A stretch of 63,101 nt of DNA, counting the filler, from Hausera hauseri (Eukaryota), in NCBI GenBank assembly GCA_046269625.1. It is 12 parts of 12 records of this genome, joined end to end, with 100 filler letters (N's around TTAATTAATTAA, not from the genome) between each part and the next. Parts side by side here need not be neighbours in the genome. Positions count along the whole stretch, not along the records: positions 33,893 to 43,004 come from JBJURY010459911.1; 11 more parts are not named here. The stretch is one strand, 5' to 3'. The notes below the pieces were generated by a model. That model saw nothing but the letters and a program-made list of their open reading frames with translations. It had not been told where the DNA came from and did no database searches. The number at the start of each line of letters is the position of its first letter. Position 1 is the first letter of the stretch. A program made the translations under genes and the position numbers. Positions 1 to 63,101 of the stretch are shown here, one piece after another.

Positions 1-1905
1 GCCAAACAACACGAAGAACATATCAGACTAGTTTTCCAAAGCTTGCACAACTACAATTTGCAAGTGAACTTTTCTAAATGTTCATTCTTTCAGAAAAAGA
101 TAAATTTTCCTGGCCACGTCATCACACCTGACGGTCACAGTCCACAGCCTGAAAGAATCCATCAGCTACAAAGCATCAAGTTACCAAAACTACTACCCAT
201 ATGCGTAGTTTCTTTGTAACTTTACATTTTGTACATAAATACGTCCCACATTGCAGCCAGTTAACTGCTCAACTGGAGCTCAACCAGGAGCAGGCCAAAG
301 AAAAAGCTCATATGTTAGATACCAGAACTTATTAACCAGTTCGATGGACTTCGCGGCAAGCTCAAAACAGTCGAAATTTTAGCTTACCCAAAACCTGATG
401 CTGATCTCATTTTAACAACCGACGCATCAACTACAGCAGTAGTAGCAGTTCTTCATCAAATATCTCAAAGTATAAATGAACCGTTAGAATTCTTTTCGCG
501 CAAGCTGAAGCCATAAGAACGCAGCTATGCTACTTTTGATAGAGAAAACCTGGCTATTGTTTTAGCTCTGAAACATTTTCACATTTGCTTATCGCTCGTG
601 CCTTCATCATTCAAACTGACCACAAATCTCGCGTTCACGTAATGAACATGAAACAACCATCACTCCGACAAGAACGCCATATCTTACATATGTCAACATT
701 TAACTACAAAATTCGCCATATTTCTGGTAAAGACAATTTAATAGCTGACTTCCTATCACGGTCAGTCGGTGCAATCAGTGTCACGCATATATTCTCCAAG
801 GAACAATTGATCCAGAATTCCCCTTCTAATGAAATTCTGAAACAATACAAATCCGTGCAAATCATCGATGGAATAGCCGTGGATACTTCGACACCTGGAC
901 AACATTTGCCAATTTTGGCACCTCCTCTTCAATAAACTGCATTTCAACATGTTCATTTTTTGCATCACCCAGGTTGCAAGGCTGCATTCCGCCTCCTCAA
1001 ACGTCATGTAGCATGGCCATCAATGAGGTCTGATGTACAGAGCTGTGTTAGGCAATGCGCAGCTTGCCAAAAGTTCAAAGTACCTAAATATCTTAAACCA
1101 TCATTATTCCATTTCCCATGTACATACCGCTTTGAGTCAGTTCACATAGATATCGTTGGACTATTACCTTCCGATAACGGCCACCAATTCATCTTAACAA
1201 TGATGGACCGCGCGTCTTGTTTGCCGGAAGCCGTCCCTTTGTGCTCCATCAATATAGACTCCATTGCCGACGCATTCATAAGGATTTGGATTTGCCGGTT
1301 GGGTTCACCTCGCTATATAATTGCAGACCAAGGTCCCCAATTTGAATCAAACCTATTCAAGTCTTTAGTTAATCGACTGGGCATAAATCACAAACAAACA
1401 ACTCCATACCATCCCTGGTCGAACGACTTATTAGAACTCTTTCATCGCACTCTCAAGATCTCGTTAAAAATCCTGGCCGAAACCAATAAGAATTAGACAA
1501 CCATCCTACCTTTTGTTTTACTCGGGTGGCGCAACACGCCGTCTACTACTACGGGTTGCGCACCTGCTGAAGCAGTCTTTGGTACCACAATTAGAGCACT
1601 CTTTGAACTCACCGATTTGGATAACACACCGACTGACGAAACAATTCGGTCTGCACAAAGTCACTTCGTTCAGTTAAGCCAGGATTCTTTCTGCAAAATA
1701 GTACATTGTGACAAATCATACTTACCTGACTCGCTATTTAATGCAAAATTCGTGTGGATAAAAAATCTTTCACTTTCCGGATTCCAACCAATCTACTTAG
1801 GACCATATAAAGTTCTCAATTTAACTTCGCACACGGTTACAATACAAAAAACGACAAAGAACAAAATGTGCACATATCTAACGTAAAACCAGCATTTTTC
1901 GTTAA
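1..1905 (+). mobile_element. Ty3/Gypsy (CsRn1-like) pol remnant 'D': RT C-terminus, RNase H, integrase; frameshifted
   Basis: LTTDAS, TDHK, HISGKDNLIADFLSR, HHPG..WPSM..CAAC zinc finger, VHIDIVG, ADQGPQFES, YLGPYKV; closely similar to elements at 35-38 kb and 45-47 kb. Confidence 0.95.
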
Positions 1906-2179
1906 TGACACACCGGATCCAACAACTAACTCTGCACATACCTTCCTTGACTCCTTCAATCCTTCTTCTGTTCTACCTCCACGACAACCTGCTATTCAAA
2001 AACCCGCATCAATACAAAAAAACTATGCTAAACGACATACCGACTAGTTCTCAAGCTGCTGACACGTCAAATCAACATTTAACTTCCTACCAACCAATTC
2101 AGCAAACAATCAAACAACATGGTAAAAACACAAGACAGTTACTTTCAGCAAATAAAGCAGAGAACAAAATATTGATAAG

Positions 2180-3190
2180 TTTAGTGTTCTCATCCTTGTG
2201 GATGGAACTTTTAAATATAAAAAGGATAAACACGTAAACACAGTCGAATAAAACGACTGAAACAAACACTGATAAGACGAGAAAACAATGAAAGCTATTT
2301 TTATTCAGTTCTCGCAAATCGTCCGCCGAGGCGTACGAGTCCTCGGTTGAGGAAAGGGCCCGGCCAATCCTCGGATTTCGGCGCGGACAAGTCGGAATGT
2401 CGTCTGAACTAAAATCAGTTGATGCTGGTTCAAGTCTTGTCGGCTCCAACCGGCGTCGACGGAGCGGTATGGGAACTTCGACTGGGCTCACTGTCCTAGC
2501 CTTCCGCTTGTCAGCAGTTCGACAGTCAGGAATCAACTGGCTCTCCGATGGAGCCAGCGACTCGAATAGCCGACCTGTTGCCGCCATCAGTCTTATAAAG
2601 ACTGGCAAGAAGGCGGAGGAGTCGAACAACCGTCGGCTATCTCTATCGGCGTAGAACCTCCGGAAATGCCCTGTCTGGAGGCAGTACGGCTCGTTTTCGG
2701 GCACTCCGCTGAGATGCCGCACGAAACGGCTCCGCTGCAGCAACTCTCGAACCGTACGATAATCAGAATAAGAACGGCACGGAGCTTGACGGTCCCGGAT
2801 GCGGTGTCATTTTTCGCGGGAGATGGTGTCTCGCCGGGCTGTGTGTTTTTGATCTTCTGATCGGGTTTGCTGTGCCGAGGCGGTACGCCTGTAGGTGTTG
2901 TTTTCCGCTCCGGCGTGTGTTGGTCGGAGTACCTTGGGAATGCGATACACCGGAATAGATACAGTCTTCCTTTCGCCAACTGTGGCGTCTGGTTGGATGG
3001 CTGCATCGACTAGGATGGCCCTAGTGTCTTCTGTGACTATTGGTTCTCCGGGCTTCGCTGTTCGGGTCGCCTGAGTTCTCGTTCCATTGCTACTGCTAGC
3101 GATATCGACTCGCATTGTTTTCGTGCTTTCCTTGGTGACGGATACACCGTTTTTCGATAATTTGGTTACTGTATTCGACTTTTCTGGCAT
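2180..3190 (-). pseudogene. LTR-encoded protein of unknown function (single frame, one in-frame TGA at 2807-2809, open to the LTR end)
   Basis: ORFs 2807..3190 and 2099..2743 are in the same frame; core LQRSRFVRHL..YADxDSRRLFDSSxFxPVFIRLMAA..FESLxPxExQLIP shared with 39429-40424. Confidence 0.8.
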
Positions 3191-3511
3191 GCCTGTAGAT
3201 ATTTTTTGAATAATTCTGTCTTTTCTTGAACTGTGGATTCAAACAAATGGATCTGAATCCACATATTTTGAATGTTGATAATTTTGCAAGTGCTGGTCAC
3301 TTTGGCACCTGTAATCCTGAATTTTAATTTTTCTTTTATAATTTATTATAGTTTCGTGTGGAACAAATTTTGGTGTTTAACGAATCCGTGATTTTGTTTC
3401 TGATATTTGATTTTGTATTTTTGTGTTTAATTGGGCATGAATTTGTGATATTAAGTGATTTAGTTTAACTTAAGTAGATTAAATATGTTTTTTGTAAGGT
3501 GGAACCTTACA
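2180..3511 (-). mobile_element. Solo LTR (~1.33 kb) of the element-B family, flanked by 5-bp TSD ATAAG
   Basis: Minus strand starts TGTAAGGTTCCACCTTAC and aligns end to end with 39077-40322, which is followed by a PBS; ATAAG at 2175-2179 and 3512-3516. Confidence 0.85.
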
Positions 3512-4191
3512 ATAAGATTCAACGCCTTGTACATACAAAGACGCAATAGCTCACAAAAAGTATTTTTTCCATGTTTTGCTTCTTTCACATCAAAAATTTG
3601 CTTTTTTCAAGAGTTCGCATACACCTCTCTGTTTTGTTTTCTTGCTATCACCCCGACAGTGTCATTTTATAACGGGAGTATTGTGGTGCCGCAGAAACAA
3701 CCGCAGTCGTCAGTTACATCCTACAGAACCTCGAGGAAACAAAAAAATCTTAAAAGACGTTTAAGAGACCGATAATCGTCCAGAAGTAGTAGACTCGAAA
3801 GATGGATACGAAAGTTTTATATTAGAAAGCGGGAAATGGAAGTCAGAAGTTTAGAAAAACAACGGCTGATTTTCTAACAACAGCAACTGACGCACCTGAT
3901 TATTACCTTGTTCAAAAGGGTAGAAAAGTCTAAAAGCAAGACCAAGGAACAAACTTTGTTTGCAAAAGTCCGTTAATTTGGATGGTACCAATAAGAGCTT
4001 CGACGAGTGTACAGCTCAAATTGGTCGGTTAATAATCTATAACAATGCGACACCAGACACCGTTTTCAACAAAACCAACTCATTCAATCGCAAACAGAAC
4101 CTACCGTTGTCTGGTCGAAAAATGGAACTCATCCCTGAAAATACAGGCTACAATCGGCCTTGTGTTATTTCCAAGGTTTTTGATCATGTAC

Positions 4192-4291
4192 NNNNNNNNN
4201 NNNNNNNNNNNNNNNNNNNNNNNNNNNNNNNNNNNTTAATTAATTAANNNNNNNNNNNNNNNNNNNNNNNNNNNNNNNNNNNNNNNNNNNN
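4192..4291. other. Artificial contig spacer (44N-TTAATTAATTAA-44N); identical spacers at 8249, 12804, 17269, 24657, 29020, 33793, 43005, 50038, 54372, 58790
   Basis: Identical 100-nt N runs with a six-frame stop linker. Confidence 0.99.
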
Positions 4292-4849
4292 TTCACAACA
4301 TCTGCAAAAAATTACAATGCAACACAGATGTGAAACAACAATATGAAAGAGGTATCATCTCACACTCTTCTTTTCAATCATCATGACTTCACCAATCTTC
4401 CTCAATTTTACCTTATTGGTCATAGATCAAGGTTGGGCATAAAAAGCAGAGAAAGGGCTTTAAGGTGACAAAACATTGGTTGGAGTTGTATGCATGGCAC
4501 ATGCAATATTTTCCCCTATCAAACGTTGCCATTCAAGCAGTCCTTTGCAATTGTGATATTGTATACATTGAAAGTGGGTTTTATGTACAGAGTACAGACC
4601 TATTAATTAAGTGAAAGCAAGGCTGTGCAGATGTATTGTGGTTTACTTAATGCTCACTTGCTGATGCATTTATTGATCAGTTTGATTTATATACACGATG
4701 AATTTAATAATAAGTATGTTTCACAAACAATATGAATGTTATAATGAGCAGTATCAATATTGAGTAGGGAAACCCGTTACTAATTAACTAAATTGATTTT
4801 CTTTTAATACTTGTTGGGAGTCGGTAATTTCCTTCTGCACTATTTGTTC

Positions 4850-7800
4850 AGTTATCATATTAGGTATGGGTTTACCTGGACTGATGTTGTCGTTGACCAT
4901 GGTTTGGTCGTAACTGGCCTTGGGTTGGGATGTTTTGTGTTGTGCCTCAACTATCGATTATGGTTTAATATTAATATCGCCTTTCTTCTCATAGTGATCA
5001 TCGTCGCTATGCGATGTATTTTCACATTCTTCCATTTTAGATGATTCTCTGTTGTAGTAGATACGCATAATACGTTTCTCAAAAGTGTTTAACCGTCGCA
5101 AATTCTTCGTCATATCGGTCATTTCTTCCTTTTCCTTATATGATCTTAATCGACGGTTACTTTTTAATCTCTCCCATTATTCTTTAAATGGTTTAGCTAT
5201 TTCTTCGCCATTGCTTAACTCGCAAAATATTAGACGATATCGTAGTGCATTTAACTTACCTGAAAATCCGCTTGCATTTACCATGTCGAACTTATCTATA
5301 TCTTCGTAATTCGATGGGGTTAAAGGTGTATTTAAAGCCCGATTCAAACAATTATTCCATACTATTCGCGCTTCCTCTTCTTCATAGGCATCTATTTCGT
5401 CCTGAGTAAGTTCGTCTTTTATTGCCATAAGTATGTATGTCTTCCAGAAACTGATCATGAAGGAATCCGAATGGACGTTACTTATGAACCCTTCGCCATA
5501 ACTCTTAAATAGTCCTAGACAACTATCAGCCAGTTTGACAATTCTGTTTGGTGGTTTATTTGCTATTAGTTCCGGAGACATTCTTTGAAGAAGATTAATT
5601 ACGTACGCTGCAGGAAATACCGACGATTTTCCTCGCAGGAAGCGAGTAATCAACATACGTTGTCTATGACTTCCGATAAATAAAGTTTGATATTTATTTT
5701 TATCGCCATATACTATACTTTTTTCGTGGGTTAGTCGGTATTTTTCTATTAATGGATCAAATGACCTAAGGCAGCGTATTATTTGTAATGGAGAATGTGT
5801 TTCTAGTCGGGCTTTAACAGCGATTCATATTTTGGGCATATGGGTTCATTGATCGGTGTTCCCATTACATCAGTCCAGGTCCCTATCAAAATACTAATAG
5901 GTTGTAACCGTATTGGTTGTGGGGATGTTTCCATTACAATTTGTTTAAACAAGCACAATCCCTCATAGTATGCTTTGGCTCGGAAATCATTCGATGTGTG
6001 GGACAATGACATATTGGAAGAAATTTTATAAGATGTATACAGGATGCTAGCTATTAATAGCAATTGGTATCTATAGTCCGATCCTTTAAAGTTTATTCCA
6101 GCTTCATGTTTGAGCCGATCGAAATATGATTCGTATAAGATTGTATATAACTTCATGAAGTCTTTTTGTTCCTCGTTAGGTAATTGAGTTATACTACCTC
6201 CTAGCAGTAAGCAATTAATAATATCTTTGTCCCATTCATGCGGGGTCTCTCCAAAGATGCGAAGTATGGTAGTAGGTTGTCGTCTTTAGGTATTGTGATG
6301 GGCTGGTCGTCTTTTTATTTAATATCGTTTAGCCATTGATCTGTTCTGTTTGCTATAAGACGTAACTCTTTTATGGTGTTCGGAACATCTTGATCCTGGG
6401 GACATACTTCCAGTGAATTGATAATAGTTTGGTGTAATGGTTGATACACTAATCTATGCATTACTCGGTTCAATTCCTCTCGGACCGGTGGGAGACTGCT
6501 TGGATTCGTGTGTAGAGCATTTATTATCATAAAGTAAGAAATTATCTGGTTGGCCATCGCTCAATCGTATTCCCATTTGGAGCCTACTACGTATGCAATG
6601 GTGGTTAGTATTATATTGGTTTTAGGTGTTGCAGTTGTTGGTATCATTTTAAGGTCCTCTTTTATAACCTCTATCAGATCTGACGCAAGTAGCCATCGGG
6701 TTCTGCATGGTTTATTTTTACTTCCATTTTTGTTCAATCCATCCATGGCATATTGTATGGGATCAGGGAATTCTTTCCATTCTCTAGTATTAGCATAGCC
6801 TTTCCGTATTATTTCTTTAGAACAATAACATTTTTGTGTCTTTAGAAGGGGTTGATGTTCAATTTCGATATTTTTCTACCTTCATATCGATTTGAATATA
6901 ATACTCTTCTTTCTAAATGAGTGAAACAGTCGTGATGTACTTTTACTTTTTGGTATTCTCTTACCACTTGTATTAAACTAGAATAGTTATAACCAAGTTT
7001 CACTTGTCGGCGATTGGACTCTTCGCTCTATTGTTCATCGAATGAAGAGTCTGACGAGACTTTTTCGGTTACATCGTATAATATTTCATTCACTAATTTT
7101 GCATCTCCTATTAGATATCTTCGAATATTTGATATGGCAGAAGATATATGCTGTGGTTAATTGCCTTTATACTCCAAAACTGTCTTAATATAGGTGATAT
7201 CTTCTCGTTCCTTCTTGAACGGTTCTGCTATGTCGTGGTCATCATTCAACATACAAAATAGCAATCTGTAACGACAGCATTTAGATTACAAGATAATCAT
7301 TTGACATTTACTTGTTGCAACTGACTAATTCCGTTGTTTTCCTTTCTGTTTAAAAGAGCGCCCGTATACATACGTAGATAATCATTCCGTAGTATCCGGG
7401 CTTCTTTCTTTTCCATCTCCTCTATTTCTTCTTTTCTTACTTCGACCTGTAAGGTCCTTAATGTATATGTTAAACAACAATTGATTGTAAACGAATTGTT
7501 TATTTTCCTGTTTATTAGCTCTCCACCAAAATTCTTAAATAATCCTATGCTTTTCTCTCCAGCTTCCTCAGCCCTTTTTTGGATATATAGGCATCGCACA
7601 ATGGAGATATCTGTTGCAATAAGGTAAATATATTTACATTAGGGACTTGCGGTATTTGTTCTCTTAAGAAATGTGTAAGAAAGATTCGTGGTTCCAACGA
7701 ATAGGCGTTGATACCTCATTACATATCCGTAAAGGGAAGAGTCTAATGCTGTCCATGCGTTCTTAGTGTAAATATTTTCGTCGTCGCAAGTCAATCCATT

Positions 7801-8248
7801 ACTTTGCCAATTCCAATCAAATGTATAGATGCGGTGTATCAATTATGATAAGGAGTGCATGTGGCGGTCCTGATTTGGTATTGGTTGTATTTTACAGATT
7901 CTCCTTAAAGTTTGTGCTAATTCTTGATAATCTGAACACCCTTCCCAGACACTAATTTCTTTTGGTGTCTTCTTTGAACTTAAATAATCCGAGTATGTTT
8001 TCGCCAGTCGGCTGGTGCGTAGGAATTCCAATGATGGTTCCATATTATTTAAAGGATCTACATCGTCAGTGCTGCTGCATGTATTCTCGAACAAGTCAGG
8101 GACGTTTATTATTTTCCAACGTTGATTGGATTCATCTTCGTCATCGTTATCCAAAAGCTTGCCTATTATAAACAATGAAAGTATCCATAACAATATTAGT
8201 AATGGAGCAGCAAAAATAAATAATAAGCAAATTATTATTTATTTTAAT
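4850..8248 (-). pseudogene. Decayed intronless orphan coding region containing an internally duplicated domain
   Basis: Co-oriented ORF pieces; RYQRLFVG/KYQTLFIG, GLFKNFGG/GLFKSYGE, EKKEARI/EEEEARI and RYRLLFC/RYRLIFC each recur ~1.95 kb apart. Confidence 0.6.
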
Positions 8249-8348
8249 NNNNNNNNNNNNNNNNNNNNNNNNNNNNNNNNNNNNNNNNNNNNTTAATTAA
8301 TTAANNNNNNNNNNNNNNNNNNNNNNNNNNNNNNNNNNNNNNNNNNNN

Positions 8349-8525
8349 TGAACGGATCCAGGTTCACCCAGCCTTAAAAGGGTACCGGGGTTTACTCCAG
8401 GAAAAGTAAAGCGGTGAGAAAGTTGGTGGCATCCCTACTCACAAAATGTGAAAAGTCAAGTACAGTGAAGGTATTAACACTTCATTCCTCAATGCTATTA
8501 ATGCTAAGAAACTTTACTTTTCCTA
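8349..8525 (+). repeat. Probable SINE 3' portion
   Basis: CACCCAGCC..GGGTACC core typical of metazoan SINE central domains; CTTTACTTT tail. Confidence 0.4.
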
Positions 8526-8758
8526 TGTTAAATCAGCAACAGTTTCAGTATTATTCACTCATTTATTACTTCCCATAAAAAGCAAGATTAAGACTCACAT
8601 ATCTGTAATTTCATGGCAGACTTCCATCAAAATTAATTTATAGTCTTATTTTGTAGACAAAATCTAAACTTCAAGCCACAGTTCAAGCACAGGAGCTTCA
8701 AAATATAAACATTACAAGGTTGTTTACTTTGTGTTGCTGAATTAATGCGACTAACCTC

Positions 8759-9886
8759 ATGCTGAAAACTGTTGCAAAGGACAAATATCTTAAAAATTTA
8801 ATTGAACAGGCTTCAGAAGGATGTAATTATCTTTATTAAAGTAGTAACATGTATAATTATTTAATGACAGGGGTGTCTTATGAGGAAATGATCAAATTTC
8901 CAAGATTAAAGAGCTTATCAGAGGATATTGAAATAATTAAAGCCGCTGTACAGAAATCCGAAAGTTCTGTAATTGAGGCTAACGATAAGGGCATTCGACG
9001 ATTGCTGTCTTTACAAATTCCAGATAACGTTCAAGAAGCTGCAGATAAATATATCGATCAATCTGTTTACGTTAAAGGATTTGGTTCCAAGGACTCAATG
9101 GATGATATCATGGCATTTCTTGAAACTAACGGTGGTCCAACAATGAACATTCACATGCGACGCATTCCGAAAACGAAAACATTCAAAGGCAGTGTTTTTG
9201 CTATTTTTAAAGAAAAAGAATCAGCCGAGAAATTTTTACAAAATGAAGAAGCTGCAAAATACAAAGATGTGGACCTCATTCGTTTGTGGCAGTAAGAAAA
9301 TTCAGTTTTTCTTTCGTCATTAAATTGAATTTAGAAAGGATTATCTTGAGTCAAAAAAATCGGAACATCAGAATAAAAACGAATTGAAACACAAGAAGAA
9401 AGCTGAAAGTGACGCCCGTAGAGATGCTCTGGTTGAGAGTAAAATGACCAAGGGTGCTCTTTTGGAATTAGTTGGTTTCATTGCTCCCACTGAAAGTACC
9501 GACAAATCCGAACAGGCCAAATTAAAGGCATGGTTATTGGAAAATGTTAAAGAAACCACTGTTGCATGGGTGGACTATTTTATCGAATCCCATACGGCCA
9601 TTGTTCGATTCAATGGTGAAAATTCCGCATCAAAAGCATTAGATACTTTGTGCAAATCAGAATTCGCCAACGATGATAACAGCGGATTTAAATACGCTGA
9701 AGGAGAAATCAAGGGGAACATAATTGAAGGTGATCGCGAAAGAGAATACTGGACGAACATAATTAATGTAAAGTTCAACAAGAATAGAAAGGTTTGTATG
9801 ATTTAAAATGTTTACTAATTTTAATAATATTAATTTAGCGCGGTGATAGATCTAACGGCCCTGCAAGCAAGAGACGCCGTTATTAA
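8759..9886 (+). CDS. SSB: La/SSB autoantigen homolog (partial La motif, RRM1, RRM2, C-terminal NLS); introns 8823-8870, 9292-9334, 9792-9838
   Basis: Spliced KDKYLK..EGWVSYEEMIKFPRL, SVYVKGF, FKGSVFAIF, VAWVDY, PASKRRRY; GT-AG introns restore frame; the N-terminal EYYF part was not found. Confidence 0.9.
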
Positions 9887-10536
9887 TTAAGATAGAATAC
9901 TAACAATTGTCTATAAATAAATCTGATAATGTTGTTTCGATTTGTATATTTTGATTAGAAAATTTTGAGTATTTCCAATTGGCCAATCAGGCAAGATTTC
10001 ATTTTCTATCGCTGCTCCTCTTGACGAGAGTGAATTTTCTATTTTTTATTCATTCATTGAAATTGTTACATACGCAAAATTTACGTGACATCTGATGGAT
10101 TGTTTTCTTAGAAATTTGAAGAGTAAGATGAATAATGCATTTGACGTAATTGTCAACAGTCCGGTTATAATGAGGAAAAGTGAGTTGTGGAATTTTATTT
10201 TCTGTACGTTTCAATTTTAATTTTTATCCGTTTCACATTGAATTGTTTGGAGTATTCAAATTACTGTTCGGGAATTTAACGAAACTGTCGTTCGTTAAAT
10301 TTCGGACTGTTGTGTAATGTTAGAATTAATGTACAATTGTGGAAAATTTCAATTATCCATTCGTCTTTTTGTCTCACGCTTTCCTATTCTATGTAAAGGG
10401 CACATCTTCCATATCCCACATCGGAAGTCGATTTGGGAAATTTTAGTACGTCATTTCTGTCTTACAAAATAAAGACGCAAGTTGCCTTTTTATTACGATG
10501 AGCGTGTTAAATGCGGCGGAATAATCGGCTACGAAT

Positions 10537-10811
10537 GACTGATGGACGAAAAGGTAGTGTGTAATTTCAATGAGTTTGTGTGTGGGGGGAATATGATAGA
10601 AGTATCAAAAATTCCAAATAAGTTTTTCCCATCATGCTGCGACCTTAAACGGTACACCCAGACTCTACACTGTTCGAGAATTTCATAAGTTCGAATGATG
10701 GACGAAAAAGCAGTGTGTAATTTCAATGAGTTTGTAGGGGGGGATATGATACAAGTATCAGAAATTCCAACATTTTTCCAATCACGCCATGACACTACAC
10801 TGTTCGAGAAT
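10537..10811 (+). repeat. Imperfect tandem duplication (~155-bp period)
   Basis: GATGGACGAAAA..GTGTGTAATTTCAATGAGTTTGT..CTACACTGTTCGAGAAT occurs twice. Confidence 0.85.
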
Positions 10812-11609
10812 CTCAAAAATTCGATCTTTCAATCGTTTATGGGAATGGCAATTTCATCAGAAAAGTTGTTTGATAAGTCTGATCAAACCGATCGAAGAGG
10901 CTTGTCGGAACGAACTTTTATATGAGGAATTGGACCTTTTCAATAATGATGGAGAGAAGAAAGTGTTAAAGAAGAATTTCCCCATCCAGACTAATGCTTT
11001 CTTTCTGTTATGACCTCCGATTTCCTGGCCATGGAAAGATGTTAATATTCATATTCAAAGTAACACACAATATTTGTTTCTCGTTTCCGGTAAAATGAAA
11101 ATCTCGAGATTCCAGGATAAAAGAAAAAAATTTTTTTTTGATTTCCGGGACTTCTCGGGATTTTGACAGTTTAAAATAATACCAAAAATGAAATGACGTT
11201 TTTTTTAAAAGAATTTATACAATATGAAAAATTTAAATAATAAAACACAAAACAGAAATAAAATTTTATTTTATAGAAATATAACGATGAAAAATGAGCT
11301 GATAAACTTTGAAAAATAAACCACAGGCATGACGTAAGAGAGAGTGTAGAAGACAAACTCCTAAATCACCAGAACGTCAAACACCAAACATAATAATCCA
11401 ATCGACCCCAGATGGTAGCATGAAGGTTAATTGCTCAATCACTTAAAGATGAAATACAATTTCCCGAGTTTTGCACTGTTTCCTGCAGTAATTTAAAACG
11501 AATTTCATGATTTTTACTGAACTTGCATTGTAATTTACAATTTAAATTTTAAATCTGTTGCATAGTAATTTAAAAAATTTGTATGTACCGTGATTTATTA
11601 ATTCGAATT

Positions 11610-12119
11610 TTAAATTACAATACAAGCTTCTATTCTACGAGTGATAGAATTTCTGGATAATTGGACGTCCTGAAAAGCTGACAGAATTTCATTTTTATTT
11701 TTGGCTTCTTGAAATAAAATCTCCGATGCAGCAAGCATTACTTCTTTTATTCTGTTGCCATCCTCAAAGGGCTTTTTATGAATTGCAAGTATATATGCAA
11801 TCTTAAATGATGCTACTGTTGCAACCTTCGTTTTATTTGCGGATTTGGTAAACATTGATTGTTGGGCAACTAATGCGTTTTTCAGTTCTTTCACTTTACA
11901 TTTTCTTAGATTGCTCTCTGAAGGATAATCAATATCATATTTATTATGAAGGATTTTAAAATGTCGTTTAACGCGTCTTTTCTTGCAAACAGAAACTGTT
12001 GATCCCCATATTAAACAAATACATCTTAAAGTTTACGAAAATTTTTTTTCTCCCCACTCGTCATTGGAAATGTAATTGTATGTACGTTTTTTTCTTTTTT
12101 CGGGCTCATATGTTGACAT
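11610..12119 (-). mobile_element. hAT (GTF2IRD2/SPIN-like) transposase N-terminal fragment
   Basis: CLI..KRHF..H zinc region, ASFKIAYILAIHKKPFEDG, LSRNSITRRI. Confidence 0.85.
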
Positions 12120-13109
12120 GATTATGGAGCTAAAAACGACAGAATTACAAAATTTAGAAGCCACTATTTTTGATACTTGTGTGAAACAAGATATACTTAC
12201 TTTGCTTACAACTTCGAAATTTATACGGGTCCACATAATGAGCACCCAAATGAAGTGGTCGCATTTAGCAGAAGGGTACATTACATAAGGGTGTGTATAT
12301 ATACATTAACCAGATAAATAAAGAAACAGAAATTTAAAAAAATTAGTCAAACACATTCGATGACGTAAGTGGAAAAGTCTGAGTGCATCGTGAGATGGAA
12401 GTACTCTCTAGTCCAGAGATTTAGTAATGTTCAATAACATGACGTTGCTACATTCAGCCATGTTATGGGATATGGGCAAATATTGATGGAAAACAGATCG
12501 AAAATGGCACCTTCGCTTGCGGTAAGAAATTATCGTCTAGAGTTTCATGGTGCTTGGTTTTTTTTCAGTCACATTTGCTGTTGTTAGGTGTGAGTTATTT
12601 AGTCAGTCAGTTGAACAATCAGTTAATCAGTCCATTAGTCGTCAGGTCATCATCACTGCACACGGGACAAGTCCATAAGTGATCCGATTTCATCCTCAGT
12701 ATATCTGTCAGCACGTAACGACTGACAGTTCCGGTTCTGTGTTGGTTAACAAAGCGTCTCCTATTCCCACAGTGACGTTCATATCTAGCAGCACCCTGCT
12801 TCANNNNNNNNNNNNNNNNNNNNNNNNNNNNNNNNNNNNNNNNNNNNTTAATTAATTAANNNNNNNNNNNNNNNNNNNNNNNNNNNNNNNNNNNNNNNNN
12901 NNNCGATGTGCAGCTATCGATTTGTGAAATGTGCAAAAATGTGCATAGCAACAGTGCCTAACGATACCGTCGCATAGTACATTACCGATCAATAGTGATC
13001 CATGTGCACTATCGATTGACACATGTGCAAAATCAACTTTATTCATTACCACTTTCCGCGGGGGGTGCGGCAGTGCACTCCTATCCTACTACTGACAAGC
13101 AATGCTGCA

Positions 13110-13630
13110 AATAGAATGTAATCACTCAGGCAGTGGCGTCCTTGCGCTGAAATGACACGGGCAAAAGACGTGACGGAGTGAGTATAGAAATGAGATTTAA
13201 TCCTATTTACTTGGAGGTTGTAGTCGTATAGGCGCTTAGAAAGAGTGCGCATGTGTTCTGCGTGTTGATATTCGTCTGCGGAAGCTATCAGAATGTCGTC
13301 GATATATGGAAATGCAAAAGGCAGATCTGAGAGTCTATATTTCACTGGAATGCTTGGGCAGCGTTGCGGAGTCCAAACGGCATGTAGAGATATTCGAAGA
13401 GGCTAAGTGGCATTGTTATTGCGGTCTTCTAAATATATTCTAGAGCGATTGGAATTTGATGGTAAGCTTTCTGCAGGTCCACGGTGGAGAATATGTTGCT
13501 ATCACCTAATCTACGAACAATGTCAGAGATCATCTGGTATCGTTAAAGCGTTAAGTCTGCGATAATCTCCGTACGACCGAAGTGTGCCGTCTTTTCTGGT
13601 ACCACGTGAAATGGTGAAGCCCAAATGACA
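13110..13630 (-). mobile_element. Gypsy reverse transcriptase fragment
   Basis: WASPFHVV, YMPFGLRNAAQAFQ, PYIDDILIAS. Confidence 0.9.
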
Positions 13631-13763
13631 CCATCCATGACTTTAAAATGATGTTGTATTGGAGACTCCAATAAAATTTAAGAATAAAACAGTTGAGGAG
13701 TCGTCTGATATAACAGTGTAGTAAGAAATTAATATGATCGACATATAATGTCCTTTGAGGATC

Positions 13764-14950
13764 TTAATCCTTAACAGCTCACTAGTGTCCAACGGATAGA
13801 TTTTCAAATTGACTTGCTTACCGAATCAAGAATATATTTTATAAAGAAATCGTTTTATATATTCTCCCACGGTTTGAACTCCACAATAAAGTAAATGTTT
13901 CTACAAGCACATTGTTTTCGATTAATTCAACAATGTTTTGAAAAGGCGTCATAACAACCCAGATATGTCCGTAAGACACTAGAAATTTATTAAAGTTTTC
14001 AAGTTTGAACCTGTTGAAACTTCCATGTAATCTGGTTTCTGAATAAACTGTTGCAGTTATTGTTCATATCAGTACATATCGTTAGTACATATCATTGCAT
14101 GTATTTTAGTTTGCGTCATTGTAATCCTGTTTTTTTGAAATAGCTAAGGATTTGACTGATGAAGATATCCGACATGCTTTACAAGAGATTGATGAAAATT
14201 ATGTTTCAATTCAAAATGATACTGAAGATGAATATTTCGGTCCAGATATTGTTTCTGACAATGAAAGCAATTTTACGGAAACAGCATCAGCATATGATGA
14301 GCAATTGTGCAACAATGACGAAAATACAGTTAATGACGAAGTGAATAATCCTAGTAATTCAGTTATTGAATATATTAGTAAAGATGAAACTGTATGGAAA
14401 ACAGAACCGGATAAAACAGGAAGGACTAAACTGCATAATACAGTAACTAGCAGTAATAATAAAGTTGTTCTTCCACCAGGAAAATTATCTACGATCCCAT
14501 CGACAGATTCAATTTATCTTTTGACAACCCTACTTTGGAACTTATCATGAAGAACACTAACTCCGAGGCTAAGAGGATCTTACAAAATAAATGGAAACCA
14601 GTGGACATAATAGTTACAAGTATTCTTAGGTTTATTATTGACTACTGCTGTCGATAAACAGAGCAAAGTGGACTTTAGAGAGACTGGGATCCAATATTTG
14701 GCAACCATATATTTCGTGCCACTATGGGAAAAAATAGATTCGCAGTTATTCAACGCTTCTTAAGATTTGATAATAAAGATACTAGGACTCACAGAAAATC
14801 AAAGGATAAATTTGCAGCTATCAGGGAATTGTGGAAAAATGTAAATCACAAATTACAGAAATTTTATTTACCAGGAGAAAACATTACAATAGACGAGCAA
14901 CTGATACTATTTCGAGGGCGAGTATCGTTCAAACCATACTTACCGAGTGG
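13764..14950 (+). mobile_element. piggyBac (PGBD4-like) transposon, 3'-truncated
   Basis: TTAA-flanked start, acidic N-terminus, MGKNRF..FLRFD, DKFAAIRELW, TIDEQLILFRGR, YLPS. Confidence 0.88.
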
Positions 14951-15002
14951 ATTTTCGATAAGACAAGTTATCCTTTGTCTAGAATTCCATGCCGCGGCAA
15001 TA

Positions 15003-17268
15003 GAGTGCCACTTATTTACATTGAAATATTAAAATTGTAATTTTCTTAGGTCTTACCCTCCTTATTTGTTCCATTTGATGAAAAAACACTAAATATGAAG
15101 TTTGAGAAGTAAATTTTAATATTTAGGGGTAGCTCAATCAACAAAAGGTTGTTAAAATTATGAAATTCCGACAAAAAATGAATTATGCAATTACTTGACA
15201 GCAATACAAATTATCCGACTGACAATAGACAAACACTTTGACTCAAAGTACATTTATTAGATGTATATGTATCAGTGTAACAGAAAAAATATCAGTCTTT
15301 CTTTTCAAGAGTATCAAACAGTCATTTTTTACTATTAGGGTACATTCTACGATGATCCTCTACATTTTGTAATAAGGATTGTAGTTGCATTTCATCATTG
15401 GTCATACGTCCACTGTACTCCTGAATGAGTGCCGCTGAACGTTCAGCATGATCATTCACTACATTAAGAGCTTTAATTGTTTCGCTAGCTTCTTTATAGT
15501 CATCTCTTGCCTCCAACGATGGTGGATCAACAGAAAGATAACTTACCAGAAGGTCTAACATTTGTAACAGTGACATGGACTTAGTTGTCACAAAATCTTC
15601 CAAGTTTTTGTTTTCAAATAATTGAAGGTCAATCGTCTTTTCCTTAAAGCAGCTTTGTTTGGCTTGTTTATCCAGGGCACTTATCATATATCTTTTTGTA
15701 GACACACTTTCACGACTATCGAAAAAAGCCAAAGAAACTAGTTCTTCGGTTAGATACCATAGATGTTTTGAAAGTTTCTTTACTACTGCCTTTGAGATAC
15801 TTGGATGAATAGTAGAATACTTGATCAACGATTTCATAAGCAACAAATCATTGTATGGAGCATTTAAAGCCTCGGATGCAGAGATCCTAGCTTTCATGTA
15901 TACACGAACAATGAAAATACACACATCGGTTAAACCTTTCTCTTCTTTGGGTGTAAGCATAAACTGAAATTTGAACATCCAGATCTTTAAACTATAAATA
16001 CATTTAGACATCCCGCGAGCATTGTGCATGGCTTTAGGTGACTTAAATCTCACACCTCTTTCAGGCGAGGTTCCAAGAAAAATAAGGACAAGTTCTACAA
16101 ATTCCTGATAATCTCCTCTCAGTTGACTGTGAGACTCTTCGAGGTACTTCATTCCAAACTTAATGGCATCATATTTTATATCCTTTTCAAGTTCAGAACG
16201 TGTTAATTGAACTTACCGTTTCGTGCTTGTTGGTGTCAATGAATTTCCAACAATCTTTGAAACGTTTGAATAGTGGAACTTCAGAAGATGTGGCTCCAAT
16301 GCACGCTTCAAACACTGAACCTATGGTCAATTCCACCACATAGTGCCTGCATGCTAAAGCCAAGAGTTTCTTTTCAAGCTTTTCTCTAATAGAACACATG
16401 CGCCAGCATTACGGCCAGTATTTGTACTAATTGTGTCAAAACACAGATCGGATGTTGTTTGATATGCCCTAGTCTTCAATGGCTTCAAAAACTGCTGCAG
16501 CTTGTGCCTCTCTTGTTCCAGATGGAAGCTTGGCAACGACCAGTAGCTGGGAAATTCCTTTTCCAGAAACTAGTAGAGGCAGGCGATCCACTATATCTTT
16601 TCCATTAAGGTCAGGAATTAATTGTCTGTCCCATTAAATAACAAGAGGTTGAAAATGAGCCTTTATGTCGGTTATTTTCTGAGCTCTTTGCTCCATCCAT
16701 TGCCAGCGAATTGACTCTCTAATTATTGTGAATTCATCAAAATTTAATCCAAAGCTTTTGGTGGTTTCCGCTATAACATAAACAGCCTTTCGATTTGACA
16801 CTTTTGTTCGATCCTAAGCCGTTGCAAGTTGTGGTGTAACTACAGTTTTTCGTCCCCGTTTTCTTTTCTGTCCCTTAGGTGATTTTTTGTTGGTTTTCAC
16901 CTCTTTTCCACTTACGTTTGTTGTGCTTGTGTTGCCATCAGATTCAGTATAAGTAGATGATTCAAGTTCAATTATAATAGAATCTGTCAACTGTCTAACT
17001 TTCTCTGTCAACTTTCGGGTGTTTACTTTTACTTCCCTTTGAAGACGCTTTTTCTCTCTGAGAGCGAGTATATTATCAACACCTATCATTGATCCACATC
17101 TACCTTTTTCCCGTTGTGCTATTAGAAAGTACTTGTCTTCTTGCAACATCAAAAATATCTTCTAATTCGGAAACAAAAGCTGACTCTTTACCTTGCTGCG
17201 TTGATGAAATTCTACCGTTGTTTTTCTTCAAAAGTCGCCACTCGTCGAATAACTTTTCAAGTTTCATT
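15003..17268 (-). mobile_element. DDE DNA transposon, probably Sola2-type, degenerate
   Basis: DRLP, CFDTISTNTG..GAC, LACRH, AMHNAR, HLWYL, VVNDHAER motifs; GAGTG terminus at ~15003. Confidence 0.7.
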
Positions 17269-17368
17269 NNNNNNNNNNNNNNNNNNNNNNNNNNNNNNNN
17301 NNNNNNNNNNNNTTAATTAATTAANNNNNNNNNNNNNNNNNNNNNNNNNNNNNNNNNNNNNNNNNNNN

Positions 17369-17490
17369 CCATCTAATATTTGACTAATTGTGTTTTGTTG
17401 ATGTTTTGTCTATGTAATAAATATCCATCTAATATTTGACTAATTTTGTTTTGTTGATGTTTTGTCGACCTAATAAATATCCATCTAATG
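17369..17490 (+). repeat. 56-bp tandem repeat (~2.2 copies)
   Basis: CCATCTAATATTTGACTAATT..TAATAAATAT repeated. Confidence 0.85.
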
Positions 17491-17574
17491 TTCGTCTGGT
17501 GTAAAGCCATGTTTAAGGAAAAATTGACAGTTTTTTGTATTAAATCAGTGTTTAGTAGAACTTTCCTTGAACAG

Positions 17575-17828
17575 AGCAGTTTCGAAACGAATTTCAGCGG
17601 AGATGATTAGGATCATTGAAAAGTTCAGCAATGAAATTTTTGCGCCAAGGTTCTGACTTTCTGTTTGTGTGTGTGTGTGTGATACTCGTGTGATGATGTG
17701 TATTCATAATTTTATGGTATTGTATTCAATAATATTAATGCACACTAACTAATCATCAATACACACCAACACATAATTATCACACAGTAAGTCCGAACTT
17801 CGGCTGAGGTTTGTTTCGAAACTGTCCT
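17575..17828. repeat. Imperfect inverted repeat / MITE-like foldback
   Basis: CAGTTTCGAAAC ... GTTTCGAAACTG outer arms; inner GTTCTGACTT / AAGTCCGAAC arms. Confidence 0.6.
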
Positions 17829-17984
17829 CGTGGCTTATTCAAAATTGTGAAATTACGTACTGTTGTTTCGGTGTGAAAATTTTCATTGATTTTCGATTAT
17901 TTCTAAAAAAGAATACACTTAAGAAAAGTTTGTGTGTATTCTAATTGGATACAAAGGGGGAGGGAAAGAATTTTGTCAGCATAC

Positions 17985-18082
17985 TTCATTCAATCTGTTT
18001 AGAGCCCGTAACAACAGTTTTGAATTTGCTGAATATGGGTTTGTATAGAAATTGCTGTTAAGGACTAGACAGATTGAATGAA
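17985..18082. repeat. Short foldback hairpin
   Basis: TTCATTCAATCTGTTTAG ... CTAGACAGATTGAATGAA. Confidence 0.7.
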
Positions 18083-18576
18083 ACTTACTGTAAATTATGA
18101 AACGCCATTCGATACCAAAATGAAATGAATTTAGACGCCAGCGTATTACAAAAACGATTTCGAGAATTAACTGCCAATTACGTTGACAATAGAAGAGAAT
18201 CTGAGGTATTTGATGAGCATGTGATGAAATTGCTGTCAGATTACAGCGAATTGGTTATTTTGATCTGTGGTAAATAAGATAGATAAATGGCAGTTGTAGA
18301 TGGAAACAATGAATCTGATGGTTGTTGAATGGCACCAGAAAGTCTCGGCAAAAGAGCGAGACAGATCGTAATGATTGACGATTGTTGGTGACGTACGAGA
18401 GATACAATTTGGTGTTTATGTGCTAATAAATATTATGTGAGACTTGTGTTTTTATATGGTTCAATAAATTTAAAGTTACGTGGAGTAGTTGATGAGTTCT
18501 CGACCTCGGTGTTCGTTATGAGTCACAAAGGAAAGTAACAGGTTCAATGGTGGAAGTGTATGGAAATAGTGATTAA

Positions 18577-19620
18577 TACCGTGTTTTCCTTATTTGAAGG
18601 CACTGCCTTGTATTGAATTTTTTTTACAAATCTAATCTCAAGTCGTTATTTGCAATGGGTAGAAAATAAAATTTTTGATGTTGAATTTTAAAAGTGAAAG
18701 TAGATTGTAAATCATGTTTAGAAAACCTTTAGTCATCAATCATAAATATTTCACCCTCCATTTCATTATTTTCCACAGCATTTTCAATTGCGGCAGCTTC
18801 GAACATTGGGCCAAAATTTTCATGTTTCATGATGAAGGATTCATTCCAAGTATTTCCAGAGTTTAGGTAAGATGTTATCAAGGCATTTGTGACTGTTTGT
18901 GAAGCAATCTTCTCCCATGCATTTCTGACCCAACCAACGACTTCTAATTTCGGCTTTAAAATTATGCCATGCGCATTTCGTTTTATTCTGTTAGCAAGAT
19001 AGTCATTATCTCCTTCATCAGAAAAATTTAAAAGGCCTATTGATCGCCAAATCGAGACTTTGAAGATAACTTGTCATTCCAGAGGAATAACAACTGTATC
19101 AGTTTTGCATCTAACCAAAAATTCTTTCATTGCCTAGACACAATGAGTCGATGCTGAATCCCAAACTAATAATTTTCACGAACGTTCAAAGAAATTGACT
19201 GAAAAGTTCTTTTTAGTTCACGTCTTGCGTTGACCATGATTTTTTTCTGATTCAATAATATCAACGCCATTGTTAGTCTTTAACATGCCAGTTTTGCCTT
19301 TAACTACTAATAGAGGACTTAGTTTTGTTCCATTTCGATTTATGGCTAAAATGCAAGTAACTGCAGGATTCGTCGTATACTGAAGTCTCATCGATACAAA
19401 TTACATTTTTATTCTCATATGAATCTAAACAGATGTCATCAATATACCATCTGTAATTCATAGCTCGTTTTACTACTTCTTCATCGGGAATTTTGAACAA
19501 GGTAGTTGAATGGCGTAAAGAAAGATGAAATCTATTCGTGAAATTTTGAAGCCAATGACCACGAGCTGAAAATTTTTCAATATTTTCAGCCTCAGCCAAG
19601 GTTTTGACAAACAACTGAAT
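18577..19620 (-). mobile_element. pogo/Tigger-family (DDE_1) transposon remnant
   Basis: CENP-B-type HTH (FSARGHWLQNFTNRFHLSLR), IDET, LVWDSASTH; TACCGTGTTTTCC terminus. Confidence 0.85.
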
Positions 19621-20562
19621 TTCTTTTCTCTTAACATTCGAACTTTAAATCCTCTTATCAACAATCATATCAAAAATAATGTCCGCTAAATATCCATCAT
19701 TGCAATATATAATTAATTATCACATCGATGAATATCCTTTTGGATTGACCAAACTTATAGTAAATAAGAGTTGTTTATCTTCTGTATAGATGAATCGGAC
19801 GCCATAACGAATTACAAGTTACAGGAGTAAATGGATGAAGAAACCAACCTGAGACTGGTATCAGGAACATTCGGAATATTGTAATGGAATGACAGGTGCA
19901 GGTTGACTTCGGTTACCGAACCTCCACTCGAATTCACCACCTGCAGATATTCCCTAGTCGCCCCTCATCCCACTCAATCAATCTTATTTTATATGTTAGA
20001 CCTTCAGACTGCACCAATATACCTACTCATCCGAAGATATAATTGGATATTTTTATATGTTGGCCTGATAACCCAATTAATCAATGAATCACCCAACACA
20101 AAAAAGATTTCAAAATTTTATTCAATATGGTTAATAGAATATGAAAGTTTTTCCTTTTAATAAAACAACCACTAAAACCATTTAGATAAATCAATGACTG
20201 TATTATATGGTCAATCCCCAATATTGCCTTAATTTCCGGACATTGTCATGTAAAATGATCAAAATGGCCTGGTATCAAAATATCTGAGTAATTTAATAAT
20301 TACAAATAGTGAAACAAACTGGGGAATTGATTGCAGGTAGGCGGCAACGAAATAGTTGTCCAGTATGATTTGTTAATTACAAATATTCAAACATTGTATT
20401 GGAATTCGTCAACGTAATTTCGTAATGTATTCTGAATTTTGAACAAAATGGAGCAAAACTCGTAAATGTGGGCAGATCGGTTGTTCGGCAAAAGTAACAT
20501 AGCTACAATAAAAAGTTAAAGCTTTCGAATTAATTATTTATACATGAAAATTTAGATCGTAT

Positions 20563-21816
20563 TGTAACAGTCAAAATATTAGTGTTGTAGATGTAGATGT
20601 TGAAGATGTAAAGTAGGTGTAATTGTTAAAATGGTTATTGAATACAAGATTTTTGATTAAGTAGAACGAAAAATAAATGTCAAAGAAATATGTTTGAACA
20701 ATATGTTAGACAGATAACCTTTGAAAAACATAATAGTAACAATAAAGTTTAAGTTAACCTTTCAAATAACAATAGAAAAATATTAAGAAGACCCACCATT
20801 AGTTACTATAAAAGTAACTATTGAGTGATCATCACACAAACCCTCACAAATTGTCACATAAACCCTTACAAATCGTCAGCAAAACATCAAGATCATAATG
20901 CGTGATAGGCGTGATCACGTCAACAGAACAAAAGCAGGTATAAAAACCTTCAACAAATTTACCTTTGACACAACTAAGAAAACGCAGTGACCATAAATCA
21001 AATTATAATTTTTGCGATCAAATTCAGATCAAAATTTTCAGTCTACTGCTGTGATCGTAAAGATTATTTGAAATATTATATTACTTGCTGTTCACTTTCA
21101 AAAGGTTTTTAAACTTCGAGTTTATTTGAAGTGTTCAGCATTCTAAATTTATTCTCGGATCAAGCCAATTTTCTAATAACTGTCTGTATTTGGTTCAAGT
21201 ACTTTCTTTTGTTATTTTATCTATACATTCAGCATTTTTATCAATTTTTACTTGTATTTTTGACAAAGACAAAATTCTCTTGAATTGATATTCAGTTTGA
21301 TTTTCATACGATAAACTGAAAATTTTAAAATTTATATTCCGAAAATTTCAGAAGACTTTTGAGCATAAGTATTATTACCAAATAGAAACCGAATATTTTG
21401 TTTTTTACTTCCATTCATATACTGAATTTAGAGAAGCAATCAAAATATTACCAGAAGAACAGAAAACATTGGCAGTTCGGATAGTTAAATACGAAAGGGC
21501 AATCTATAGAAAGAAAATTTCTATCTGAGTGAGATTTAATTAACTGAAATTTTGTTTTTCGTTCATTACTTCTTTTTAAGTAACCTAAACTCTTCCCATA
21601 AAGTAAATCGTTTGGCAGTCTAGTGCCATTAGACTACGCCATATCAACGAAAATAAATAAAATCAAGAATAATATCAATTAATATCTTTTCTTATTGCGA
21701 TAATTATTCACCTAAATCTTATCAAAACACAAACAGTCATAAAGACAATTGGTGTAAGATTCAGAATAAATAAATCCTGAATTTTACTTTACCAAACCGA
21801 ACCACAACCATTCACA
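20563..21816 (+). mobile_element. Putative 5' LTR of a Gypsy element (3' end firm, 5' end tentative)
   Basis: Ends TTCACA two nt before a perfect PBS; TGTAAC at 20563 is only a candidate start. Confidence 0.5.
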
Positions 21817-21818
21817 TT

Positions 21819-21836
21819 TGGCGCCCGAACAGGGAC
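21819..21836 (+). promoter_or_regulatory. Primer-binding site, tRNA-Lys(UUU)
   Basis: TGGCGCCCGAACAGGGAC, the canonical 18-nt Lys3 PBS. Confidence 0.95.
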
Positions 21837-22109
21837 TGTTTGTGGACTGACAGGTAAAATCTCACCAAGGGTAAAATAACTAAAACATTTTACTCAGAAC
21901 AGCTTAAAAATTCCTCCAAGACAGCCACGTAAATCTAAAGAAGAAGCCTTAAAACGCTTGTCTGTCAATTCCACACGGTTGTTAGATAGACAAAAATCTG
22001 TGGAAAACAAAAATCAAAGTTAAGAGATTTAACAGTAGACATTGAACCATTAAATTTTAATGTAGAAGATTATAGTTTACTAGATAACCAAATATTAGAT
22101 CAAATTGAT

Positions 22110-23640
22110 ATGGCTCAACAACAACAACAACAACAACCACAAATAAATGTAACTGTTTTTGAGTCCTTGAACATATCCAAATACGACGGAGATCTTGCCG
22201 GATAATTAAAATTTCTAAAACTTATCAATTATTAAGTGAAGGTTTAGGCATGGACAATAAAGCTTATATTAGACGTATGCCGTTGTATCTAGACAATGTA
22301 GCATTGGATGTCTTTCAAGAATTAACACGAGATGAAAAAGCTAATTAGAAAAATTAACAGCTGCGCTTATCAAAATGCTAATGCCCACAGTAACTCCCAC
22401 AGCCCAGCTAGCTATATTACAGAAACGTTTTCAGTTACCCGAAGAATGCAACCACATGACCAAATTGCTAAATATCTTAAAAAATAGGGGATGAAATTTA
22501 TATTAGATCAGGATATATTAAAATATAATCAAGAAGGACGACTACTAGTAGTAGTACCAAAATGTCTAAGAAATGCAGTTATGTGGCAAGAACACGATGC
22601 TAATATGGCTGGTCACCCGTCTAGTAGAAAGACAAAGAAAAGAGTAAAGTTGAAATATTATTGGCCAACCTTAGAAGCAGATGTACAGAATTGGGTAGAT
22701 GAATGTAAAATGTGTGCTACTATGAAAAATAAAGGAGAACGCTATAAGCCCCCTTCGAAACTTTTACCTGAACCTAATAGTCCAATGGAATTCTGTGCTA
22801 TGGATTTTTCAGGGCCATTTCCTCTTACACATAATGGAAACAAATTTATTTTATTATGCACCGATTATCTTACGACTTATTCTATCTTAATTCCAACCAA
22901 AGATTTATTAGCCATAACTGTATCCAAAGAATTCATCAATAATATACTTTGTCAATTTGGAGCACCATGCTACCTACTAACAGATAGAGCCCCAAACTTT
23001 AGAAGTCATTTGTTAAAAGAAATAACTGACATATGCCAAACAAAAAGATTACTAACCACAGCATATCCACAATGTAACGGAAAAGTGAAACGACTAAATT
23101 ATACTGGTCAATGTCTCCTATCAACAATGATAGACAAATCTCAGAAAGATTGGGATGAGCATTTAAGAGTGGTCCAATTTGCAATTGCAACCACCCCAAC
23201 ATCTAGTAAGTATACACCATTCGAATTACTTTATGGTAGAAAACCTCTTCTACCATAAGATATACAGCTGTTACCAGAAAAAGATATGCCTATTAATACA
23301 GACGAAGAAGTCACTCATGCAAGCGTAGTACATAGTCTTGCCAATTATTGGATTAAAGCCAAACAGGCTATACCAGAATATAAAGAAACTTATAAAGAAC
23401 AATATGATAAGAAGAGTAAACCTCATAATTTTCAACCAGGTGATAAAATAACGGTACATTATCCGGTTGACAAACCAGGCAAATCTTTAAAGCTAACTCG
23501 CACTAGGAAAGGACCATATCTAGTAGTAAAATCTACCCCAGAAAATGTCTTTATAGAAAAGGGTACTGGCAAGAAAACCAGGATAGAATGTGTATCTGTG
23601 CAGAGGCTAACTAAAGGACCAAAAGAAATCATGGCTCAAG
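22110..23640 (+). mobile_element. Gypsy gag fragment joined directly to integrase (PR-RT-RH deleted)
   Basis: Gag-like MAQQQ..KYDG..PLYLDNVALD; then GHPS..YYWPTL..CKMC, MDFSGPF, TDRAPNF, TPFELLYG, KGPYLV. Confidence 0.9.
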
Positions 23641-24656
23641 AGGAACTCAAGTATTCACTTCGATCATATAAAAAAACAATTATTAAACCAGCTTTTAGTC
23701 TAGAAAAAGTATTATTTATAGTAATAATGTTCGGATTAATTTTATCAACAGTAAGTCAAACATTTGTGACTGAACCAGTAAATGCAAACCTAGAATTAAA
23801 AATAAAATTAGTTTGGAAATACGAACCTGACTTAATTGATGGTTTGCTCGAAGGAGAGCCTGTATTTTCAAAAATATGATATTTACTAATTCCATCTAGT
23901 AAAAAGGAAATATGGTTACTTACAAAAAGGTGTAAAGTACCTCTCTTGAATGAGGTATGTCTACTACAACTTTATTATATTCCAGTAGACGGCTTGTTGA
24001 CCAAACAAGACGAATTTGAACCCATAGCTAGACAAATTCACGTAGAAAAATAGGACATCTTTCTTCTTTACTCAAGATAAAGATACGGAACGTAGACTAA
24101 TACATAAAGTACAACTAAAAAGACCTACATTAAATTTAGACGTCGATCTGCAGATCACATATTTCCCAAAGTTCCTTATACATATATCAGGTAAGGAAGC
24201 TCTGCACATTCATGTACATATGTCAATTCCGCACTTTTTTGAAATTATAATACCAACAACTAGTTCAATTGCAAGCACCGGACCTACAGTCGCAATAAAT
24301 AAGAAAACCTTATGGCTTAAACCTCAAGTCGTTCACAAATTACCATCATTCTCAAATATAATTAGAGATACGTACATCGAATTTAAGAATCTAATTCCAG
24401 CCTCTCAACTAATAATGATATCATGTATAGGAAAGTACCATATTATATATTCAATTATTAAAGAGAAGGAGAGAACTACAAGATGTTCTAACCTTCAATC
24501 AGATGAAGAATACTTAATAATCTTTGCACAAGGAAAACAAACAACACATAATAAAATTAGAACACATACAAAAATCCATTCAGTCAAAAATATGCAACTT
24601 CAGCTAATATATCAAACAACAACAGATAGGGGATACTATATATGACCCAAAACCGT
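23640..24656 (+). pseudogene. Env-position ORF downstream of integrase, with a signal-peptide-like start
   Basis: KVLFIVIMFGLILSTVSQ is in frame with integrase; coding continues through stops and a frameshift to ORF 24220..24645. Confidence 0.5.
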
Positions 24657-24892
24657 NNNNNNNNNNNNNNNNNNNNNNNNNNNNNNNNNNNNNNNNNNNN
24701 TTAATTAATTAANNNNNNNNNNNNNNNNNNNNNNNNNNNNNNNNNNNNNNNNNNNNTGTCTTTGGCATATTCGCCAATTTCACGCAATAAATGCTTTACC
24801 AGTTCCCGCTTGTGATCCAGTGAAAAACTCCCGTGAATACTTTCATTACTTCTACTATCAATGTAGCGTTTGGCGTAAATTTTACTTTTAGC

Positions 24893-25156
24893 TTAAACTA
24901 CACAATCTATCAGTTGCTTTGCTGCTAAAGACGGTGTTAGATTGTTAAGGTCAACACGCCCCGATCGACGACAAACTGGACAAGAAAACTGGTTATTATT
25001 ACATCCTGATATCCGACTGACACAATTCTGTATACAAATCAAACAGAACGCATGACCACACGGCAAGATTCGTGGATCTTCCATCATTCCCAAATGAATA
25101 GGACATGTTACTAATTCTTCTAACTTTGCTGGTGATAAACTATCATACCTCTTCAT
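24893..25156 (-). CDS. RING-HC domain (TRIM-like N-terminus), first exon or fragment
   Basis: LVTCPIH..DPRILPCGHAFCLICI..FSCPVCR. Confidence 0.8.
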   Translation of the reverse strand: MKRYDSLSPAKLEELVTCPIHLGMMEDPRILPCGHAFCLICIQNCVSRISGCNNNQFSCPVCRRSGRVDLNNLTPSLAAKQLIDCVV

Positions 25157-27161
25157 ATGACAATCTGAAAATGTTTTTCCTCCGTATTTACTTTCCTAAT
25201 TTCAATTGCAAAATTAAATCAAAAATGAACTAACTTACACTTTATATCGATATTGTTTATCCAAAACAATTTCGTTGCTTATAACTAACATCTACTTCTG
25301 CCGTAGTCATACAAGTAAAGATATAAATTTCACCTTTTAATTCCTAATAGAAAATTTTAGATCTGATAAATAAAAAAAATAAATAGTTATTCTGAAATAA
25401 TGAGTAATCGACTCGTGTAACGTTAATTTTATTGACTCATTTTGATGCTTGTGTGCGACTAAATTTACAAATTGAAATTAACCAATGAAATTGCACTTAC
25501 AAAAATTCTCTACACTACTTTCAATGCGGTTGCAATGTTACTTTCTTAAGTGCATTTCTGTCAGGCGTGATCTTAATCAATACAACATGTGACCTTGGAA
25601 AGTTAATTGTACACATTAATGCCATTTTGTCAATTTGTATCAATTTTGTACGAATCTGCGAATAATCTCCGAAATAAGTAGGTATTACCGAATTAAATCA
25701 TCATGGTTTCAAATGATTTAACAACTGATACGAATGGTACTTGTACATAATGTCCGCAATGAATATCATATTTTCAGATTTCAAAAATGTTCCACAATAT
25801 CTTGACAAATTTAATCATACGACGAGTCTAACTTGTAATATGCTTTTATGTTAAAATAGATGATGACGAGTTAGTAAGGTTTGTCATTGACATTTGTGCA
25901 ACAATGAATAATTTGCAATTTCACAACTAATAGATCAATACAAAATTTTATGTTTATCAAAAAAATTGAACTTTCTTCAAATAAATTTGAGGTGAATGAA
26001 TTTTGCAACCTGCCAAAAACCCATCGAAATTTGAGAACATTATTCAATTATCACAAAATATTTTGCACAGTAACTTAAATCCTTGAATAATTCTCAATTT
26101 TTAGAAGGATTGATCAAATTTTCAATTTTAATAATCGAAAAATATTTCCAATATTATAAATGTGGAATATTTGTAAAATTTCACAGCAAAATATTTATTT
26201 ATTCACAGCAATTTTCTAACTAACATGAGAAGTAATTGAATCATTGAAATCCACAAAGAAACCAGATAAAACAACACTGTTACTGGGATATTATCAAGTG
26301 CACACAGACAAAACTAATTGATAATAAATTTTTCAAATATTTCAATTAGTTTTTATGAATTTACAAAATTTTTACATTTACAATTTGAACGTTCATTATT
26401 TTGAAATATTATTCGTTAGTCACAATTTTATGAAAATTATAAAACTCATTTAAAACAGGTGCATAGAAAATTGAATAATTTCTAAAATAAAATTAGCCAT
26501 GTTTGTGACCATTTTGTACTTGTGAATGATTCATCATTTAAAATGAATTGACAAAATATTTTTATTCATTGATATAGAAATGTAAGTTTTCATAATAAAA
26601 TATTGATAAATTGTGAATATTTGTTAATGGAATTTTAACGAGACAAATTCACTACGTAATATTTGTTGAGTGAGATAAAATTTTAATCATCACCATACCT
26701 TTTTGTAAATTGGCTTTAATACTTTTTTACATTTAATGATCTTGTACAATTTCTGCAGTTTGTATTACATCATTCATCGGTACTCATAAAACTATTGAAT
26801 TTGAAACTTTCCTTCTACTAAATTTATCGAATTTCTCATTCTATGAAAATTTAATACATTTCATCATATTTCTCGTAAATTTTTTATTGTCATTTAAAAA
26901 TTCAGACAAATTGAAATTTCGTAATTTTTATTGGTTGGGAACGATTTCCGTAAATTTTGTATTTATCAATTTGATAAAAAAGAAATTTAGTTTTATTTTT
27001 CATTTTTGTAAATTTTTGAAACAATGCTTAAACGAAAACTCGCTCAATATTCATCAAGGTACACAAATGATAACGACTAAATTTTACCATTGTGTCTATT
27101 CAGTTTCAATGATGAGTATTCATATTTAAAGTCGGTGAAAAACCGAATTTCCAATTTAAAA

Positions 27162-28585
27162 ATGTCAAATTTTCCCCATTTTAATCACAAAACATTTCCC
27201 GAATCAAAGCCATTCTCAACACAAAATATCAATCCATTTGATCTACACAGTCCAGAATTGTATTCACCGGAAATTATTTATACTTTACTTTGTTCTACAC
27301 CAAAATCCAAAGTACAGTTCATTTTCATCTGTCGAAAATTATTTTTGAAATTTTTCATTAAGGAAAACTGTAAATATTATTCTGACAGTTTGGATTCGAG
27401 TTACGAAACAGAAAGTTTAGTTTCATTTGCATCCAGATCTTCATCAGAAAACAGCAACTGCGGCAGTTTGGTTTCTCAAATGTCAAACAATTCGTTGAGA
27501 CTTTCGTCAAAGGTGACATTTTAATTTGTTTATTTATTCATTTAAAATAATTTCAGATTCATAAAAAGTCAATTCCAATAGAGAGTTGTTCTCATACAGG
27601 ATATTTATTACCAATTGTTTCAGATAGTTCTTTGAACAATATTCTCATTCCACAAATCTCTGTCGAAACCTTAGTTAATCTTATTACAGGAAATCATCAG
27701 TTAAATAATAATGTCGTTATTTTTGACTGTCGTTTTCCTTACGAATATAATGGCGGACATATTGACAGTTCAATAAATGTATACACTTGCCAGCAATTAT
27801 TGAAAACTCTTTTCCCAATTCAATGCAAATCCGGTGAAGGAAAATTGGAAGAAAATATCAAAAGCATTACATCAAAATCTAAACTGAAGGTAGACAACAC
27901 AATATACATATTTTACTGTGAGTACAGTAGCTACAGAGGACCTAAATTGTGAGTCATTGTACTTATCGATTTGAATATAATTTGAAATAGCAGTATGAGT
28001 CATCGATCTGTTATCAATTATAACACATTTGTCATATTCCATGAAATTCGTATTCAGTGGAATATGATGAACGCTGAAATGTTGAAAAATTTGTAAACAA
28101 ATTTAGTGAGTTTATTTTCACAGAGCTCAATGTCTTCGTGGTCTTGACCGATTGGTAAATACTCCTGGCGGGAAATTATTCTTTCCTCACATTTACGTTA
28201 TGAACGGTGGCTACAGCGAATTTTATAAATATAATTCGGTGGAAATTCGATTTGTATACACATTGATAATGAAATCTTTTAGGAATTTTGTGTGCCAAAT
28301 GGATACGTCAGTATGAAACAAACTCCATATGATTTAAGAAATATTATGTCGCCAACACAAAAACCAGAATTTTCTCCATCAGACAACTCGAATTCGTACA
28401 GAAAAGAACAAGTTCAATATGAAACAGAAATGAGAAAAGCAGAAAAAGTTTATCAGAAATTATCAGTAAGCGAACCAAAGACTGTGATATTTTACAATTG
28501 TTTTCTTCACATCCTCTTATTGGATCTCATTAGATTATTGCACTATTTCTTTTCACGAAATTCTCAATTTGGTTTCGTTTTTTGA
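27162..28585 (+). CDS. cdc25: Cdc25/string-type phosphatase; introns 27312-27362 (probable), 27513-27556, 27949-28123, 28239-28282; 3' end uncertain
   Basis: DCRFPYEYNGGHI, FYCEYSSYRGP (CX5R), LRGLDR, IYVMNGGYSEF, FCVPNGYVSM. Confidence 0.92.
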
Positions 28586-29119
28586 ATATACATTTCACGC
28601 TATTGCTTTGTGTTTTTGAAAGTTTTAAATCATTATTTTTTGTAATTATTTTCTACTTACAAAAATATATTTGTTACGTAATTTGTTTGAATTTTTTGGA
28701 TGAATTTTCATGCTATGTTAATTTCTTTTAAATTATTTAATGAATATCTAAGAGACCTATCAAAAAAGTGTATATGAAATAAAATTTATTAAATTCGTTG
28801 GCTTTGTTATGTATTCACAAATTACCTACACGTAACAAGTTCATCACTCTATTTTTCAAACATGGAACAGCATCTTGCTGCTGAGCCTGAGTTTTCTACC
28901 CGTTCTACACGTTCAAACAATACAAAATTTTATACCGATTACACAATACGGGCTTCTAAATATTATGTCATTTGTACTTCTTCAATTTTCTATCTGGCAT
29001 ACAGAAATGAAATTTTCAANNNNNNNNNNNNNNNNNNNNNNNNNNNNNNNNNNNNNNNNNNNNTTAATTAATTAANNNNNNNNNNNNNNNNNNNNNNNNN
29101 NNNNNNNNNNNNNNNNNNN

Positions 29120-29430
29120 TGGACAGCAAAGAAAACAAATGAAGGGGTTTTACACGAAGCAGACGCAGAAAGAATGTTTATCAGTAAGATCACAAAGAGA
29201 CAGACATCTTTGACTGGCCATAAGAGAAGGTCTGAAGAACTTGGTCACCACAGGAAAAATACTAGGAAACAGAAGTAGTTGATGACAGAGAATGAAGTGT
29301 CTGGATGGTTTGCGTGAATGGCTCGGAAGTAACTAAAGAACAGAGATGATTGGAAACACCAGGAATCGCGTGAGTTGGAGATCAGCGACAACCTACGCTT
29401 CACAGTGTGTCACCTGATGATGATGAGACT
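29120..29430 (+). mobile_element. RTE-type LINE 3' end
   Basis: WT..TNE.V, GH.RR..L..LVTTGKI.G.R motifs; (TGA)n tail. Confidence 0.7.
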
Positions 29431-31399
29431 TGGTGATTTTAAATTCTGTCTGAATATGATTCCTTTTTTTCACTTCATTTTTATATTAAATAAAGTGGTT
29501 TTATTTTGTGTACTTATTTTGAATTCGCTTGTGTTCATTAATATCATAAATAAAAAAAAGACAATGCTGGTATTTTGTTTGTTTTAATTTTCGTTAGTGC
29601 AAATCAAATTTCTGTATTAAATATTGCGTTTGATAATGCCATTCTCTGTGACCTTTTTATCTCTTTCAGTCATTAAAAACAATGACATCTAGTGAAATAT
29701 TTAATATCGAGTACCGCACAGATTTATTAGTTTGAATAAGTAAAGTAAATTAAATTAGGGGGGGGGTGGTTTGGGAATGGGGGCAGGGGGTCGGCGGTTG
29801 TAATAGTTTTTGGTAAAGGGATCGGCGGTCGACAAAAGTTTGGGAAACCCAGCTCTAAACTAACTAAAACCATCATGCTCTCTATCTCATTGTGTTCAGT
29901 ATCAAAACTGCTGTAGAGTTTTTGAACAACCTGAATTTTCTTTCAATACCTCTGCATCTATTTCCCTTTGCTGCGTGTTCCAAATTTCCCTATCTCATAA
30001 TGAATTCAAAAAAGTATATGGCCAGTTTACTATACAGAACCTATTTTTCTTCTCATTACCTACTGATTTTAACTCATTTCATCATTTTCATGTATTTGTT
30101 TCAAGAATCACATTTCCTGGGCATCAGACTGTGTTAGTACTTGTTTTTTCTCTTGTGGATGATTTATTTCCATAAATCAGTACAGATTTCTAATTTGTAG
30201 TATCCAGTACTTATAATTTTGTCAATAAAAGCTACTTTACTTTTAGGATAATCCATTTTTCACCAGGATAAGGCACGGGATGTATTTGCACTTTAATTAT
30301 ATGCTCTGTTGTAATAGCAGATCTGTGTTATTTATTTATTTTTTTTTATTTTTTTTGAAAACCGAAATTGTCTTTAGGTAAACAAATGAAGGACAGGTCA
30401 TGAAGATAATAGTGATCAGGTAGACTAAGGCCAGAATACATATATTTAATGTTGGTGCATATTAGTGATTAGGGTTGATCATTGCTCATTGATTATAGCT
30501 TTCAATTTTCTATTGGTACTATATATGAAAATTCTTAATGAAACTTCAACACTTACAGCTAATGGTTAGGCAAGAGATATCCGAATTGACTCATGGGCCC
30601 CGGAAAGGCAAGTTGAAGACTATCGATGGGATAAGGAAAGATTGATATTTTTAGAATTAACGTGATGGATCACGTCCGTGAAGTTAATCTCTACGGTAAC
30701 CTGTTGGATGATCTGGATGATTTTAATTAATCATCGTGGGGTTTGGTGAGATCAGGAGTGGTAGCATCTTTCGGGAATACGCGGTTTCATTTGCTCAGTG
30801 GCTCAAACCTGTCCGTCCGCCTTGATCTCCCAAGTTCAATGTATGGATCCCAGAAGCCATCGACCGGTAACAAATCTCGACCGACTGGCTAAAATACATT
30901 GAGGGCCCTTGCTCGTGTTGGTGTGTGTAGTTTCCCAGCCTTACACAGCAAGTTCGTCCCTGCAGCAATCTTAGTGAAGGCACCAAAATGCATGACGTGA
31001 CGATCCCTTTGACAGAGCACATGAGCTCAGAACAGCTACCAAACATGTTTATGTCCAGGATACAGCGGTCATCGGGTGGCGGGGACTGCACAACGGTGAG
31101 CCCCACTGAGTTTGTAGGAAATGGAATGTGGGATAATTGACAGTGGGAAGGGGAGAAATCAGATACACGCCAGCAGAATCAATTTTGAGCTATCAGCTTA
31201 AATAAAATACTCCCAAGTGATTAGTGGTACAGTGCCCATCATGCCTTGCACATCCCGCGTGAGACAGAGCTAATCACAACTCCCCCCTCACCCTATTGAT
31301 GTCATGCCACTTACTGAAAAGAAATTTTACGAGCTCACGTCGCCTCGCACAAGGTCCACGCCAAGCAGGCTCCTCGGCTGCTCATGGTGTTAAGTATGT

Positions 31400-33792
31400 T
31401 ACTGAGTGAAACTTTAATATTTTGCAACATAATATAGATGGGATCAGACCCAAATTAACCAGAACTTACAAAACTTCTTACAGACAAAAACATCCATGTA
31501 GCACTACTATAGAAAACAGTTCTCAAGGATAAAGCTGTCAATATACCAGGCTACACGATGTACAAATGCCGATGTCGTGGGATCATGACGCTGGTAAGGA
31601 ATGATGTTCAAGCAGAGGTTGAAAGAATTTATACCAATGATGAAATCGACATCCAGCGAGTGAATGCTTGGGTAAATGACAGCGCACTCAAAATCTTCAA
31701 TGTCTATAGACAGAGAAACTTATGGAATCTCCTTCAATGAAACTAGTTTCAGAAAAACTATTATAGGGGGAGATTTTAATACCCATTCCCCACTCTGGGG
31801 ATATCAAGATACCAACAATTCAAGCCAGGCAAGAGAAGAATAATAGCTCCAACCTCACCATTCTCCAAAATAGAGATTCCCCTCCAACCCTCCTCCATAA
31901 GGCAAGTGGAACAAGCAGTCGACCAGACCTAACATTAGTGTCTTTAGCAGACCTAACCAATCATTATAAATGGAGGGTGCTGGAAGACATTGGAAGCGAT
32001 CACCTGCCCATGTTACTTACTGCCTTTCAGAATTAAAAAAAAAACAGAAAGCCGAAATGGAATTATGCAACAGCCAACTGGGTAGACTACAAAATCATAT
32101 CAGACCAATTTTTTAGTGAAATTGATATACATGCAAATGAAAGCATCAATGTTGTTAACGATGAAATCTCAAAGTTATACTGAAGTCAGCCAGCCAAAGA
32201 ATTCGCAAAGGCAACCGCAGAAATACAATGTTTTTTTTGGAATCGTCAGCTAGAACGTCTAGTGCACCTAAGACCCACGGCAAGAAAATAAGAACAACTA
32301 AATCCAAGTCCGGAAAGCAAAACTGCGTACAACCTTCACACCTCACAGGTCAAACTGGCAATTAGAACTGCAAAACTAGCATGCAAGAAAAAGTGTGATA
32401 ACTCAGTCCTCGGGAAAAATGGGAGGAAAGCATGGAAACACCTCGATGGCATGGCGGAATGCTCACGGAGGAAAACTCCAACAAAAATGCAGATCCCAAA
32501 AACACAGCCAACACTGACAAACAGAAAGCCCAGGCATTGAACAACTTCTTTGCTGAAGTCAACAAGAAATGTAGAACACCCAAGCTGGACAAAGCCACCA
32601 GAACTCTGACTAAACGCATAACGAAAACATAAAAAGCCAATAACATCACTTTCTATGAAGAATTCACTACATCTGAATTTAAGTCTAGTCTTAAAAAGAT
32701 GAAACTCAAAAAAGCACCAGGGCCAGACCACATCACCAATGAAATGCTGCTCAAACTTAGTAAAGACGGATCGCAGACAATCCTGAATTTTATCTACAAG
32801 ACATGGAGACAAGGCACTGTACCTACAAGATGGAAAACAGCCAACATCATACCCATCCTCAAAAAAAGACAAATCACTTGGTGAAATGGATTGCTACCGG
32901 TCTATCTCTCTACACCTGAGGAAAGTTGACCAGCTGATCCGTCTGGTACAAAACATCACTGATGCTTTTCAAAAGGAAAATCATGTTGCCGGCAGTCTTT
33001 GCGGATCTCAAGCAGGCATACGACACAGTGTGGAGAAATAGCCTCGTCTACAAGATGCCGAAGATGGGAGTGGAAGGAAGACTGTACAAGTGGGACAAAG
33101 ATTTTTTTTTTTTAACGAATCGAAACATTTGTACAACATATAGTGGAATAACATCAGGGAAAAAACGATAAAAGAAGTTCTTCCTCAAGGCTCAAGCCTA
33201 AGCTGCAACATTTTCCTCATCTTTATCAACGATCTGGCAAACTATATTAATGTACCCAAAGCCTTGTTTGCAGATAACCTAGTTGTATGGGCAGAAGGAA
33301 AATCACTGCCCCAACTCCAGAAAACAATTAAATCAAACACTAGCTGCACTAACAATCTATTGCAGTCTTTGGAAACTGGTAATGAATTCAAGCAAACGAG
33401 TGTACACACTTTTCACCCTCAGCACTCAGATAGCCGGGAAAGATTTACAATTAAAATTAGATGGCAACATCTTGGCAAACGAAAACAACCCTACTAACCT
33501 AGGAATTCAGCTTGACACTAAATGTACTTACAGAGTACATGTTGACACATTGGCCCCAGAAAGATTAAATCTTATAAAACGATTGGCAAGCACCAATTAG
33601 GGAGCCAGTTAGCACACACTACAACAACTATACCTGGGATATGTACGCTCTGTCATGGACAACTCCTTGCCATTGCAAGCGACTGCCAGTCAGACCCAGA
33701 GGAACAGGTTAGACGGCATCCAGAACCAAGCACTCAGATTAATTTGTGGAGGCCTGCGATCTACTCCAACAAATGCGTGTGAGATTTCTGCC
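31400..33792 (+). mobile_element. Non-LTR retrotransposon (I-group-like) APE endonuclease + RT, degenerate
   Basis: ILQHNIDG, GGDFNTHSPLWG, GSDHLP, KAPGPDHITNEML, DLKQAYDTVW, LPQGSSLS, LFADNL. Confidence 0.92.
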
Positions 33793-34563
33793 NNNNNNNN
33801 NNNNNNNNNNNNNNNNNNNNNNNNNNNNNNNNNNNNTTAATTAATTAANNNNNNNNNNNNNNNNNNNNNNNNNNNNNNNNNNNNNNNNNNNNCATTCACT
33901 TAAAACAATCTATAAACTATTATGATCATTTAGAAGATATTCTAATAAATTTTTTGATTAAATTATAACCGAAGAAATATTCTAAAATACAATCGGCGAA
34001 TAATGTTGCAATTTGATTTAATTCTGCGAAATTACGTAATGGGGTTACTGTGTAGCAGGTTGCACTATCGATTTCGGGAAGACCATAAATCAACAGTTCC
34101 CATTTTTATCTGTGTTGCGTTTAGTTTCAATCAATATGACATTAGATCGACATAGTTTTCTATTTGTTCGGGATAGTTGTTGGAATAAAATCTGTTCGTC
34201 GGACCACAATGAACCTATGTGGTTCTGGTAATGTTGGCTAATATTGGCTCTTCGAATTAATTCAATTTTACATTGAGACGAAATATGATTGTTGTCTGCT
34301 AAAATCGACTCCAAGAATTCAAGCGTTGAATTTAACCACTGTTTGAGATTTTTCACGATTATTTCTGAATTTACAGCTTTATCACTGTTATTTAATATTC
34401 TTTACTAATTCCTCAATAAATTGATGAATGGGTTTATTCTTAGACGTAATGAGGTTTATTAACCAAATCTGATTTTGGTGAAATAAGCAAATGATTCTAA
34501 ATAACAATTCAACTCTTTGACTAAGTTCTGGTTTTTTCTGAAGAATTTTTTTGTTATCCGAAT

Positions 34564-34711
34564 TGATAACGGAATACAAATTGGCATTCTCAAAGCGAAA
34601 ACTCGGGGCCTGTCTATGCGCCCGACGCGCCGGCAGCGGAAAACCGGCCGTGCCCAACCGAATGGGACGGAGTGCAACGATAGACACGGACACCACATCA
34701 CTCCCCCCCCG
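34564..34711 (-). promoter_or_regulatory. Polypurine tract and 3' LTR of element A (LTR starts TGTGGTG at 34697; far end uncertain)
   Basis: Minus strand GGGGGGGGAGTGA followed by TGT, downstream of the integrase. Confidence 0.7.
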
Positions 34712-35189
34712 TGGCAAAGTTGAAAGTACAAAGAACAAAAGATAGAGAGAAAAAAACGCAAAATGAAAAGTGTGTGTTAGTTGAGCGTAGTGTGTATAAG
34801 GCGTTGAATACCTTTGTCTGATTTTTCCCTAGTATATTGGCTGAATGTGACTCTGCGTATTGTGCGTTTGTGCAATGTGCCTGTTTGCAGAGATTAAGGT
34901 TTTGGAAAAAAATTAGTAGATTTTAGTGTAGATGTTGTGTCGTGCGCAGACGAAGAGGAAGATGAAGAAGGTGACGAAAACGGTGAAGAAAGAAGTGTGA
35001 TTGTTGAAGAATGAGGATTAAAGATATTGAGAAGCGTGTTAGGAGACGAAGGAGGGATGGAAGGTGTAGTGGCGGAAAAGGAGGAGAAGAAGAGGTTGGA
35101 GTAGAGATTGGAGTTGTGTTAAGTTAAGGAGTAGAAGAAGAAGATGAAACAGAAGGAGTGATAGTAATAGAAGGAGGAAGTGTAGGAAA

Positions 35190-38100
35190 TTATGAAGCAA
35201 GACTAGGCGCGAAAGAAGAAGGTGGAAATGGTGTAGCAGTAGGTGTAGTGATAACAGGTAGTGGAGGAGTAAGGAAAAAAGTTGAAGTGTCGGTTGGTAA
35301 GGTGTCATCGACGAAGAAAGCAGGCTTTAGATTAATGATGTGTACTGTGAAGTCTTTACCGTCTTTGGATATTATGGAGTTATGCGAGTTTAATTGTAAA
35401 AAATTGTAGTGACCCAGGTACCGTGGTTGAAAACCGCAAGGCGCTTGATTCTTCAGCCATACGAATTTAGCCGTGTATAAATCATCAGGTAGGTATGTTT
35501 TATCGTTATGGAGTAACCTGCAAAACGCGTCCTTGCTGACCTGGACGAAATGATTTTGTGCCGTCCGTTTCGTCTTGTCTGTGGGAGTGTCGTCTAGGGC
35601 GGTTAGTTCGAATAATGACCGGACAGGAGCTCCAAATAATGCTTCAGTAGGTGAGCATCCTGTAGAGTTGGACGGAGTGTTGTGCCAGCCAAGCAGAACG
35701 AACGGAAGAAGATTAGTCCAACTACTGTTGGACTCTGTAAAAATTCTTAGCGACGTTTTCAGTGTGAGGTGGAAGCGTTCTAGGAGGACATTCAATTAGG
35801 GATGATAAGGCGTTGTATGAATGTAATGAATCCCCAATCAATTAACAAGGGATTTAAACAGGTTGGATTCAAATTGTGGACCTTGGTCCATGATGATGAA
35901 ACTAGGTGATCCAAATCTGCTAATCCATGTGCGAATGAAAACGTCCGCTATGGTGTCGGTGTTTGTGCTCCGCAGATGGATGGCTTCTGGCCATCGAGAG
36001 GAACGGTCCATCATGGCGAGGATAAATTGATGACCGTTGTCAGGAGGAAGAGGTTTAGCGATGTCGATATACACCGACTCGAAACGCGATGTGCAGGGAA
36101 AGTGGAATAGTAGTAGCTTTAAATGCTTAGTAATTTTGTATTTTTGGCATGCCACACACTCCTTAATCCATGCCTGCAAATCAGAATGCATTGATGGCCA
36201 TGTTATTTGTCGATGGAGGTGAAGAAAAGTGGCTTTGGCACCAGGATAGTGTAGTGAGTGCACATGATGAAATGCTTGCCTGTGCAAGGAAGGTGCTAGA
36301 ATGATTACTGAATGACCTAATTTGGATGTGTTCAAAGCCACGCCGTCAATGATTGTGCAAGATTTAAAAGACTTAAGCATGTCTGGAGGTGGCTGCTTTT
36401 GTTGAAGTTGTTCTTGCGTAAAAATTGGAGAAAAACTTATCGAACTAACTGACCTTGACAAAAAATTAGCAACAAAATTGCTAACTCCGTTTATATGTTT
36501 AATATCGAAATTAAATGTCGACAAATATGATATTTGGCGTTCTTGGCGTGTGGAAGGGTGTTTCATGGTCATGATGTTAAATAAATGCTTATGATCAGTT
36601 TTCAGAGTGAAATGGCGAGCGACAAGTAGGTGTAAAAAATACTTTAGAGCGAGCACGATTGCCAATAGTTCTCGATCAAACGTGGAATATTTTGTTTCAG
36701 GTGTTGTTGGTTTGCGAGAAAAGAATTCCAAGGGTGGATTTTCTCCATTGTAGATCTGAAGAAGTACAGCGCCTACAGCAGTGGTTGACGCATCTGTGGT
36801 GAGGATGAGCTCTGCATCAGGCATGGGAAAGGCAAGAATATCAACAGTTTTAAGGCCTTCACGTAGCCTGTCGAATTTGTCAACCAATTCAGGTGTCCAC
36901 TGAATTGGTTGATGTTTTTTACCGCCGCTTAGGTGTTTGAACGGAGCCGTTAATTCTGAGCAGTACGGGACGTATTTATGCACAAAATGTAATGTGCCAA
37001 GTAAGCTACGCATTTCGGTGGTTGTACATGGCAAATGTATGTTTTTAAGGGCTTCGACTCGGTCTGATTGTGGAGATTGACCGTCTGGTGTGATGACGTG
37101 ACCTAAGAAATTAATGCGTCTCTTGAAAAAGTTGCATTTGTCGAAGTTAATCTGTAGGTTATGGTGGTGAAGGCGTTGGAATATTGCGCGAAGGTGTTCT
37201 TCGTGCTGTTTGGTTGAAGATGAAACGACTAGAATATCGTCTATATAAGGGTGTGCAAACGAGAAATTTTCAAGGATTGAATCGATGTACCTCTGAAAAG
37301 TTTGTGCAGCATTCCCTAAACCGAATGGCATAAAGAGGTATTCGTAGAGGCCAAAAGGAGTAGTTACTGCGGTTTTTTCGATATCTTTAGGTGCTACCGG
37401 TATCTGATGGTAGGCTTTAGCAAAATCTATGGTCGAATAGATGGTGGTGGAGTTAAGGCAAAGTAGGATATCCTTGATGAGTGGCAAAGGATACGCGTCC
37501 ATGATTGTCAGGTTGTTAAGCTGTCGGTTGTCACCGCATGGTCCGAAGGTACCGTCCTTTTTTTGAACAACATGTAATGGTGATGACCAAGGAGATTGGA
37601 ACGGCATACTATGCCAAAACGTTCTAGCTCGAGAAATTCGGCTTCTACAGCCGGTCTACGGCGAGATGACAGAGGCCGTACCTTTTGGCGTATTGGACGT
37701 TTATGCTGTGTTACTATATGGTGTAAAGTGCTGTTGGCAGGAGTGAAAGTATGGTCTTTTTTAAGGACGCGTGGACATGATTTGTTGATAAATTGCTGTA
37801 TCGTTGCATGTAGCTGTGAGAGATTTGGTGAAGGTGGTGAAATGGCTTAAGTGGTAGCAAATGCAATTCGTGAGTTGTTAGGCGATGTGCAGTCAAGTGG
37901 TATTTGGTGTAATATGGTTCAATTGAAGATGGCTTTGGATGAAGTTACTTCGCTGAATGGAACAGTGTTGGTGTGAATACCACACTTATCGACATCAAAT
38001 TTCGATCGCATATCAATGTTATTGTTTAAAAATTTCCGAACTGAATTATTATTGTGAAAATTCAAATTATTGTTATAAAAAATCGAATTATTCGCTGACT

Positions 38101-38500
38101 TTTTTAAGATAGACTTCCGTATTCCGGTCGACCGCGCGTAAGTCGAAATACTATTAATATGTCCAGAAATGTCGCCAACGGTGCCTCTCCTCAAACATCG
38201 TTAAGTGTAGTCCACCAGTAGATTGTAATATGAGAGAAAGTCAGATCCAAGGATTGCCGACTGGACGTTAGCGACTGTGAACGTCCAGCGGAAAGGCGCA
38301 GAGAAATCGGGCAAAGTGTAAGATAGTGTAGACGTACCCGAGATGTACAGCGTCTGGCCTGAAGCAGTATATAAAGGCTTAAGTTTGAATGGAGAATTTT
38401 GTGTAGGAAAGGTTTGCGGTAATAGAGAAATTGCTGCCCCTGTGTCTATGAGAAAGTGAACAGATTGAGTCATAAGGGCAGTGATTGCTGCCTTTAGCGT
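35190..38500 (-). mobile_element. Element A pol: protease, spacer, RT, RNase H, integrase (589-aa intact core 35838-37607)
   Basis: FLIDTGAAISLLP, SPWSSPLHVV, PYIDDIL, LTTDAS, TDHK, DQGPQFES. Confidence 0.97.
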
Positions 38501-38583
38501 GAAAACTGCGAAAGAGGTGTGTCGGCGTTCCGAATGTGAAAGAGTGCCCTCGCCAGAGTTTGCCGTGACTTTTGGCGGCGAAC

Positions 38584-38860
38584 TTAGTTTTTTGGAAAAA
38601 ATGAACTGGGACGACTGTGAGAAATGAAGGTAGTACGTCCGTTGTTCGTGTTAGATTTGAATGTACAGTCAGGTATACATTTACGTGCTTGATTTTTGAA
38701 TCTTGCAGGGTAAATGCAAACAACGGTGTCGGAGGAAAACTCCTTATCATAAAATTGGCATCCCAGGCAGCACCTCTGAGCATTAGCGTTGAATCTGCTG
38801 TGATAATAGCTGATCGACGAACGCGCTGGTGATGGTGAGCGGTTTTGTGACGTAGATAAT
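38584..38860 (-). mobile_element. Element A Gag C-terminus with two CHCC knuckles; capsid region missing
   Basis: SYYHSRFNANAQRCCLGC..VCIYPARFKNQARKCIPDC; AAAAAAC slippery site at 38587-38593. Confidence 0.8.
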
Positions 38861-38864
38861 TCAT

Positions 38865-39074
38865 TCCACCGCGGATACGGAGATGCACGTTGAAGCAAGC
38901 GTGATTGGAAAAGGAATGTACAATTTCATTAAGGTGTATAATAGCGCCGTTTAGAGTGAGATAGGAATCTGAGGAACCAAGGAAAGAAGAAATGCGGGTC
39001 CGAAGGGTGGGGATGTGTGGGTGTGTTCTGTGGAGGGCATATACGTGTTTGTTGTTATAAAAAAAGAAAATGGA
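38865..39074 (-). CDS. Ubiquitin-like domain of element A (ends LRIRGG|M)
   Basis: SIFFF..TLRTRISSFLG..YLTLNGAII..CFNVHLRIRGG aligns with ubiquitin (QIFV..NVKAKIQDKEG..RLIFAGKQL..TLHLVLRLRGG); ~70 aa. Confidence 0.8.
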
Positions 39075-39076
39075 GG

Positions 39077-40322
39077 TGTAAGGTTCCACCTTACGAAATA
39101 TTAAAATTTACATTAAGACAAACCAAATCAGCAAAATGAAAATTTTTTACTAATAACAAAATTTAAAATTCAAAAACCTCAAAATTTAAATAAATTAAAA
39201 TACCTAAAATAAAATAAAAAAAAATAGATAAGTTGTAAAAAAAACAATAATCACGGACTCACCAAACATAAAAATTTGCAATTAAAATAAATCAGGATTA
39301 CAAGTGCCAAAGTAACCAGCATCTGTAGCCAACAAAAAATCAAAAAAACAAAATTTGTGGATTTAAACTCACTTGTTTAAATCCACAGTTTAAAATCTGA
39401 ACAGTTTATTCAAAAGAAAAAAAACAAGATGTCCAAACCATCGGAATGCAAAAATGGCAAGATGTTGGCAACAAAAGCAAAACCTGGGAAACCCATTTCC
39501 ACGAAAGCTGCAAAGGCTACACTAACTGACGTCGCCGTCCCTGAAAGGAATATGCGGCTCACCCAAAACTACCGGATCTCTAAGCAAACCGAACCAGATC
39601 CGACGATGATACGAGACCAGGATGCCATGAAATCCGGCGATTCAATCACCCGCGAGGCCGCCAAGGTACCCCAACCGATACTTAATGAACAAGGGAATAC
39701 AAACGGCCGCTGCGTCGCCTCGACAAAACAAACCCGATCCGAAGACCGGAGCCGTACCACACGGCGAGCCAATTGTCAAAGAAGCCGCCAAGCTCCGTGC
39801 TGTTCATATCCCGATTATATGACGGTGTGAGAGTTCTTACAACGAAGCCGCTTTGTACGGCACCTCACCGGGTTGTCCGAGGGCGATCCACATTGCCTCC
39901 CTCACGGACATCTCCAAAGGTTATATGCCGACGGAGACAGCCGACGGCTGTTCGACTCTTCCACCTTCGTACCAGTCTTTATAAGACTGATGGCGGCGGC
40001 CGACCGGATGTTCGAGTCACTGGTTCCTTTTGAGAGACAGCTGATTCCGAACTGAAGAATCTCCGAATTACGGCGGATCAGGGCGTACAGCTCCAGCTCT
40101 GACGATCAGCCGGCTCCACCCCGTCGACTCATCCAAACGGAACCGTCCCTATCCAGTACGGACGAATCGCACACCTCGGCGGACGATTTACGAGAACCTA
40201 ATAAACGTTACTCTCGTTATTTTGTTGTCTTCCTTACTGTTGTTTCAGTCGTTTTATTCGACTGCATTTACACTCTTTTCCGTTTTTTACTTGCAAGTTT
40301 TATAAAATGTGAAAGCTCTAAA
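39077..40322 (+). mobile_element. 5' LTR of element B (abuts the 5' region of element A)
   Basis: Starts TGTAAGG, AATAAA at 40200, PBS follows; homologous to solo LTR 2180-3511. Confidence 0.88.
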
Positions 40323-40427
40323 ATGGTGGCAGCGGTTACCGCATTCACGCCCTATAACACAAACGCAGCCGTTAAAATAAATCCGGCTCAAACACTTCAC
40401 ACCGTCATTGATAACAATCAAGCTTAA
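39429..40427 (+). pseudogene. LTR-encoded ORF of element B, read through U5 and PBS (in-frame TGA at 39828 and 40053)
   Basis: ORFs 39429 and 39873 share a frame, which is open again from 40056 to 40424; homologous to 2180-3190. Confidence 0.8.
40324..40336 (+). promoter_or_regulatory. Primer-binding site, tRNA-Leu type
   Basis: TGGTGGCAGCGGT is complementary to the ACCGCTGCCACCA 3' end of metazoan tRNA-Leu(AAG/UAG). Confidence 0.85.
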
Positions 40428-40761
40428 ATTCACACAAGTGCCGTCGAAATTAATCCGGTCACACATTCGTGCATCACTAAACATGATCACGTTATACCCA
40501 CTAACAGTTGTATCATCAAAAGCAACTGCAACCAGAAAATTACAACGCGTAATATCAAACAAGTGCCAATATATTCTAGCACTAACACACGCGTCAACAC
40601 CGTCAAATCGGAATACAAATCCGATTATTCGAACCGTGCCAAAATAGCACACACCAAGCGAAAATTCACTATTTAACAATTCACCCAATCGTCAGTCGAT
40701 TAACCTAGACAACAGAATTTACCATGGTGAAACAACATCGACCGACTCTACGCCAAACGAA

Positions 40762-41885
40762 GTGCAACTCATTGTACAAAACTGACATCAGACGAAAGCT
40801 CATCGCTTCCCGTCGACCCTAACTATGTCGGGAATGCTGTAAGTTTTAAACCAACAGTATCCCGAGCATACATTTTCATATAATGGAAAATTATTATGCA
40901 AGAATAATTGCGTAATCAATAAAATTTTGGTTGGCAATACCACCATACTGGCGACTCCGAAACTAAAAGGACGCGTTGACAACCTTACGCCTGACAAAAG
41001 AGAAACTGCTTTAGCAACACAGGCCAAACCACCAAAATTAGCATGTCCAACCTTTTTTATAGGTTCGAACGGAACGCCATTGAAGTGGTTTTATGTGTTT
41101 GAAACATGGGCTACACAATGCAGCATCACTGGCCAACTAAACAAGGCCTTAACACTCATTTAATACCTGCTGCCAACAACGCTTGCAGCCATAACGGATC
41201 TGGACACGCTACTGTCAGATCAAAAGCCGTTCGACATAATCAAAGCAGCCAAGTGCAAAGCATATCTGCCATCCCAACAGGACCAGTTCAACTTGATCTT
41301 CACCAAGCGACAGACAGGGAATATAAAACCGTCTGCTCTGCTTTACAAGTTACGCCCAGACTTGAGCAATGCTGAGTTGGACCTCCGCACCAACCAACAC
41401 ATACTACGGCGCTACTTCCTAAGTAGTTTGCCCAATCAAATTTAAGCGGCATTGGTGCTATTACCGCCCGATACCACTTTGGACGATATGACATCTAAAG
41501 CCGACAAATTATACGAGTGCATTAAAGGCACCGTAGAATCCGCACCAACGGAAAACATACACTCCGTCACGGCGACCCAGTAAAATCAGCTGGACATAAT
41601 TATCGCCGCAATGCAGGCACTTGTAACGCACAAGAATCTTCCAGCCAGGCACAAACCGTCATCTCGGTGCCAATCCCCCAAGAGGAAGAAAGGCAAATTT
41701 TCCAAAATTTGCCACTTCCACACACGATTCGGCGAATCCGTCTATAAATGCTACCATGGTTGTCAATTCGACAACCCATCTGCAAACATAAAAATGCAAG
41801 ATACTTGCATTTATCGTAATCATTTTGGTCCAGATGCAAAAGTCTGTCGACCCGGCTGCAAATTTCACAAGCCGTCAAAAACTAA
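40762..41885 (+). mobile_element. Element B UBL-Gag (UBL 40762-40974, capsid, two CHCC knuckles), with premature stops
   Basis: VQLIVQ..FSYNGKLL..NTTILATPKLKGR in frame with KLACPTFF..KWFYVFE; ICHFHTRFGESVYKCYHGC and CIYRNHFGPDAKVCRPGC. Confidence 0.82.
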
Positions 41886-41989
41886 ATGGGACCAGGCGAC
41901 TAACGGCACGTCTTCTGGAAACTCAATCACCATAACTGCCGTATACAAATAGCGAAATCATTGTAGATGCTATTTTTACCCTCGAGGTG

Positions 41990-42612
41990 GAGCCACTAAG
42001 CTCCGACATCTCGAAACAGCTCTATTTTTTAATCGACACAGGTGCAGCTCTATAGCTGATACCTAGCGCATACGCTAGACCTACGCTGGTCTCGCATGAA
42101 TCACTCAAAGCTGCCAATGGCACGCGCATGTCAACCACAGGTACACTGTACCTACAATTTCACATACAAGGCCGACCATACGCTTGGTCATTCATATTGG
42201 CCGATGTCATACAACCAATCTGTGGTTCTACTTCCTAGATCACTACGATTTCACAGTTGATTGCCGAAATCAACAACTCACCAGCGGAAGCAATCCACTG
42301 TCTCCACCAGCATTCACTCTAACCATAAACGTAGTCACGGGTATAAAAATCGCAAATCCCATTGACATCGCAACATTGCTGCAAGCGCAATACCCCAACC
42401 TGTTGAAACTCTCAGCACAACCAACACGGAAAGAGGTGAAAACATCACACTTTCTCGTTACATCATGTGATCGACCGATTCTGCAACCCCGGAGGGAGCT
42501 TGACCCTGTCAAGCGAGCAGCGCGGAAGCCGAATTCCGACACCTAGAAGAAACAGGCATCATACGCCGCTCCACATCACCATGGGCATTACCATTGCACA
42601 TGGTTCCAACGT
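41990..42612 (+). mobile_element. Element B protease and RT start (truncated)
   Basis: FLIDTGAA, LKAANG, GIIRRSTSPWALPLHMVP. Confidence 0.88.
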
Positions 42613-42614
42613 CA

Positions 42615-43004
42615 TAATTTGCAGCCAGGACAAATGTGACGAATGGATAGGTGGACTTGAACAAATCCATTGGTATGCCATTGCTGATGTTTTTCTTCAG
42701 CAAACCCATGTTACGCACAGTAGATTGCATATATGTGAAAACAAAATCATTAGACTCAATTCTTGTTTGTACGTCTCAACAAAATCCGCATTCCGGCCAA
42801 ACTGATGTAATTCACATCGCTATGGGTAAACGTTACCGAATCGGTCGTATTACTGCCCGTTTGTTGAACAGTCGTTTGAAATGTAACGAAAACATATTTC
42901 GGTAATCGCATACCACAAAACAGTGCATCTTTGTAAAACGTAGTTGAACCTTTCGGTATGGTGTAAAAGATGAGTTCTGTGCGTTGTATCGGTTAACAGG
43001 CATT
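42615..43004 (-). pseudogene. Polinton/Maverick (adintovirus-like) major capsid protein fragment
   Basis: A(Y)PIQRTE..TIPKG..DALFCG.RLPKYVFV..FTH.DVNYISL and ..YMQ..NGI..F..YPFVTFVLA match the Polinton MCP C-terminal jelly-roll pattern. Confidence 0.75.
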
Positions 43005-43256
43005 NNNNNNNNNNNNNNNNNNNNNNNNNNNNNNNNNNNNNNNNNNNNTTAATTAATTAANNNNNNNNNNNNNNNNNNNNNNNNNNNNNNNNNNNNNNNN
43101 NNNNTGTAAAACTTCCGTTGGGCACTAATAGGTGCACTTTTATGAACAGCGGTTGGAGTTTTTGTTGTGTAGCCGACAGACATATATTTTCCAAAATATT
43201 CTGTGTAGCTGAATCACAAAAACATGTAAATATAACATGTTGATTATTTCTTCGTG

Positions 43257-43535
43257 TCACAATTTTAATTTAATAAGTAAATTGTGACATGAAAAACAGC
43301 CGCAGGACATCCCACAAACGAAAACCGGACTCACCATATCGTTCCAAATTGCAGGTGTGCAAATTTCCGGAAAAATAACCTGTGACAATCCATATTCCGG
43401 ATTCCGACAAATCAAATCATTTTCAACGGAATCTATCCCGCAAATAATCTGACACCAATTGTGGTCATTGGTCGATTGCAATTGTATACCAGATAGCGCT
43501 CCTGTAGAGTAATTATCAACGACAGAAAATATCAC
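43257..43535 (-). pseudogene. Possible SRCR-like cysteine-rich extracellular fragment
   Basis: G.Q..W..IC..ICR..G..AIW.D..C spacing. Confidence 0.3.
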
Positions 43536-43949
43536 AAATTATCACCGCCTTTTGTTGGTGCATGGAAATAGAGTCTATTACATTCCAACGCACCAATCAC
43601 GTCCCATTATCGTTTTTAAAATTAATTTTGCCCAATTTTTCACCAACGGTAACGTAAAATTCTTTCCTTTTCTTTTGGCGAAATATGTAAAAATAAAATT
43701 CATTTTCAACACCAAAAATTTATTTTTAAACGTTCAAAAACTTTATAGCCTTTCTACTAGTAGAAATCGTGAATTTTAAACACTTTTGTTTATTACAAAA
43801 TCAGAAAATATGGCATCCGGCTCCCATCCATGGAACCCACCACGGCTGTTCAATGTCACAATTATTATGGCAAATAGGTAGATTAGCCTTAGTTACGTTA
43901 AATTAAGTATGTAGCAGCGGTAGCTAATTACATCATTATTATTTTCAAC

Positions 43950-44312
43950 ATGGAATTCAAAACTCGTTCCAAGAAAAAGAGTTCAACAGTGAGTGAAAAG
44001 AATAATTCGTCGCTTTATTGGGCTAATACATGTTATACCATACTGGTCAGCATTGTTTCCTTTGTTTTTGATCTACTGAATTACTTCCATGTTGTGTATA
44101 TGCAGGAAAAAGAAAAAATGTTTATTTTCCCATTTATCCACCGTTGAACGAGAATTATTATTCCGAACGGAAATGGGATTTTACTATTCGTTTTACAACC
44201 AAGTCGTTCAAGCTAAAGATTTTGACGATGTGACCAATTTGTTTCTTAGGGATAACCTTACAAAATATTCAAATTTCATTAATGTTCTACAACGGTTTAG
44301 TGTATATCCAAA
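43950..44312 (+). pseudogene. DPY19L: DPY19L C-mannosyltransferase 5' fragment, frameshifted and cut by element C
   Basis: HLSTVERELLFRTEMGFYYSFY..DNLTKY..INVLQRFSVYP. Confidence 0.88.
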
Positions 44313-44319
44313 ATTTCTT

Positions 44320-44450
44320 TCTTTTTTGGTTTGATTTACCGTTGGTTTATTAGCGTCGGTCGGGAATACGGGTTCGAATTTCAAACGTGCTAGTTGAAAA
44401 CTATACTCTCCAAAGTATGTAGAAGGTAATGACCACTACAATGCGCCCCG
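44320..44450 (-). promoter_or_regulatory. Probable PPT and short 3' LTR of element C (starts TGTAGTGG at 44440)
   Basis: GGGGCGCAT-TGTAG on the minus strand with downstream AATAAA. Confidence 0.55.
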
Positions 44451-44929
44451 TAGCTGAGTTGAGAACTTGAAAGAAAAGACTAAAAAAAAGTTCTGAGGAC
44501 AAACAAAATTTTGCCTAATAAGTTTTCGTGCGCACGAGGCGTTGTACTCTTTCGTTGTTTACTTCTCTGCCATAGTTGCTGAGGTTTTCGTGTCACTGGG
44601 TGTTGTTGCCGGGGAAGCTAATACAAAAGGTGGAAGAGAAACGACTGTAGGTAAATTATACCCACTTTCTGCGGTAGTTTGTGAAGGTTACAAATTGAGA
44701 GGTGGTGTAGAAAAGGGCGAAAATATAACAGTTGAGTGCGGATCAGAAATAGTGACGAAAGTAGGGGTAAATGGAGATTTCGAGATGGAGGCAGGGATGA
44801 AATTGGTAGGTGACAGTGTAGTCCAGGGACGGTAGCAGCGGGATGATGTGTGGTGGACTGGGGAATCGAAGTCGAGGTAGAGGTGGTTATAGGTGTCAGG
44901 AATGAGGTTGATTCTTCCGTTAGTGAGGT

Positions 44930-47900
44930 ATCGTCGACGTAAAAGGAGGGTATTACATTAGTGATATGTACTACAACTTCTTTTCCGTCTTTGAGGATAA
45001 CAGCATTATGTGAATGTAGTTGTATTAATTTATATGGTCCAAGGTACTGTGGCTGGAAACCGCAAGGTATCTGGGTTTTTAGCCATATAAACTTTGCTGA
45101 GTATAAGTCTTCGGTATGTAAGATTTGTTATTGTGTAAGAGCCTGCAAAACGAATCTTTGCTGATTGTAACAAAATGATCCTGTGCTGCTTTTATCCTCT
45201 CGTCTGTAAGAGTCTCCTCTAAAGCTGTTAATTCGAACAATGACCGTAAAGGATTACTGAATAATGCTTCGGTTGGTGAACATCCTGTGGAAGTGGACGG
45301 AGTGTTCCACCAGCCAAGCAGGATGAACGGTAGAAGTGTAGTCCAATTGGTGTTTGACTGCGCAAGGATTCGAAGTGATGTTTTTAAGGTTTGGTGGAAA
45401 CGTTTGAGCAGGTCATTTGATTGGGGACGATAGGATGTAGTATGAATATGACTTATACCTAATCGGTTGACTAGAGATTTAAACATATTTGATTCAAATT
45501 GATGAACTTGGTCTGAGATAAATAGCTAGGAGATCCGAACCTACTAATCCACGTACCTACGAAAGTATCGGCTATTGTGTCAGCGTTTGTTCTCCGCAGT
45601 GCAATTGCTTCCGGCCATCGTGAGGCACGGTCCATCATGGTCAGAATAAATTGGTGGCTGTTGTCTATTGGGAGAGGACCAACGATATCAATATGTACAG
45701 TTTCAATGCGTGATGTGCATAGAAAGTGGTATAATTGTGGTTTTACATGTTTTATTTTTTTATAATTCTGGCAAGGCACTCACTCCTTAACCCATGCTTG
45801 CATATCCAATCACATGGTTGGCCACACTACTTGACGTTGAAGTAATCGAAAAGTTGCCTTGGCTGCAGGATGATGTAACGAATGTACATTATGAAATGCC
45901 TGTTTATATAAAGATGAAGCAAGAATTATCTTAGATTGTCCTAATTTGGAGGTATCTAAGGCCACGCCGTCGATTATCTGGTGAGATTTGAAAAGTTGGA
46001 GAATATCTTGCGATGGCTGATTTTCTTGTATCTCTGTTTGAGTGAAGATTGGCAAAAAATTAATTGAACCAACTGATCTGGTAGGAAATCGGCAACTAGA
46101 ATGTCAACACCCTCGATATATTTGATGTCAAATTTGAATGTGGACAAATATGAAATTTGCCGTTCTTGTCGAGTTGAAGGGTGTTTCATAGCCATTATAT
46201 TAATCAACGGCTTATGATCTATCTGTATAAGGAAAGGGCGGGCTGGAAATAAATGAGAAAAATGTCTTAAAGCCAGGACTATTGCTAACAGTTCCCGATC
46301 GAAAGTTGAATATCTGGTTTCTTGTGGCGTTAATTTTCGGGAACAAATTTCTAACGGTTGATTTTCTCCTTTGTATAGCTAGTGTAGTACAGCACCTACT
46401 GCGATGTTTGATGCATCTGTAGTTGAAATTAACTCAGCGTCAGGTTTAGAAAATATCAGTATTTCCACAGTCTTTAGTCATTCACGTAACCTGTAAAAAT
46501 GATTAACAGTTGTGGTGTCCACGTGATTTTCTAATGTTTCTTTCCTCCACTTAAGTGTGCCAAAGGTGCCGTGAGTTCTGAACAATACGGAATATATTTG
46601 TGAACAAAATGCAAGGTACTAAGGAAACTGCGCATTTTTGTGGTTGTCGTAGGTAGTTGGATATTTTTAGGAGTCTAAAGTCGATCAGGCTGAGGCGAAT
46701 GACCGTCTGGTGAGATAATATGTCCGAGAAAATTAACGCGTTTTTGAAAGAAATTGCATTTCGCAAATTTTGTTTGTAGATTGAACTGGTTAAGGCATTT
46801 GATGGTGGATCATAGATGTTCTTTATGTTGTTTAACTGATGAGGGGCAACCAAGATATTGTCAATATATGGATGTGCAAAAGTGAAGTCTGAAAGAATTG
46901 AATCGATGTGTCTTTGAAAAGTCTGCGCAGCATTTCGGAGACAGAAAGGCATGTACAAGTACTCACAAAGACCAAAAGTTGTGGTAACTGCAGTTTTCTC
47001 AGTGTTGTCTGGTGAGACAGGAATTTGGTGGTAAGCTTTAGCTAAATCGATCGTCGAATAAACTGAAGTAGTACTAAGCCTATGTAATATGTCTTTAATT
47101 AATGGCAGTGGATATGCGTCCATTGTGGTTAAAGTATTAAGTTGGCAGTAATCGCCGCATGGTCGGAAGGATCCATAATTTTTTAACAACGTGGAGGTGC
47201 GTCGGCCATGGTGATTTAGATCTGAGGACGATACATGATTGTTCTAGTTCCATAAATTCATCTTCTATTGCCTGCCTGCGTCGCAGTGACAATGGACGGA
47301 CCTTTTTCTAGTCGGCCTCTAATGTTTTGTAATTATATGGTGATAAATGCTGTTTACTGGGGTGAAATTTCTATCTTTCTGAAATATACGAGGACAAGAA
47401 GTATGGACGAATTGTTGTAAACTTGCGGGTAGTTGCAGGAATGTTGTAACTGACGATGAACCGAGGTTGCTAGCAATACTTGGTATATGGTGATTGATTG
47501 TTGATGAGGAATCAAATGGAGTGTGAAGTAGGATGTGCGGGTCCGGAACCGTGTTTGAGTAGGTGTTATTGTGCAATGATTTTACGGAAAATAGCAGATC
47601 GTCGGTGTCAATTTTGAGTTTTGATTGTCTGTCGACATTGTCCTTTTGAAACTTACGATGTAAAATATGATAGTTATGGGAATTAGAACGAGGTAGTGAC
47701 TGTTTTAAAATAGATTGCTTACTTACTGTTGACTGTGGTGTCGTTGGGATGCTGTCTATACCTCTGTTACGGTCAAGAGGTGTGTTCGTTTTCAGGCAGC
47801 GTCGGTTACAATCGACTATCAAGTTATAGTGCGAAAGGAAATCTCAGCCAAGTATTGCCGTCTGGATGTTAGTGACTGTAAACGTCCAATGAAATGAAGA

Positions 47901-48060
47901 GATGCAGTGTATAAAGGTTTTACTTTAGTTAAAGAATGTCGAACCTGAAAAGAAAGTGGGAATAGTGAGATCGCTGCGCTAGTATCGATTAAAAAATCTA
48001 TGGACTGAATGTTAGGATTAAAGATAACAACTTTTAGTGTGAAGATTGCAAATAAAGTTT
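44930..48060 (-). mobile_element. Element C pol (PR-RT-RH-IN), degenerate
   Basis: FLIDTSAAIS, FRPCGDY, PYIDNIL, VHIDIVGPLP, YLGPYK. Confidence 0.95.
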
Positions 48061-48111
48061 GTCGGCAAAAAGAATTAGATAAGTTACCTTTGCCAGGATC
48101 TGCCTATAACA

Positions 48112-49430
48112 CTAGAGGCGAATACAGTTTTTTTGGATTGGTGAGTTAGAACGGTTACTGTTAGAGACATTGGGACGTCTATTAGTGGTGCAGTTTTTGT
48201 TAGTTTTATAGTTACAGCCAGAAATACAATTCCGAGAATTAGATCCGAATTTTGCATGATAGATGCAAATTAAGTTATCCGAGTGTAGATTCGATGAATA
48301 ATATCTACACCCTAAAAAGCATTTATTTGCTTTGTTGTTACATTTGTTGTGGTAATAACATATGAATGACCGCGTTGGTGACGATGTTCGACTTTTGGAA
48401 GGAAAACGTGTTCGATAAGGCGAGGGAGCATTCCGTCGATGTAAAGAAAGGTCATTCAGCCTGTCATTGATGGTGTTGATTGTGCGTTGTATTGCTGCAT
48501 TTTCGGCTCGTAATTGGTTCATCTGGTGCTCAATGGATGTATGTCGTTGGTTGTCATCGTTTGTAATAGCGGCTGATATGATAGGTTGTGATTGGATTTG
48601 TAAGACTTCGTGTGCTTTATTTGCCAATTCAGCCAGTTTATCTAAGGCTGTAGAATCTTCAACAACGGTAAGTAAAGCCCTGATTTGAATGGGTAACGCA
48701 TTAAGGAAATATCGTTGGAGTAGATCCGGATTATGTTCCTTGGTGACACCTAAAGTACGTAAGTGAGCCAACGATGTACGTAGGAAATCACTAAGTTTTT
48801 GTGTCCCCATTGCGTTTTCTTTAAAGAAGCGCTGCATTATTGAATAAACTGATGGTTCTGTCTGTTTTAACACAGCATCGAACAGTTGGGTATAGAGGTA
48901 AGAGTGTTGAAAGATGTCCAGTAAGTTGTGGATTGAGGCTTTTATGGAATTTGGTAGAAGGTAAAGTAGATTACGGGCTTTGGATAACGAGTCTGTAATA
49001 CTGTTGGACTGTAACCAGAGTTGATGAAAGTGGAGCCAAGTTTTGCTAGACTTATTGTCTATAAAACATTCAGAACAATATTGTGAAGTACTGATGATTT
49101 TTGTAAGAATTTGTATCGGTTGCAGTAGGTGGATGGCTTGATTTGGGGTAGTAGAGAATGGATTTCGATTTTGTGGTCACCTTATTCTTGACGTCACTGG
49201 TTGATGGAGAAATCATACCGTCGCGGATTCTAGGATTGATATGTATACACAGATACTCATGTGAGGCCATGATGTGTGGGTGGTCGACTAAAATGAAACC
49301 GTTGTGAGTCAGGTAGAAATCGCTGTAGACGGAGGTATTATGAATGATAGCGTATAGTTGTGATGTTTCAATACGTTGTCTGACATGTACTATTTGTATT
49401 AGATTATTATTAACATAAAAATAGAGGGGG
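48112..49430 (-). mobile_element. Element C UBL-Gag (UBL ~49217-49428, capsid, two CHCC knuckles, AAAAAAC slippery site at 48127-48133)
   Basis: PLYFYV..SDFYLTHNGFIL..IHINPRIRDG|M; FLNALP..LAELANK; ICYYHNKC..KCFLGC and ICIYHAKFGSNSRNCISGC. Confidence 0.85.
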
Positions 49431-49539
49431 AATGATGGTGGTGTACTGTAAACCGGGCAGTGTGATATATCGATGTGGTTCTTCGAAGGTAAGAGAGTTG
49501 CTGTGTGTTGATGAATATGTCCGGTCTGTGGACTCACTA

Positions 49540-49934
49540 TGCTTAATGGATCTATTGCCCTTATAACCGATGCGTATTGAAAAATAACGACAATAACTAG
49601 GAGACGGATTCTGTCCAAAGTCAGAAGCTCTAGTTAGGTACTGGCTGTAATCAGAAGAATAAATCGGGCCAAATTTATGATAACGTGCCTTACTTCTACC
49701 TCTTCTCATTAAGGATTCATCAAATTTCATATATGGTTCGTTGTCGAGTTTTGTAGGTTTGACAAGACAAAGTACGGGTGATATACAATTAACAATGCCG
49801 CATACTGACTGGGCTATTTCATTAATTTCTACGTGGCCATCATCGAAATCACGCATTCCTACGATAGTCAAATACTTCATAACGTAAAAGCCTAGTTTAC
49901 CAATTTTGCCCAATGAAGCTAATTTGAATTTCAA
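49540..49934 (-). CDS. Unidentified ORF fragment abutting element C
   Basis: Part of a 174-aa ORF of protein-like composition; family not recognised. Confidence 0.3.
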
Positions 49935-50299
49935 TGTAGAATGAGTAACTTTATTAACAGTTGCAACATATCTCAGAAGACTGTCTGGGCAAGAACTAAA
50001 GTGAAACCACTGTAGAAAAAATAGAGGAAATTTATGANNNNNNNNNNNNNNNNNNNNNNNNNNNNNNNNNNNNNNNNNNNNTTAATTAATTAANNNNNNN
50101 NNNNNNNNNNNNNNNNNNNNNNNNNNNNNNNNNNNNNGGGTCTGACAGAATTGCTCAAAACACATCAAAATATTATAGTATGAAGAGATTTGTTAGCCGA
50201 ATTGAAAGATTCATGACGATGAACCACAATAATAATCCTACGAAAATGTGAACTTTGTAATTGTTACCAAGAGAGATTTGTTAATGTAAATACTAAATA

Positions 50300-51490
50300 A
50301 AAAAATTAGTTTCCAATTCTTAAATCGATATTCTTTTTGAATTGAAAGTTGTTTCGTTTTATAACAAAGAAAATGAATAAGAAGAGGAAATAATAGAGAA
50401 AACAAAGAAAATGAATAAGAAAATAAAGAGAAGAAAGAATAAACTTCTGAGGCAAACAATTATTGGCATCTCAGGTGGGGCACAAATTGAAAATAAAATA
50501 AATGATGCGATGAGATTACAGAATAAAAAACAATTGAAGAATAAAGATGCGAATCTAGTCGATTCAATGAATTTATTCATCCAAGTGCCGACTATATTTT
50601 CTGAGATGAAATATCACCTTTACTGTGAATTTAATTGTTTTATGGATACGAAAATTAATAATTGTATACTGGCACAATTTCGGAATCACTTTGAAACAGT
50701 TGAAATACCTGGTGTTTCGTTGAGAGTTACAAATGATCTATATGAAAACTCAAAAGTTGTACTATCAGCAATAGAGAAGAATTTCAAAGATTTCTTGATT
50801 CCCGGACTAAAATTATCACAGTTTGACGCCGATATGAATAAAGAGGGAATTACTAAAGAAGCAAACCTACAATCAGGTATTTTTGTTCAGCTTCACGGAA
50901 TTGAGATGAATATAAATGATCTCGATAAACACATCTAGACTGTGAATATTCAAATCAAATCAGATATGAAAGAAAGAATGGATTTAATCATGATGATTGA
51001 ACGGAGTTTATAAAAATGGAATATGTCTGACAAACGAAAAGAAAAATTTAAAGGATATTTCCCTAAGAAAATAACGGTTTTAAATGGTGCAAGTGCTGTT
51101 AGGACAAAACTTTGCAATGACATCAAAATGCTTAAGCAGAATCGAAAATCTGAAGATAAATTGGATGTTATTGAAAATGAACGGCTTATATCTCATATTG
51201 CTTCATTGAAAGCAGAACTTGATTCAAGAGATCGAATTTAGAAACATGAAAATGTTGTATAAAGAAAATAAAATAACAGGTAATGCAAATGGATTCTTTG
51301 GGAAACAGTTGCTTTTGGACGAAATTTCAAATTTAAAAGATGGATTAAAAGCACTGAGTACGAAACATCTTACTTCAGAATCTGAAAGACAGAAAATACA
51401 ATTAAAATTTGACAAAATTATGGTCGAAAACGCGAAAATCATTGACTCCCTTCAAAACGAAATTAGTACAGGTAAAATAGAAAAGGCAAA
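50300..51490 (+). pseudogene. Decayed coiled-coil-rich coding region fused to the kinesin motor fragment
   Basis: Co-oriented K/E/N-rich ORFs 50411, 51023, 51219. Confidence 0.5.
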
Positions 51491-51494
51491 TATT

Positions 51495-52176
51495 GATAAC
51501 ACCGATTTTCTTGTAAAATATTCGCTCGATGAAATATACAACGAAAAAATTTATGACCTGCTTGATCACGAACAGCAAAATTTGAACTTAAGAATAAATT
51601 TGGCCCAGGAAGTTTTGATTGAACTTCTAACAGAGGTTGTTATTAACAATCCAACTGATGCAGAAAAGTATTTGAAACGCGGTCTTACAAATCGCCATGT
51701 CGAATCTACCGCAATGAACAGAGAGTTCAAGAAGTCATGCAGTGTTTACTATCGTTTTAGAATCGTGTGTAAAAGATGGAGATATTGATAATATAATCCG
51801 TAGCAATTAATATCTTGTGGATCTGGCCGGAAGTGAAAAGCAAAAAGATACGAAAACCGAAAGGATGCGTCTGCGAGAAGCAGGTCACATAAACAAGTCT
51901 CTGCACATTTTACAAAAAGTCATCGGTTTGATTGTTAATAATTTTAATGGGAAAGCGATGCACATGCCCGTTTGTAAGTCAAAATTGACGTTTATGCTAA
52001 AGGATGCCATCGGCGCTAATTCTAAAACGTGTCTTATTGCCTGCATCCATTCATCGGTAAGTTATCTCAGCGAAACTTTGTCAACAATCGATTTTGCTTC
52101 ACGAGTTAAAATGATTAAGAACAAAGCGAAAATTAATATCGATGCCTGTTGGAACAATGTCGCAACATTTAAATAA
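51495..52176 (+). pseudogene. Kinesin-12 (KIF15-like) motor C-terminal two-thirds; intronless, frameshifted, no P-loop
   Basis: EIYNEKIYDLL, NRHVESTAMNRE/SSRSHAVFTI, DLAGSE, EAGHINKSL, SKLTFMLKDAIG, ETLSTIDFASRVKMIKNKAKIN. Confidence 0.9.
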
Positions 52177-52376
52177 ATTCGTTTTTGTTGGATTTACATA
52201 ATATTTAACTGGTAGACTCGTGGATCGGAACCACGCTCTGCTACCATTTGATGGATGTTTTATAATGTGTTGATATAGCGAACTACGTAATTCTCTTTTT
52301 AAACAATTAGTTAATCTGAACCCTAACTCATTTCCCGGTGTTAACTTTATTGTCTTCCTCTTGGGCCCATTTAATC

Positions 52377-53276
52377 TCACTTTTGGTATACCCACATTTT
52401 ATTCTCCCATTCATAATTCTCTCCCAATCCCCGAAATCCATTATCAAAGATATAACTATATAAAAAAACATTTAACTTAATTTTGGCAACACACTTGGCC
52501 ATTGTTGACGGAGTGCCGCTCTCCGGGGGATTCTCTCCACCATTAAATTTGTGGCCCAAAACATACATACTGATTTTATCAGACATACGTTCATTCATTC
52601 GCACCACACAAACCCTGGCAGGGTCCATCAGACTGAAGAACGAACAATAACTCATAACGGTACTATTTACACAACACACAAATACCTTCAACGTCTCTGG
52701 TATGATCAAATGTTCATCGGCGTATGTAAAGGCATCAGTGGATTTCCATTTCTGTATTAAATTTGAGCTTGGAGTGGTTTTCCATTTAGTTATGATCTCG
52801 TTTAAATCATGACCTTCCGAAGAACCGATATCTTTGAATGAAGCAAACACTTCTCGACTAATAAGTTTTGGAACGTTCAATAAATCAAACTGATCACCAA
52901 TTTCAGAACCTGATATACTTCTTTCACATATTTTCACAACATTAAATCGTATTTTTGTTTCAGAAATTTGTTGAGAAATAGAGACAGATACCATTTGTAA
53001 CTCTTTCATATCCAAATAAATCATTTCAGAATGTTGTATTTGTTTCTGTAAATAAGACGATTGGGACACTTTTGATCGTCTATATTTCTGAGGCCTCTCC
53101 TGGCCTGAATTCTGCCTATTTTTTGGTGAGATGCTAAAGGCATGGCCCTCGGATTTGCCCGCATCTATTGACATCTCATTTTCACCCAATTTGTTAGTAT
53201 TTCGCATAAAATTTGATGTGGTTGATTTTGTCCTTAACAGGACTTTTAAATCATACATTTTTGATTTCAATTTCAT
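52377..53276 (-). CDS. Hypothetical protein (299 aa; may continue into 52099-52395)
   Basis: Long stop-free ORF in AT-rich DNA; no motif recognised. Confidence 0.5.
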   Translation of the reverse strand: MKLKSKMYDLKVLLRTKSTTSNFMRNTNKLGENEMSIDAGKSEGHAFSISPKNRQNSGQERPQKYRRSKVSQSSYLQKQIQHSEMIYLDMKELQMVSVSISQQISETKIRFNVVKICERSISGSEIGDQFDLLNVPKLISREVFASFKDIGSSEGHDLNEIITKWKTTPSSNLIQKWKSTDAFTYADEHLIIPETLKVFVCCVNSTVMSYCSFFSLMDPARVCVVRMNERMSDKISMYVLGHKFNGGENPPESGTPSTMAKCVAKIKLNVFLYSYIFDNGFRGLGENYEWENKMWVYQK

Positions 53277-53399
53277 TCAATTGATAATTCAATTTTTCTC
53301 ATCAATTTTTAATTAATTCCTTAGCTGCCACAGCAGCTCATATTCCCATATATGCTTTATATTTTTACCTTATTAAATTCATTGTATGCCTTTTTATAA

Positions 53400-54100
53400 G
53401 ATGTTTGTTACAACAAGATTTTCGGAACTTTACGCATACAGTCAGTCGAAAATAGCTTATATATACCGGCACTTCTTCATTATTTTCACCATATCTATAA
53501 TTTTCTCATGTGTTTTATGTCCTAACTCAAAATTAGAATATATTAGACAATCCCAATGAATTTGCTGATTTTTACGCATAACATAGATCTTCGTAACTTT
53601 TAGTTGAAACCAGTACTTGTGCATTATACTGTCCGCATTTCCTTTTTCTCCTGAGACTTATTTCGTTATTTTAAATTACAGGATATTGTACAATCTTAAG
53701 ATTTAACGAATTTACACACACATTCATTGAACATAAGATAACTTTCAGATATATCTCGGCACTTGTTCAAACGATTCTGCGTCGATGTTATTTCATCTCT
53801 TAACCAAGAATTCTCTTCGGACAACCGTAAAATCATTACATTTAATTTCATCATACTCGCTTCAACAATATCGAAATAATCCGTAAACATAAGAATCAAT
53901 TCAGCTTCATTAACATCCAATTCGACTTTTTCCTATGCTTCTTTAATTCGCCGAACTTTTTCATCTTCAGTATTTAGAAAATCATTCGATTCAAATGGCT
54001 GGTAATTGAATTTTAAATTATCCAGATAATCCGAACGCAAAGATTTCAATGTAACAACGGAATTTTTTGCTAATGCCGATATATCGACACACTTTTTCAT
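53400..54100 (-). pseudogene. KLC: Kinesin light chain N-terminal heptad region plus degenerate TPR remnant
   Basis: LKSLRSDY..EKVRRIKEA*EKVELDVNEAELIL..RLSEENSWLRDEITSTQNRL resembles KLC LELGLSEAQVM..RLCQENQWLRDELANTQQKL. Confidence 0.8.
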
Positions 54101-57100
54101 TCTGTAATTGTATTATAATGTTTCGTGAAGATTGAATCATGCAATTATAAAACAATAGTTTTGTAAAGACTGTCTAACGGACTCTCAACTCACGGTTAAC
54201 CATGATTATTCTTGCTCTCCAGTTTCCCGAACCCTGCCAGGGATCATGTCACACTCACACTTATTTTGCACACTCTGTTTTTATATCACGCACGCTCATT
54301 CAACGATTTAACCCTTAACAACCCAATTTTTAATACAACCATCACGCACAATGCAACAAACATATGAACACNNNNNNNNNNNNNNNNNNNNNNNNNNNNN
54401 NNNNNNNNNNNNNNNTTAATTAATTAANNNNNNNNNNNNNNNNNNNNNNNNNNNNNNNNNNNNNNNNNNNNTAATAAAAAAGAAGGGGGGAATAGACATC
54501 ATCTAGAACCTAACTTACATCTACTAGAAAGAAACAACACGCCACTACCTCATCACCCCATCCTCCAAATAACGCATCTCACGTCTAACTAAAGAAAAAG
54601 AAATTATGTCATCAAAAAGAATGCTGATGATGAAAGTAAAAAAGAATGATGATGATGAAAAATAACAAGCTCGCATACGAATGAATAAGAAGAATCCCAC
54701 CCCTCCATCAATATAATGAAGCCTATCCTTAACAGAAAATACACTAGTCACCTGCGGATGACCCGCCGATCTTGCAGCGGCCGACCCCAGCACCCTTGGA
54801 TGACGCCAACTTTATCAAGGATTACAAAACACAAAACATAATTACTTAATTACACAAAACACATTATTTAATTAAAAACAAAAACATGCAAGAGTTGTCA
54901 CCCCCTTAAAAATTTCCAAAAAGTAGTCTCCCCCTTACGGCGTTCCTAACAGCTCCGACATTATTTTGCTATATGAGTCAATTAACGCCTCCTAACGCCT
55001 CCAACGCCTCCAACAGTATTTTGCTGTATGCGTCAATCAACGCCCGCTGAAATACGACCCCGAAGCACGCCTAATACTACTGAAGATGTGGCTGCTCATG
55101 AAGAATGATGTAACTTATTTCTCATGCCTCATCGGATTGGCCTGTGCCCCTTATTCAGCACAACATCTCTGTTGTTCGCGCAATTGTTTGTGACTATTCA
55201 TCAGGGCGTCATCCGCATGTGATATCACTTCCCATGATCTGTTAGCCTGCGATTCCCAATGTGTACATGTTAAAGGGCACTGGAAATATGTGTAACCCGA
55301 GCAGAAGACCCAGGAAAATTGTTGTTGGTTCAGATGCCCAGCATTCAGATTTAAGCACGATGTTTCTCTGACTGGGCCACGACCCGTAGCCGACCCAGAT
55401 AGTGTGGTAGGAACGAGAGATGAGATAAATAAGCAAAGAGAATTAAACGAATTAAGTAAGAGAAAGAAATGAATTCAGAATTAGACGAGTAAGTCCACTT
55501 GATTTCTGGACGCTTCTAGAACGATGGCGTTAGTACTTAACACGCTAATCCGGGTCTTTATCACGTGGGTCACGTGATAAGACAGAGGCCATCTTGGCTT
55601 AAACTGAAGCAGGCAGGGACAGTTGGAGTTGGTTCGTCGAACAGGACAGTTGGAGCTCGTTCGTCGAACAAGACAGTAGTTTTTGACACTGTCGGACAAG
55701 ACTATGGTTGTTTTGTCATGTTTTAAAACTGTCTGAGCTGATTTTGTAAAGAATAGTCCGTGTTTACAGCGGTTGAAGCTTGATTGTGCAAGCAGGTCAT
55801 CTGTTCGCAAAGACCGACCAGAAACTACGGATTCGTCTGAGTTTCATCTTGAGAACGCATTTAATTCCAGTAGATTTGTTGAGCCAAGTTCTCAGTTCGT
55901 CATATCAACGGTAGATTTCGTTTATAAGTCTAAATTTACAATTAGCAGAGGCAAAACGCATCTACTATGGCTAAGTAAGTAGCAATTCAATGTTTATAAC
56001 TGTGTGAAGGGTCGTATACATATAATTAACCTCAGCTATAAACAACGTGTGAATTGGGTCACGGCAGACTGTAGTGACATTTTAACGTGTATTGTATTAA
56101 GCTGACCAGTGAAGTAATAATCCGAGGTCACAGTCGTGTAGCATAACTGTACTCAACCAAGTTGATCATGTTTAAGTGAATTTGGAGAAGTTTGAACGAT
56201 CTTGTGATGAAATTACGAGGCTGTATTGAGGAACTGTTTTTACGTTTTGATGTATGTAGACTTGCTCAGAACGAAATGAATATTCGTCTGCATTACTCAG
56301 TTCCTTGTATAATTGTAAAGGAAGCTGTCATCATATTACTTTAAAGAGGCTGAAGTTATCAGAACAGTGTAGAAGCAATCAATGTTCTAACTTAGTGAAA
56401 ACTGACAGTGAACTTGTATGTTATGGAAGTGATATCAAGGATGGAGAAAGTAACCTTGTTTAATAGTTGAAGCTGATGTTGATCTTCTGTAGAAATATAT
56501 TGTGACGTCACTTGAGAATGAATCGTACAATTTAGACAAAACGAACTCTGGTCAAAGTTATTTAGTCTTGTGCACATTCATCCAGGCTCGACCCCTCTGA
56601 CCTTGTTGGTCTGTTATACTGTTGCTGCTCAAGTTGATGTACAACGTCTTAGCTATTGGTTCCAGTTCTACCTTGGCAAAACCCTCTGTTGTTTCCTGAG
56701 GTTATCCTAATCGAGATCCCACCAACGCAGAGAATGACAGCAGATCCAGATCCTTCATCGGTCTATGGTTGGCGAAATCCGGTTTCCAGATGTTCCAGTA
56801 TGTCTCGCTCTGAAGATTCCTAATCCTATCTCGTGATGTGTCAGAAGGATTCACCAGTCGTCCAGTATGTTCCTGAGTTCCTTGAGTTCGAAGTATGGTT
56901 TATATGAGAATTGACTTTCAAGAACGTCGTGAATCAACCTTCAGCGTGTGAAAGAATCGAAGTACTTGTGAACTGTTTATCAAGGTTGTCTCTAGAAAAC
57001 TATTAAGAGAGGTGAACTGTCGAATATTTATCAAGACGAAATTCAAGGTGTGAAGTAGGAAAAGAGCTTCGGAAGGATATAAGGGTAATATAGTGTATTT

Positions 57101-57429
57101 TGTCAGTCTGTCTATTCCTGTTTGTGAATTATTTTATGTTGTTCATTCTTTCTTTATTGAGGTATGAAGTTAATAAATACTTGTCTAATTAATTATTGAG
57201 TTTCAGGAAGACTTCTTGAGTCTGGTGTTTAGTGTTCACTTAACTGTGGTCAAGATTGTTGTGTGTGCTTGGATAGGCTTATTGCAGTACATAAGGACTG
57301 CTACAGTTGCTTGGGATTGTTCGCGACAACGAATACTGAAGTACTCGATCACAACGCCAAGAGTGTGGGTCTCTAATGCCTTAGCGACATCACCCGAACC
57401 AGGTTGGTGAGTTTGGACACTCAATCACT

Positions 57430-57900
57430 ATATTCCGGCCAATCCACTCAGTGGAGTGTTAGGGTTATCTATCACAGTAAGGGTTATGGAGAATAGAAGC
57501 CGACAGCACTCTCCATACGAGATGATCTTCGGAAGAGAACCAATTCTGCCACTAGACAACTTACTGAAACCAAAACAAAAGTAACATGGAAAAGAATTCC
57601 ATAAATACTTATTACAGAAATTGCACGAGATCACGGTGAAAGTCAGTCACAATTTGAGAAAAGCATTTCAGAAGTGAAAAGAGAGAAATGATCTCAAGAA
57701 AGTCAATCAAGAGTTCGTGATAGGGGATAAAGTATGTTACAGAAAACACCACCGAACTTCAAAAAGGGAGAACAGATGGACACCAAGGTACACAATAATA
57801 GAGAAAAGAGGTCCAGTAACGTATGTGATAAGGAACCAATACACGGGTCAAGAGGCAAAAGCAACAATAGATCAACTGAGAAGAGATGGCAATAAGTTTT
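57430..57900 (+). mobile_element. Gypsy integrase C-terminal fragment followed by an acidic, purine-rich tail
   Basis: HSPYEMIFGREPILPLD, FVIGDKV, RWTPRYTIIEKRGPVTYVI. Confidence 0.8.
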
Positions 57901-60245
57901 CGGAAGAAACAAAGGAAGAAGACAAAGGCAAAATAAGAAAGTCAAAATACATAGTTGCACCAGAGGAAGACAATACAGAAATGTCGGAAGAAGAGAGTAC
58001 AAATGAAACAATCGATGAAGAAGAGAGTTACACAATGTATGAGATAGTGCCAATGCCAGCGACCTACGACAAACACAAGAGAAACTGAGACTAAGACAGA
58101 CGAGTGTCCCATATCAGAACACCCGAGCAGCGGCAAGGAGAAGATTTGAAGAAGCAAGGGCCAGGCAATTAAATAGATGTAGAAATATGAGAGAAACATC
58201 GTCTGATGATAGTGACCTACCGTTGTTGGAGAGGAAGAGAAGACTTGAGGTTAGAGAGAGACGGTAAGCAGAAGAAGTCGAGGGAGATGACAAGAAGACA
58301 CAAGAAGAGCGACAAGAAGGTAGTGAAAGAGACGAAAGCACCTCAAATACATTGGTAGAAGATACGGATACAGAAACCTCAGAGATGAAGTAAATGGTGT
58401 GAACGATGAAAAGACTGAAGGAGTCGGGCACATCCACAGAAGAAGAACCTAGAGCGAAGGTCACCAGACAGGCAGTATTGCAAAGAAGATATATCAAGAA
58501 AGCATAGGACATAAGAAAGAAACTAGAAAGCGAGAAAGCAAACACAGAAGCAGCGGTTAAAGATATAAAGGCAAGAAAGAAGGATAGAGAAAAAAGAGAT
58601 ATATGAATTAGAGAAGCAAGTAAAAGGACTAGAAGAGAAAAATATGAAACAAGCTGGAACAATAAATGAGCTGAGAAGGCAGTTGATAGATAAATTGTGA
58701 AAGTAAGAGAAAAGAAAGTACTGAATACAACGCACAGTGCAAAATTAACCAAAAGAAGTAGCGGAAGTAAATAAAGGAGAAGGACAAGANNNNNNNNNNN
58801 NNNNNNNNNNNNNNNNNNNNNNNNNNNNNNNNNTTAATTAATTAANNNNNNNNNNNNNNNNNNNNNNNNNNNNNNNNNNNNNNNNNNNNGCTGTTAAGCC
58901 ATGTGTGTCAAAACTGTTTACACAGGTGTCTGCAGAGGGCAGACGAACTGAAAGTCAGCCAGAAACCCGCTTTTTGTGTGACTATTTTAGTAATTTTTAT
59001 ACTTATATTTATTTTGTGTGAATTTATTTATGTTTATATAAAATAAAGCGAATTTAAAGTTTATGAGATTTAACTTTTAAAAATATTTGTATCAGTTACC
59101 ACACTTCTGGACTATCTGGTTTTGTCTACTAAGAGACTATATTCTCCCCAGATGTTTCCAGAAAGCCTCCGTGAGGTTCACAGAACAATGACTTGCTATG
59201 ATGGATTTTGCAGAATGTATTCCTGTTGTTAAGTCCCCCCTTGACATAATTCCCCTGCTCATCGTACTCTTCTGCTCTCTTAGATATTTTGTTAGTCTGT
59301 AAACACTTATTTCTTCTTTATCAAAACAGCATAAATGTAGACAATTTAATAAATTAGAAATAACAGCATGTTTACCATTTCCTGTCGAACATGCTGTCTA
59401 GTACTCGTGACAATGTCCCATTAAGTTTTTTACAGAATCACTGCTGACAGCGCCAGCTTCCATAAATATCCTGTTCTTAACATCAAAGCTCTACGGAGTT
59501 ATGTTCAGAAATGATGCTATTACAATAAACCTGTGACATGCCATGTTGTCTCTTACTATCACAAATACTATAATGCAGCCATCTATAACATAGGTTCCAT
59601 GTAACCTAAATCTTTGTATTTAGTAACAGACTTTAATGCAGACATGATTACAATAATCATACAGATCATGCACATTTATAAACCTAGTTTACATGTAATA
59701 GTACTTAGTTTTAACTCAGACATTCCAATTGACTGAAACTGGGAAGTCTTAATAATTCTTTAACAAATATTAAAGTCATCTTCAAACAAATGCGGTTGTT
59801 TTAAATAATCTAAATTACTGACATTTCAATCAGAATATTTTGTAGACATAAATAACAGCTCCTCATTCTCCCTGAAAGGATACAAGGAAGGAGCGAGGGA
59901 ATGCTGGTCTTTAGACAGGATCAATTACATTTAATTTAAAAAAAATATTCTAACACAATTTTTCTAATGGCAAAGGTCAAAAAAAATTTTTTTTAAACCA
60001 CAAATTATTACAACAAATATATGTGCATTAAATTTCAGTTCATAATGAATATTTACGATGTAAAATGTAATGCCAGACTACTTTAGGAAGCAGCTTCTCC
60101 ACATTCAGGACACAACTATAAATCTATAGTTTTATTCTGTTTTTTGTGGGAAAAATAAAAACTTTTAATAATGGACTGAAAAATATATACACAAGATTAA
60201 AGGGGTGATATCTGGAAACAGTGAAGCATCAAAACTGTAATGTGC

Positions 60246-60626
60246 TCAGTTGGTTAAATATGTTAAAGCTTCAACAATATTGCCTTTGTATTCTCGTAAG
60301 ACACGTTCTGCTTGTGTCCGTGAAATCTCCATTTCTTGAACAATGTAATCCACATCATCTTTATTGATCTTCACTTTTGACAGCTCTTTCTCTTTTTCAT
60401 GCTTTGCCTTTGCTTCCTTGTTCTGTCTGTCACTAACAACTCGCATAGCATCTTGAATATCTTGGGCAGCTATTTCCTTCTCTTCTACATAATCAGTTAC
60501 TTTTTCCAGATCTGCTGCACCGGCATCATGTTTTGCTACTTTTTTGCTTTTTGACTCAGATTCTGCATCATTGTCTTCGACTTCAGGTTCTTCTAAGTTT
60601 GCATGAGGTGTCTCGTTTGTCGCCAT
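60246..60626 (-). CDS. HYPK: Huntingtin-interacting protein K, intact and intronless (126 aa)
   Basis: KHDAGAADLEKVTDYVEEKEI..ELSKVKINKDDVDYIVQEMEISR..AERVLRE.KGNIVEAL. Confidence 0.95.
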   Translation of the reverse strand: MATNETPHANLEEPEVEDNDAESESKSKKVAKHDAGAADLEKVTDYVEEKEIAAQDIQDAMRVVSDRQNKEAKAKHEKEKELSKVKINKDDVDYIVQEMEISRTQAERVLREYKGNIVEALTYLTN

Positions 60627-60945
60627 CTTGTTTTCTTCCTGCTTCACTGAATTAGGTATATATTTCTGCGGGTAGGCCTCTGTTTTCTTCCTGCTTTTCG
60701 ACTGTGTGATCTTTTTCAAGGCTAACAGCCAATTTATAGCGAATAACCATTGTTTCGGGGTCTCTGGTAGGAAAACCGCAAAAGATGCTTCGTCATCTAA
60801 AGCTAGTTCAAGATTTATGGATCCGGATACACATTTATGAAACAAACCAACCATATTATTTCAGTAAACACCCTATTATGTAGGGTTTAGAAAAATAGTC
60901 TATAGACTCATTATATTGCTCCTCTCCACGGAAATCTTTAGTAAA

Positions 60946-62602
60946 TTTTTTTTTTTTTTTTTTTTTAAAGTTTAATAACCCACATCATACATGAAGTGAC
61001 TGTACAACACAGATGAGACATTTTGTTACGGAGAGCATTTACAAAAACAAAAGCATAAAAAGCATATTCCATTAAAATGTGTTACATAAATGAGTGTCGT
61101 CCTGTGACATTCGGACAAATGTATAAGTGTCTAATATACCCTTAATTAATTTTCACATGTGACTGGCAGTTAATAGACGGTTTCCCATTCGTAGGTGATT
61201 GATAACGGTGGGTACTTGTCTTCCGGCTCGTCTGGTTCTAACGCCTTCCAGATGAATACCCCATTGTCATCCGTATATCTGCATACTTTCCTCCAGCCCG
61301 GTTTTTCTTGCTTTATGAGCGTCCTTTCATCTGGCCTTTCTTTGGCGAGGCTGTTTCTTTCCTTGTCGATGAGATCTTCTTCGGAGCTTGTGTCAGTCAT
61401 TTGAGAGTCTGCATCAGCTGTTAGTTCATGAGTATGACCATCGGTTGATGGATCTTCGTCGTCCTCGTTTGTTCTTGATCTTGTACTGTTGTTTGTTGTT
61501 AACCTATGTTTGGCTGGTGTATGTTCTTTCGGTGGAGAATTCCTATGGCCTCTTTTCTTCTTCTTGTGAGTGTTTCCCTTCTTGGAGTAAAGGGCTTCTT
61601 CGTCGAGATCTTCCTTGCTCTGTTGATCATCCGGATTTTGCTCATCTGGGTGCTGTCTTTGCCTGGGTGGGCTGTTGGCGGGGATGATTTCCAGGTGTGG
61701 ATTGTCTTGGTTTAGTGGTTGGGGATGATTAGTTTTGGATTGATTAGCCGGGGGTTCTTTTGGTTGAGAGTCTGCTGCTGCTGTTTGTATGGACGCTTTC
61801 CGAAGATTTTTACGATTTTGCGGGCACTGGTTTGTCCAATGGTCATCTTTGCCACATATCTGGCATTGGGTTCTTCTGCCGGGAACAGTAATCAATATTC
61901 TGCATTTTATCCTGTTGCTATGACTTGCTGCGTTTAGATCCAAATAGTGAGGTACGGCTTTTTTCGGGACGCACGTAAATGTCCATTTATCGTTGTGTAA
62001 GGGGACAGGCAGTGGTTCTGCTTCTGGATCTCCAGAGATAAAGAAAGCCAGCTTCTTGGCGGTCTCTTTTTTTAAGGTTGGAGGCAGCCAATGCATTGTT
62101 ACCTTGGATCTGTCTTTTTCGTAGTGTTCAATGCTGACGGTGATATGTGGGTTTGTGTAGTTCAGGCTGATTCCATGTAGCTTTGAATAGGCTTGAATGT
62201 GAGCTGATTGTGTCAGTGTTGCATACCACTTGAATGGTTGTTCAAATCTGTACAGTGTTCTGAGCCCATTTGGGCCCACTCCCTCTAGCGCCATGAGTAT
62301 GCTTGCCATTTGGGCGTATGTCATTTGACTGGCTTGAGGTCCTGTAACCTTGAGAAGCAACGTGTTGGGCCTGTGAAAGGACGCGCCTTCCAAAGACTCC
62401 TTCACGTCAATGTCGAAGGTTTCAATCTGTGCTGGGAGTCCACTCATTCTGAAAAAGTCACGATCACAAACATTTAATATTAGTGACACCAATCTTAGTC
62501 TAGAAACACCGAAATGTTTCCGGCCATTTTTGTGTTAATTTTTTGATGAAGTGCAAGCCAAGGGCTTCACCCTGGTAGCGTAAAATCTTCCGAAACACCA
62601 AA
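60946..62602 (-). mobile_element. ORF1-only non-LTR retroposon (HAL1-like) with poly(A) tail and 16-bp TSD
   Basis: GGAAATCTTTAGTAAA at 60930-60945 and 62603-62618; 21-nt poly(T) on plus strand at 60946-60966; ATTAAA signal on the element strand. Confidence 0.9.
61170..62447 (-). CDS. L1/Tx1-like ORF1 protein (~425 aa from ATG 62447) with CCHC knuckle
   Basis: VTMHWLPP, VPHYL, ITVPGRRTQCQICGKDDHWTNQCP, charged disordered tail; no stops. Confidence 0.85.
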   Translation of the reverse strand: MSGLPAQIETFDIDVKESLEGASFHRPNTLLLKVTGPQASQMTYAQMASILMALEGVGPNGLRTLYRFEQPFKWYATLTQSAHIQAYSKLHGISLNYTNPHITVSIEHYEKDRSKVTMHWLPPTLKKETAKKLAFFISGDPEAEPLPVPLHNDKWTFTCVPKKAVPHYLDLNAASHSNRIKCRILITVPGRRTQCQICGKDDHWTNQCPQNRKNLRKASIQTAAADSQPKEPPANQSKTNHPQPLNQDNPHLEIIPANSPPRQRQHPDEQNPDDQQSKEDLDEEALYSKKGNTHKKKKRGHRNSPPKEHTPAKHRLTTNNSTRSRTNEDDEDPSTDGHTHELTADADSQMTDTSSEEDLIDKERNSLAKERPDERTLIKQEKPGWRKVCRYTDDNGVFIWKALEPDEPEDKYPPLSITYEWETVY

Positions 62603-62730
62603 GGAAATCTTTAGTAAAAGGCGAAAGATTTATACGCTGTGAAGAGAAACCAGACATTGTTTTCTTCTGAACGCATTTAGAAATGTCCTTAGAATTAATG
62701 ATCTATAAACTCATAGAAACACTGACTCCG

Positions 62731-62782
62731 TCCTTCAATGCCGTGTGTTCCTTCACAATGTCCTTCAATGCCGTGTGTTCCT
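62731..62782 (+). repeat. 22-bp direct duplication
   Basis: TCCTTCAATGCCGTGTGTTCCT twice. Confidence 0.85.
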
Positions 62783-63101
62783 ACATCTCTCCTATTCCAT
62801 CGAAATAAACCTCTTTTGGTCGGCAGTTTCCTCCCGATACATTTTCCCAAGTTAAACTACTATGTTTAGAAAATAACAACGATTTTTTTTTTTTTTTTTA
62901 GCTTTTTTTTTTTTTAATAATCAGACGTGGCAAGTTCAGACTCATGTGAGTTGGACAGTGCGTTTTGGTGTCATCATGTTATTTAGGGATCCGTCTTTTT
63001 TTTTTGGTCCCTCTTTTTTTTTTTTTCCCTTTGATCAGTTTATTATTTTTGCAACATGTCATGTGAGCAAGGTTACTAGCGCTTAAGCATTGAATGACAA
63101 T

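Follow-up and report, generated by a model that had tools for sequence, protein, structure and literature searches.

Why should a Ty3/Gypsy retrotransposon carry, ahead of its Gag, a domain that resembles ubiquitin down to a terminal di-glycine? The locus that raises this question lies in a stretch of 63,101 nucleotides from Hausera hauseri (hereafter the window), which consists of 12 contigs of 4-9 kb each, with spacers (N/TTAATTAATTAA) between the pieces. The domain is found in three elements: A and C both lie in piece 8 (33893-43004), and B lies in piece 9, on another contig. By their predicted pol order (protease-RT-RNase H-integrase), the elements are Ty3/Gypsy. Their parts are as follows.

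38865..39074, minus strand: ubiquitin-like (beta-grasp) domain of element A, ending LRIRGG (from HMM and fold model)
38870-38865, minus strand: di-glycine codons of the element A domain (from sequence)
38856..38864, minus strand: Met after the GG and approximate junction of the lost linker, capsid and coiled coil, with a frame change (from sequence and relatives)
38584..38811, minus strand: C-terminus of the Gag of A, with two decayed CHCC-type knuckles, AAAAAAC and the gag stop (from sequence)
38204..38650, minus strand: aspartic protease frame of A (Pfam gag-asp_proteas at E 8.8e-4, which does not reach the curated cut-off)
35190..37655, minus strand: pol of A, with RT, RNase H and integrase in Gypsy order (from Pfam)
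34690..34710, minus strand: polypurine tract (34710-34701) and probable start of the 3′ LTR of A at about 34700 (from sequence)
39077..40323, plus strand: 5′ LTR of element C, starting TGTAAGG, head to head with the domain of A (from sequence; homologous copy at about 2200-3511, minus strand)
40323..40335, plus strand: primer-binding site of C (TGGTGGCAGCGG), overlapped by the ATG that opens the leader frame (from sequence)
40759..40974, plus strand: ubiquitin-like domain of C, in the frame of its Gag, with two internal stops and a broken di-glycine (from HMM)
40975..41925, plus strand: Gag of C, with linker, DUF7041-type capsid, two knuckles and three stops (from sequence)
49217..49438, minus strand: ubiquitin-like domain of B, with a broken di-glycine and a frame change in the linker behind it (from HMM)
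48133..49086, minus strand: Gag of B, with capsid, coiled coil and two CX2HX9CX3C knuckles (from sequence)

A preliminary description of this DNA had pointed to a 70-codon segment in element A, SIFFF...TLRTRISSFLG...YLTLNGAII...VHLRIRGG followed by Met, and this segment is present at 39074-38865 on the minus strand. When the window was searched in six frames with an HMM built from the domains of 28 relatives (described below), the domains of A (i-E 2.3e-9), B (2.1e-6) and C (1.9e-5) were the sole matches with i-E < 1e-4, the next standing at 0.064. With an HMM that leaves out P0031, a near-canonical member, the domain of A scored 41.9 bits, compared with a maximum of 15.1 bits in 500 shuffles that held the last six residues fixed. 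Judged by these scores, the similarity of the element A domain is more than chance. Taken singly, the domains of A, B and C gave no ubiquitin match in Pfam, and a phmmer search of PDB sequences with the domain of A returned three chance matches and nothing relevant. In the ESM Atlas, the same domain had scores of 0.91 with an unnamed cluster and 0.89 with one of ubiquitin, which we take as a lead only.

The beta-grasp fold expected for this segment was borne out by its structural model. Built with a 30-row alignment that includes P0031, the model has a pLDDT of 78.6 and consists of two strands, a helix and three strands. Foldseek returned ISG15, ubiquitin and SUMO as top matches, with 28 matches at E <= 0.001 and a TM-score of about 0.76 (0.72-0.78 across the top five). 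An independent aligner (VIA) gave a Z of 10.2 and an rmsd of 1.9 over 73 residues, and its list is filled by ubiquitin-fold domains. The fold scores tie among families (FUBI, Z 9.5; SUMO and midnolin, 10.2), and in this model fold alone does not separate ubiquitin from FUBI or SUMO.

Element A itself is a broken copy. Pfam recognized its protease frame, RVT_1, RT_RNaseH, Integrase_H2C2 and rve, in that order, and pol is open over 37655-35838, with stops beyond. The knuckles lie at 38811-38665 (minus strand), and AAAAAAC lies at 38593-38587, ahead of the gag stop, where we infer a role in -1 frameshifting. From the di-glycine to the first zinc knuckle there are just 53 nt, including a frame change. 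The corresponding interval measures 856 nt in B, 245 residues in C and 211-302 residues in the 28 relatives; A is therefore without a capsid. The relatives' homology to the knuckle frame of A starts again at about 38856. On the other side of the domain, the first codon derived from A is a Ser at 39074, and from 39077 onward the sequence is the 5′ LTR of element C, oppositely oriented. Because this LTR lies directly upstream, the leader and start of A are absent from the contig. Contigs of two sequencing runs covered 30 of 30 bins of piece 8 at 85% likeness, and among the run-contig matches listed for this piece we found no joint across the missing capsid. With only about 480 nt from the end of pol to the polypurine tract, A is also without env. 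Copy A is a dead relic, with its domain intact, its capsid gone and its 5′ end displaced by element C. It had been called the best-preserved copy, which is right for the domain, the only one of the three in the window with both glycines, but not for the gag, which is the most broken.

In element C, the domain, linker, capsid and two knuckles are read in a single frame of the raw DNA, with five stops overall, and the Gag is 73% identical to that of the relative P0005 over 412 residues. Element B has its parts in the same order, with the change of frame in the linker. The fusion of domain to Gag claimed for A is thus not seen in A, where the domain is out of frame and the capsid lost, but it is found in element C and in relatives. 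The description of Gag as CsRn1-like agrees with the knuckle CX2HX9CX3C, which is present twice in B and as the first knuckle of C and is decayed in A. No copy is complete in the stretch, which holds the polypurine tract and 3′ LTR start of A and the 5′ LTR and primer-binding site of C. The LTR of C is ~1.25 kb long and has a homologue in piece 1, a solo LTR whose flanks, inspected for the 4-bp target-site duplication of the CsRn1 clade, read CTTAT if its end is set at 2180; this end is unsure, as homology to the LTR of C stops at 2206.

Both LTR copies start with a short inverted repeat, TGTAAGG...CCTTAC (39077-39095, plus strand; 3493-3511, minus strand), and both hold a decayed sense-strand ORF (39381-40427, plus strand; 2099-3238, minus strand). 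In a 270-nt block of this ORF, mismatches number 19, 9 and 37 at codon positions 1, 2 and 3, and the LTR-internal ORF appears to have been under selection. A protein encoded within an LTR would be unusual; the piece 1 frame had no match in Pfam. Next to the piece 1 copy, a pol fragment at 1-1911 (plus strand) belongs to a fourth related element, with 65% DNA identity to A, and a fifth RT fragment lies at 13115-13623 (minus strand).

Relatives were sought with a profile built from the Gags of B and C (318 positions, with the domain left out) in 1.84 billion representative proteins. This Gag-only profile gave 3359 matches at E <= 0.001, of which we analysed the best 150. Forty of these form a double CHCC knuckle group (39 with both knuckles; P0007 ends after the first). 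Gags with at least 40 residues ahead of the capsid were considered evaluable; 30 of the 40 double-knuckle Gags qualify, the other ten starting 13-23 residues ahead of the capsid (four) or inside it (six) and so not being judgeable. In every one of these 30, [LIVA]-x-Gly-Gly is present 7-44 residues ahead of the capsid. The single-knuckle relatives make up 110 of the best 150, with any GG at that place in 5 of 26 evaluable Gags, and none of the 110 scored above 4.8 bits with the domain HMM. The tandem double CHCC knuckle (39 of the best 150) marks the lineage that carries the ubiquitin domain. A DUF7041-type capsid occurs in 24 of 30 members.

These relatives are predicted proteins, several of them visibly spliced onto pieces of host genes. 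When each of the 28 full-length domains was scored with its kin left out, it exceeded the highest score among 100 shuffles that kept the last six residues. This test covers the domain body only, with the GG serving as anchor for the domain ends. Conservation of the di-glycine, predicted for intact copies, is seen in 30 of 30 evaluable relatives; beyond the decayed B and C, the sole exception among apparently intact proteins is P0164, a further relative in a four-member cluster that came from a second search and whose domain ends LPAG (Ala-Gly). A word-seeded search with alignment A5 kept 5 of 7996 candidates, one of them new, and one with the Gag of B kept 0 of 1338; the MAFFT alignments A1 and A2 were left out because they misplaced the domains.

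In a capsid-only tree of 63 rows, made by a quick method and including 27 single-knuckle Gags, 32 domain-bearing Gags fall into one branch (SH-aLRT 98) together with four of undetermined status, P0068 and P0075, and the domain-bearing set forms one side of a branch with support 61. This topology allows a single origin of the domain-bearing set. P0068 and P0075 are single-knuckle Gags that group with the lineage, and their predicted proteins begin too near the capsid for a domain to be visible. Modelled at full length, P0021 has a separate domain (pLDDT about 89) that matches ubiquitin with an rmsd of 1.5 over 79 columns; behind it come a disordered stretch at 103-134 and then helical capsid domains. 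Every match listed by the structure search has the ubiquitin fold, so the capsid was assigned from Pfam DUF7041 and the knuckles. In the ESM Atlas, P0018 matched DUF7041 clusters at 0.84 and no cluster combining both domains. A search for the relatives' DNA context found it in none of the viral contigs (0 of 1 and 0 of 40 stretches) and in 0 of 95 prokaryote genomes, and a metagenome scan gave 7 loci with RT identity of 27-39%.

Across the lineage, median identity is 22% for the domains and 33% for the Gags. On ubiquitin numbering (27 members, with P0031 left out), Gly75/Gly76 are kept in 27 of 27, an invariance that is partly built in because the GG anchored the domain ends; the Leu73 site is L, I or V in 26 and the Arg72 site R or K in 21. 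Core positions remain hydrophobic across the 27 domains. The Ile44 site is T or S in 19, Val70 is kept in 2 and Lys48 in 9, with some domains lacking any lysine, and the Arg74 site is R or K in 10 and the Arg42 site R in 3. Since GG is kept, Leu73 and Arg72 are mostly retained and Ile44 and Val70 mostly lost, selection appears to act on the tail and core rather than on the receptor-binding patch. The residue after the GG varies among the 28 relatives (Ser 10, Ala 4, Thr, Met and Asn 3 each, Gly 2, and Asp, Gln and Val 1 each) and is never Pro. The Met remarked on in A is therefore real in that copy but, at 3 of 28, no trait of the family. A Lys in this place was seen in the partial P0027 only; in SDE2 the residue is a constant Lys.

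The family profile, which includes P0031, aligns gap-free to ubiquitin 2-76, with E-values of 1e-10 to 1e-12 for single-ubiquitin chains, and its best 60 of 536 PDB matches are all ubiquitin, ubiquitin fusions or engineered variants; a profile made without P0031 still gives the domain of that protein 44.7 bits. Pfam ubiquitin was matched by 8 of 30 members, even at E up to 1, and no SDE2 family was among the 25 listed of the 33 families matched by members. These sequence matches make ubiquitin the most likely donor, rather than SDE2 or FUBI, whose type of ubiquitin-like domain had been suggested for A.

One member stands apart in its domain. Residues 177-252 of P0031 are identical to human ubiquitin at 55 of 76 positions (72%), with I44 and K48 kept. 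Its Gag is 66-67% identical to those of P0057 and P0032 and its domain only 25% identical to theirs; it nests among these two in both trees, and its GG-to-capsid spacing is 16, compared with 13-18 in its kin. This pattern suggests that fresh host ubiquitin replaced an older domain in P0031, though a gene-model chimera is possible.

What lies ahead of the domain is less uniform. The leader of C, with its ATG on the primer-binding site, matches P0005 at 140 residues ahead of the domain (P0005 residues 117-237 match 40287-40655). Of the 28 predicted proteins, 11 contain a peptide that matches the primer-binding site, 65-169 residues upstream of their domain; one of these matches, a weak one of four letters, may be chance. 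The domain is for this reason often internal: its location ahead of the capsid, as first described, stands, whereas its placement at the very N-terminus of Gag does not. In 12 related pairs with capsid identities of 51-94%, the 60 residues ahead of the domain share only 15-37% identity, suggesting a translated variable leader; leaders are uncertain because they come from gene models, some of them joined to host fragments. We rejected an internal start at the Met behind the GG, as Met is found there in 3 of 28 only. A conserved transmembrane leader was also rejected, with 19-residue hydropathy of at least 2.0 in just 7 of 28, which T-rich DNA behind the primer-binding site could explain. The gag start codon overlaps the primer-binding site in C (40323-40335, plus strand), P0005 and P0018, and other relatives read this site in another frame.

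The primer-binding site of C is TGGTGGCAGCGG, not of the tRNA-Trp type, and peptide traces in relatives fit TGGTGTCAGAAG; we take both to be tRNA-Leu types. Those of A and B were looked for in the stretch and not found. In the available text of PMC2582038, the CsRn1 clade (CsRn1, PwRn1, AgCR1-14) is characterized by a CHCC knuckle, a gag/pol overlap of the kind that goes with -1 frameshifting and a tRNA-Trp primer-binding site; the main text of that paper does not contain the word 'ubiquitin'. The elements studied here share with this clade the CX2HX9CX3C knuckle, the gag/pol overlap, the DUF7041-type capsid and the PR-RT-RH-IN order, but differ in their tandem knuckles, the ubiquitin domain with GG before the capsid, the non-tRNA-Trp primer-binding site of C and the long leader ORF. 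Because C departs from the clade in its primer type and the trees were made from Gag sequences, we name them CsRn1-like rather than placing them in the clade.

We propose that ubiquitin was captured into the gag ORF of a CsRn1-like Ty3/Gypsy lineage with two knuckles, and that the lineage has retained it as a processing cassette. In predicted proteins and models, the precursor runs from leader through ubiquitin-like domain, Gly-Gly, disordered linker, capsid and coiled coil to two CHCC knuckles. A host deubiquitinase would recognise the fold and the hydrophobic-x-Gly-Gly tail and cut after Gly76, and this cut would free Gag and Gag-Pol, with a defined N-terminus, from the variable leader translated through the primer-binding region. 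To our knowledge, deubiquitinases (DUBs) do not cut ahead of Pro. Most USP-type DUBs contact the Ile44 patch and Arg42/Arg74; because these are largely lost, a DUB acting here would need to be permissive. Precedents are found in cytopathic pestivirus polyproteins, where ubiquitin is a processing signal cut by cellular hydrolases (PMC8310069, available text), and in SDE2, which is cleaved at its di-glycine by DUB activity (PMC5131917, available text). By this analogy and from the sequence pattern, we consider it probable that host deubiquitinases cut after the GG and so free Gag from its leader.

Several other readings share part of this evidence. The domain may stay uncut as a folded N-terminal module, be it matrix-like, an aid to solubility or expression, or a degradation signal that limits Gag. 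We hold this to be unlikely: the models do give a stable, separately folded domain, the surface residues read by many DUBs are lost and P0164 ends Ala-Gly, but no other feature is as well conserved as the di-glycine in these domains of 22% overall identity, and uncleaved ubiquitin-like domains usually lose theirs. The degradation tag, one of the roles first suggested for A, fits poorly with Lys48 in 9 of 27 members and with lysine-free domains. Less probable again is that the released leader-UBL-GG serves as a ubiquitin mimic that is conjugated to proteins or jams host E1, E2 or DUB enzymes in transposon control. E1 enzymes activate a free C-terminal GG, the Arg72 site is R or K in 21 of 27, the fast divergence of the surface resembles a host-parasite interface and P0031 carries a 72%-identical ubiquitin; however, E1 recognition needs much of the ubiquitin surface, the surfaces differ so widely among members that one shared host partner is unlikely, and the leader would remain on the N-terminus.

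That the GG serves the element's own aspartic protease as a flexible cleavage site, or is a mere hinge, strikes us as very improbable. The element does encode a protease, and a disordered linker lies behind the GG, but the motif coincides with ubiquitin 73-76 in an alignment without gaps, and retropepsins typically cut between hydrophobic residues. Recruitment of ESCRT for budding or vesicle export, also raised early for this domain, has a slimmer chance still. Ubiquitin fused to Gag can replace late domains, but this engineered activity needs L8 and I44 and works with the two glycines deleted (PMC2958808, available text); the lineage shows the reverse, with the GG kept and the Ile44 site T or S in 19 of 27, and A is without env or room for it. 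Finally, the domain might be an artefact, either a chance similarity in decayed DNA or a set of gene-model chimeras between ubiquitin pseudogenes and gag. Some predicted relatives are indeed chimeric far upstream, and A alone has no Pfam or PDB sequence match to ubiquitin. Raw DNA nevertheless has the domain at an equal place in three elements, in the Gag frame in C; the spacing is constant in 30 independent clusters, and the 4.8-bit ceiling of the 110 single-knuckle Gags is of a piece with this. We regard an artefact as hardly credible.

Processing of LTR retrotransposon Gag is normally credited to the element's own protease. If deubiquitinase cleavage after the GG is true, this lineage offers a natural case of a host DUB step built into a Gag precursor, lineage-wide, and a parallel to the pestivirus ubiquitin insertions fixed over long evolutionary time. 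The approximately 30 natural ubiquitin variants (22% identity, with core and tail kept) would also form a panel for the minimal needs of DUBs. A broader version, in which capsid maturation depends on the host DUB, the cassette is renewed by re-captured ubiquitin and the released UBL-GG acts as a mimic or blocker of host ubiquitin enzymes, has in our judgement a low probability.

Several known systems resemble this arrangement in part. The pestivirus insertions (BVDV CP1, CP Rit) are likewise captured host ubiquitin in a polyprotein, with upstream residues attached; according to the available text of PMC8310069 those captures are recent, strain-level, near-identical and ahead of NS3, whereas those here would be old, lineage-wide, at 22% identity and ahead of the capsid. 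SDE2 (PMC5131917, available text) and FUBI-eS30 (FUBI, PDB 8bs3) similarly join a divergent UBL-GG to a downstream protein, but they are host genes, and the residue after the GG varies in our lineage. The ubiquitin-ribosomal fusions (eL40, eS31) and polyubiquitin are the best sequence matches of the family profile and the likely donor; in these, ubiquitin is near-invariant and comes first, in contrast to the drifted surface and preceding leader of the lineage. Engineered Gag-ubiquitin chimeras also place the two in one chain, but are artificial, C-terminal, I44-dependent and without the GG (PMC2958808, available text). Transposons with OTU or Ulp1 proteases (Ginger and others; PMC2836005, available text) tap the ubiquitin system as well by carrying a protease, whereas this Gypsy lineage would carry a substrate of that system.

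We found no report of a ubiquitin-Gag fusion in a natural element in the literature searched, with Repbase (the likeliest place), GyDB and Dfam outside the search, and the ubiquitin-bearing Gag lineage is apparently undescribed. An NCBI record was present for 0 of 30 representatives looked up. The feature may have been overlooked because of these absent records and of weak single-sequence matches (Pfam, 8 of 30).

Several other features of the window are worth recording. A 296-codon ORF at 15322-16212 (minus strand) looks like a fragment of a DNA-transposon gene and has no significant Pfam match, and a divergent kinesin motor fragment (Pfam E 2.5e-16), which may stem from another organism than piece 12, lies at 51210-51788 (plus strand). 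In piece 12, an intronless HYPK frame, possibly a retrocopy, occupies 60249-60860 (minus strand) and is 91% identical, over 62% of the frame, to a protein of the land snail Bradybaena similaris; beside it, a zinc-knuckle ORF at 61170-62534 (minus strand) resembles ORF1 of non-LTR elements. On the HYPK match we read piece 12, at least, as gastropod DNA, and piece 8 probably has its origin in the same animal. At 22344-24645 (plus strand), the integrase of a different Gypsy-type element precedes frames that contain a hydrophobic stretch and might be env-like.

What the first reader, a model, noticed from the sequence alone, without database searches (positions are those of the whole stretch)
39429..40322. 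A protein-coding gene inside the LTR, apparently under purifying selection
Seen: both LTR copies (39077-40322 and 2180-3511) carry a single-frame ORF of ~300-340 codons. Across the ~70-codon core I count about 20 synonymous differences (e.g. TTA/CTG, CAA/CAG, CGA/CGG, CGC/CGT, TTT/TTC, GTA/GTG, CAC/CAT). Premature stops fall at different codons in each copy (TGA at 39828 is CGA in the other), so they look like post-insertion decay. Established: LTR-encoded genes exist in some retroviruses (MMTV sag; nef overlaps U3) but are not a normal Gypsy feature. I do not recognise the core (SRFVRHL..CL..GH..YAD.DSRRLFDSS.F.PVFIRLMAA..FESL).
Basis: partly seen in the sequence, partly recalled or inferred. 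Interest (0 to 1): 0.88.

Follow-up and report, generated by a model that had tools for sequence, protein, structure and literature searches.

The report
Selected unknown gene inside retrotransposon LTR
The normally non-coding end repeat of a gypsy-type jumping gene carries a protein-coding frame that has been kept by selection and matches no known protein family; it is likely read from the element's front end onward across its priming site and may regulate the element's own RNA.

Summary
Confirmed, with corrections. The two copies lie on separate contigs: 2180-3511 is a solo LTR with a 5-bp target duplication; 39077-40322 is a 5' LTR followed by a primer site and a CsRn1-type (CHCC) gag. Both carry one frame from a positionally conserved ATG, 41 nt behind a conserved 13-bp hairpin. 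The 90-codon core shows dN/dS 0.185 (differences by codon position 19/9/38; 0 of 2000 permutations). In two public runs 6 of 7 common variable sites are third positions. One homolog exists among 5.8 billion clusters (66%); no family or fold match was found. New point: neither copy has a terminal stop inside the LTR; the frame passes the poly(A) signal and primer site, so it is likely read from the 5' LTR, either as the front of a long Gag leader or as a stand-alone upstream ORF. Function and expression are untested. Coding LTRs are known (MMTV sag, plant CRM integrase tail), and this scan noted coding frames in gypsy LTRs of other genomes, so the kind is not new; the protein family and layout appear to be.

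The parts
39077..40322 (+). LTR copy A, 5' LTR (TGT...AAA), nested antisense in the 5' part of another Gypsy element
   Evidence: collinear with copy B end to end; primer site 1 nt behind it
39077..39095 (+). 19-nt palindromic LTR head
   Evidence: folds in both copies, z -3.7 and -4.5
39356..39387 (+). 13-bp hairpin, 41 nt before the ATG
   Evidence: 13 of 13 pairs kept in both copies, 1 two-sided and 2 one-sided (G-U) changes; two sequences only, shuffle control not significant; z -6.3 and -4.3; spacing identical
39429..40322 (+). LTR-encoded frame, copy A: 298 codons, stops at 39828 and 40053; frame continues past the LTR to a stop at 40425
39786..40055 (+). conserved 90-codon core, predicted five helices
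   Evidence: dN/dS 0.185; 45 of 90 columns invariant in three sequences; AlphaFold pLDDT 65
40200..40205 (+). only AATAAA shared by both copies, followed by a T/GT-rich stretch; in frame with the ORF
40324..40336 (+). primer-binding site (tRNA-Leu type by recall)
   Evidence: sequence; no tRNA gene in the window to check against
40323..40749 (+). leader behind the primer site, with three short repeats 72 and 159 nt apart; largely open in two frames
40750..40983 (+). short domain before Gag, ubiquitin-like by recalled resemblance only
   Evidence: no Pfam or PDB match; unconfirmed
40984..41952 (+). decayed gag with CHCC motif CX2HX9CX3C at 41710-41763; protease follows
2180..3511 (-). LTR copy B, solo LTR, inserted behind the pol of a related element
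2175..2179 (+). 5-bp target duplication, left copy
   Evidence: identical to 3512-3516; chance about 0.0015
3512..3516 (+). 5-bp target duplication, right copy
2180..3190 (-). LTR-encoded frame, copy B: 337 codons, one stop at 2809; core 2522-2791; AATAAA 2300-2305
3232..3263 (-). hairpin of copy B, 41 nt before the ATG

Best explanation
The LTR of this CsRn1-like Gypsy lineage encodes a protein region under purifying selection, which is likely translated from a 5'-LTR transcript across the primer site as the front of a long Gag leader and is predicted to act as a nucleic-acid-binding regulator of the element itself. Shown: LTR identity, a single frame with a conserved start position, selection on a 90-residue core, no terminal stop inside either LTR. 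Inferred: transcription would start in or just behind the AT-rich LTR head, upstream of the hairpin; the AATAAA near the LTR end would be used in the 3' LTR and read through in the 5' LTR (an R region of about 0.9 kb); the ribosome would start at the LTR ATG, cross the LTR tail and primer site and, in intact copies, run on into Gag; the leader would be cut off before Gag, possibly behind the ubiquitin-like unit; the released product (basic disordered N-terminus, Arg-rich helical core) would bind the element's RNA or DNA, in the manner of Tat/Rev or Cer1 CERV. Reverse transcription copies the region into both LTRs, so solo LTRs carry it as a stop-less, probably unproductive passenger. I put the reality of the selected coding region at about 0.93; the confidence below is for the whole route.
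For: dN/dS 0.185 and 19/9/38 position bias; 6 of 7 common variable places in two runs at third positions, p 0.007, 7 of 9 variant letters synonymous; N-terminal and C-terminal parts homologous and in the same frame despite several indels (0 of 1000 shuffles; blocks); third homolog P0003 shares N-terminal motifs and core. No terminal stop before or after the AATAAA in either LTR. In copy A the frame has 1 stop in the 156 codons 40206-40673 against 8.8 expected (P 0.0012, end chosen after the fact). The Gag-frame stops at 40783 and 40840 are private to copy A (rows 40785 and 40840), and that frame has no Met between 40483 and 40825, so the unit before Gag has no start of its own; the sibling element at 48112-50037 also has no Met in the 69 in-frame codons before its unit and 208 open codons further up. 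N-termini have pI 10.3-11.2 and the core has 7 invariant Arg. The same layout was noted in another genome (e1-8073826, unchecked).
Against: Copy A is not continuous: the LTR frame and the Gag frame are offset by one register and at least one stop lies between; no near-fixed indel is listed in the leader (table 4), and one high-depth contig (818 of 3436) has a 2-nt gap there. With a fixed window (40323-40760) the openness is not significant (P 0.117), and the tail is stop-poor by composition (P 0.16 and 0.08) with no codon bias after the AATAAA (15/13/10, ratio 0.85). P0003 ends at 213 residues, soon after the core; whether at a true stop or a contig end is unknown. The ubiquitin-like unit is not confirmed by any search. 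An R region of 0.9 kb with a distant 5' poly(A) signal read through would be unusual (own knowledge). Nucleic-acid binding rests on composition alone.
Confidence: 0.4

Rival explanations
1. Stand-alone upstream accessory ORF (ORF0): starts at the LTR ATG in the 5' LTR, crosses the primer site and ends at the first stop in the leader (about 330 residues, with a hydrophobic stretch near its end); Gag is made separately.
For: Needs no frame change; first stop at 40425; hydrophobic 19-residue windows score 2.4 and 2.8; a 2-nt gap in a high-depth contig suggests a non-coding leader; P0003 is short.
Against: The frame reopens for 82 codons after that stop; the hydrophobic stretch is what a T-rich LTR tail gives anyway and shows no codon bias; the Gag frame lacks a nearby Met.
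Confidence: 0.27
2. A sag-like U3 gene: expressed from the 3' LTR or solo LTRs by an internal promoter or a spliced RNA that ends at the AATAAA, so each LTR is a mini-gene.
For: The frame lies upstream of the only shared AATAAA and its T/GT-rich stretch, the usual mark of the R/U5 border (PMC3601003, passages); third-position excess lasts until the AATAAA (27 of 60, p 0.04) and ends there; MMTV sag lies wholly in U3 (PMC3621094, passages).
Against: Neither copy has a stop before the AATAAA, so the message would lack a stop unless polyadenylation completes one or intact copies stop earlier, as P0003 may.
Confidence: 0.15
3. Captured host mRNA riding in the LTR as a passenger; the codon bias dates from the host gene(s), not from the element.
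For: Other notes on this genome report host-gene pieces inside Gypsy LTRs (unchecked); template-switch capture is established (PMC5131818, passages); the window holds intronless host-gene relics.
Against: The two LTRs are collinear from end to end with the same ATG position, so they descend from one LTR and diverged afterwards with dS 0.9 and dN 0.17; variants among copies are still synonymous; GC 0.54-0.55 and GC3 0.55-0.61 against 0.31-0.39 and 0.30-0.40 for host-like frames in the window; no longer protein carries the core (weak evidence). An ancient capture later kept by the element is not excluded.
Confidence: 0.08
4. Integrase C-terminal extension encoded in the 3' LTR, as the CR motif of plant CRM elements, joined by splicing.
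For: Precedent in Gypsy (PMC3059260, passages).
Against: The 320-350 nt LTR head has 4-11 stops in every frame, so no read-through from pol; the ORF has its own conserved ATG; the bases before it are A-rich, not a pyrimidine tract.
Confidence: 0.05
5. Chance open frame in GC-rich LTR DNA, with bias from mutation alone.
For: GC-rich, T-poor DNA has few stops; only two genomic copies could be aligned.
Against: 0 of 2000 permutations; open-frame shuffles 2 and 0 of 3000; third homolog; run variants.
Confidence: 0.03

Closest known systems
MMTV sag (and LTR ORFs of bat endogenous betaretroviruses; PMC3621094, passages read)
   Same: A protein-coding frame of about 300 codons inside a long (about 1.2-1.3 kb) LTR.
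   Different: sag lies wholly in U3 with its own end; here the frame has no stop inside the LTR. The element is a Gypsy retrotransposon, and no sequence, family or fold search gave a link to Sag or any other protein.
CR motif of plant CRM group A chromoviruses (PMC3059260, passages read)
   Same: Coding sequence inside a Ty3/Gypsy LTR.
   Different: There it is the integrase tail running into the start of the 3' LTR; here the frame begins 320-350 nt inside the LTR behind a stop-filled head and runs out at the LTR's far end.
Additional ORFs of LTR retrotransposons (plant aORFs, PMC7264820, part 1 of 3 read; bdelloid ORF3s, PMC5408684, passages)
   Same: Family-wide conserved extra frame of unknown function with no cellular homolog.
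   Different: Those are described in the internal region, mostly between pol and the 3' LTR; this one is inside the LTR.
CERV of C. elegans Cer1 (PMC10309623, passages read)
   Same: Functional precedent: a Gypsy-encoded accessory protein that acts on the element's own genomic RNA, compared with HIV Rev.
   Different: CERV has a Rossmann-type G domain; this core is predicted all-helical, and no function is shown here.
CsRn1 clade of Ty3/Gypsy (CsRn1, PwRn1, AgCR; PMC2582038, passages read) and Saci2-like elements (PMC12471100, passages)
   Same: CHCC Gag signature; TGT...AAA LTR ends.
   Different: LTR 1246-1332 bp against 146-381 bp in the rows seen for PwRn1/AgCR and 251-521 bp for Saci2; 5-bp rather than 4-bp target duplication; primer site not the tRNA-Trp type; none is described with an LTR ORF in the passages read.

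Membership tests
LTR of an LTR retrotransposon | Target-site duplication at the ends of an integrated unit | tested here: met
   5-bp duplication at 2175-2179 and 3512-3516, at the ends set by alignment to copy A; chance 0.0015
LTR of an LTR retrotransposon | Primer-binding site and gag directly behind the 5' copy | tested here: met
   TGG-starting site 1 nt behind 40322, gag with CHCC motif downstream
LTR of an LTR retrotransposon | AATAAA with a GT-rich stretch near the 3' end | tested here: met
   40200 and 2305, 123-126 nt from the end
LTR of an LTR retrotransposon | Matching 3' copy behind a polypurine tract in a full-length element | not testable with these tools
   contig ends at 43004 before pol; no genome held
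CsRn1 clade | CHCC Gag signature CX2HX9CX3C | tested here: met
   one exact match in the gag behind copy A
CsRn1 clade | LTR ends TGT...AAA or TGT...ATA | tested here: met
   both copies TGT...AAA; feature from PMC2582038
CsRn1 clade | tRNA-Trp primer site | tested here: not met
   site differs from the consensus given in PMC2582038; tRNA-Leu type by recall
CsRn1 clade | 4-bp target duplication | tested here: not met
   5 bp; 4-bp and 6-bp readings do not match
CsRn1 clade | Placement by reverse-transcriptase phylogeny | not testable with these tools
   this element's RT is cut off in the contig; so filed as CsRn1-like, not as a member
sag-type U3 accessory gene | Frame begins and ends inside U3 | tested here: not met
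   no terminal stop before the AATAAA in either copy
sag-type U3 accessory gene | Own or spliced mRNA and protein product | not testable with these tools
   no RNA data could be laid
CRM-type integrase tail in the LTR | Frame continuous from pol into the LTR | tested here: not met
   4-11 stops in every frame of the LTR head
LTR-captured host retrocopy | A cellular parent gene | tested here: inconclusive
   no hit but P0003 at 40-2000 residues; word-limited searches, host genome not held
LTR-captured host retrocopy | Neutral decay after capture | tested here: not met
   dN/dS 0.185 between collinear LTRs; synonymous variants among copies
Ubiquitin-like leader before Gag | Beta-grasp fold ending in Gly-Gly | tested here: inconclusive
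   no Pfam/PDB hit; model pLDDT 43, fold search meaningless; Gly-Gly end only in the sibling at 38850-39074

The most novel reading that the evidence does not exclude
A Gypsy lineage that has moved the start of its first gene into the LTR: a new protein family is encoded in an R region of about 0.9 kb, translated through U5 and the primer site, freed from Gag at a ubiquitin-like unit, and binds the hairpin in front of its own start codon as a Tat/TAR-like switch. In a genome whose Gypsy elements appear to swap host mRNA scraps into this position, it would be a captured leader that the element has turned into its own regulator.
Probability: 0.15. Interest if true: 0.82.

Novelty: new variant of a known kind. 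Interest (0 to 1): 0.58.

Why it matters
LTRs are treated as non-coding and are masked, so genes in them are missed. A selected frame of about 300 codons that starts inside a Gypsy LTR and leaves it across the primer site would extend the known layouts (sag in U3, CRM integrase tail, internal additional ORFs), add an unannotated protein family, and give a test case for how retrotransposons gain retrovirus-like accessory regulators. It also predicts a very long R region and frame-dependent selection on the U5 and primer-site sequence, both directly testable with RNA ends and ribosome profiling.

Tried and rejected
Family searches gave nothing for the ORF: Pfam (best E 1.5), PHROGs, PDB sequences (best E 1.4), ESM Atlas (best 0.79, within what shuffled proteins reach). 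Homolog searches: 1 hit of 27 candidates, 0 of 7993 at 374-2000 residues, only P0003 of 2083 at 40-373 residues; these need shared exact words. The full HMMER scan of 1.84 billion representatives could not be run, so distant relatives are untested. No relative in metagenome or viral contigs (103 and 167 pattern matches, none confirmed). Fold: model from 3 sequences, pLDDT 65 (other four models 45-58); Foldseek best E 3.8 in PDB and 1.9 in BFVD, VIA best Z 4.8 at rmsd 8.1 over 77 residues: no match, which shows neither a new fold nor absence. No Rfam match in 38900-40900. No RNA holder listed: no evidence on expression either way. No whole genome is held. No look-alike stretch in other scanned windows. 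Rejected: a metal-binding Cys/His motif (not conserved); the purine-rich run before 39077 as a polypurine tract (it reads as the antisense leader of the host element, in frame with its pre-Gag unit); a transmembrane tail as evidence (T-rich U5, no codon bias). The ubiquitin-like reading of the pre-Gag unit stayed unconfirmed. Summed depth is not a copy number; I use it only as a sign that many sequences in the runs resemble the core. Paper searches for an independent gene inside a Gypsy LTR (listings and abstract starts only, open-access library) showed none; subscription journals, Repbase notes and supplements were not seen and may hold examples.

Full report
Setting. The window is not one locus. 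Eleven N-linkers split it into 12 small contigs, and no whole genome is held. It is rich in decayed Gypsy elements and intron-free host-gene pieces. I did not identify the host; earlier notes on this genome call it a probable flatworm (unchecked).

Is it an LTR? Copy B (2180-3511, minus strand) and copy A (39077-40322) align from end to end, with 47-79% identity in most 75-nt bins. Copy B is bounded by a 5-bp duplication exactly at the ends set by copy A (chance about 0.0015), so it is a solo LTR, inserted behind the pol of a related element. Copy A is followed after one base by a primer site and then by a decayed gag with the CHCC signature and a protease, so it is a 5' LTR, nested antisense in another Gypsy element. 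Both run TGT...AAA, the ends described for CsRn1-like elements (PMC2582038, passages), and both have one shared AATAAA with a T/GT-rich stretch 123-126 nt from the end. The primer site and the 5-bp duplication differ from CsRn1 proper, and this element's RT is missing, so I call it CsRn1-like. A full-length element with both LTRs was not available.

Is the frame real? From ATG 39429 and ATG 3190 each copy keeps one frame to the LTR end (298 and 337 codons, 2 and 1 stops); 2 of 3000 and 0 of 3000 shuffles do as well in any frame. Over the 90-codon core dN is 0.169 and dS 0.916 (ratio 0.185), differences fall 19/9/38 on codon positions, and 0 of 2000 permutations reach this. Antisense frames hold 8-13 stops. 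The flanking parts are homologous too (0 of 1000 shuffles) with weaker third-position excess (63 of 151, p 0.02; 27 of 60, p 0.04). The ATG lies 41 nt behind a 13-bp hairpin in both copies, and the three stem changes all keep pairing (two sequences, control not significant). Two public runs under two organism labels hold many relatives: 265 and 29 contigs lie on a 129-bp piece of the core, and 6 of the 7 places that vary in at least 12% of depth are third positions (p 0.007), 7 of 9 variant letters being synonymous by my reading. The stop at 39828 is private to copy A. X1 may be close to the window's own source, so it is not fully independent. One protein among 5.8 billion clusters matches, P0003 (213 residues, 66% over the core, E 2e-29), and shares N-terminal motifs.

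What is the protein? A basic, disorder-prone N-terminus of 98-134 residues (pI 10.3-11.2), a core with 45 of 90 invariant columns, mostly hydrophobic residues and 7 Arg, and a Ser/Arg-rich tail. AlphaFold on three sequences gives five helices at pLDDT 65. No family, sequence or fold search found a relative (see Tried and rejected). Base composition (GC 0.54-0.55, GC3 up to 0.61) is far from the host-like frames in the window (0.31-0.39), which, with selection after the LTRs diverged, argues against a fresh host capture.

Where is it read from? This is the open point. Neither copy has a terminal stop inside the LTR: the AATAAA is in frame and the frame runs on through the tail, without codon bias there. 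An LTR-only message would have no stop, which sets this apart from MMTV sag. In the 5' copy the frame crosses the primer site, stops at 40425, and reopens to 40673: 1 stop in 156 codons against 8.8 expected (P 0.0012 with the end chosen after the fact; 0.117 for a fixed window). The Gag frame, one register away, is open over 40381-40644 and from 40648 once its two private stops are set aside, and has no Met between 40483 and 40825. Of the 8 listed near-fixed differences at 40403-40668, 4 of the first 5 are third positions of the LTR frame and the last 3 are third positions of the Gag frame (small numbers, seen after the fact, 40 of 325 rows listed). A sibling element also has a long open stretch and no Met before its pre-Gag unit. 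A scan note on another genome describes translation from inside the LTR through a ubiquitin unit into Gag (e1-8073826, unchecked); it changed my reading. Against fusion: copy A is discontinuous, no near-fixed indel is listed in the leader, a high-depth contig has a 2-nt gap there, P0003 ends early, and the ubiquitin-like unit is unconfirmed. I give fusion 0.40, a stand-alone upstream ORF 0.27, a sag-like U3 gene 0.15, a passive host capture 0.08, an integrase tail 0.05, chance 0.03.

Function. Inferred only. The composition and the hairpin before the start suggest a regulator of the element's own RNA or promoter; CERV of Cer1 shows that a Gypsy accessory protein can do this (PMC10309623, passages). 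If the host is a parasitic flatworm, the loss of the Piwi pathway in that group (PMC8191739, abstract start in a listing) would make an anti-piRNA role less likely.

Novelty. Coding LTRs are known: sag wholly in U3 (PMC3621094, passages) and the CRM integrase tail (PMC3059260, passages); additional ORFs of retrotransposons are described in the internal region (PMC7264820, part 1 of 3; PMC5408684, passages). Six searches of the open library listed no paper on an independent gene inside a Gypsy LTR; supplements and closed journals were not seen. This scan has noted selected frames in gypsy LTRs of a fungus and an arthropod (unchecked), so the phenomenon may recur. Verdict: a real, selected, unannotated coding region in a Gypsy LTR; a new variant of a known kind; interest 0.58.

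Noticed in passing
window 4192, 8249, 12804, 17269, 24657, 29020, 33793, 43005, 50038, 54372, 58790: Eleven 100-base N-linkers with a 12-base all-frame stop core: the window is 12 unrelated small contigs, so order and distance across them mean nothing.
   Followed up: yes
window 38850-39074 (-), 49202-49426 (-), 40750-40983 (+): Each Gypsy element has a short domain just before Gag whose end recalls the ubiquitin C-terminus (Gly-Gly in one). The first two are homologous (0 of 2000 shuffles); no search confirmed a ubiquitin fold. A SUMO-like motif is reported in planarian Burro elements (PMC6431247, passages).
   Followed up: partly
window 40746: Depth of laid contigs jumps about 15-fold here in run X1 (1557 to 23669) and loose ends cluster at 40749 in both runs: most relatives share the pre-Gag unit but seem to have other sequence upstream, as if leaders are swapped.
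   Followed up: partly
window 34090-34700 (-): The 3' LTR of the neighbouring element starts behind a G-run tract with a GC-rich cap of about 120-150 bp and continues into an AT-rich (GC 0.33) open frame with no Pfam match above cut-off; may be the cap-plus-host-cargo layout of other notes.
   Followed up: partly
window 38644-38972 (-) against 48193-49324 (-): The element interrupted by LTR copy A lacks about 800 bp of gag that its sibling has.
   Followed up: no
window 49410-50037 (-): 208 open codons of unknown kind upstream of the sibling element's pre-Gag unit, running off the contig, with no primer site seen.
   Followed up: partly
window 8840-9806, 27551-27952, 50381-52176, 60246-60860: Intron-free, mostly broken host-gene pieces: La/xRRM, rhodanese, kinesin motor, HYPK UBA; likely retrocopies.
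   Followed up: no
window 39077-39095 and 3493-3511: The LTR head is itself a 19-nt palindrome with TGT...ACA ends in copy B, like a miniature LTR; role unknown.
   Followed up: partly
run X1 on window 39906-40022: One 428-nt contig at depth 692, where most others are at 5-20: likely a young, much-copied subfamily of this LTR.
   Followed up: no

Follow-up and report, generated by a model that had tools for sequence, protein, structure and literature searches.

A CsRn1-like retrotransposon family with an open frame from the LTR end through the PBS into a predicted ubiquitin-like domain and Gag

Introduction

As a rule, retroelement Gag is processed by the protease that the element itself encodes, and LTRs are regarded as non-coding. 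In yeast Ty1, Gag starts inside the LTR, and in cytopathic pestiviruses (BVDV) ubiquitin insertions in the polyprotein act as host-cleaved processing sites. The family described here is represented by a decayed copy (element B) in a 63,101-nucleotide stretch of Hausera hauseri DNA (the window, to which all positions refer). Like the BVDV insertions, it has a ubiquitin-type module within a polyprotein, the cleavage being putative in our case. In contrast, the BVDV inserts are recent, near-identical host copies in RNA-virus mutants, whereas the ubiquitin-like domain (UBL) here has diverged strongly and is fixed in subfamilies that are only 29% identical in Gag.

The comparisons below draw on selected sections of the cited papers. 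The CsRn1 clade (CsRn1, PwRn1, AgCR1-14) shares with element B the CX2HX9CX3C knuckle, the TGT...AAA LTR ends and a weak DUF7041 capsid match (PMC2582038). The family of B differs in a PBS that is not of the tRNA-Trp type, in a doubled knuckle and in LTRs of 1.25-1.33 kb as against 146-381 bp among the clade elements listed, and the LTR ORF, linker and UBL are absent from the clade description in the sections used (PMC2582038). Ty1 likewise has its PBS inside the GAG reading frame, but it is a copia-type element with few LTR-coded residues, and the account used gives it no separate 300-codon LTR protein and no UBL (PMC4974528). A precedent for an encoded UBL cleaved by a deubiquitinase (DUB) is SDE2: in SDE2/Sde2 and the ubiquitin-ribosomal fusions, as here, an encoded UBL ends in Gly-Gly, and its removal frees the downstream protein; those, however, are host genes with an N-terminal UBL, whereas here the UBL lies within a retroelement Gag, with putative cleavage (PMC13572447). 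The glyco-Gag of MLV resembles B and its intact relative P0002 in being an in-frame N-terminal Gag extension with a hydrophobic segment. It differs in its CUG start downstream of the PBS and its 88 residues, the frame of B being open from upstream of the PBS, and in being a glycosylated type II protein with Gag outside and, as described there, no UBL, while the linkers here lack sequons (PMC3042739). Extra domains, some tied to ubiquitination and some fused to the polyprotein, are also known from the planarian gypsy elements Burro/GYPSM1 and bdelloid ORF3 elements, but they lie downstream of Gag or form ORF3, and the sections used describe no UBL-GG or LTR-started frame (PMC6431247, PMC5408684). 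A literature search, with most subscription papers, Repbase/GyDB entries and supplements outside its scope, found no UBL-Gag or LTR-started Gag leader of such kind.

Identity and layout of element B

Element B, from an animal genome, is a CsRn1-like Ty3/gypsy retrotransposon in a state of decay (Table 1). Its LTR, PBS, gag and pol follow one another in the Ty3/gypsy order; B itself is truncated in RT, and the complete PR-RT-RH-IN order is seen in the sister element D, whose Gag is related to that of B. The CX2HX9CX3C knuckle characteristic of CsRn1 elements occurs twice in P0002, twice in element C and once intact in B, and LTRs A and B carry one of the two kinds of ends typical of the clade (TGT...AAA or TGT...ATA). 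The match of DUF7041 to the capsid of P0002 (E 1e-4) was below the Pfam cut-off; P0002 and B are 84% identical in the capsid and 77% in the knuckles. The PBS of B, TGGTGGCAGCGGT, is presumably of the tRNA-Leu type and is unlike the tRNA-Trp PBS (TGGTGAG/CCCCGT/A) of the CsRn1 clade, for which reason B is filed as CsRn1-like and not as a clade member. No tRNA gene for primer comparison was found in the window. Solo LTR A is a single insertion flanked on either side by CTTAT, a target-site duplication of five matching letters, or four with the LTR end shifted by one base. A purine run before LTR B was considered as a PPT and rejected, being the reverse strand of the element D coding sequence.

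Table 1. Positions of the features in the window.
Feature	Position	Strand	Remarks
Solo LTR A	2180-3511	-	1332 bp; same ORF from ATG 3190; single stop 2809
UBL-like domain of element D	38862-39076	-	ends HLRIRGG; B inserted in 5' end of D gag
5' LTR of element B	39077-40322	+	1246 bp; TGT...AAA ends; end-to-end homology with LTR A, then PBS and gag
Conserved non-coding block 5' of ORF	39292-39321	+	starts with TCAG, preceded by AT-rich DNA; core promoter candidate
13-bp hairpin	39356-39387	+	about 40 nt 5' of ATG; 13/13 pairs kept in A and B
LTR ORF of B	39429-40322	+	298 codons; stops 39828 and 40053 in copy B only; predicted helical core 39786-40052
Palindromic run identical in A and B	39972-39997	+	26 nt; contains TATAAGA (39980), which may be a conventional TATA box within the ORF
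AATAAA, likely poly(A) signal	40200-40205	+	in-frame Asn-Lys; kept in A (2305)
T-rich hydrophobic-coding stretch	40218-40295	+	candidate transmembrane segment; overlaps invariant 25-nt hairpin 40240-40264
LTR-PBS junction	40323-40336	+	in-frame ATG (A at -3, G at +4) overlaps PBS-like sequence
S/T/N-rich linker	40323-40758	+	about 140 residues; stop 40425 and frame break near 40654 in copy B
Predicted UBL of B	40759-40974	+	stops 40783 and 40840; diglycine broken in copy B
Gag capsid and tandem CHCC knuckles of B	40975-41885	+	capsid weak DUF7041; stops 41161, 41443, 41581
Start of pol, broken	41950-42607	+	translation: aspartic protease DTG motif and first part of RT; B truncated here
UBL-like domain of element C	49214-49411	-	ends PRIRDG; upstream of C capsid; tblastx to D UBL E 3e-5

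The LTR-encoded reading frame

From ATG 39429, the frame of B meets stops only at 39828, 40053, 40425 and 40674. The first two are sense codons both in A and in P0001, a third homolog of the ORF core and the sole phmmer match among 1.84 billion representatives, and neither the last part of the A frame nor P0002 has a stop on either side of the AATAAA. The original prediction that the two LTR copies share no stop (39828/40053 in B, 2809 in A) and reach the LTR end in one frame, A being one codon longer after FDC, was borne out. In the core, A and B share 72% of amino acids, with dN 0.17, dS 0.83 and dN/dS 0.21 (p 3e-8); in the post-core part the dN/dS is 0.43 (p 0.02), and all length differences within the ORF net to multiples of three. 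Judged by these substitutions, the LTR of B codes a real ORF under coding selection. Stops were also scarce in comparison with 2000 dinucleotide shuffles: the first 208 codons of B contain one where 7.3 were expected (P 0.004), the last 114 codons of A none where 4.7 were expected (P 0.007), and B 40056-40322 none where 3.3 were expected (P 0.029). The effect is weaker in the leader of B (one, with 4.0 expected; P 0.078) and in the stretch from AATAAA to the LTR end alone (P 0.06-0.07). The core had no Pfam match, no usable ESM Atlas match and no fold match, its structure model being of low confidence (pLDDT 49.5). The sequence available for P0001 ends about 26 residues past the core, without a hydrophobic tail.

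Several signals of the LTR are conserved as nucleotides. The block upstream of the ORF, with an 11-nt identical run and flanking identity between A and B, may be the core promoter, and the hairpin following it shows one compensatory and two one-sided G-U changes, as far as two sequences can tell. The Asn-Lys encoded by AATAAA lies 41 (B), 42 (A) and 41 (P0002) codons before the LTR end. A hydrophobic stretch just before this end, noticed earlier in B, is present in all three, with best 19-residue Kyte-Doolittle means of 2.37 (B), 2.77 (A) and 2.28 (P0002). The caveat raised at that time, namely that a polyadenylation element could lie behind the hydrophobicity, proved pertinent: the hydrophobic codons of A and B show no codon-level selection (dN/dS 0.88, p 0.82), and an invariant 25-nt hairpin follows the AATAAA. 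Rather than tethering Gag to a membrane, the stretch more probably arose as a side effect of the poly(A)/U5 element and is simply maintained without stops.

Continuity of the frame into Gag

The frame from the LTR end through PBS, linker and UBL-GG into Gag is continuous and intact in P0002, a natural relative of 648 aa with a single unbroken ORF. In this protein, 128 residues upstream of the PBS are followed by the linker, a ubiquitin-like domain ending in LKGG, the capsid and two CHCC knuckles, and KMVAA stands at the position of the LTR-PBS junction. Identity to B amounts to 73% in the UBL-Gag part and to 52% in the LTR end plus leader; within the linker it is 56% and 41% on the two sides of the frame break of B. 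The probability of 128 open codons arising by chance was 0.0001-0.02 on three backgrounds, and the N-terminus contains a duplication with an in-frame 19-residue period. The first 128 residues, which would lie in an LTR because of the MVAA junction, share no homology with the LTR protein of B and A (lowest tblastn E 0.58). The single ORF expected of an intact copy does exist in P0002, from the LTR end into Gag, but with an unrelated leader; no single sequence joins the B LTR protein to Gag, and that join rests on pieces.

In B, the frame crosses the PBS at ATG 40323 and stays open up to the stop at 40425, as predicted. The one frameshift postulated between the leader and Gag frames was also found, although tblastn of P0002 places it near 40654 rather than 40675. 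The UBL-Gag frame beyond it contains further stops at 40783, 40840, 41161, 41443 and 41581. A reading in which the frame changes three times around the UBL was discarded, since P0002 aligns in one frame from 40651 on.

Related copies were compared in two contig sets (X1 and X2) of unrecorded kind, possibly not independent of the window. Both contigs that span the LTR end by at least 31 letters differ from B by multiples of three, both that span the break near 40654 keep the Gag register, and the stop at 40425 is replaced by another letter in 2743 of 2818 X1 depth units (21 contigs) and in the one contig of X2; these bridging and stop results are among 16 of 508 pieces listed. At 40785, 40840 and 41161, 98-100% of the X1 depth likewise shows a letter other than that of B. 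A gap at 40591 changes the frame in one X1 contig (818 of 3436 depth units), and no indel with a share of at least 40% occurred among the pieces listed. A conserved stop between LTR ORF and UBL, which would have spoken against the original prediction, was found neither in P0002 nor in the contigs listed. The codon positions of contig differences in the leader are flat (11/7/8) and reflect mostly the decay of B itself, hence they are uninformative.

The summed contig depth, which is not a copy number, is far higher over PBS and Gag than over the B-type LTR, and loose ends occur before the PBS. There is a hint that LTR types other than that of B exist in the family. A profile search (alignment A4) gave three matches among 7994 scored, and the DUF7041 Gags P0003 and P0004 from it have no recognisable UBL. 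No longer homolog of the C Gag was found among 2628 candidates, which is weak evidence; none of 42 metagenome contig stretches was confirmed, and viral contigs yielded two matches and no locus.

The ubiquitin-like domain

The UBL of B is 65% identical to residues 272-344 of P0002, whose single-sequence model (pLDDT 60-83) has the beta-grasp order of strands and helix. In the list of PDB folds, 49 of 50 ranks, below a helical artefact at the top, are mostly SUMO/ubiquitin-type chains with TM of about 0.6. The model matched SUMO, ubiquilin, UBX, PB1, Ddi1 and midnolin, and BVDV entries also occur among the fold matches. With Z 6.6-7.7 and an rmsd of about 3 A over about 70 residues, a beta-grasp (ubiquitin-like) fold is predicted, a Z under 8 being a middling score. 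At the sequence level, identity to any solved UBL is only 7-20%, Pfam gave no ubiquitin match (ThiS E 0.26, Sde2_N_Ubi E 8.7), phmmer with the UBL of D alone found no ubiquitin, and a profile of four UBL sequences matched only the tail of ubiquitin, summed over polyubiquitin repeats. For the upstream ORF of C, the ESM Atlas returned only scores of 0.80 or less.

Gly-Gly directly follows the last strand in P0002 (LKGG) and D (RIRGG), two domains only 27% identical, and the HLRIRGG tail of D resembles that of ubiquitin. The diglycine is broken in two of the four UBL copies seen (B and C), both in decayed elements. The earlier claim of a UBL-GG before Gag is supported by the predicted fold and the intact diglycines of P0002 and D, but not by the diglycine of B itself. 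The UBL-GG-Gag part is the piece of the layout with the strongest support.

Proposed mechanism and alternative explanations

The explanation favoured here, with modest confidence, is that the family keeps one LTR-PBS-linker-UBL-GG-capsid frame, likely made as a precursor and likely cleaved by a DUB after Gly-Gly, which frees Gag. Transcription would begin 5' of the LTR ATG, near 39295, and translation would run from this ATG through PBS, linker and UBL into the capsid; a second, shorter form may arise from the ATG at the PBS. A host deubiquitinase would then cut after Gly-Gly. With the UBL tag as release site, the N-terminus of the capsid would be independent of the upstream sequence, and the LTR-coded leaders could differ between subfamilies: the B/A protein, the unrelated leader of P0002 and perhaps the 206-codon ORF of C. 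A selected ORF without a stop in the LTR would give a non-stop mRNA if expressed from the 3' LTR, and the 5' LTR is thus the easier source. Against a start in the LTR, TATAAGA 39980 and AATAAA 40200 fit ordinary LTR geometry with an R of about 200 nt, in which case transcripts from the 5' LTR would not include ATG 39429; initiation near 39295 would need an R of about 900 nt and a suppressed 5' poly(A) site. Moreover, the PBS ATG has a strong context and could alone account for the open leader.

A conventional LTR with two products seems unlikely but carries some weight. Transcription would start near 40010 behind TATAAGA, Gag would be translated from the PBS ATG as linker-UBL-GG/capsid, the LTR ORF would lie in U3 and be expressed from the 3' LTR, as are the ORFs of MMTV sag and HIV nef, and the open U5 frame would be a T-rich, A-poor by-product. 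An invariant 26-nt run with TATAAGA does stand 220 nt before AATAAA, a GT-rich stretch follows, and this is the usual order in animal Metaviridae LTRs, going by the part of the source used (PMC3601003). The PBS ATG is in frame in B and P0002, codon-level selection is not seen after AATAAA, and P0001 ends before the U5 part. On the other hand, with no stop common to the LTRs a 3'-LTR product would lack one, the A/B length differences and both bridging contigs preserve the frame, the unrelated leader of P0002 is likewise open over its 128 codons, and the TATA-like run also codes for PVFIRLM, conserved in A, B and P0001. Little chance is given to the LTR ORF being the relic of a captured host cDNA whose fusion to Gag is incidental. 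The differing P0002 leader would suit such a capture, and LTR-mediated retroposition often gives in-frame products, according to the portion of the paper drawn upon (PMC5131818). However, A and B agree in the head of the LTR, in the blocks before the ORF and in the position of the ATG, and their ORFs are colinear at dS 0.8-1.1 and dN/dS 0.2, which implies that selection acted after any capture, and phmmer found no host-type homolog among the 1.84 billion representatives.

The fate of the precursor allows further readings. In the full model of the original prediction, a transmembrane anchor tethers the precursor and a DUB frees Gag from the membrane. Hydrophobic 19-mers in all three LTR ends seen, hydrophobicity above that of shuffles (P 0.031 in B, 0.002 in A) and A/B replacements that mostly stay hydrophobic speak for such an anchor, but this is distinctly improbable, and the tether is the weakest step. 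The selection and hairpin data argue against it, a second frame of B comes close in hydrophobicity (2.08), T shows no enrichment at the second codon position (p 0.3-0.5), and the flanking charges indicate no clear orientation. Moreover, a signal-less N-terminus of 260 residues ahead of a single hydrophobic segment would by default take the type II topology, known from glyco-Gag in the section consulted (PMC3042739), and this would put UBL and capsid in the ER lumen, beyond cytosolic DUBs. A glyco-Gag-like surface form gains no support from the linkers, neither of which has an N-glycosylation sequon (3.7 and 2.6 expected). Of the ancestral polyprotein once envisaged (LTR protein, transmembrane segment, linker and UBL-GG before Gag), the frame in P0002 and the predicted UBL stand, whereas the join of the B/A protein is putative and the membrane step improbable. 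It is also rather improbable that the UBL stays uncleaved as an interaction domain that targets the proteasome or p97, or that the element's aspartic protease, and not a host DUB, removes it. The equal scores of UBX, PB1, Ddi1 and midnolin with SUMO, the low identity to solved UBLs and the broken diglycines of B and C would agree with this, but in both P0002 and D the diglycine comes immediately after the last strand despite their divergence, and the tail of D mimics that of ubiquitin.

Significance

As a tentative extension of the release-site mechanism, on balance somewhat doubtful, the LTR may be an exchangeable coding cassette fused to Gag, with a domesticated UBL as host-cleaved release site. 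Unrelated leaders (three candidates) would thereby be co-expressed with the capsid, and the freed leader ending in UBL-GG could be a decoy or be conjugated by the host ubiquitin machinery. If true, the proposed layout would represent a new strategy of Gag expression and processing and a transposon with a stably captured ubiquitin-type module, and it would explain how the cargo of the LTR is swapped without disturbing the capsid.

Element layout and coding selection in the LTR

Within the window, which is built of 4- to 9-kb pieces with N-linkers between them, element B (a decayed CsRn1-like Ty3/gypsy copy) is inserted in the gag 5′ end of element D, which lies on the minus strand. HYPK and kinesin domains are encoded by host genes in the window and mark the DNA as eukaryotic.

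Coordinates of element B, the related LTR A and other open frames in the window
Feature	Position	Strand	Remarks
Element B LTR	39077–40322		
First 18 nt of the LTR	39077–39094		same in A and B; fold is a short hairpin
Candidate start element: conserved block beginning TCAG	39292		after AT-rich DNA
Candidate start element: conserved hairpin	39356–39387		13/13 pairs retained with 1 compensatory change; based on just two sequences
Element B PBS-like sequence TGGTGGCAGCGGT	40324		followed by gag; presumably tRNA-Leu
A-run at gag-pol junction	41870–41890		resembles a −1 frameshift site; Gag of the intact relative P0002 terminates there, B differs
Element B pol	breaks off near 42607		start only
Different repeat, cutting B off	42607–43004		summed contig depth much higher there
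LTR A	2180–3511	minus	solo LTR, CTTAT on either side
Two long overlapping ORFs of unknown family	5177–6285	minus	longer one without Pfam match; might be an endogenised gene of viral or element origin
Different type of PBS-like sequence, TGGTAGCAGAGC...	52246	minus	presumably initiator-Met; adjoins a 299-codon ORF of unknown family
454-codon ORF with CCHC knuckle	61170–62534	minus	which we take to resemble ORF1 of a non-LTR retrotransposon

The frame from ATG 39429 of B meets stops at 39828, 40053, 40425 and 40674, and that of A (from ATG 3190) a single one at 2809. As originally noted, comparison of stop positions reveals none common to the two LTR frames, and A and B arrive at the LTR end in an identical frame. 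Compared with 2000 dinucleotide shuffles, stops were fewer in the first 208 codons of B (P 0.004) and the first 222 of A (P 0.0025), as well as in the last 114 codons of A (P 0.007) and at 40056–40322 of B (P 0.029), with a weaker scarcity in the leader (P 0.078) and in the last 42–43 LTR codons taken alone (P 0.06–0.07).

The LTR ORF is coding sequence. Across the 88 codons of its core, differences between A and B fall on 18 first, 9 second and 37 third codon positions (dN 0.17, dS 0.83, Fisher p 3e-8), and the 47 codons after the core have a dN/dS of 0.43 (p 0.02), a value somewhat flattered by the protein-guided alignment. Between AATAAA and the end of the LTR, dN/dS reaches 0.88 (p 0.82) and dS is low, which points to nucleic-acid constraint there. 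The DNA gaps between A and B within the ORF measure 15, 6, 27, 21, 72 and 3 letters, and further gaps of 2 and 5 on opposite rows make a net three. A phmmer search of 1.84 billion representatives gave a single match, the singleton P0001 (62% over the core), which has sense codons where B has its two LTR stops and terminates about 26 residues past the core. The protein had no match in Pfam or the Atlas, and the fold search with its helical, low-confidence model was without a match.

Continuous frame from the LTR end to Gag

Searching with the Gag of B and its ubiquitin-like domain (UBL-Gag, X at stops) gave one match among 1316 candidates, P0002, a protein of 648 residues encoded on a 6279-base contig. 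A single frame of B matches it over 40287–40655 (52% identity), and the Gag frame does so over 40651–41880 (73% identity), which places the frame break of B near 40654 and marks the stop at 40425 as peculiar to B. P0002 comprises, in order, 128 residues, MVAA (the translation of B's LTR–PBS junction), a 140-residue S/T/N-rich linker, a domain ending LKGG, the capsid and two CX2HX9CX3C knuckles. The end of the 128 residues is like that of A and B: Asn-Lys stands 41 codons ahead of the junction, a hydrophobic stretch is present, and the alignment to the tail of A has P 0.004 and that to the tail of B P 0.13. We infer that the 128 residues lie in an LTR; the chance of a 128-codon open run, judged after the fact, is 0.0001–0.02 on three backgrounds.

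Related contigs came from two public runs of unrecorded kind, X1 and X2, possibly not independent of the window; the comparison covered 500 records, the listing giving 16 of the 508 pieces found and 40 of the 49 rows of differences. At 40425, 2743 of 2818 X1 depth units and the sole X2 contig carry another letter than B's stop, and at the Gag-frame stops 40783–5, 40840 and 41161 other letters account for 98–100% of X1 depth. Among the matches listed, both contigs bridging the LTR end by at least 31 letters depart from B in multiples of three, and two crossings of lesser length are gap-free. Both listed contigs that span the break near 40654 keep register with Gag. Two results count against this reading: the listed difference rows hold no gap at a share of at least 40%, and a frame-changing gap occurs at 40591 in one X1 contig, which accounts for 818 of 3436 depth units. 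Overall, the predicted unbroken frame stands from the LTR end through PBS, linker and UBL to Gag, as one intact relative and the bridging contigs show; no single sequence joins the B/A LTR protein itself to Gag, and the upstream 128 residues of P0002 resemble the B/A core in no frame (best E 0.58).

Predicted ubiquitin-like domain

AlphaFold2 modelled P0002 alone poorly overall (mean pLDDT 38), with residues 272–339 as strand-strand-helix-strand-strand-helix-strand at pLDDT 60–83. SUMO, ubiquilin, ISG15 and ubiquitin-type chains filled the Foldseek matches listed (TM about 0.6); rank 1 was discarded as a long-helix artefact. VIA-align of residues 268–344 gave a middling Z of 6.6–7.7 with PB1, UBX, SUMO, FAT10 and midnolin tied, and the viral structure library returned ubiquitin-family proteins and BVDV polyprotein fragments; the ubiquitin signal at the sequence level is weak. 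Related domains precede the capsid in two further elements, D (ending HLRIRGG) and C (ending PRIRDG), which match each other at tblastx E 3e-5; Gag of C is only 29% identical to that of B. All three such elements whose gag 5′ end lies in the window have the domain. Its diglycine is intact in P0002 and D; in B and C it is broken. In P0003 and P0004, the two distant DUF7041 Gags found, no such domain is recognisable.

Directly upstream of the UBL of C, a 206-codon ORF of unknown family (49413–50030, minus strand) overlaps the UBL frame over 49633–49410, with stop patterns compatible with a frame change between them. It had no Pfam match and no Atlas match of use, and may represent a third type of leader joined to UBL-Gag, or else an insert with no relation to it. 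Element D seems to be without most of the capsid, the knuckle region following UBL-GG closely (38379–38860, minus strand).

Proposed membrane tether and start site

Tethering of Gag to a membrane by the hydrophobic stretch proved the weakest step of the original prediction, codon-level selection being absent there. Hydrophobicity is above that of shuffles (P 0.031 in B, P 0.002 in A), another frame of B is almost equally hydrophobic, an invariant hairpin of 25 nt overlaps the stretch, the charges on either side of the stretch are ambiguous, and neither linker contains a sequon. A long signal-less N-terminus ahead of a single hydrophobic segment leads to type II topology, whereby the UBL would be hidden from cytosolic DUBs. 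Glyco-Gag has this topology (PMC3042739, in part). Such a tether is regarded as unlikely.

Since a selected ORF without a stop in the LTR would yield non-stop mRNA if expressed from the 3′ LTR, use of the 5′ LTR is favoured, which would require transcription to start upstream of 39429. MMTV sag and nef are parallels for an LTR ORF expressed from the 3′ LTR. A real alternative is a conventional LTR, with the start behind TATAAGA and Gag begun at the junction ATG: this ATG has a strong context, TATAAGA at 39980 lies within a 26-nt palindrome invariant between A and B, and TATAAGA, AATAAA (40200) and the GT-rich tail are arranged as they usually are in animal Metaviridae LTRs, whose U3/R/U5 borders require RNA data (PMC3601003, in part). 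The LTR start is somewhat probable, and it and the junction ATG may both serve. Ty1 Gag starts inside the LTR. The Ty1 PBS lies within the Gag frame, which is a precedent (PMC4974528, in part).

The two longest A/B-identical LTR runs, 39972–39997 and 40240–40264, resemble each other: both are palindromes (CAGTC...GACTG) whose centres are rich in A/T. The first contains TATAAGA; the second carries AATAAAA in reverse complement, a copy that could base-pair with the poly(A) signal or be used on the minus strand.

Known systems and proposed processing

Element B shares the CHCC knuckle and TGT...AAA ends with the CsRn1 clade but differs in the PBS, which lacks the clade's tRNA-Trp feature, and is thus filed as CsRn1-like (PMC2582038, in part). 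Neither UBL-GG in a retrotransposon Gag nor a long LTR-coded Gag leader was found described in the literature covered, to which subscription papers, Repbase and supplements, which may matter, did not belong. The available parts of PMC6431247, PMC5408684 and PMC12471100 hold neither, and the word 'ubiquitin' is absent from those of the latter two.

The frame would be translated as a precursor and cut by a host DUB after Gly-Gly. Polyproteins of cytopathic pestivirus (BVDV) mutants carry a ubiquitin-type insert as a host-cleaved processing site. SDE2 and ubiquitin fusions are cut by DUBs after Gly-Gly (PMC13572447, in part). Such cleavage is probable here. The cut would free capsid-nucleocapsid from whatever stands upstream. 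UBL-GG, predicted from the modelled fold, is widespread in the element family.

Follow-up and report, generated by a model that had tools for sequence, protein, structure and literature searches.

A predicted ubiquitin-like domain ending in Gly-Gly, in frame ahead of the capsid in a lineage of Ty3/gypsy retrotransposons

Element B and its surroundings

The analysed stretch of DNA (63,101 nucleotides from Hausera hauseri, hereafter the window) is made up of 12 short contigs of eukaryotic origin with N spacers between them, and the element under study, element B, lies on the plus strand of the piece at 33893-43004. By its capsid and protease, element B is a Ty3/gypsy retrotransposon, and a primer site and an LTR are present. 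The 5′ LTR (39290-40320, +; boundaries approximate) shares blocks of 72-76% identity with a second, related copy at about 2206-3329 on the minus strand, and this similarity stops just 5′ of the primer site. The earlier note had assigned B to a family with a different LTR from elements A and C; the upstream repeat of B has no similarity to the 3′ end of A or to the DNA upstream of C. The primer-binding-site-like sequence TGGTGGCAGCGG (40324-40335, +), which we take to be a match to tRNA-Leu, is overlapped by an in-frame ATG at 40323. It is followed by a translated leader (40323-40761, +) that is predicted to be disordered and has a stop at 40425 and a frameshift near 40650, by the ubiquitin-like domain (UBL; 40762-40974, +) and by a flexible linker (40975-41034, +). 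Gag (41035-41885, +) comprises a two-lobed capsid, a coiled coil and two CHCC boxes of the form Cx2Hx9Cx3C (41710-41763 and 41806-41859), and matches Pfam DUF7041 with E=0.013, which is under the curated cut-off. The start of pol (41939-42620, +), frameshifted and truncated, contains an aspartic protease (about 41939-42238; Pfam E=0.0043) and the first RT residues. Element B has no 3′ LTR and ends at the RT start, with the contig end at 43004; the full PR-RT-RH-IN order is seen in element A and in one genomic locus (L007).

A single frame of B runs from VQLIVQ (40762) over stops at 40783 and 40840 to KLKGR (40960-40974), and onward over KLACPTFF (41035) and WFYVFE (41086) to a stop at 41161. 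The peptide quoted in the earlier note, which had placed a UBL in frame with Gag, was therefore correct. Its two stops, said to hide this frame, are real, but further stops and the frameshift had been missed: Gag is also interrupted at 41443 and 41581, and stops at 39828 and 40053 lie upstream of the leader. The window copy is dead, with stops in the UBL, in Gag and upstream, and breaks off at the RT start. In contigs of four runs (over 40200-42600), the sequence differs from that of the window at all five stop codons, two in the UBL and three in Gag, and in the deepest run the non-window state of these five codons accounts for at least 98% of the summed depth. These stops are therefore private to the window copy.

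Elements A and C carry a UBL on the minus strand as well. That of A (38865-39074) ends RIRGG and that of C (49217-49429) ends RIRDG in a decayed copy; the UBL of B is very unlike both (9% and 14% identical), as had been stated. Element B stands head to head with A, inserted just upstream of the UBL of A. Most of the capsid of A is lost (38500-38865, −), the CHCC region coming almost directly after RIRGG, and a 605-codon pol frame is retained. No homologue was found for the Gag of element C. A 208-codon open frame 5′ of the UBL of C (49413-50036, −) lies in a different frame and has no Pfam match; part of it presumably resembles a piggyBac transposase motif. Elsewhere in the window we observed a frame of 454 codons that encodes a zinc knuckle and resembles ORF1 of a non-LTR retrotransposon (61170-62534, −), a transposase-like frame (15322-16212, −), a HYPK gene (60249-60860) and a further gypsy element (21819-24645, +) with a primer site at 21819, an integrase and an extra downstream frame resembling envelope in its position.

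An intact relative and the spread of the layout

Among 5.8 billion proteins searched, one relative was found: P0002, a natural, stop-free protein of 648 aa with 76% identity over 379 residues. Its domain ends KLKGG, followed by TGANAT, and Met is absent from the whole interval between GG and the capsid motif. This agrees with the suggestion that the terminal GR of B is a near form of GG, P0002 being the only witness of the KLKGG end in this family. Identity between B and P0002 amounts to 67% in the UBL and to 57% and 38% in the two parts of the leader. The leader of P0002 is open and colinear with that of B, and both proteins read MVAA at the primer site.

By sequence, the UBL of B has no useful Pfam match (ThiS came up at E=0.26) and P0002 matches no ubiquitin among PDB sequences. 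Neither protein matches PF00240 (ubiquitin), and position 44 is Ser. The AlphaFold2 model of the window stretch, made with X at the stops and 29 alignment rows, is a beta-grasp with a pLDDT of 83. The top Foldseek matches were ubiquitin, SUMO and ISG15 (probability 1.00, E about 2e-4, TM about 0.6), and the matches listed were ubiquitin, SUMO, ISG15 and UBL domains, with 53 at E < 0.001; VIA aligned the model to UBX, UBL and SUMO domains over about 70 residues (Z 8-9.5, rmsd 2-3 Å). Because the first alignment contained near-ubiquitin rows, P0002 was refolded with 20 rows free of a Pfam ubiquitin match, and its residues 269-344 again matched UBLs. The P0002 model shows disorder in the leader and in the linker that follows GG (pLDDT < 50, for the linker at residues 348-363), and residues 366-537 align to the MLV and PEG10 capsids (Z 9.3-10.6). 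The models confirm 40762-40974 as a predicted beta-grasp UBL in frame with a gypsy Gag. Stops or GR kept without any ubiquitin-like structure, which the earlier note had named as the outcome against it, are not what P0002 presents. The predicted fold does not indicate the UBL family that was captured, and matches to SUMO, UBX and PB1 tie with those to ubiquitin.

With phmmer, P0002 gave 371 matches at E < 1e-10 among 1.84 billion representatives, of which the best 150 (50%-cluster representatives) were examined. A UBL-like stretch ending in GG ahead of the capsid was found in 31 of these 150, after two proteins with longer linkers had been added by eye and two chance GG matches removed. Capsids are about 31% identical at the median, which supports the claim that the layout is old. 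All but one of the 31 belong to a single lineage, which is CsRn1-like and has its CHCC boxes doubled; two boxes occur in 29 of 32 UBL-bearing proteins and one box in 109 of the 119 others. When 30 UBL proteins were scanned for Pfam ubiquitin, 10 matched and 2 passed the cut-off. None of 30 clusters looked up had an informative name, host exons are fused into the gene models behind several database proteins, and no locus was found in viral contigs. The cluster of P0014 comprises 8 near-identical proteins, which points to young copies in its host.

The 150 representatives, window B and C and 10 loci made up the 162 rows considered; scoring was not possible for 100 that begin too near the capsid or for 13 without the 5′ part. 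The lineage holds 45 rows: 40 are natural and have GG, 24-60 or more residues ahead of the capsid Trp, two are the decayed window copies and three begin too near the capsid to tell. In outgroup Gags with long N-termini, GG was absent in five, and two outgroup rows showed a chance match to the pattern. On the capsid tree (LG+G4; 78 of the 162 rows, with 29 short-N-terminus rows chosen by hand), the UBL rows together with window B and C lie on one side of a branch with support of 99/96, and the same lineage was obtained under a mixture model (94/87; 34 rows). The Gag of element C falls within the lineage. B and P0002 form its deepest branch, a basal place that may be a long-branch effect.

In P0042 a UBL-GG, with a Pfam ubiquitin match at E=2e-9, is joined to an ordinary Gag with one CHCC box, and the protein stands among ordinary Gags in the tree; joining it to the lineage was not rejected by the AU test (p=0.17), and it is possibly a separate gain of a UBL or a gene-model chimera. 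In the lineage member P0011 the predicted protein opens with a primer-site-like MVSEE and reaches the capsid after only about 20 residues, possibly through loss of the leader and UBL. In P0019 and P0171 a primer-site-like MVSEV is followed by a fragment of a 5′-nucleotidase and then by the UBL, the fragment representing either captured host sequence or a spliced gene model.

Conservation, replacement and the upstream reading frame

The UBLs are about 15% identical at the median, compared to 31% for the capsids. Among 35 divergent UBLs, positions 15, 26, 30, 43, 50 and 67 are hydrophobic in 97-100%, and position 72 is Arg or Lys in 29, whereas position 74 is so in only 15. Ile44 is replaced by Thr or Ser in 23 of them. 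Since the rows were chosen by GG and a hydrophobic residue 73, those columns are partly circular. The persistence of Arg/Lys72 while Ile44 is gone suggests that the tail read by proteases was kept and the receptor patch lost. The residue after GG is Ser in 17 of 43 rows, Asn in 6, Ala in 5, Thr and Gly in 4 each and Met in 3, with Gln, Lys, Val and Asp once each. Pro is found in none of the 43, compared to a linker frequency of 9% (P=0.016), and a primary destabilising residue in one, compared to 22% in the linker (P=4e-4), both P values being too small because the rows are related. Which residues count as primary destabilising is decided by the N-degron classes, and deubiquitinases are not known to cut ahead of Pro. 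A Met near the UBL start occurs in only 2 of 42 UBLs, and L007 has no Met from the primer site to the capsid. In elements A and C, as in the three rows of the 43, Met comes right after the GG position, so that Gag could start there without being cut.

To follow the frame upstream we used a capsid motif to retrieve 19 genomic loci, all from one sub-lineage, of which 11 include the primer site 5′ of Gag. In 8 of the 11 no stop occurs from the primer site to the UBL, over 62-166 codons for which shuffles predict 5-15 stops, and for 7 of these 8 the open frame had P values of 1e-4 to 0.03 each against Markov nulls. The leader is broken in the other three (L006, L014 and L018). In the query's own locus, L001, and its near copy L002, a second open frame crosses the leader. 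The first in-frame ATG lies 94-324 nt 5′ of the primer site, and it is within the LTR in the 4 loci, out of 7, whose LTR start was fixed by a polypurine tract. The UBL is under purifying selection, with dN/dS of 0.18-0.44 in the 7 locus pairs, out of 8, that yielded a value, which bears out the claim that the layout is selected. The capsid gave 0.06-0.10, the leader 0.24-0.76 and the LTR part 0.66-0.85, values of distant pairs being biased low by protein-guided alignment. This climb from the capsid to the LTR part suggests that the front part must remain open while its sequence drifts. No leader matched Pfam. A start codon fixed by the primer site was ruled out, since relatives read through that site in each of the three frames, and a 2A-like reading of the AVEINPA repeats of the leader was dropped for want of NPGP.

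The LTR of element B bears a frame of 298 codons (39429-40322, +) that is in frame with the leader. Its two stops, at 39828 and 40053, compare with 8 and 11 in the other two frames, and its end is hydrophobic, with a hydropathy of 2.4 over 19 residues. The second LTR copy has the same reading frame (2102-3199, −), open where B has both stops. Over a core of 88 codons the two copies gave a dN/dS of 0.18, compared to 0.74 and 1.95 in the other two frames and 0.24 in the mirrored antisense frame. Because of this low value, the LTR cargo of B looks selected as a protein, and the frame is a candidate for a cargo protein that is possibly membrane-anchored. It has no Pfam match and no homologue among longer proteins, the latter being weak evidence.

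In one sub-lineage the slot holds near-ubiquitin. The UBL of P0032 is identical to human ubiquitin at 55 of 76 positions (72%), with Ile in place of Met1, and the UBLs of L007, L012, L013 and L014 are similarly close; five rows are near-ubiquitin with Ile44. The PF00240 cut-off was passed by P0032, P0042, L007, L013 and L014. Capsid relatives of the near-ubiquitin rows have divergent UBLs with the Tyr-Leu-Thr/Ser strand of the lineage. The near-ubiquitin rows come out together on the UBL tree (support 91/95) and are split on the capsid and RT trees, the latter with three unnamed outgroups; on both, L014 pairs with the divergent L008/L009. Monophyly of the near-ubiquitin rows was not rejected by the AU test (p=0.07). 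As one sub-lineage holds near-ubiquitin, the UBL was probably replaced there, and the trees point to a likely single recapture of host ubiquitin into an existing slot, perhaps spread by recombination. It is the slot and its GG end that are conserved, rather than one UBL lineage.

Without their tails, the UBLs of A and C scored 21.8 and 22.6 bits against a profile of the UBLs of other families, and none of 300 shuffles scored as high in either case. For the tail-less UBL of B against a profile of the other UBLs, 7 of 300 shuffles scored as high, and for P0002 19 of 300. Deep co-inheritance of UBL and capsid was not detected (Mantel rho 0.28 over 33 rows and −0.02 in the 447 pairs below 40% capsid identity), and the UBL tree is poorly resolved at depth. 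Since the tail-less UBL of B scores like shuffles, it is either very diverged or was captured separately. The view of the earlier note that the layout is no one-off capture thus holds for the slot and GG, conserved in the clade, but not with certainty for B itself.

Proposed release of Gag and comparison with known systems

Usually, translation of retrotransposon Gag starts at an ATG of its own past the primer site, and the protease of the element carries out the processing. For the UBL lineage we infer a different route. Translation would begin at the first ATG within the 5′ LTR, and the ribosome would pass through the primer site and leader into the UBL. A host protease of the USP/UCH type would then cut after GG, as it does with ubiquitin-ribosomal fusions and with the ubiquitin inserts of pestiviruses, which are cut by host protease. 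In this way Gag would need no start codon itself and would still obtain a defined and stable N-terminus, the linker becoming the new N-terminus, while the upstream peptide might drift (loci L001-L013) or carry selected cargo (the LTR frame of B). Any cleavable UBL would fit such a slot, and therefore the UBL could diverge or be swapped for fresh ubiquitin. Judging from the sequences, host deubiquitinases probably do cut after the Gly-Gly of the UBL and free Gag. Recognition by ubiquitin-specific proteases is not assured, because the UBLs are only about 15% alike and that of B is far from ubiquitin. More tentatively, and with rather less confidence than we would need to prefer it, the whole might be a lineage-wide natural form of ubiquitin-fusion expression: an LTR-opened frame with exchangeable cargo (in B the LTR protein of about 300 residues), release of Gag by a host deubiquitinase, a capsid supply gated by such enzymes and a UBL slot refilled from host ubiquitin mRNA.

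Alternatively, the UBL could stay attached to Gag, where it would help folding or solubility or serve as a binding module akin to matrix, GG being a relic. Its divergence far exceeds what ubiquitin-specific proteases are known to read, and planarian Burro polyproteins are reported to hold an internal Ubi2/SUMO-like motif (PMC6431247). However, a relic GG would not last across capsids about 31% alike while Ile44 was lost, uncut Gag would carry 124-247 residues of unconserved peptide and Pro never follows GG; we consider this reading unlikely. A cut made for the sake of the released UBL, acting as a decoy that occupies host ligases or deubiquitinases, or becoming conjugated to host proteins, would fit the free GG end, the Ile44 of the five near-ubiquitin rows and a UBL dN/dS below 0.45. 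Such a UBL would, however, bear a long unconserved N-terminal extension, most rows have lost Ile44 and surface residues are not conserved across families, which makes this very unlikely. Cutting at GG by the aspartic protease of the element, or by a host protease of the SUMO or Fubi type, is in our view highly improbable: the modelled fold ties with SUMO, UBX and PB1 and the tail-less UBL of B does not score against other UBLs, but the R/K-L-x-G-G tail is like that of ubiquitin and unlike that of SUMO, one sub-lineage has ubiquitin itself in the slot, and retropepsins favour hydrophobic residues at the cut site. That the stretch in B is a chance or neutral leader with a coincidental GG is scarcely credible in spite of the missing Pfam and PDB sequence matches and the weak score against the clade profile, since two models give a beta-grasp with confidence, P0002 has GG at the corresponding place and identity is 67% in the UBL versus 38-57% in the leader.

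If host deubiquitinases do free Gag, this would be a new mode of Gag expression, in which a frame read from the LTR receives its first cut from host ubiquitin proteases, and a new point of host control over transposition. The UBLs would then form a natural library of domains retaining only what deubiquitinases need. The value of the window copy of B is that it marks the deepest branch and bears the apparently selected LTR frame. In searches of openly accessible full-text articles we found no report of a GG-ended UBL ahead of a retrotransposon capsid; an entry in Repbase or in a supplement could exist.

The planarian giant gypsy elements Burro and GYPSM1 also have a ubiquitin/SUMO-like motif in a gypsy polyprotein, but it lies 3′ of a CCHC Gag among accessory domains, and the available part of their description mentions no GG cut site ahead of the capsid (PMC6431247). 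CsRn1-like elements are described as invertebrate-specific, the clade being defined by a CHCC Gag box and the tRNA-Trp primer site TGGTGA(G/C)CCCG; the word ubiquitin is absent from this source (PMC2582038). Together with the HYPK gene of the window, this makes an invertebrate animal the probable host. Element B and its relatives share with them the Cx2Hx9Cx3C box, overlapping gag/pol frames and the PR-RT-RH-IN order, but mostly have two CHCC boxes and a different primer site (PMC2582038). Neither TGGTGGCAGCGG of B nor TGGTGTCAGAAG of the loci equals the CsRn1 tRNA-Trp site, and going by the CHCC box the UBL lineage appears to be CsRn1-like without that primer site.

Fubi-S30, which is processed by USP36 and USP16, and the ubiquitin-ribosomal fusions likewise place a UBL-GG N-terminal to a structural protein. 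According to PMC10611586, USP36 reads Leu71, Arg72, Leu73, Arg74 and the terminal diGly of ubiquitin, and cuts Fubi, which is 36% identical to ubiquitin. In these fusions the UBL starts at the initiator Met, whereas here it is internal, behind 124-300 or more residues that the LTR and leader would encode. In BVDV and other cytopathic pestiviruses a captured ubiquitin unit stands in frame directly ahead of a viral protein, and PMC13517609 reports several independent acquisitions of ubiquitin or UBL inserts, which act as a processing signal and lead to over-processing of NS2-3. In BVDV the inserts are of recent origin, differ little from host genes and are dead ends in evolution (PMC13517609). 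In contrast, the retrotransposon UBL is fixed across a deep lineage, at about 15% identity, and lies ahead of the capsid.
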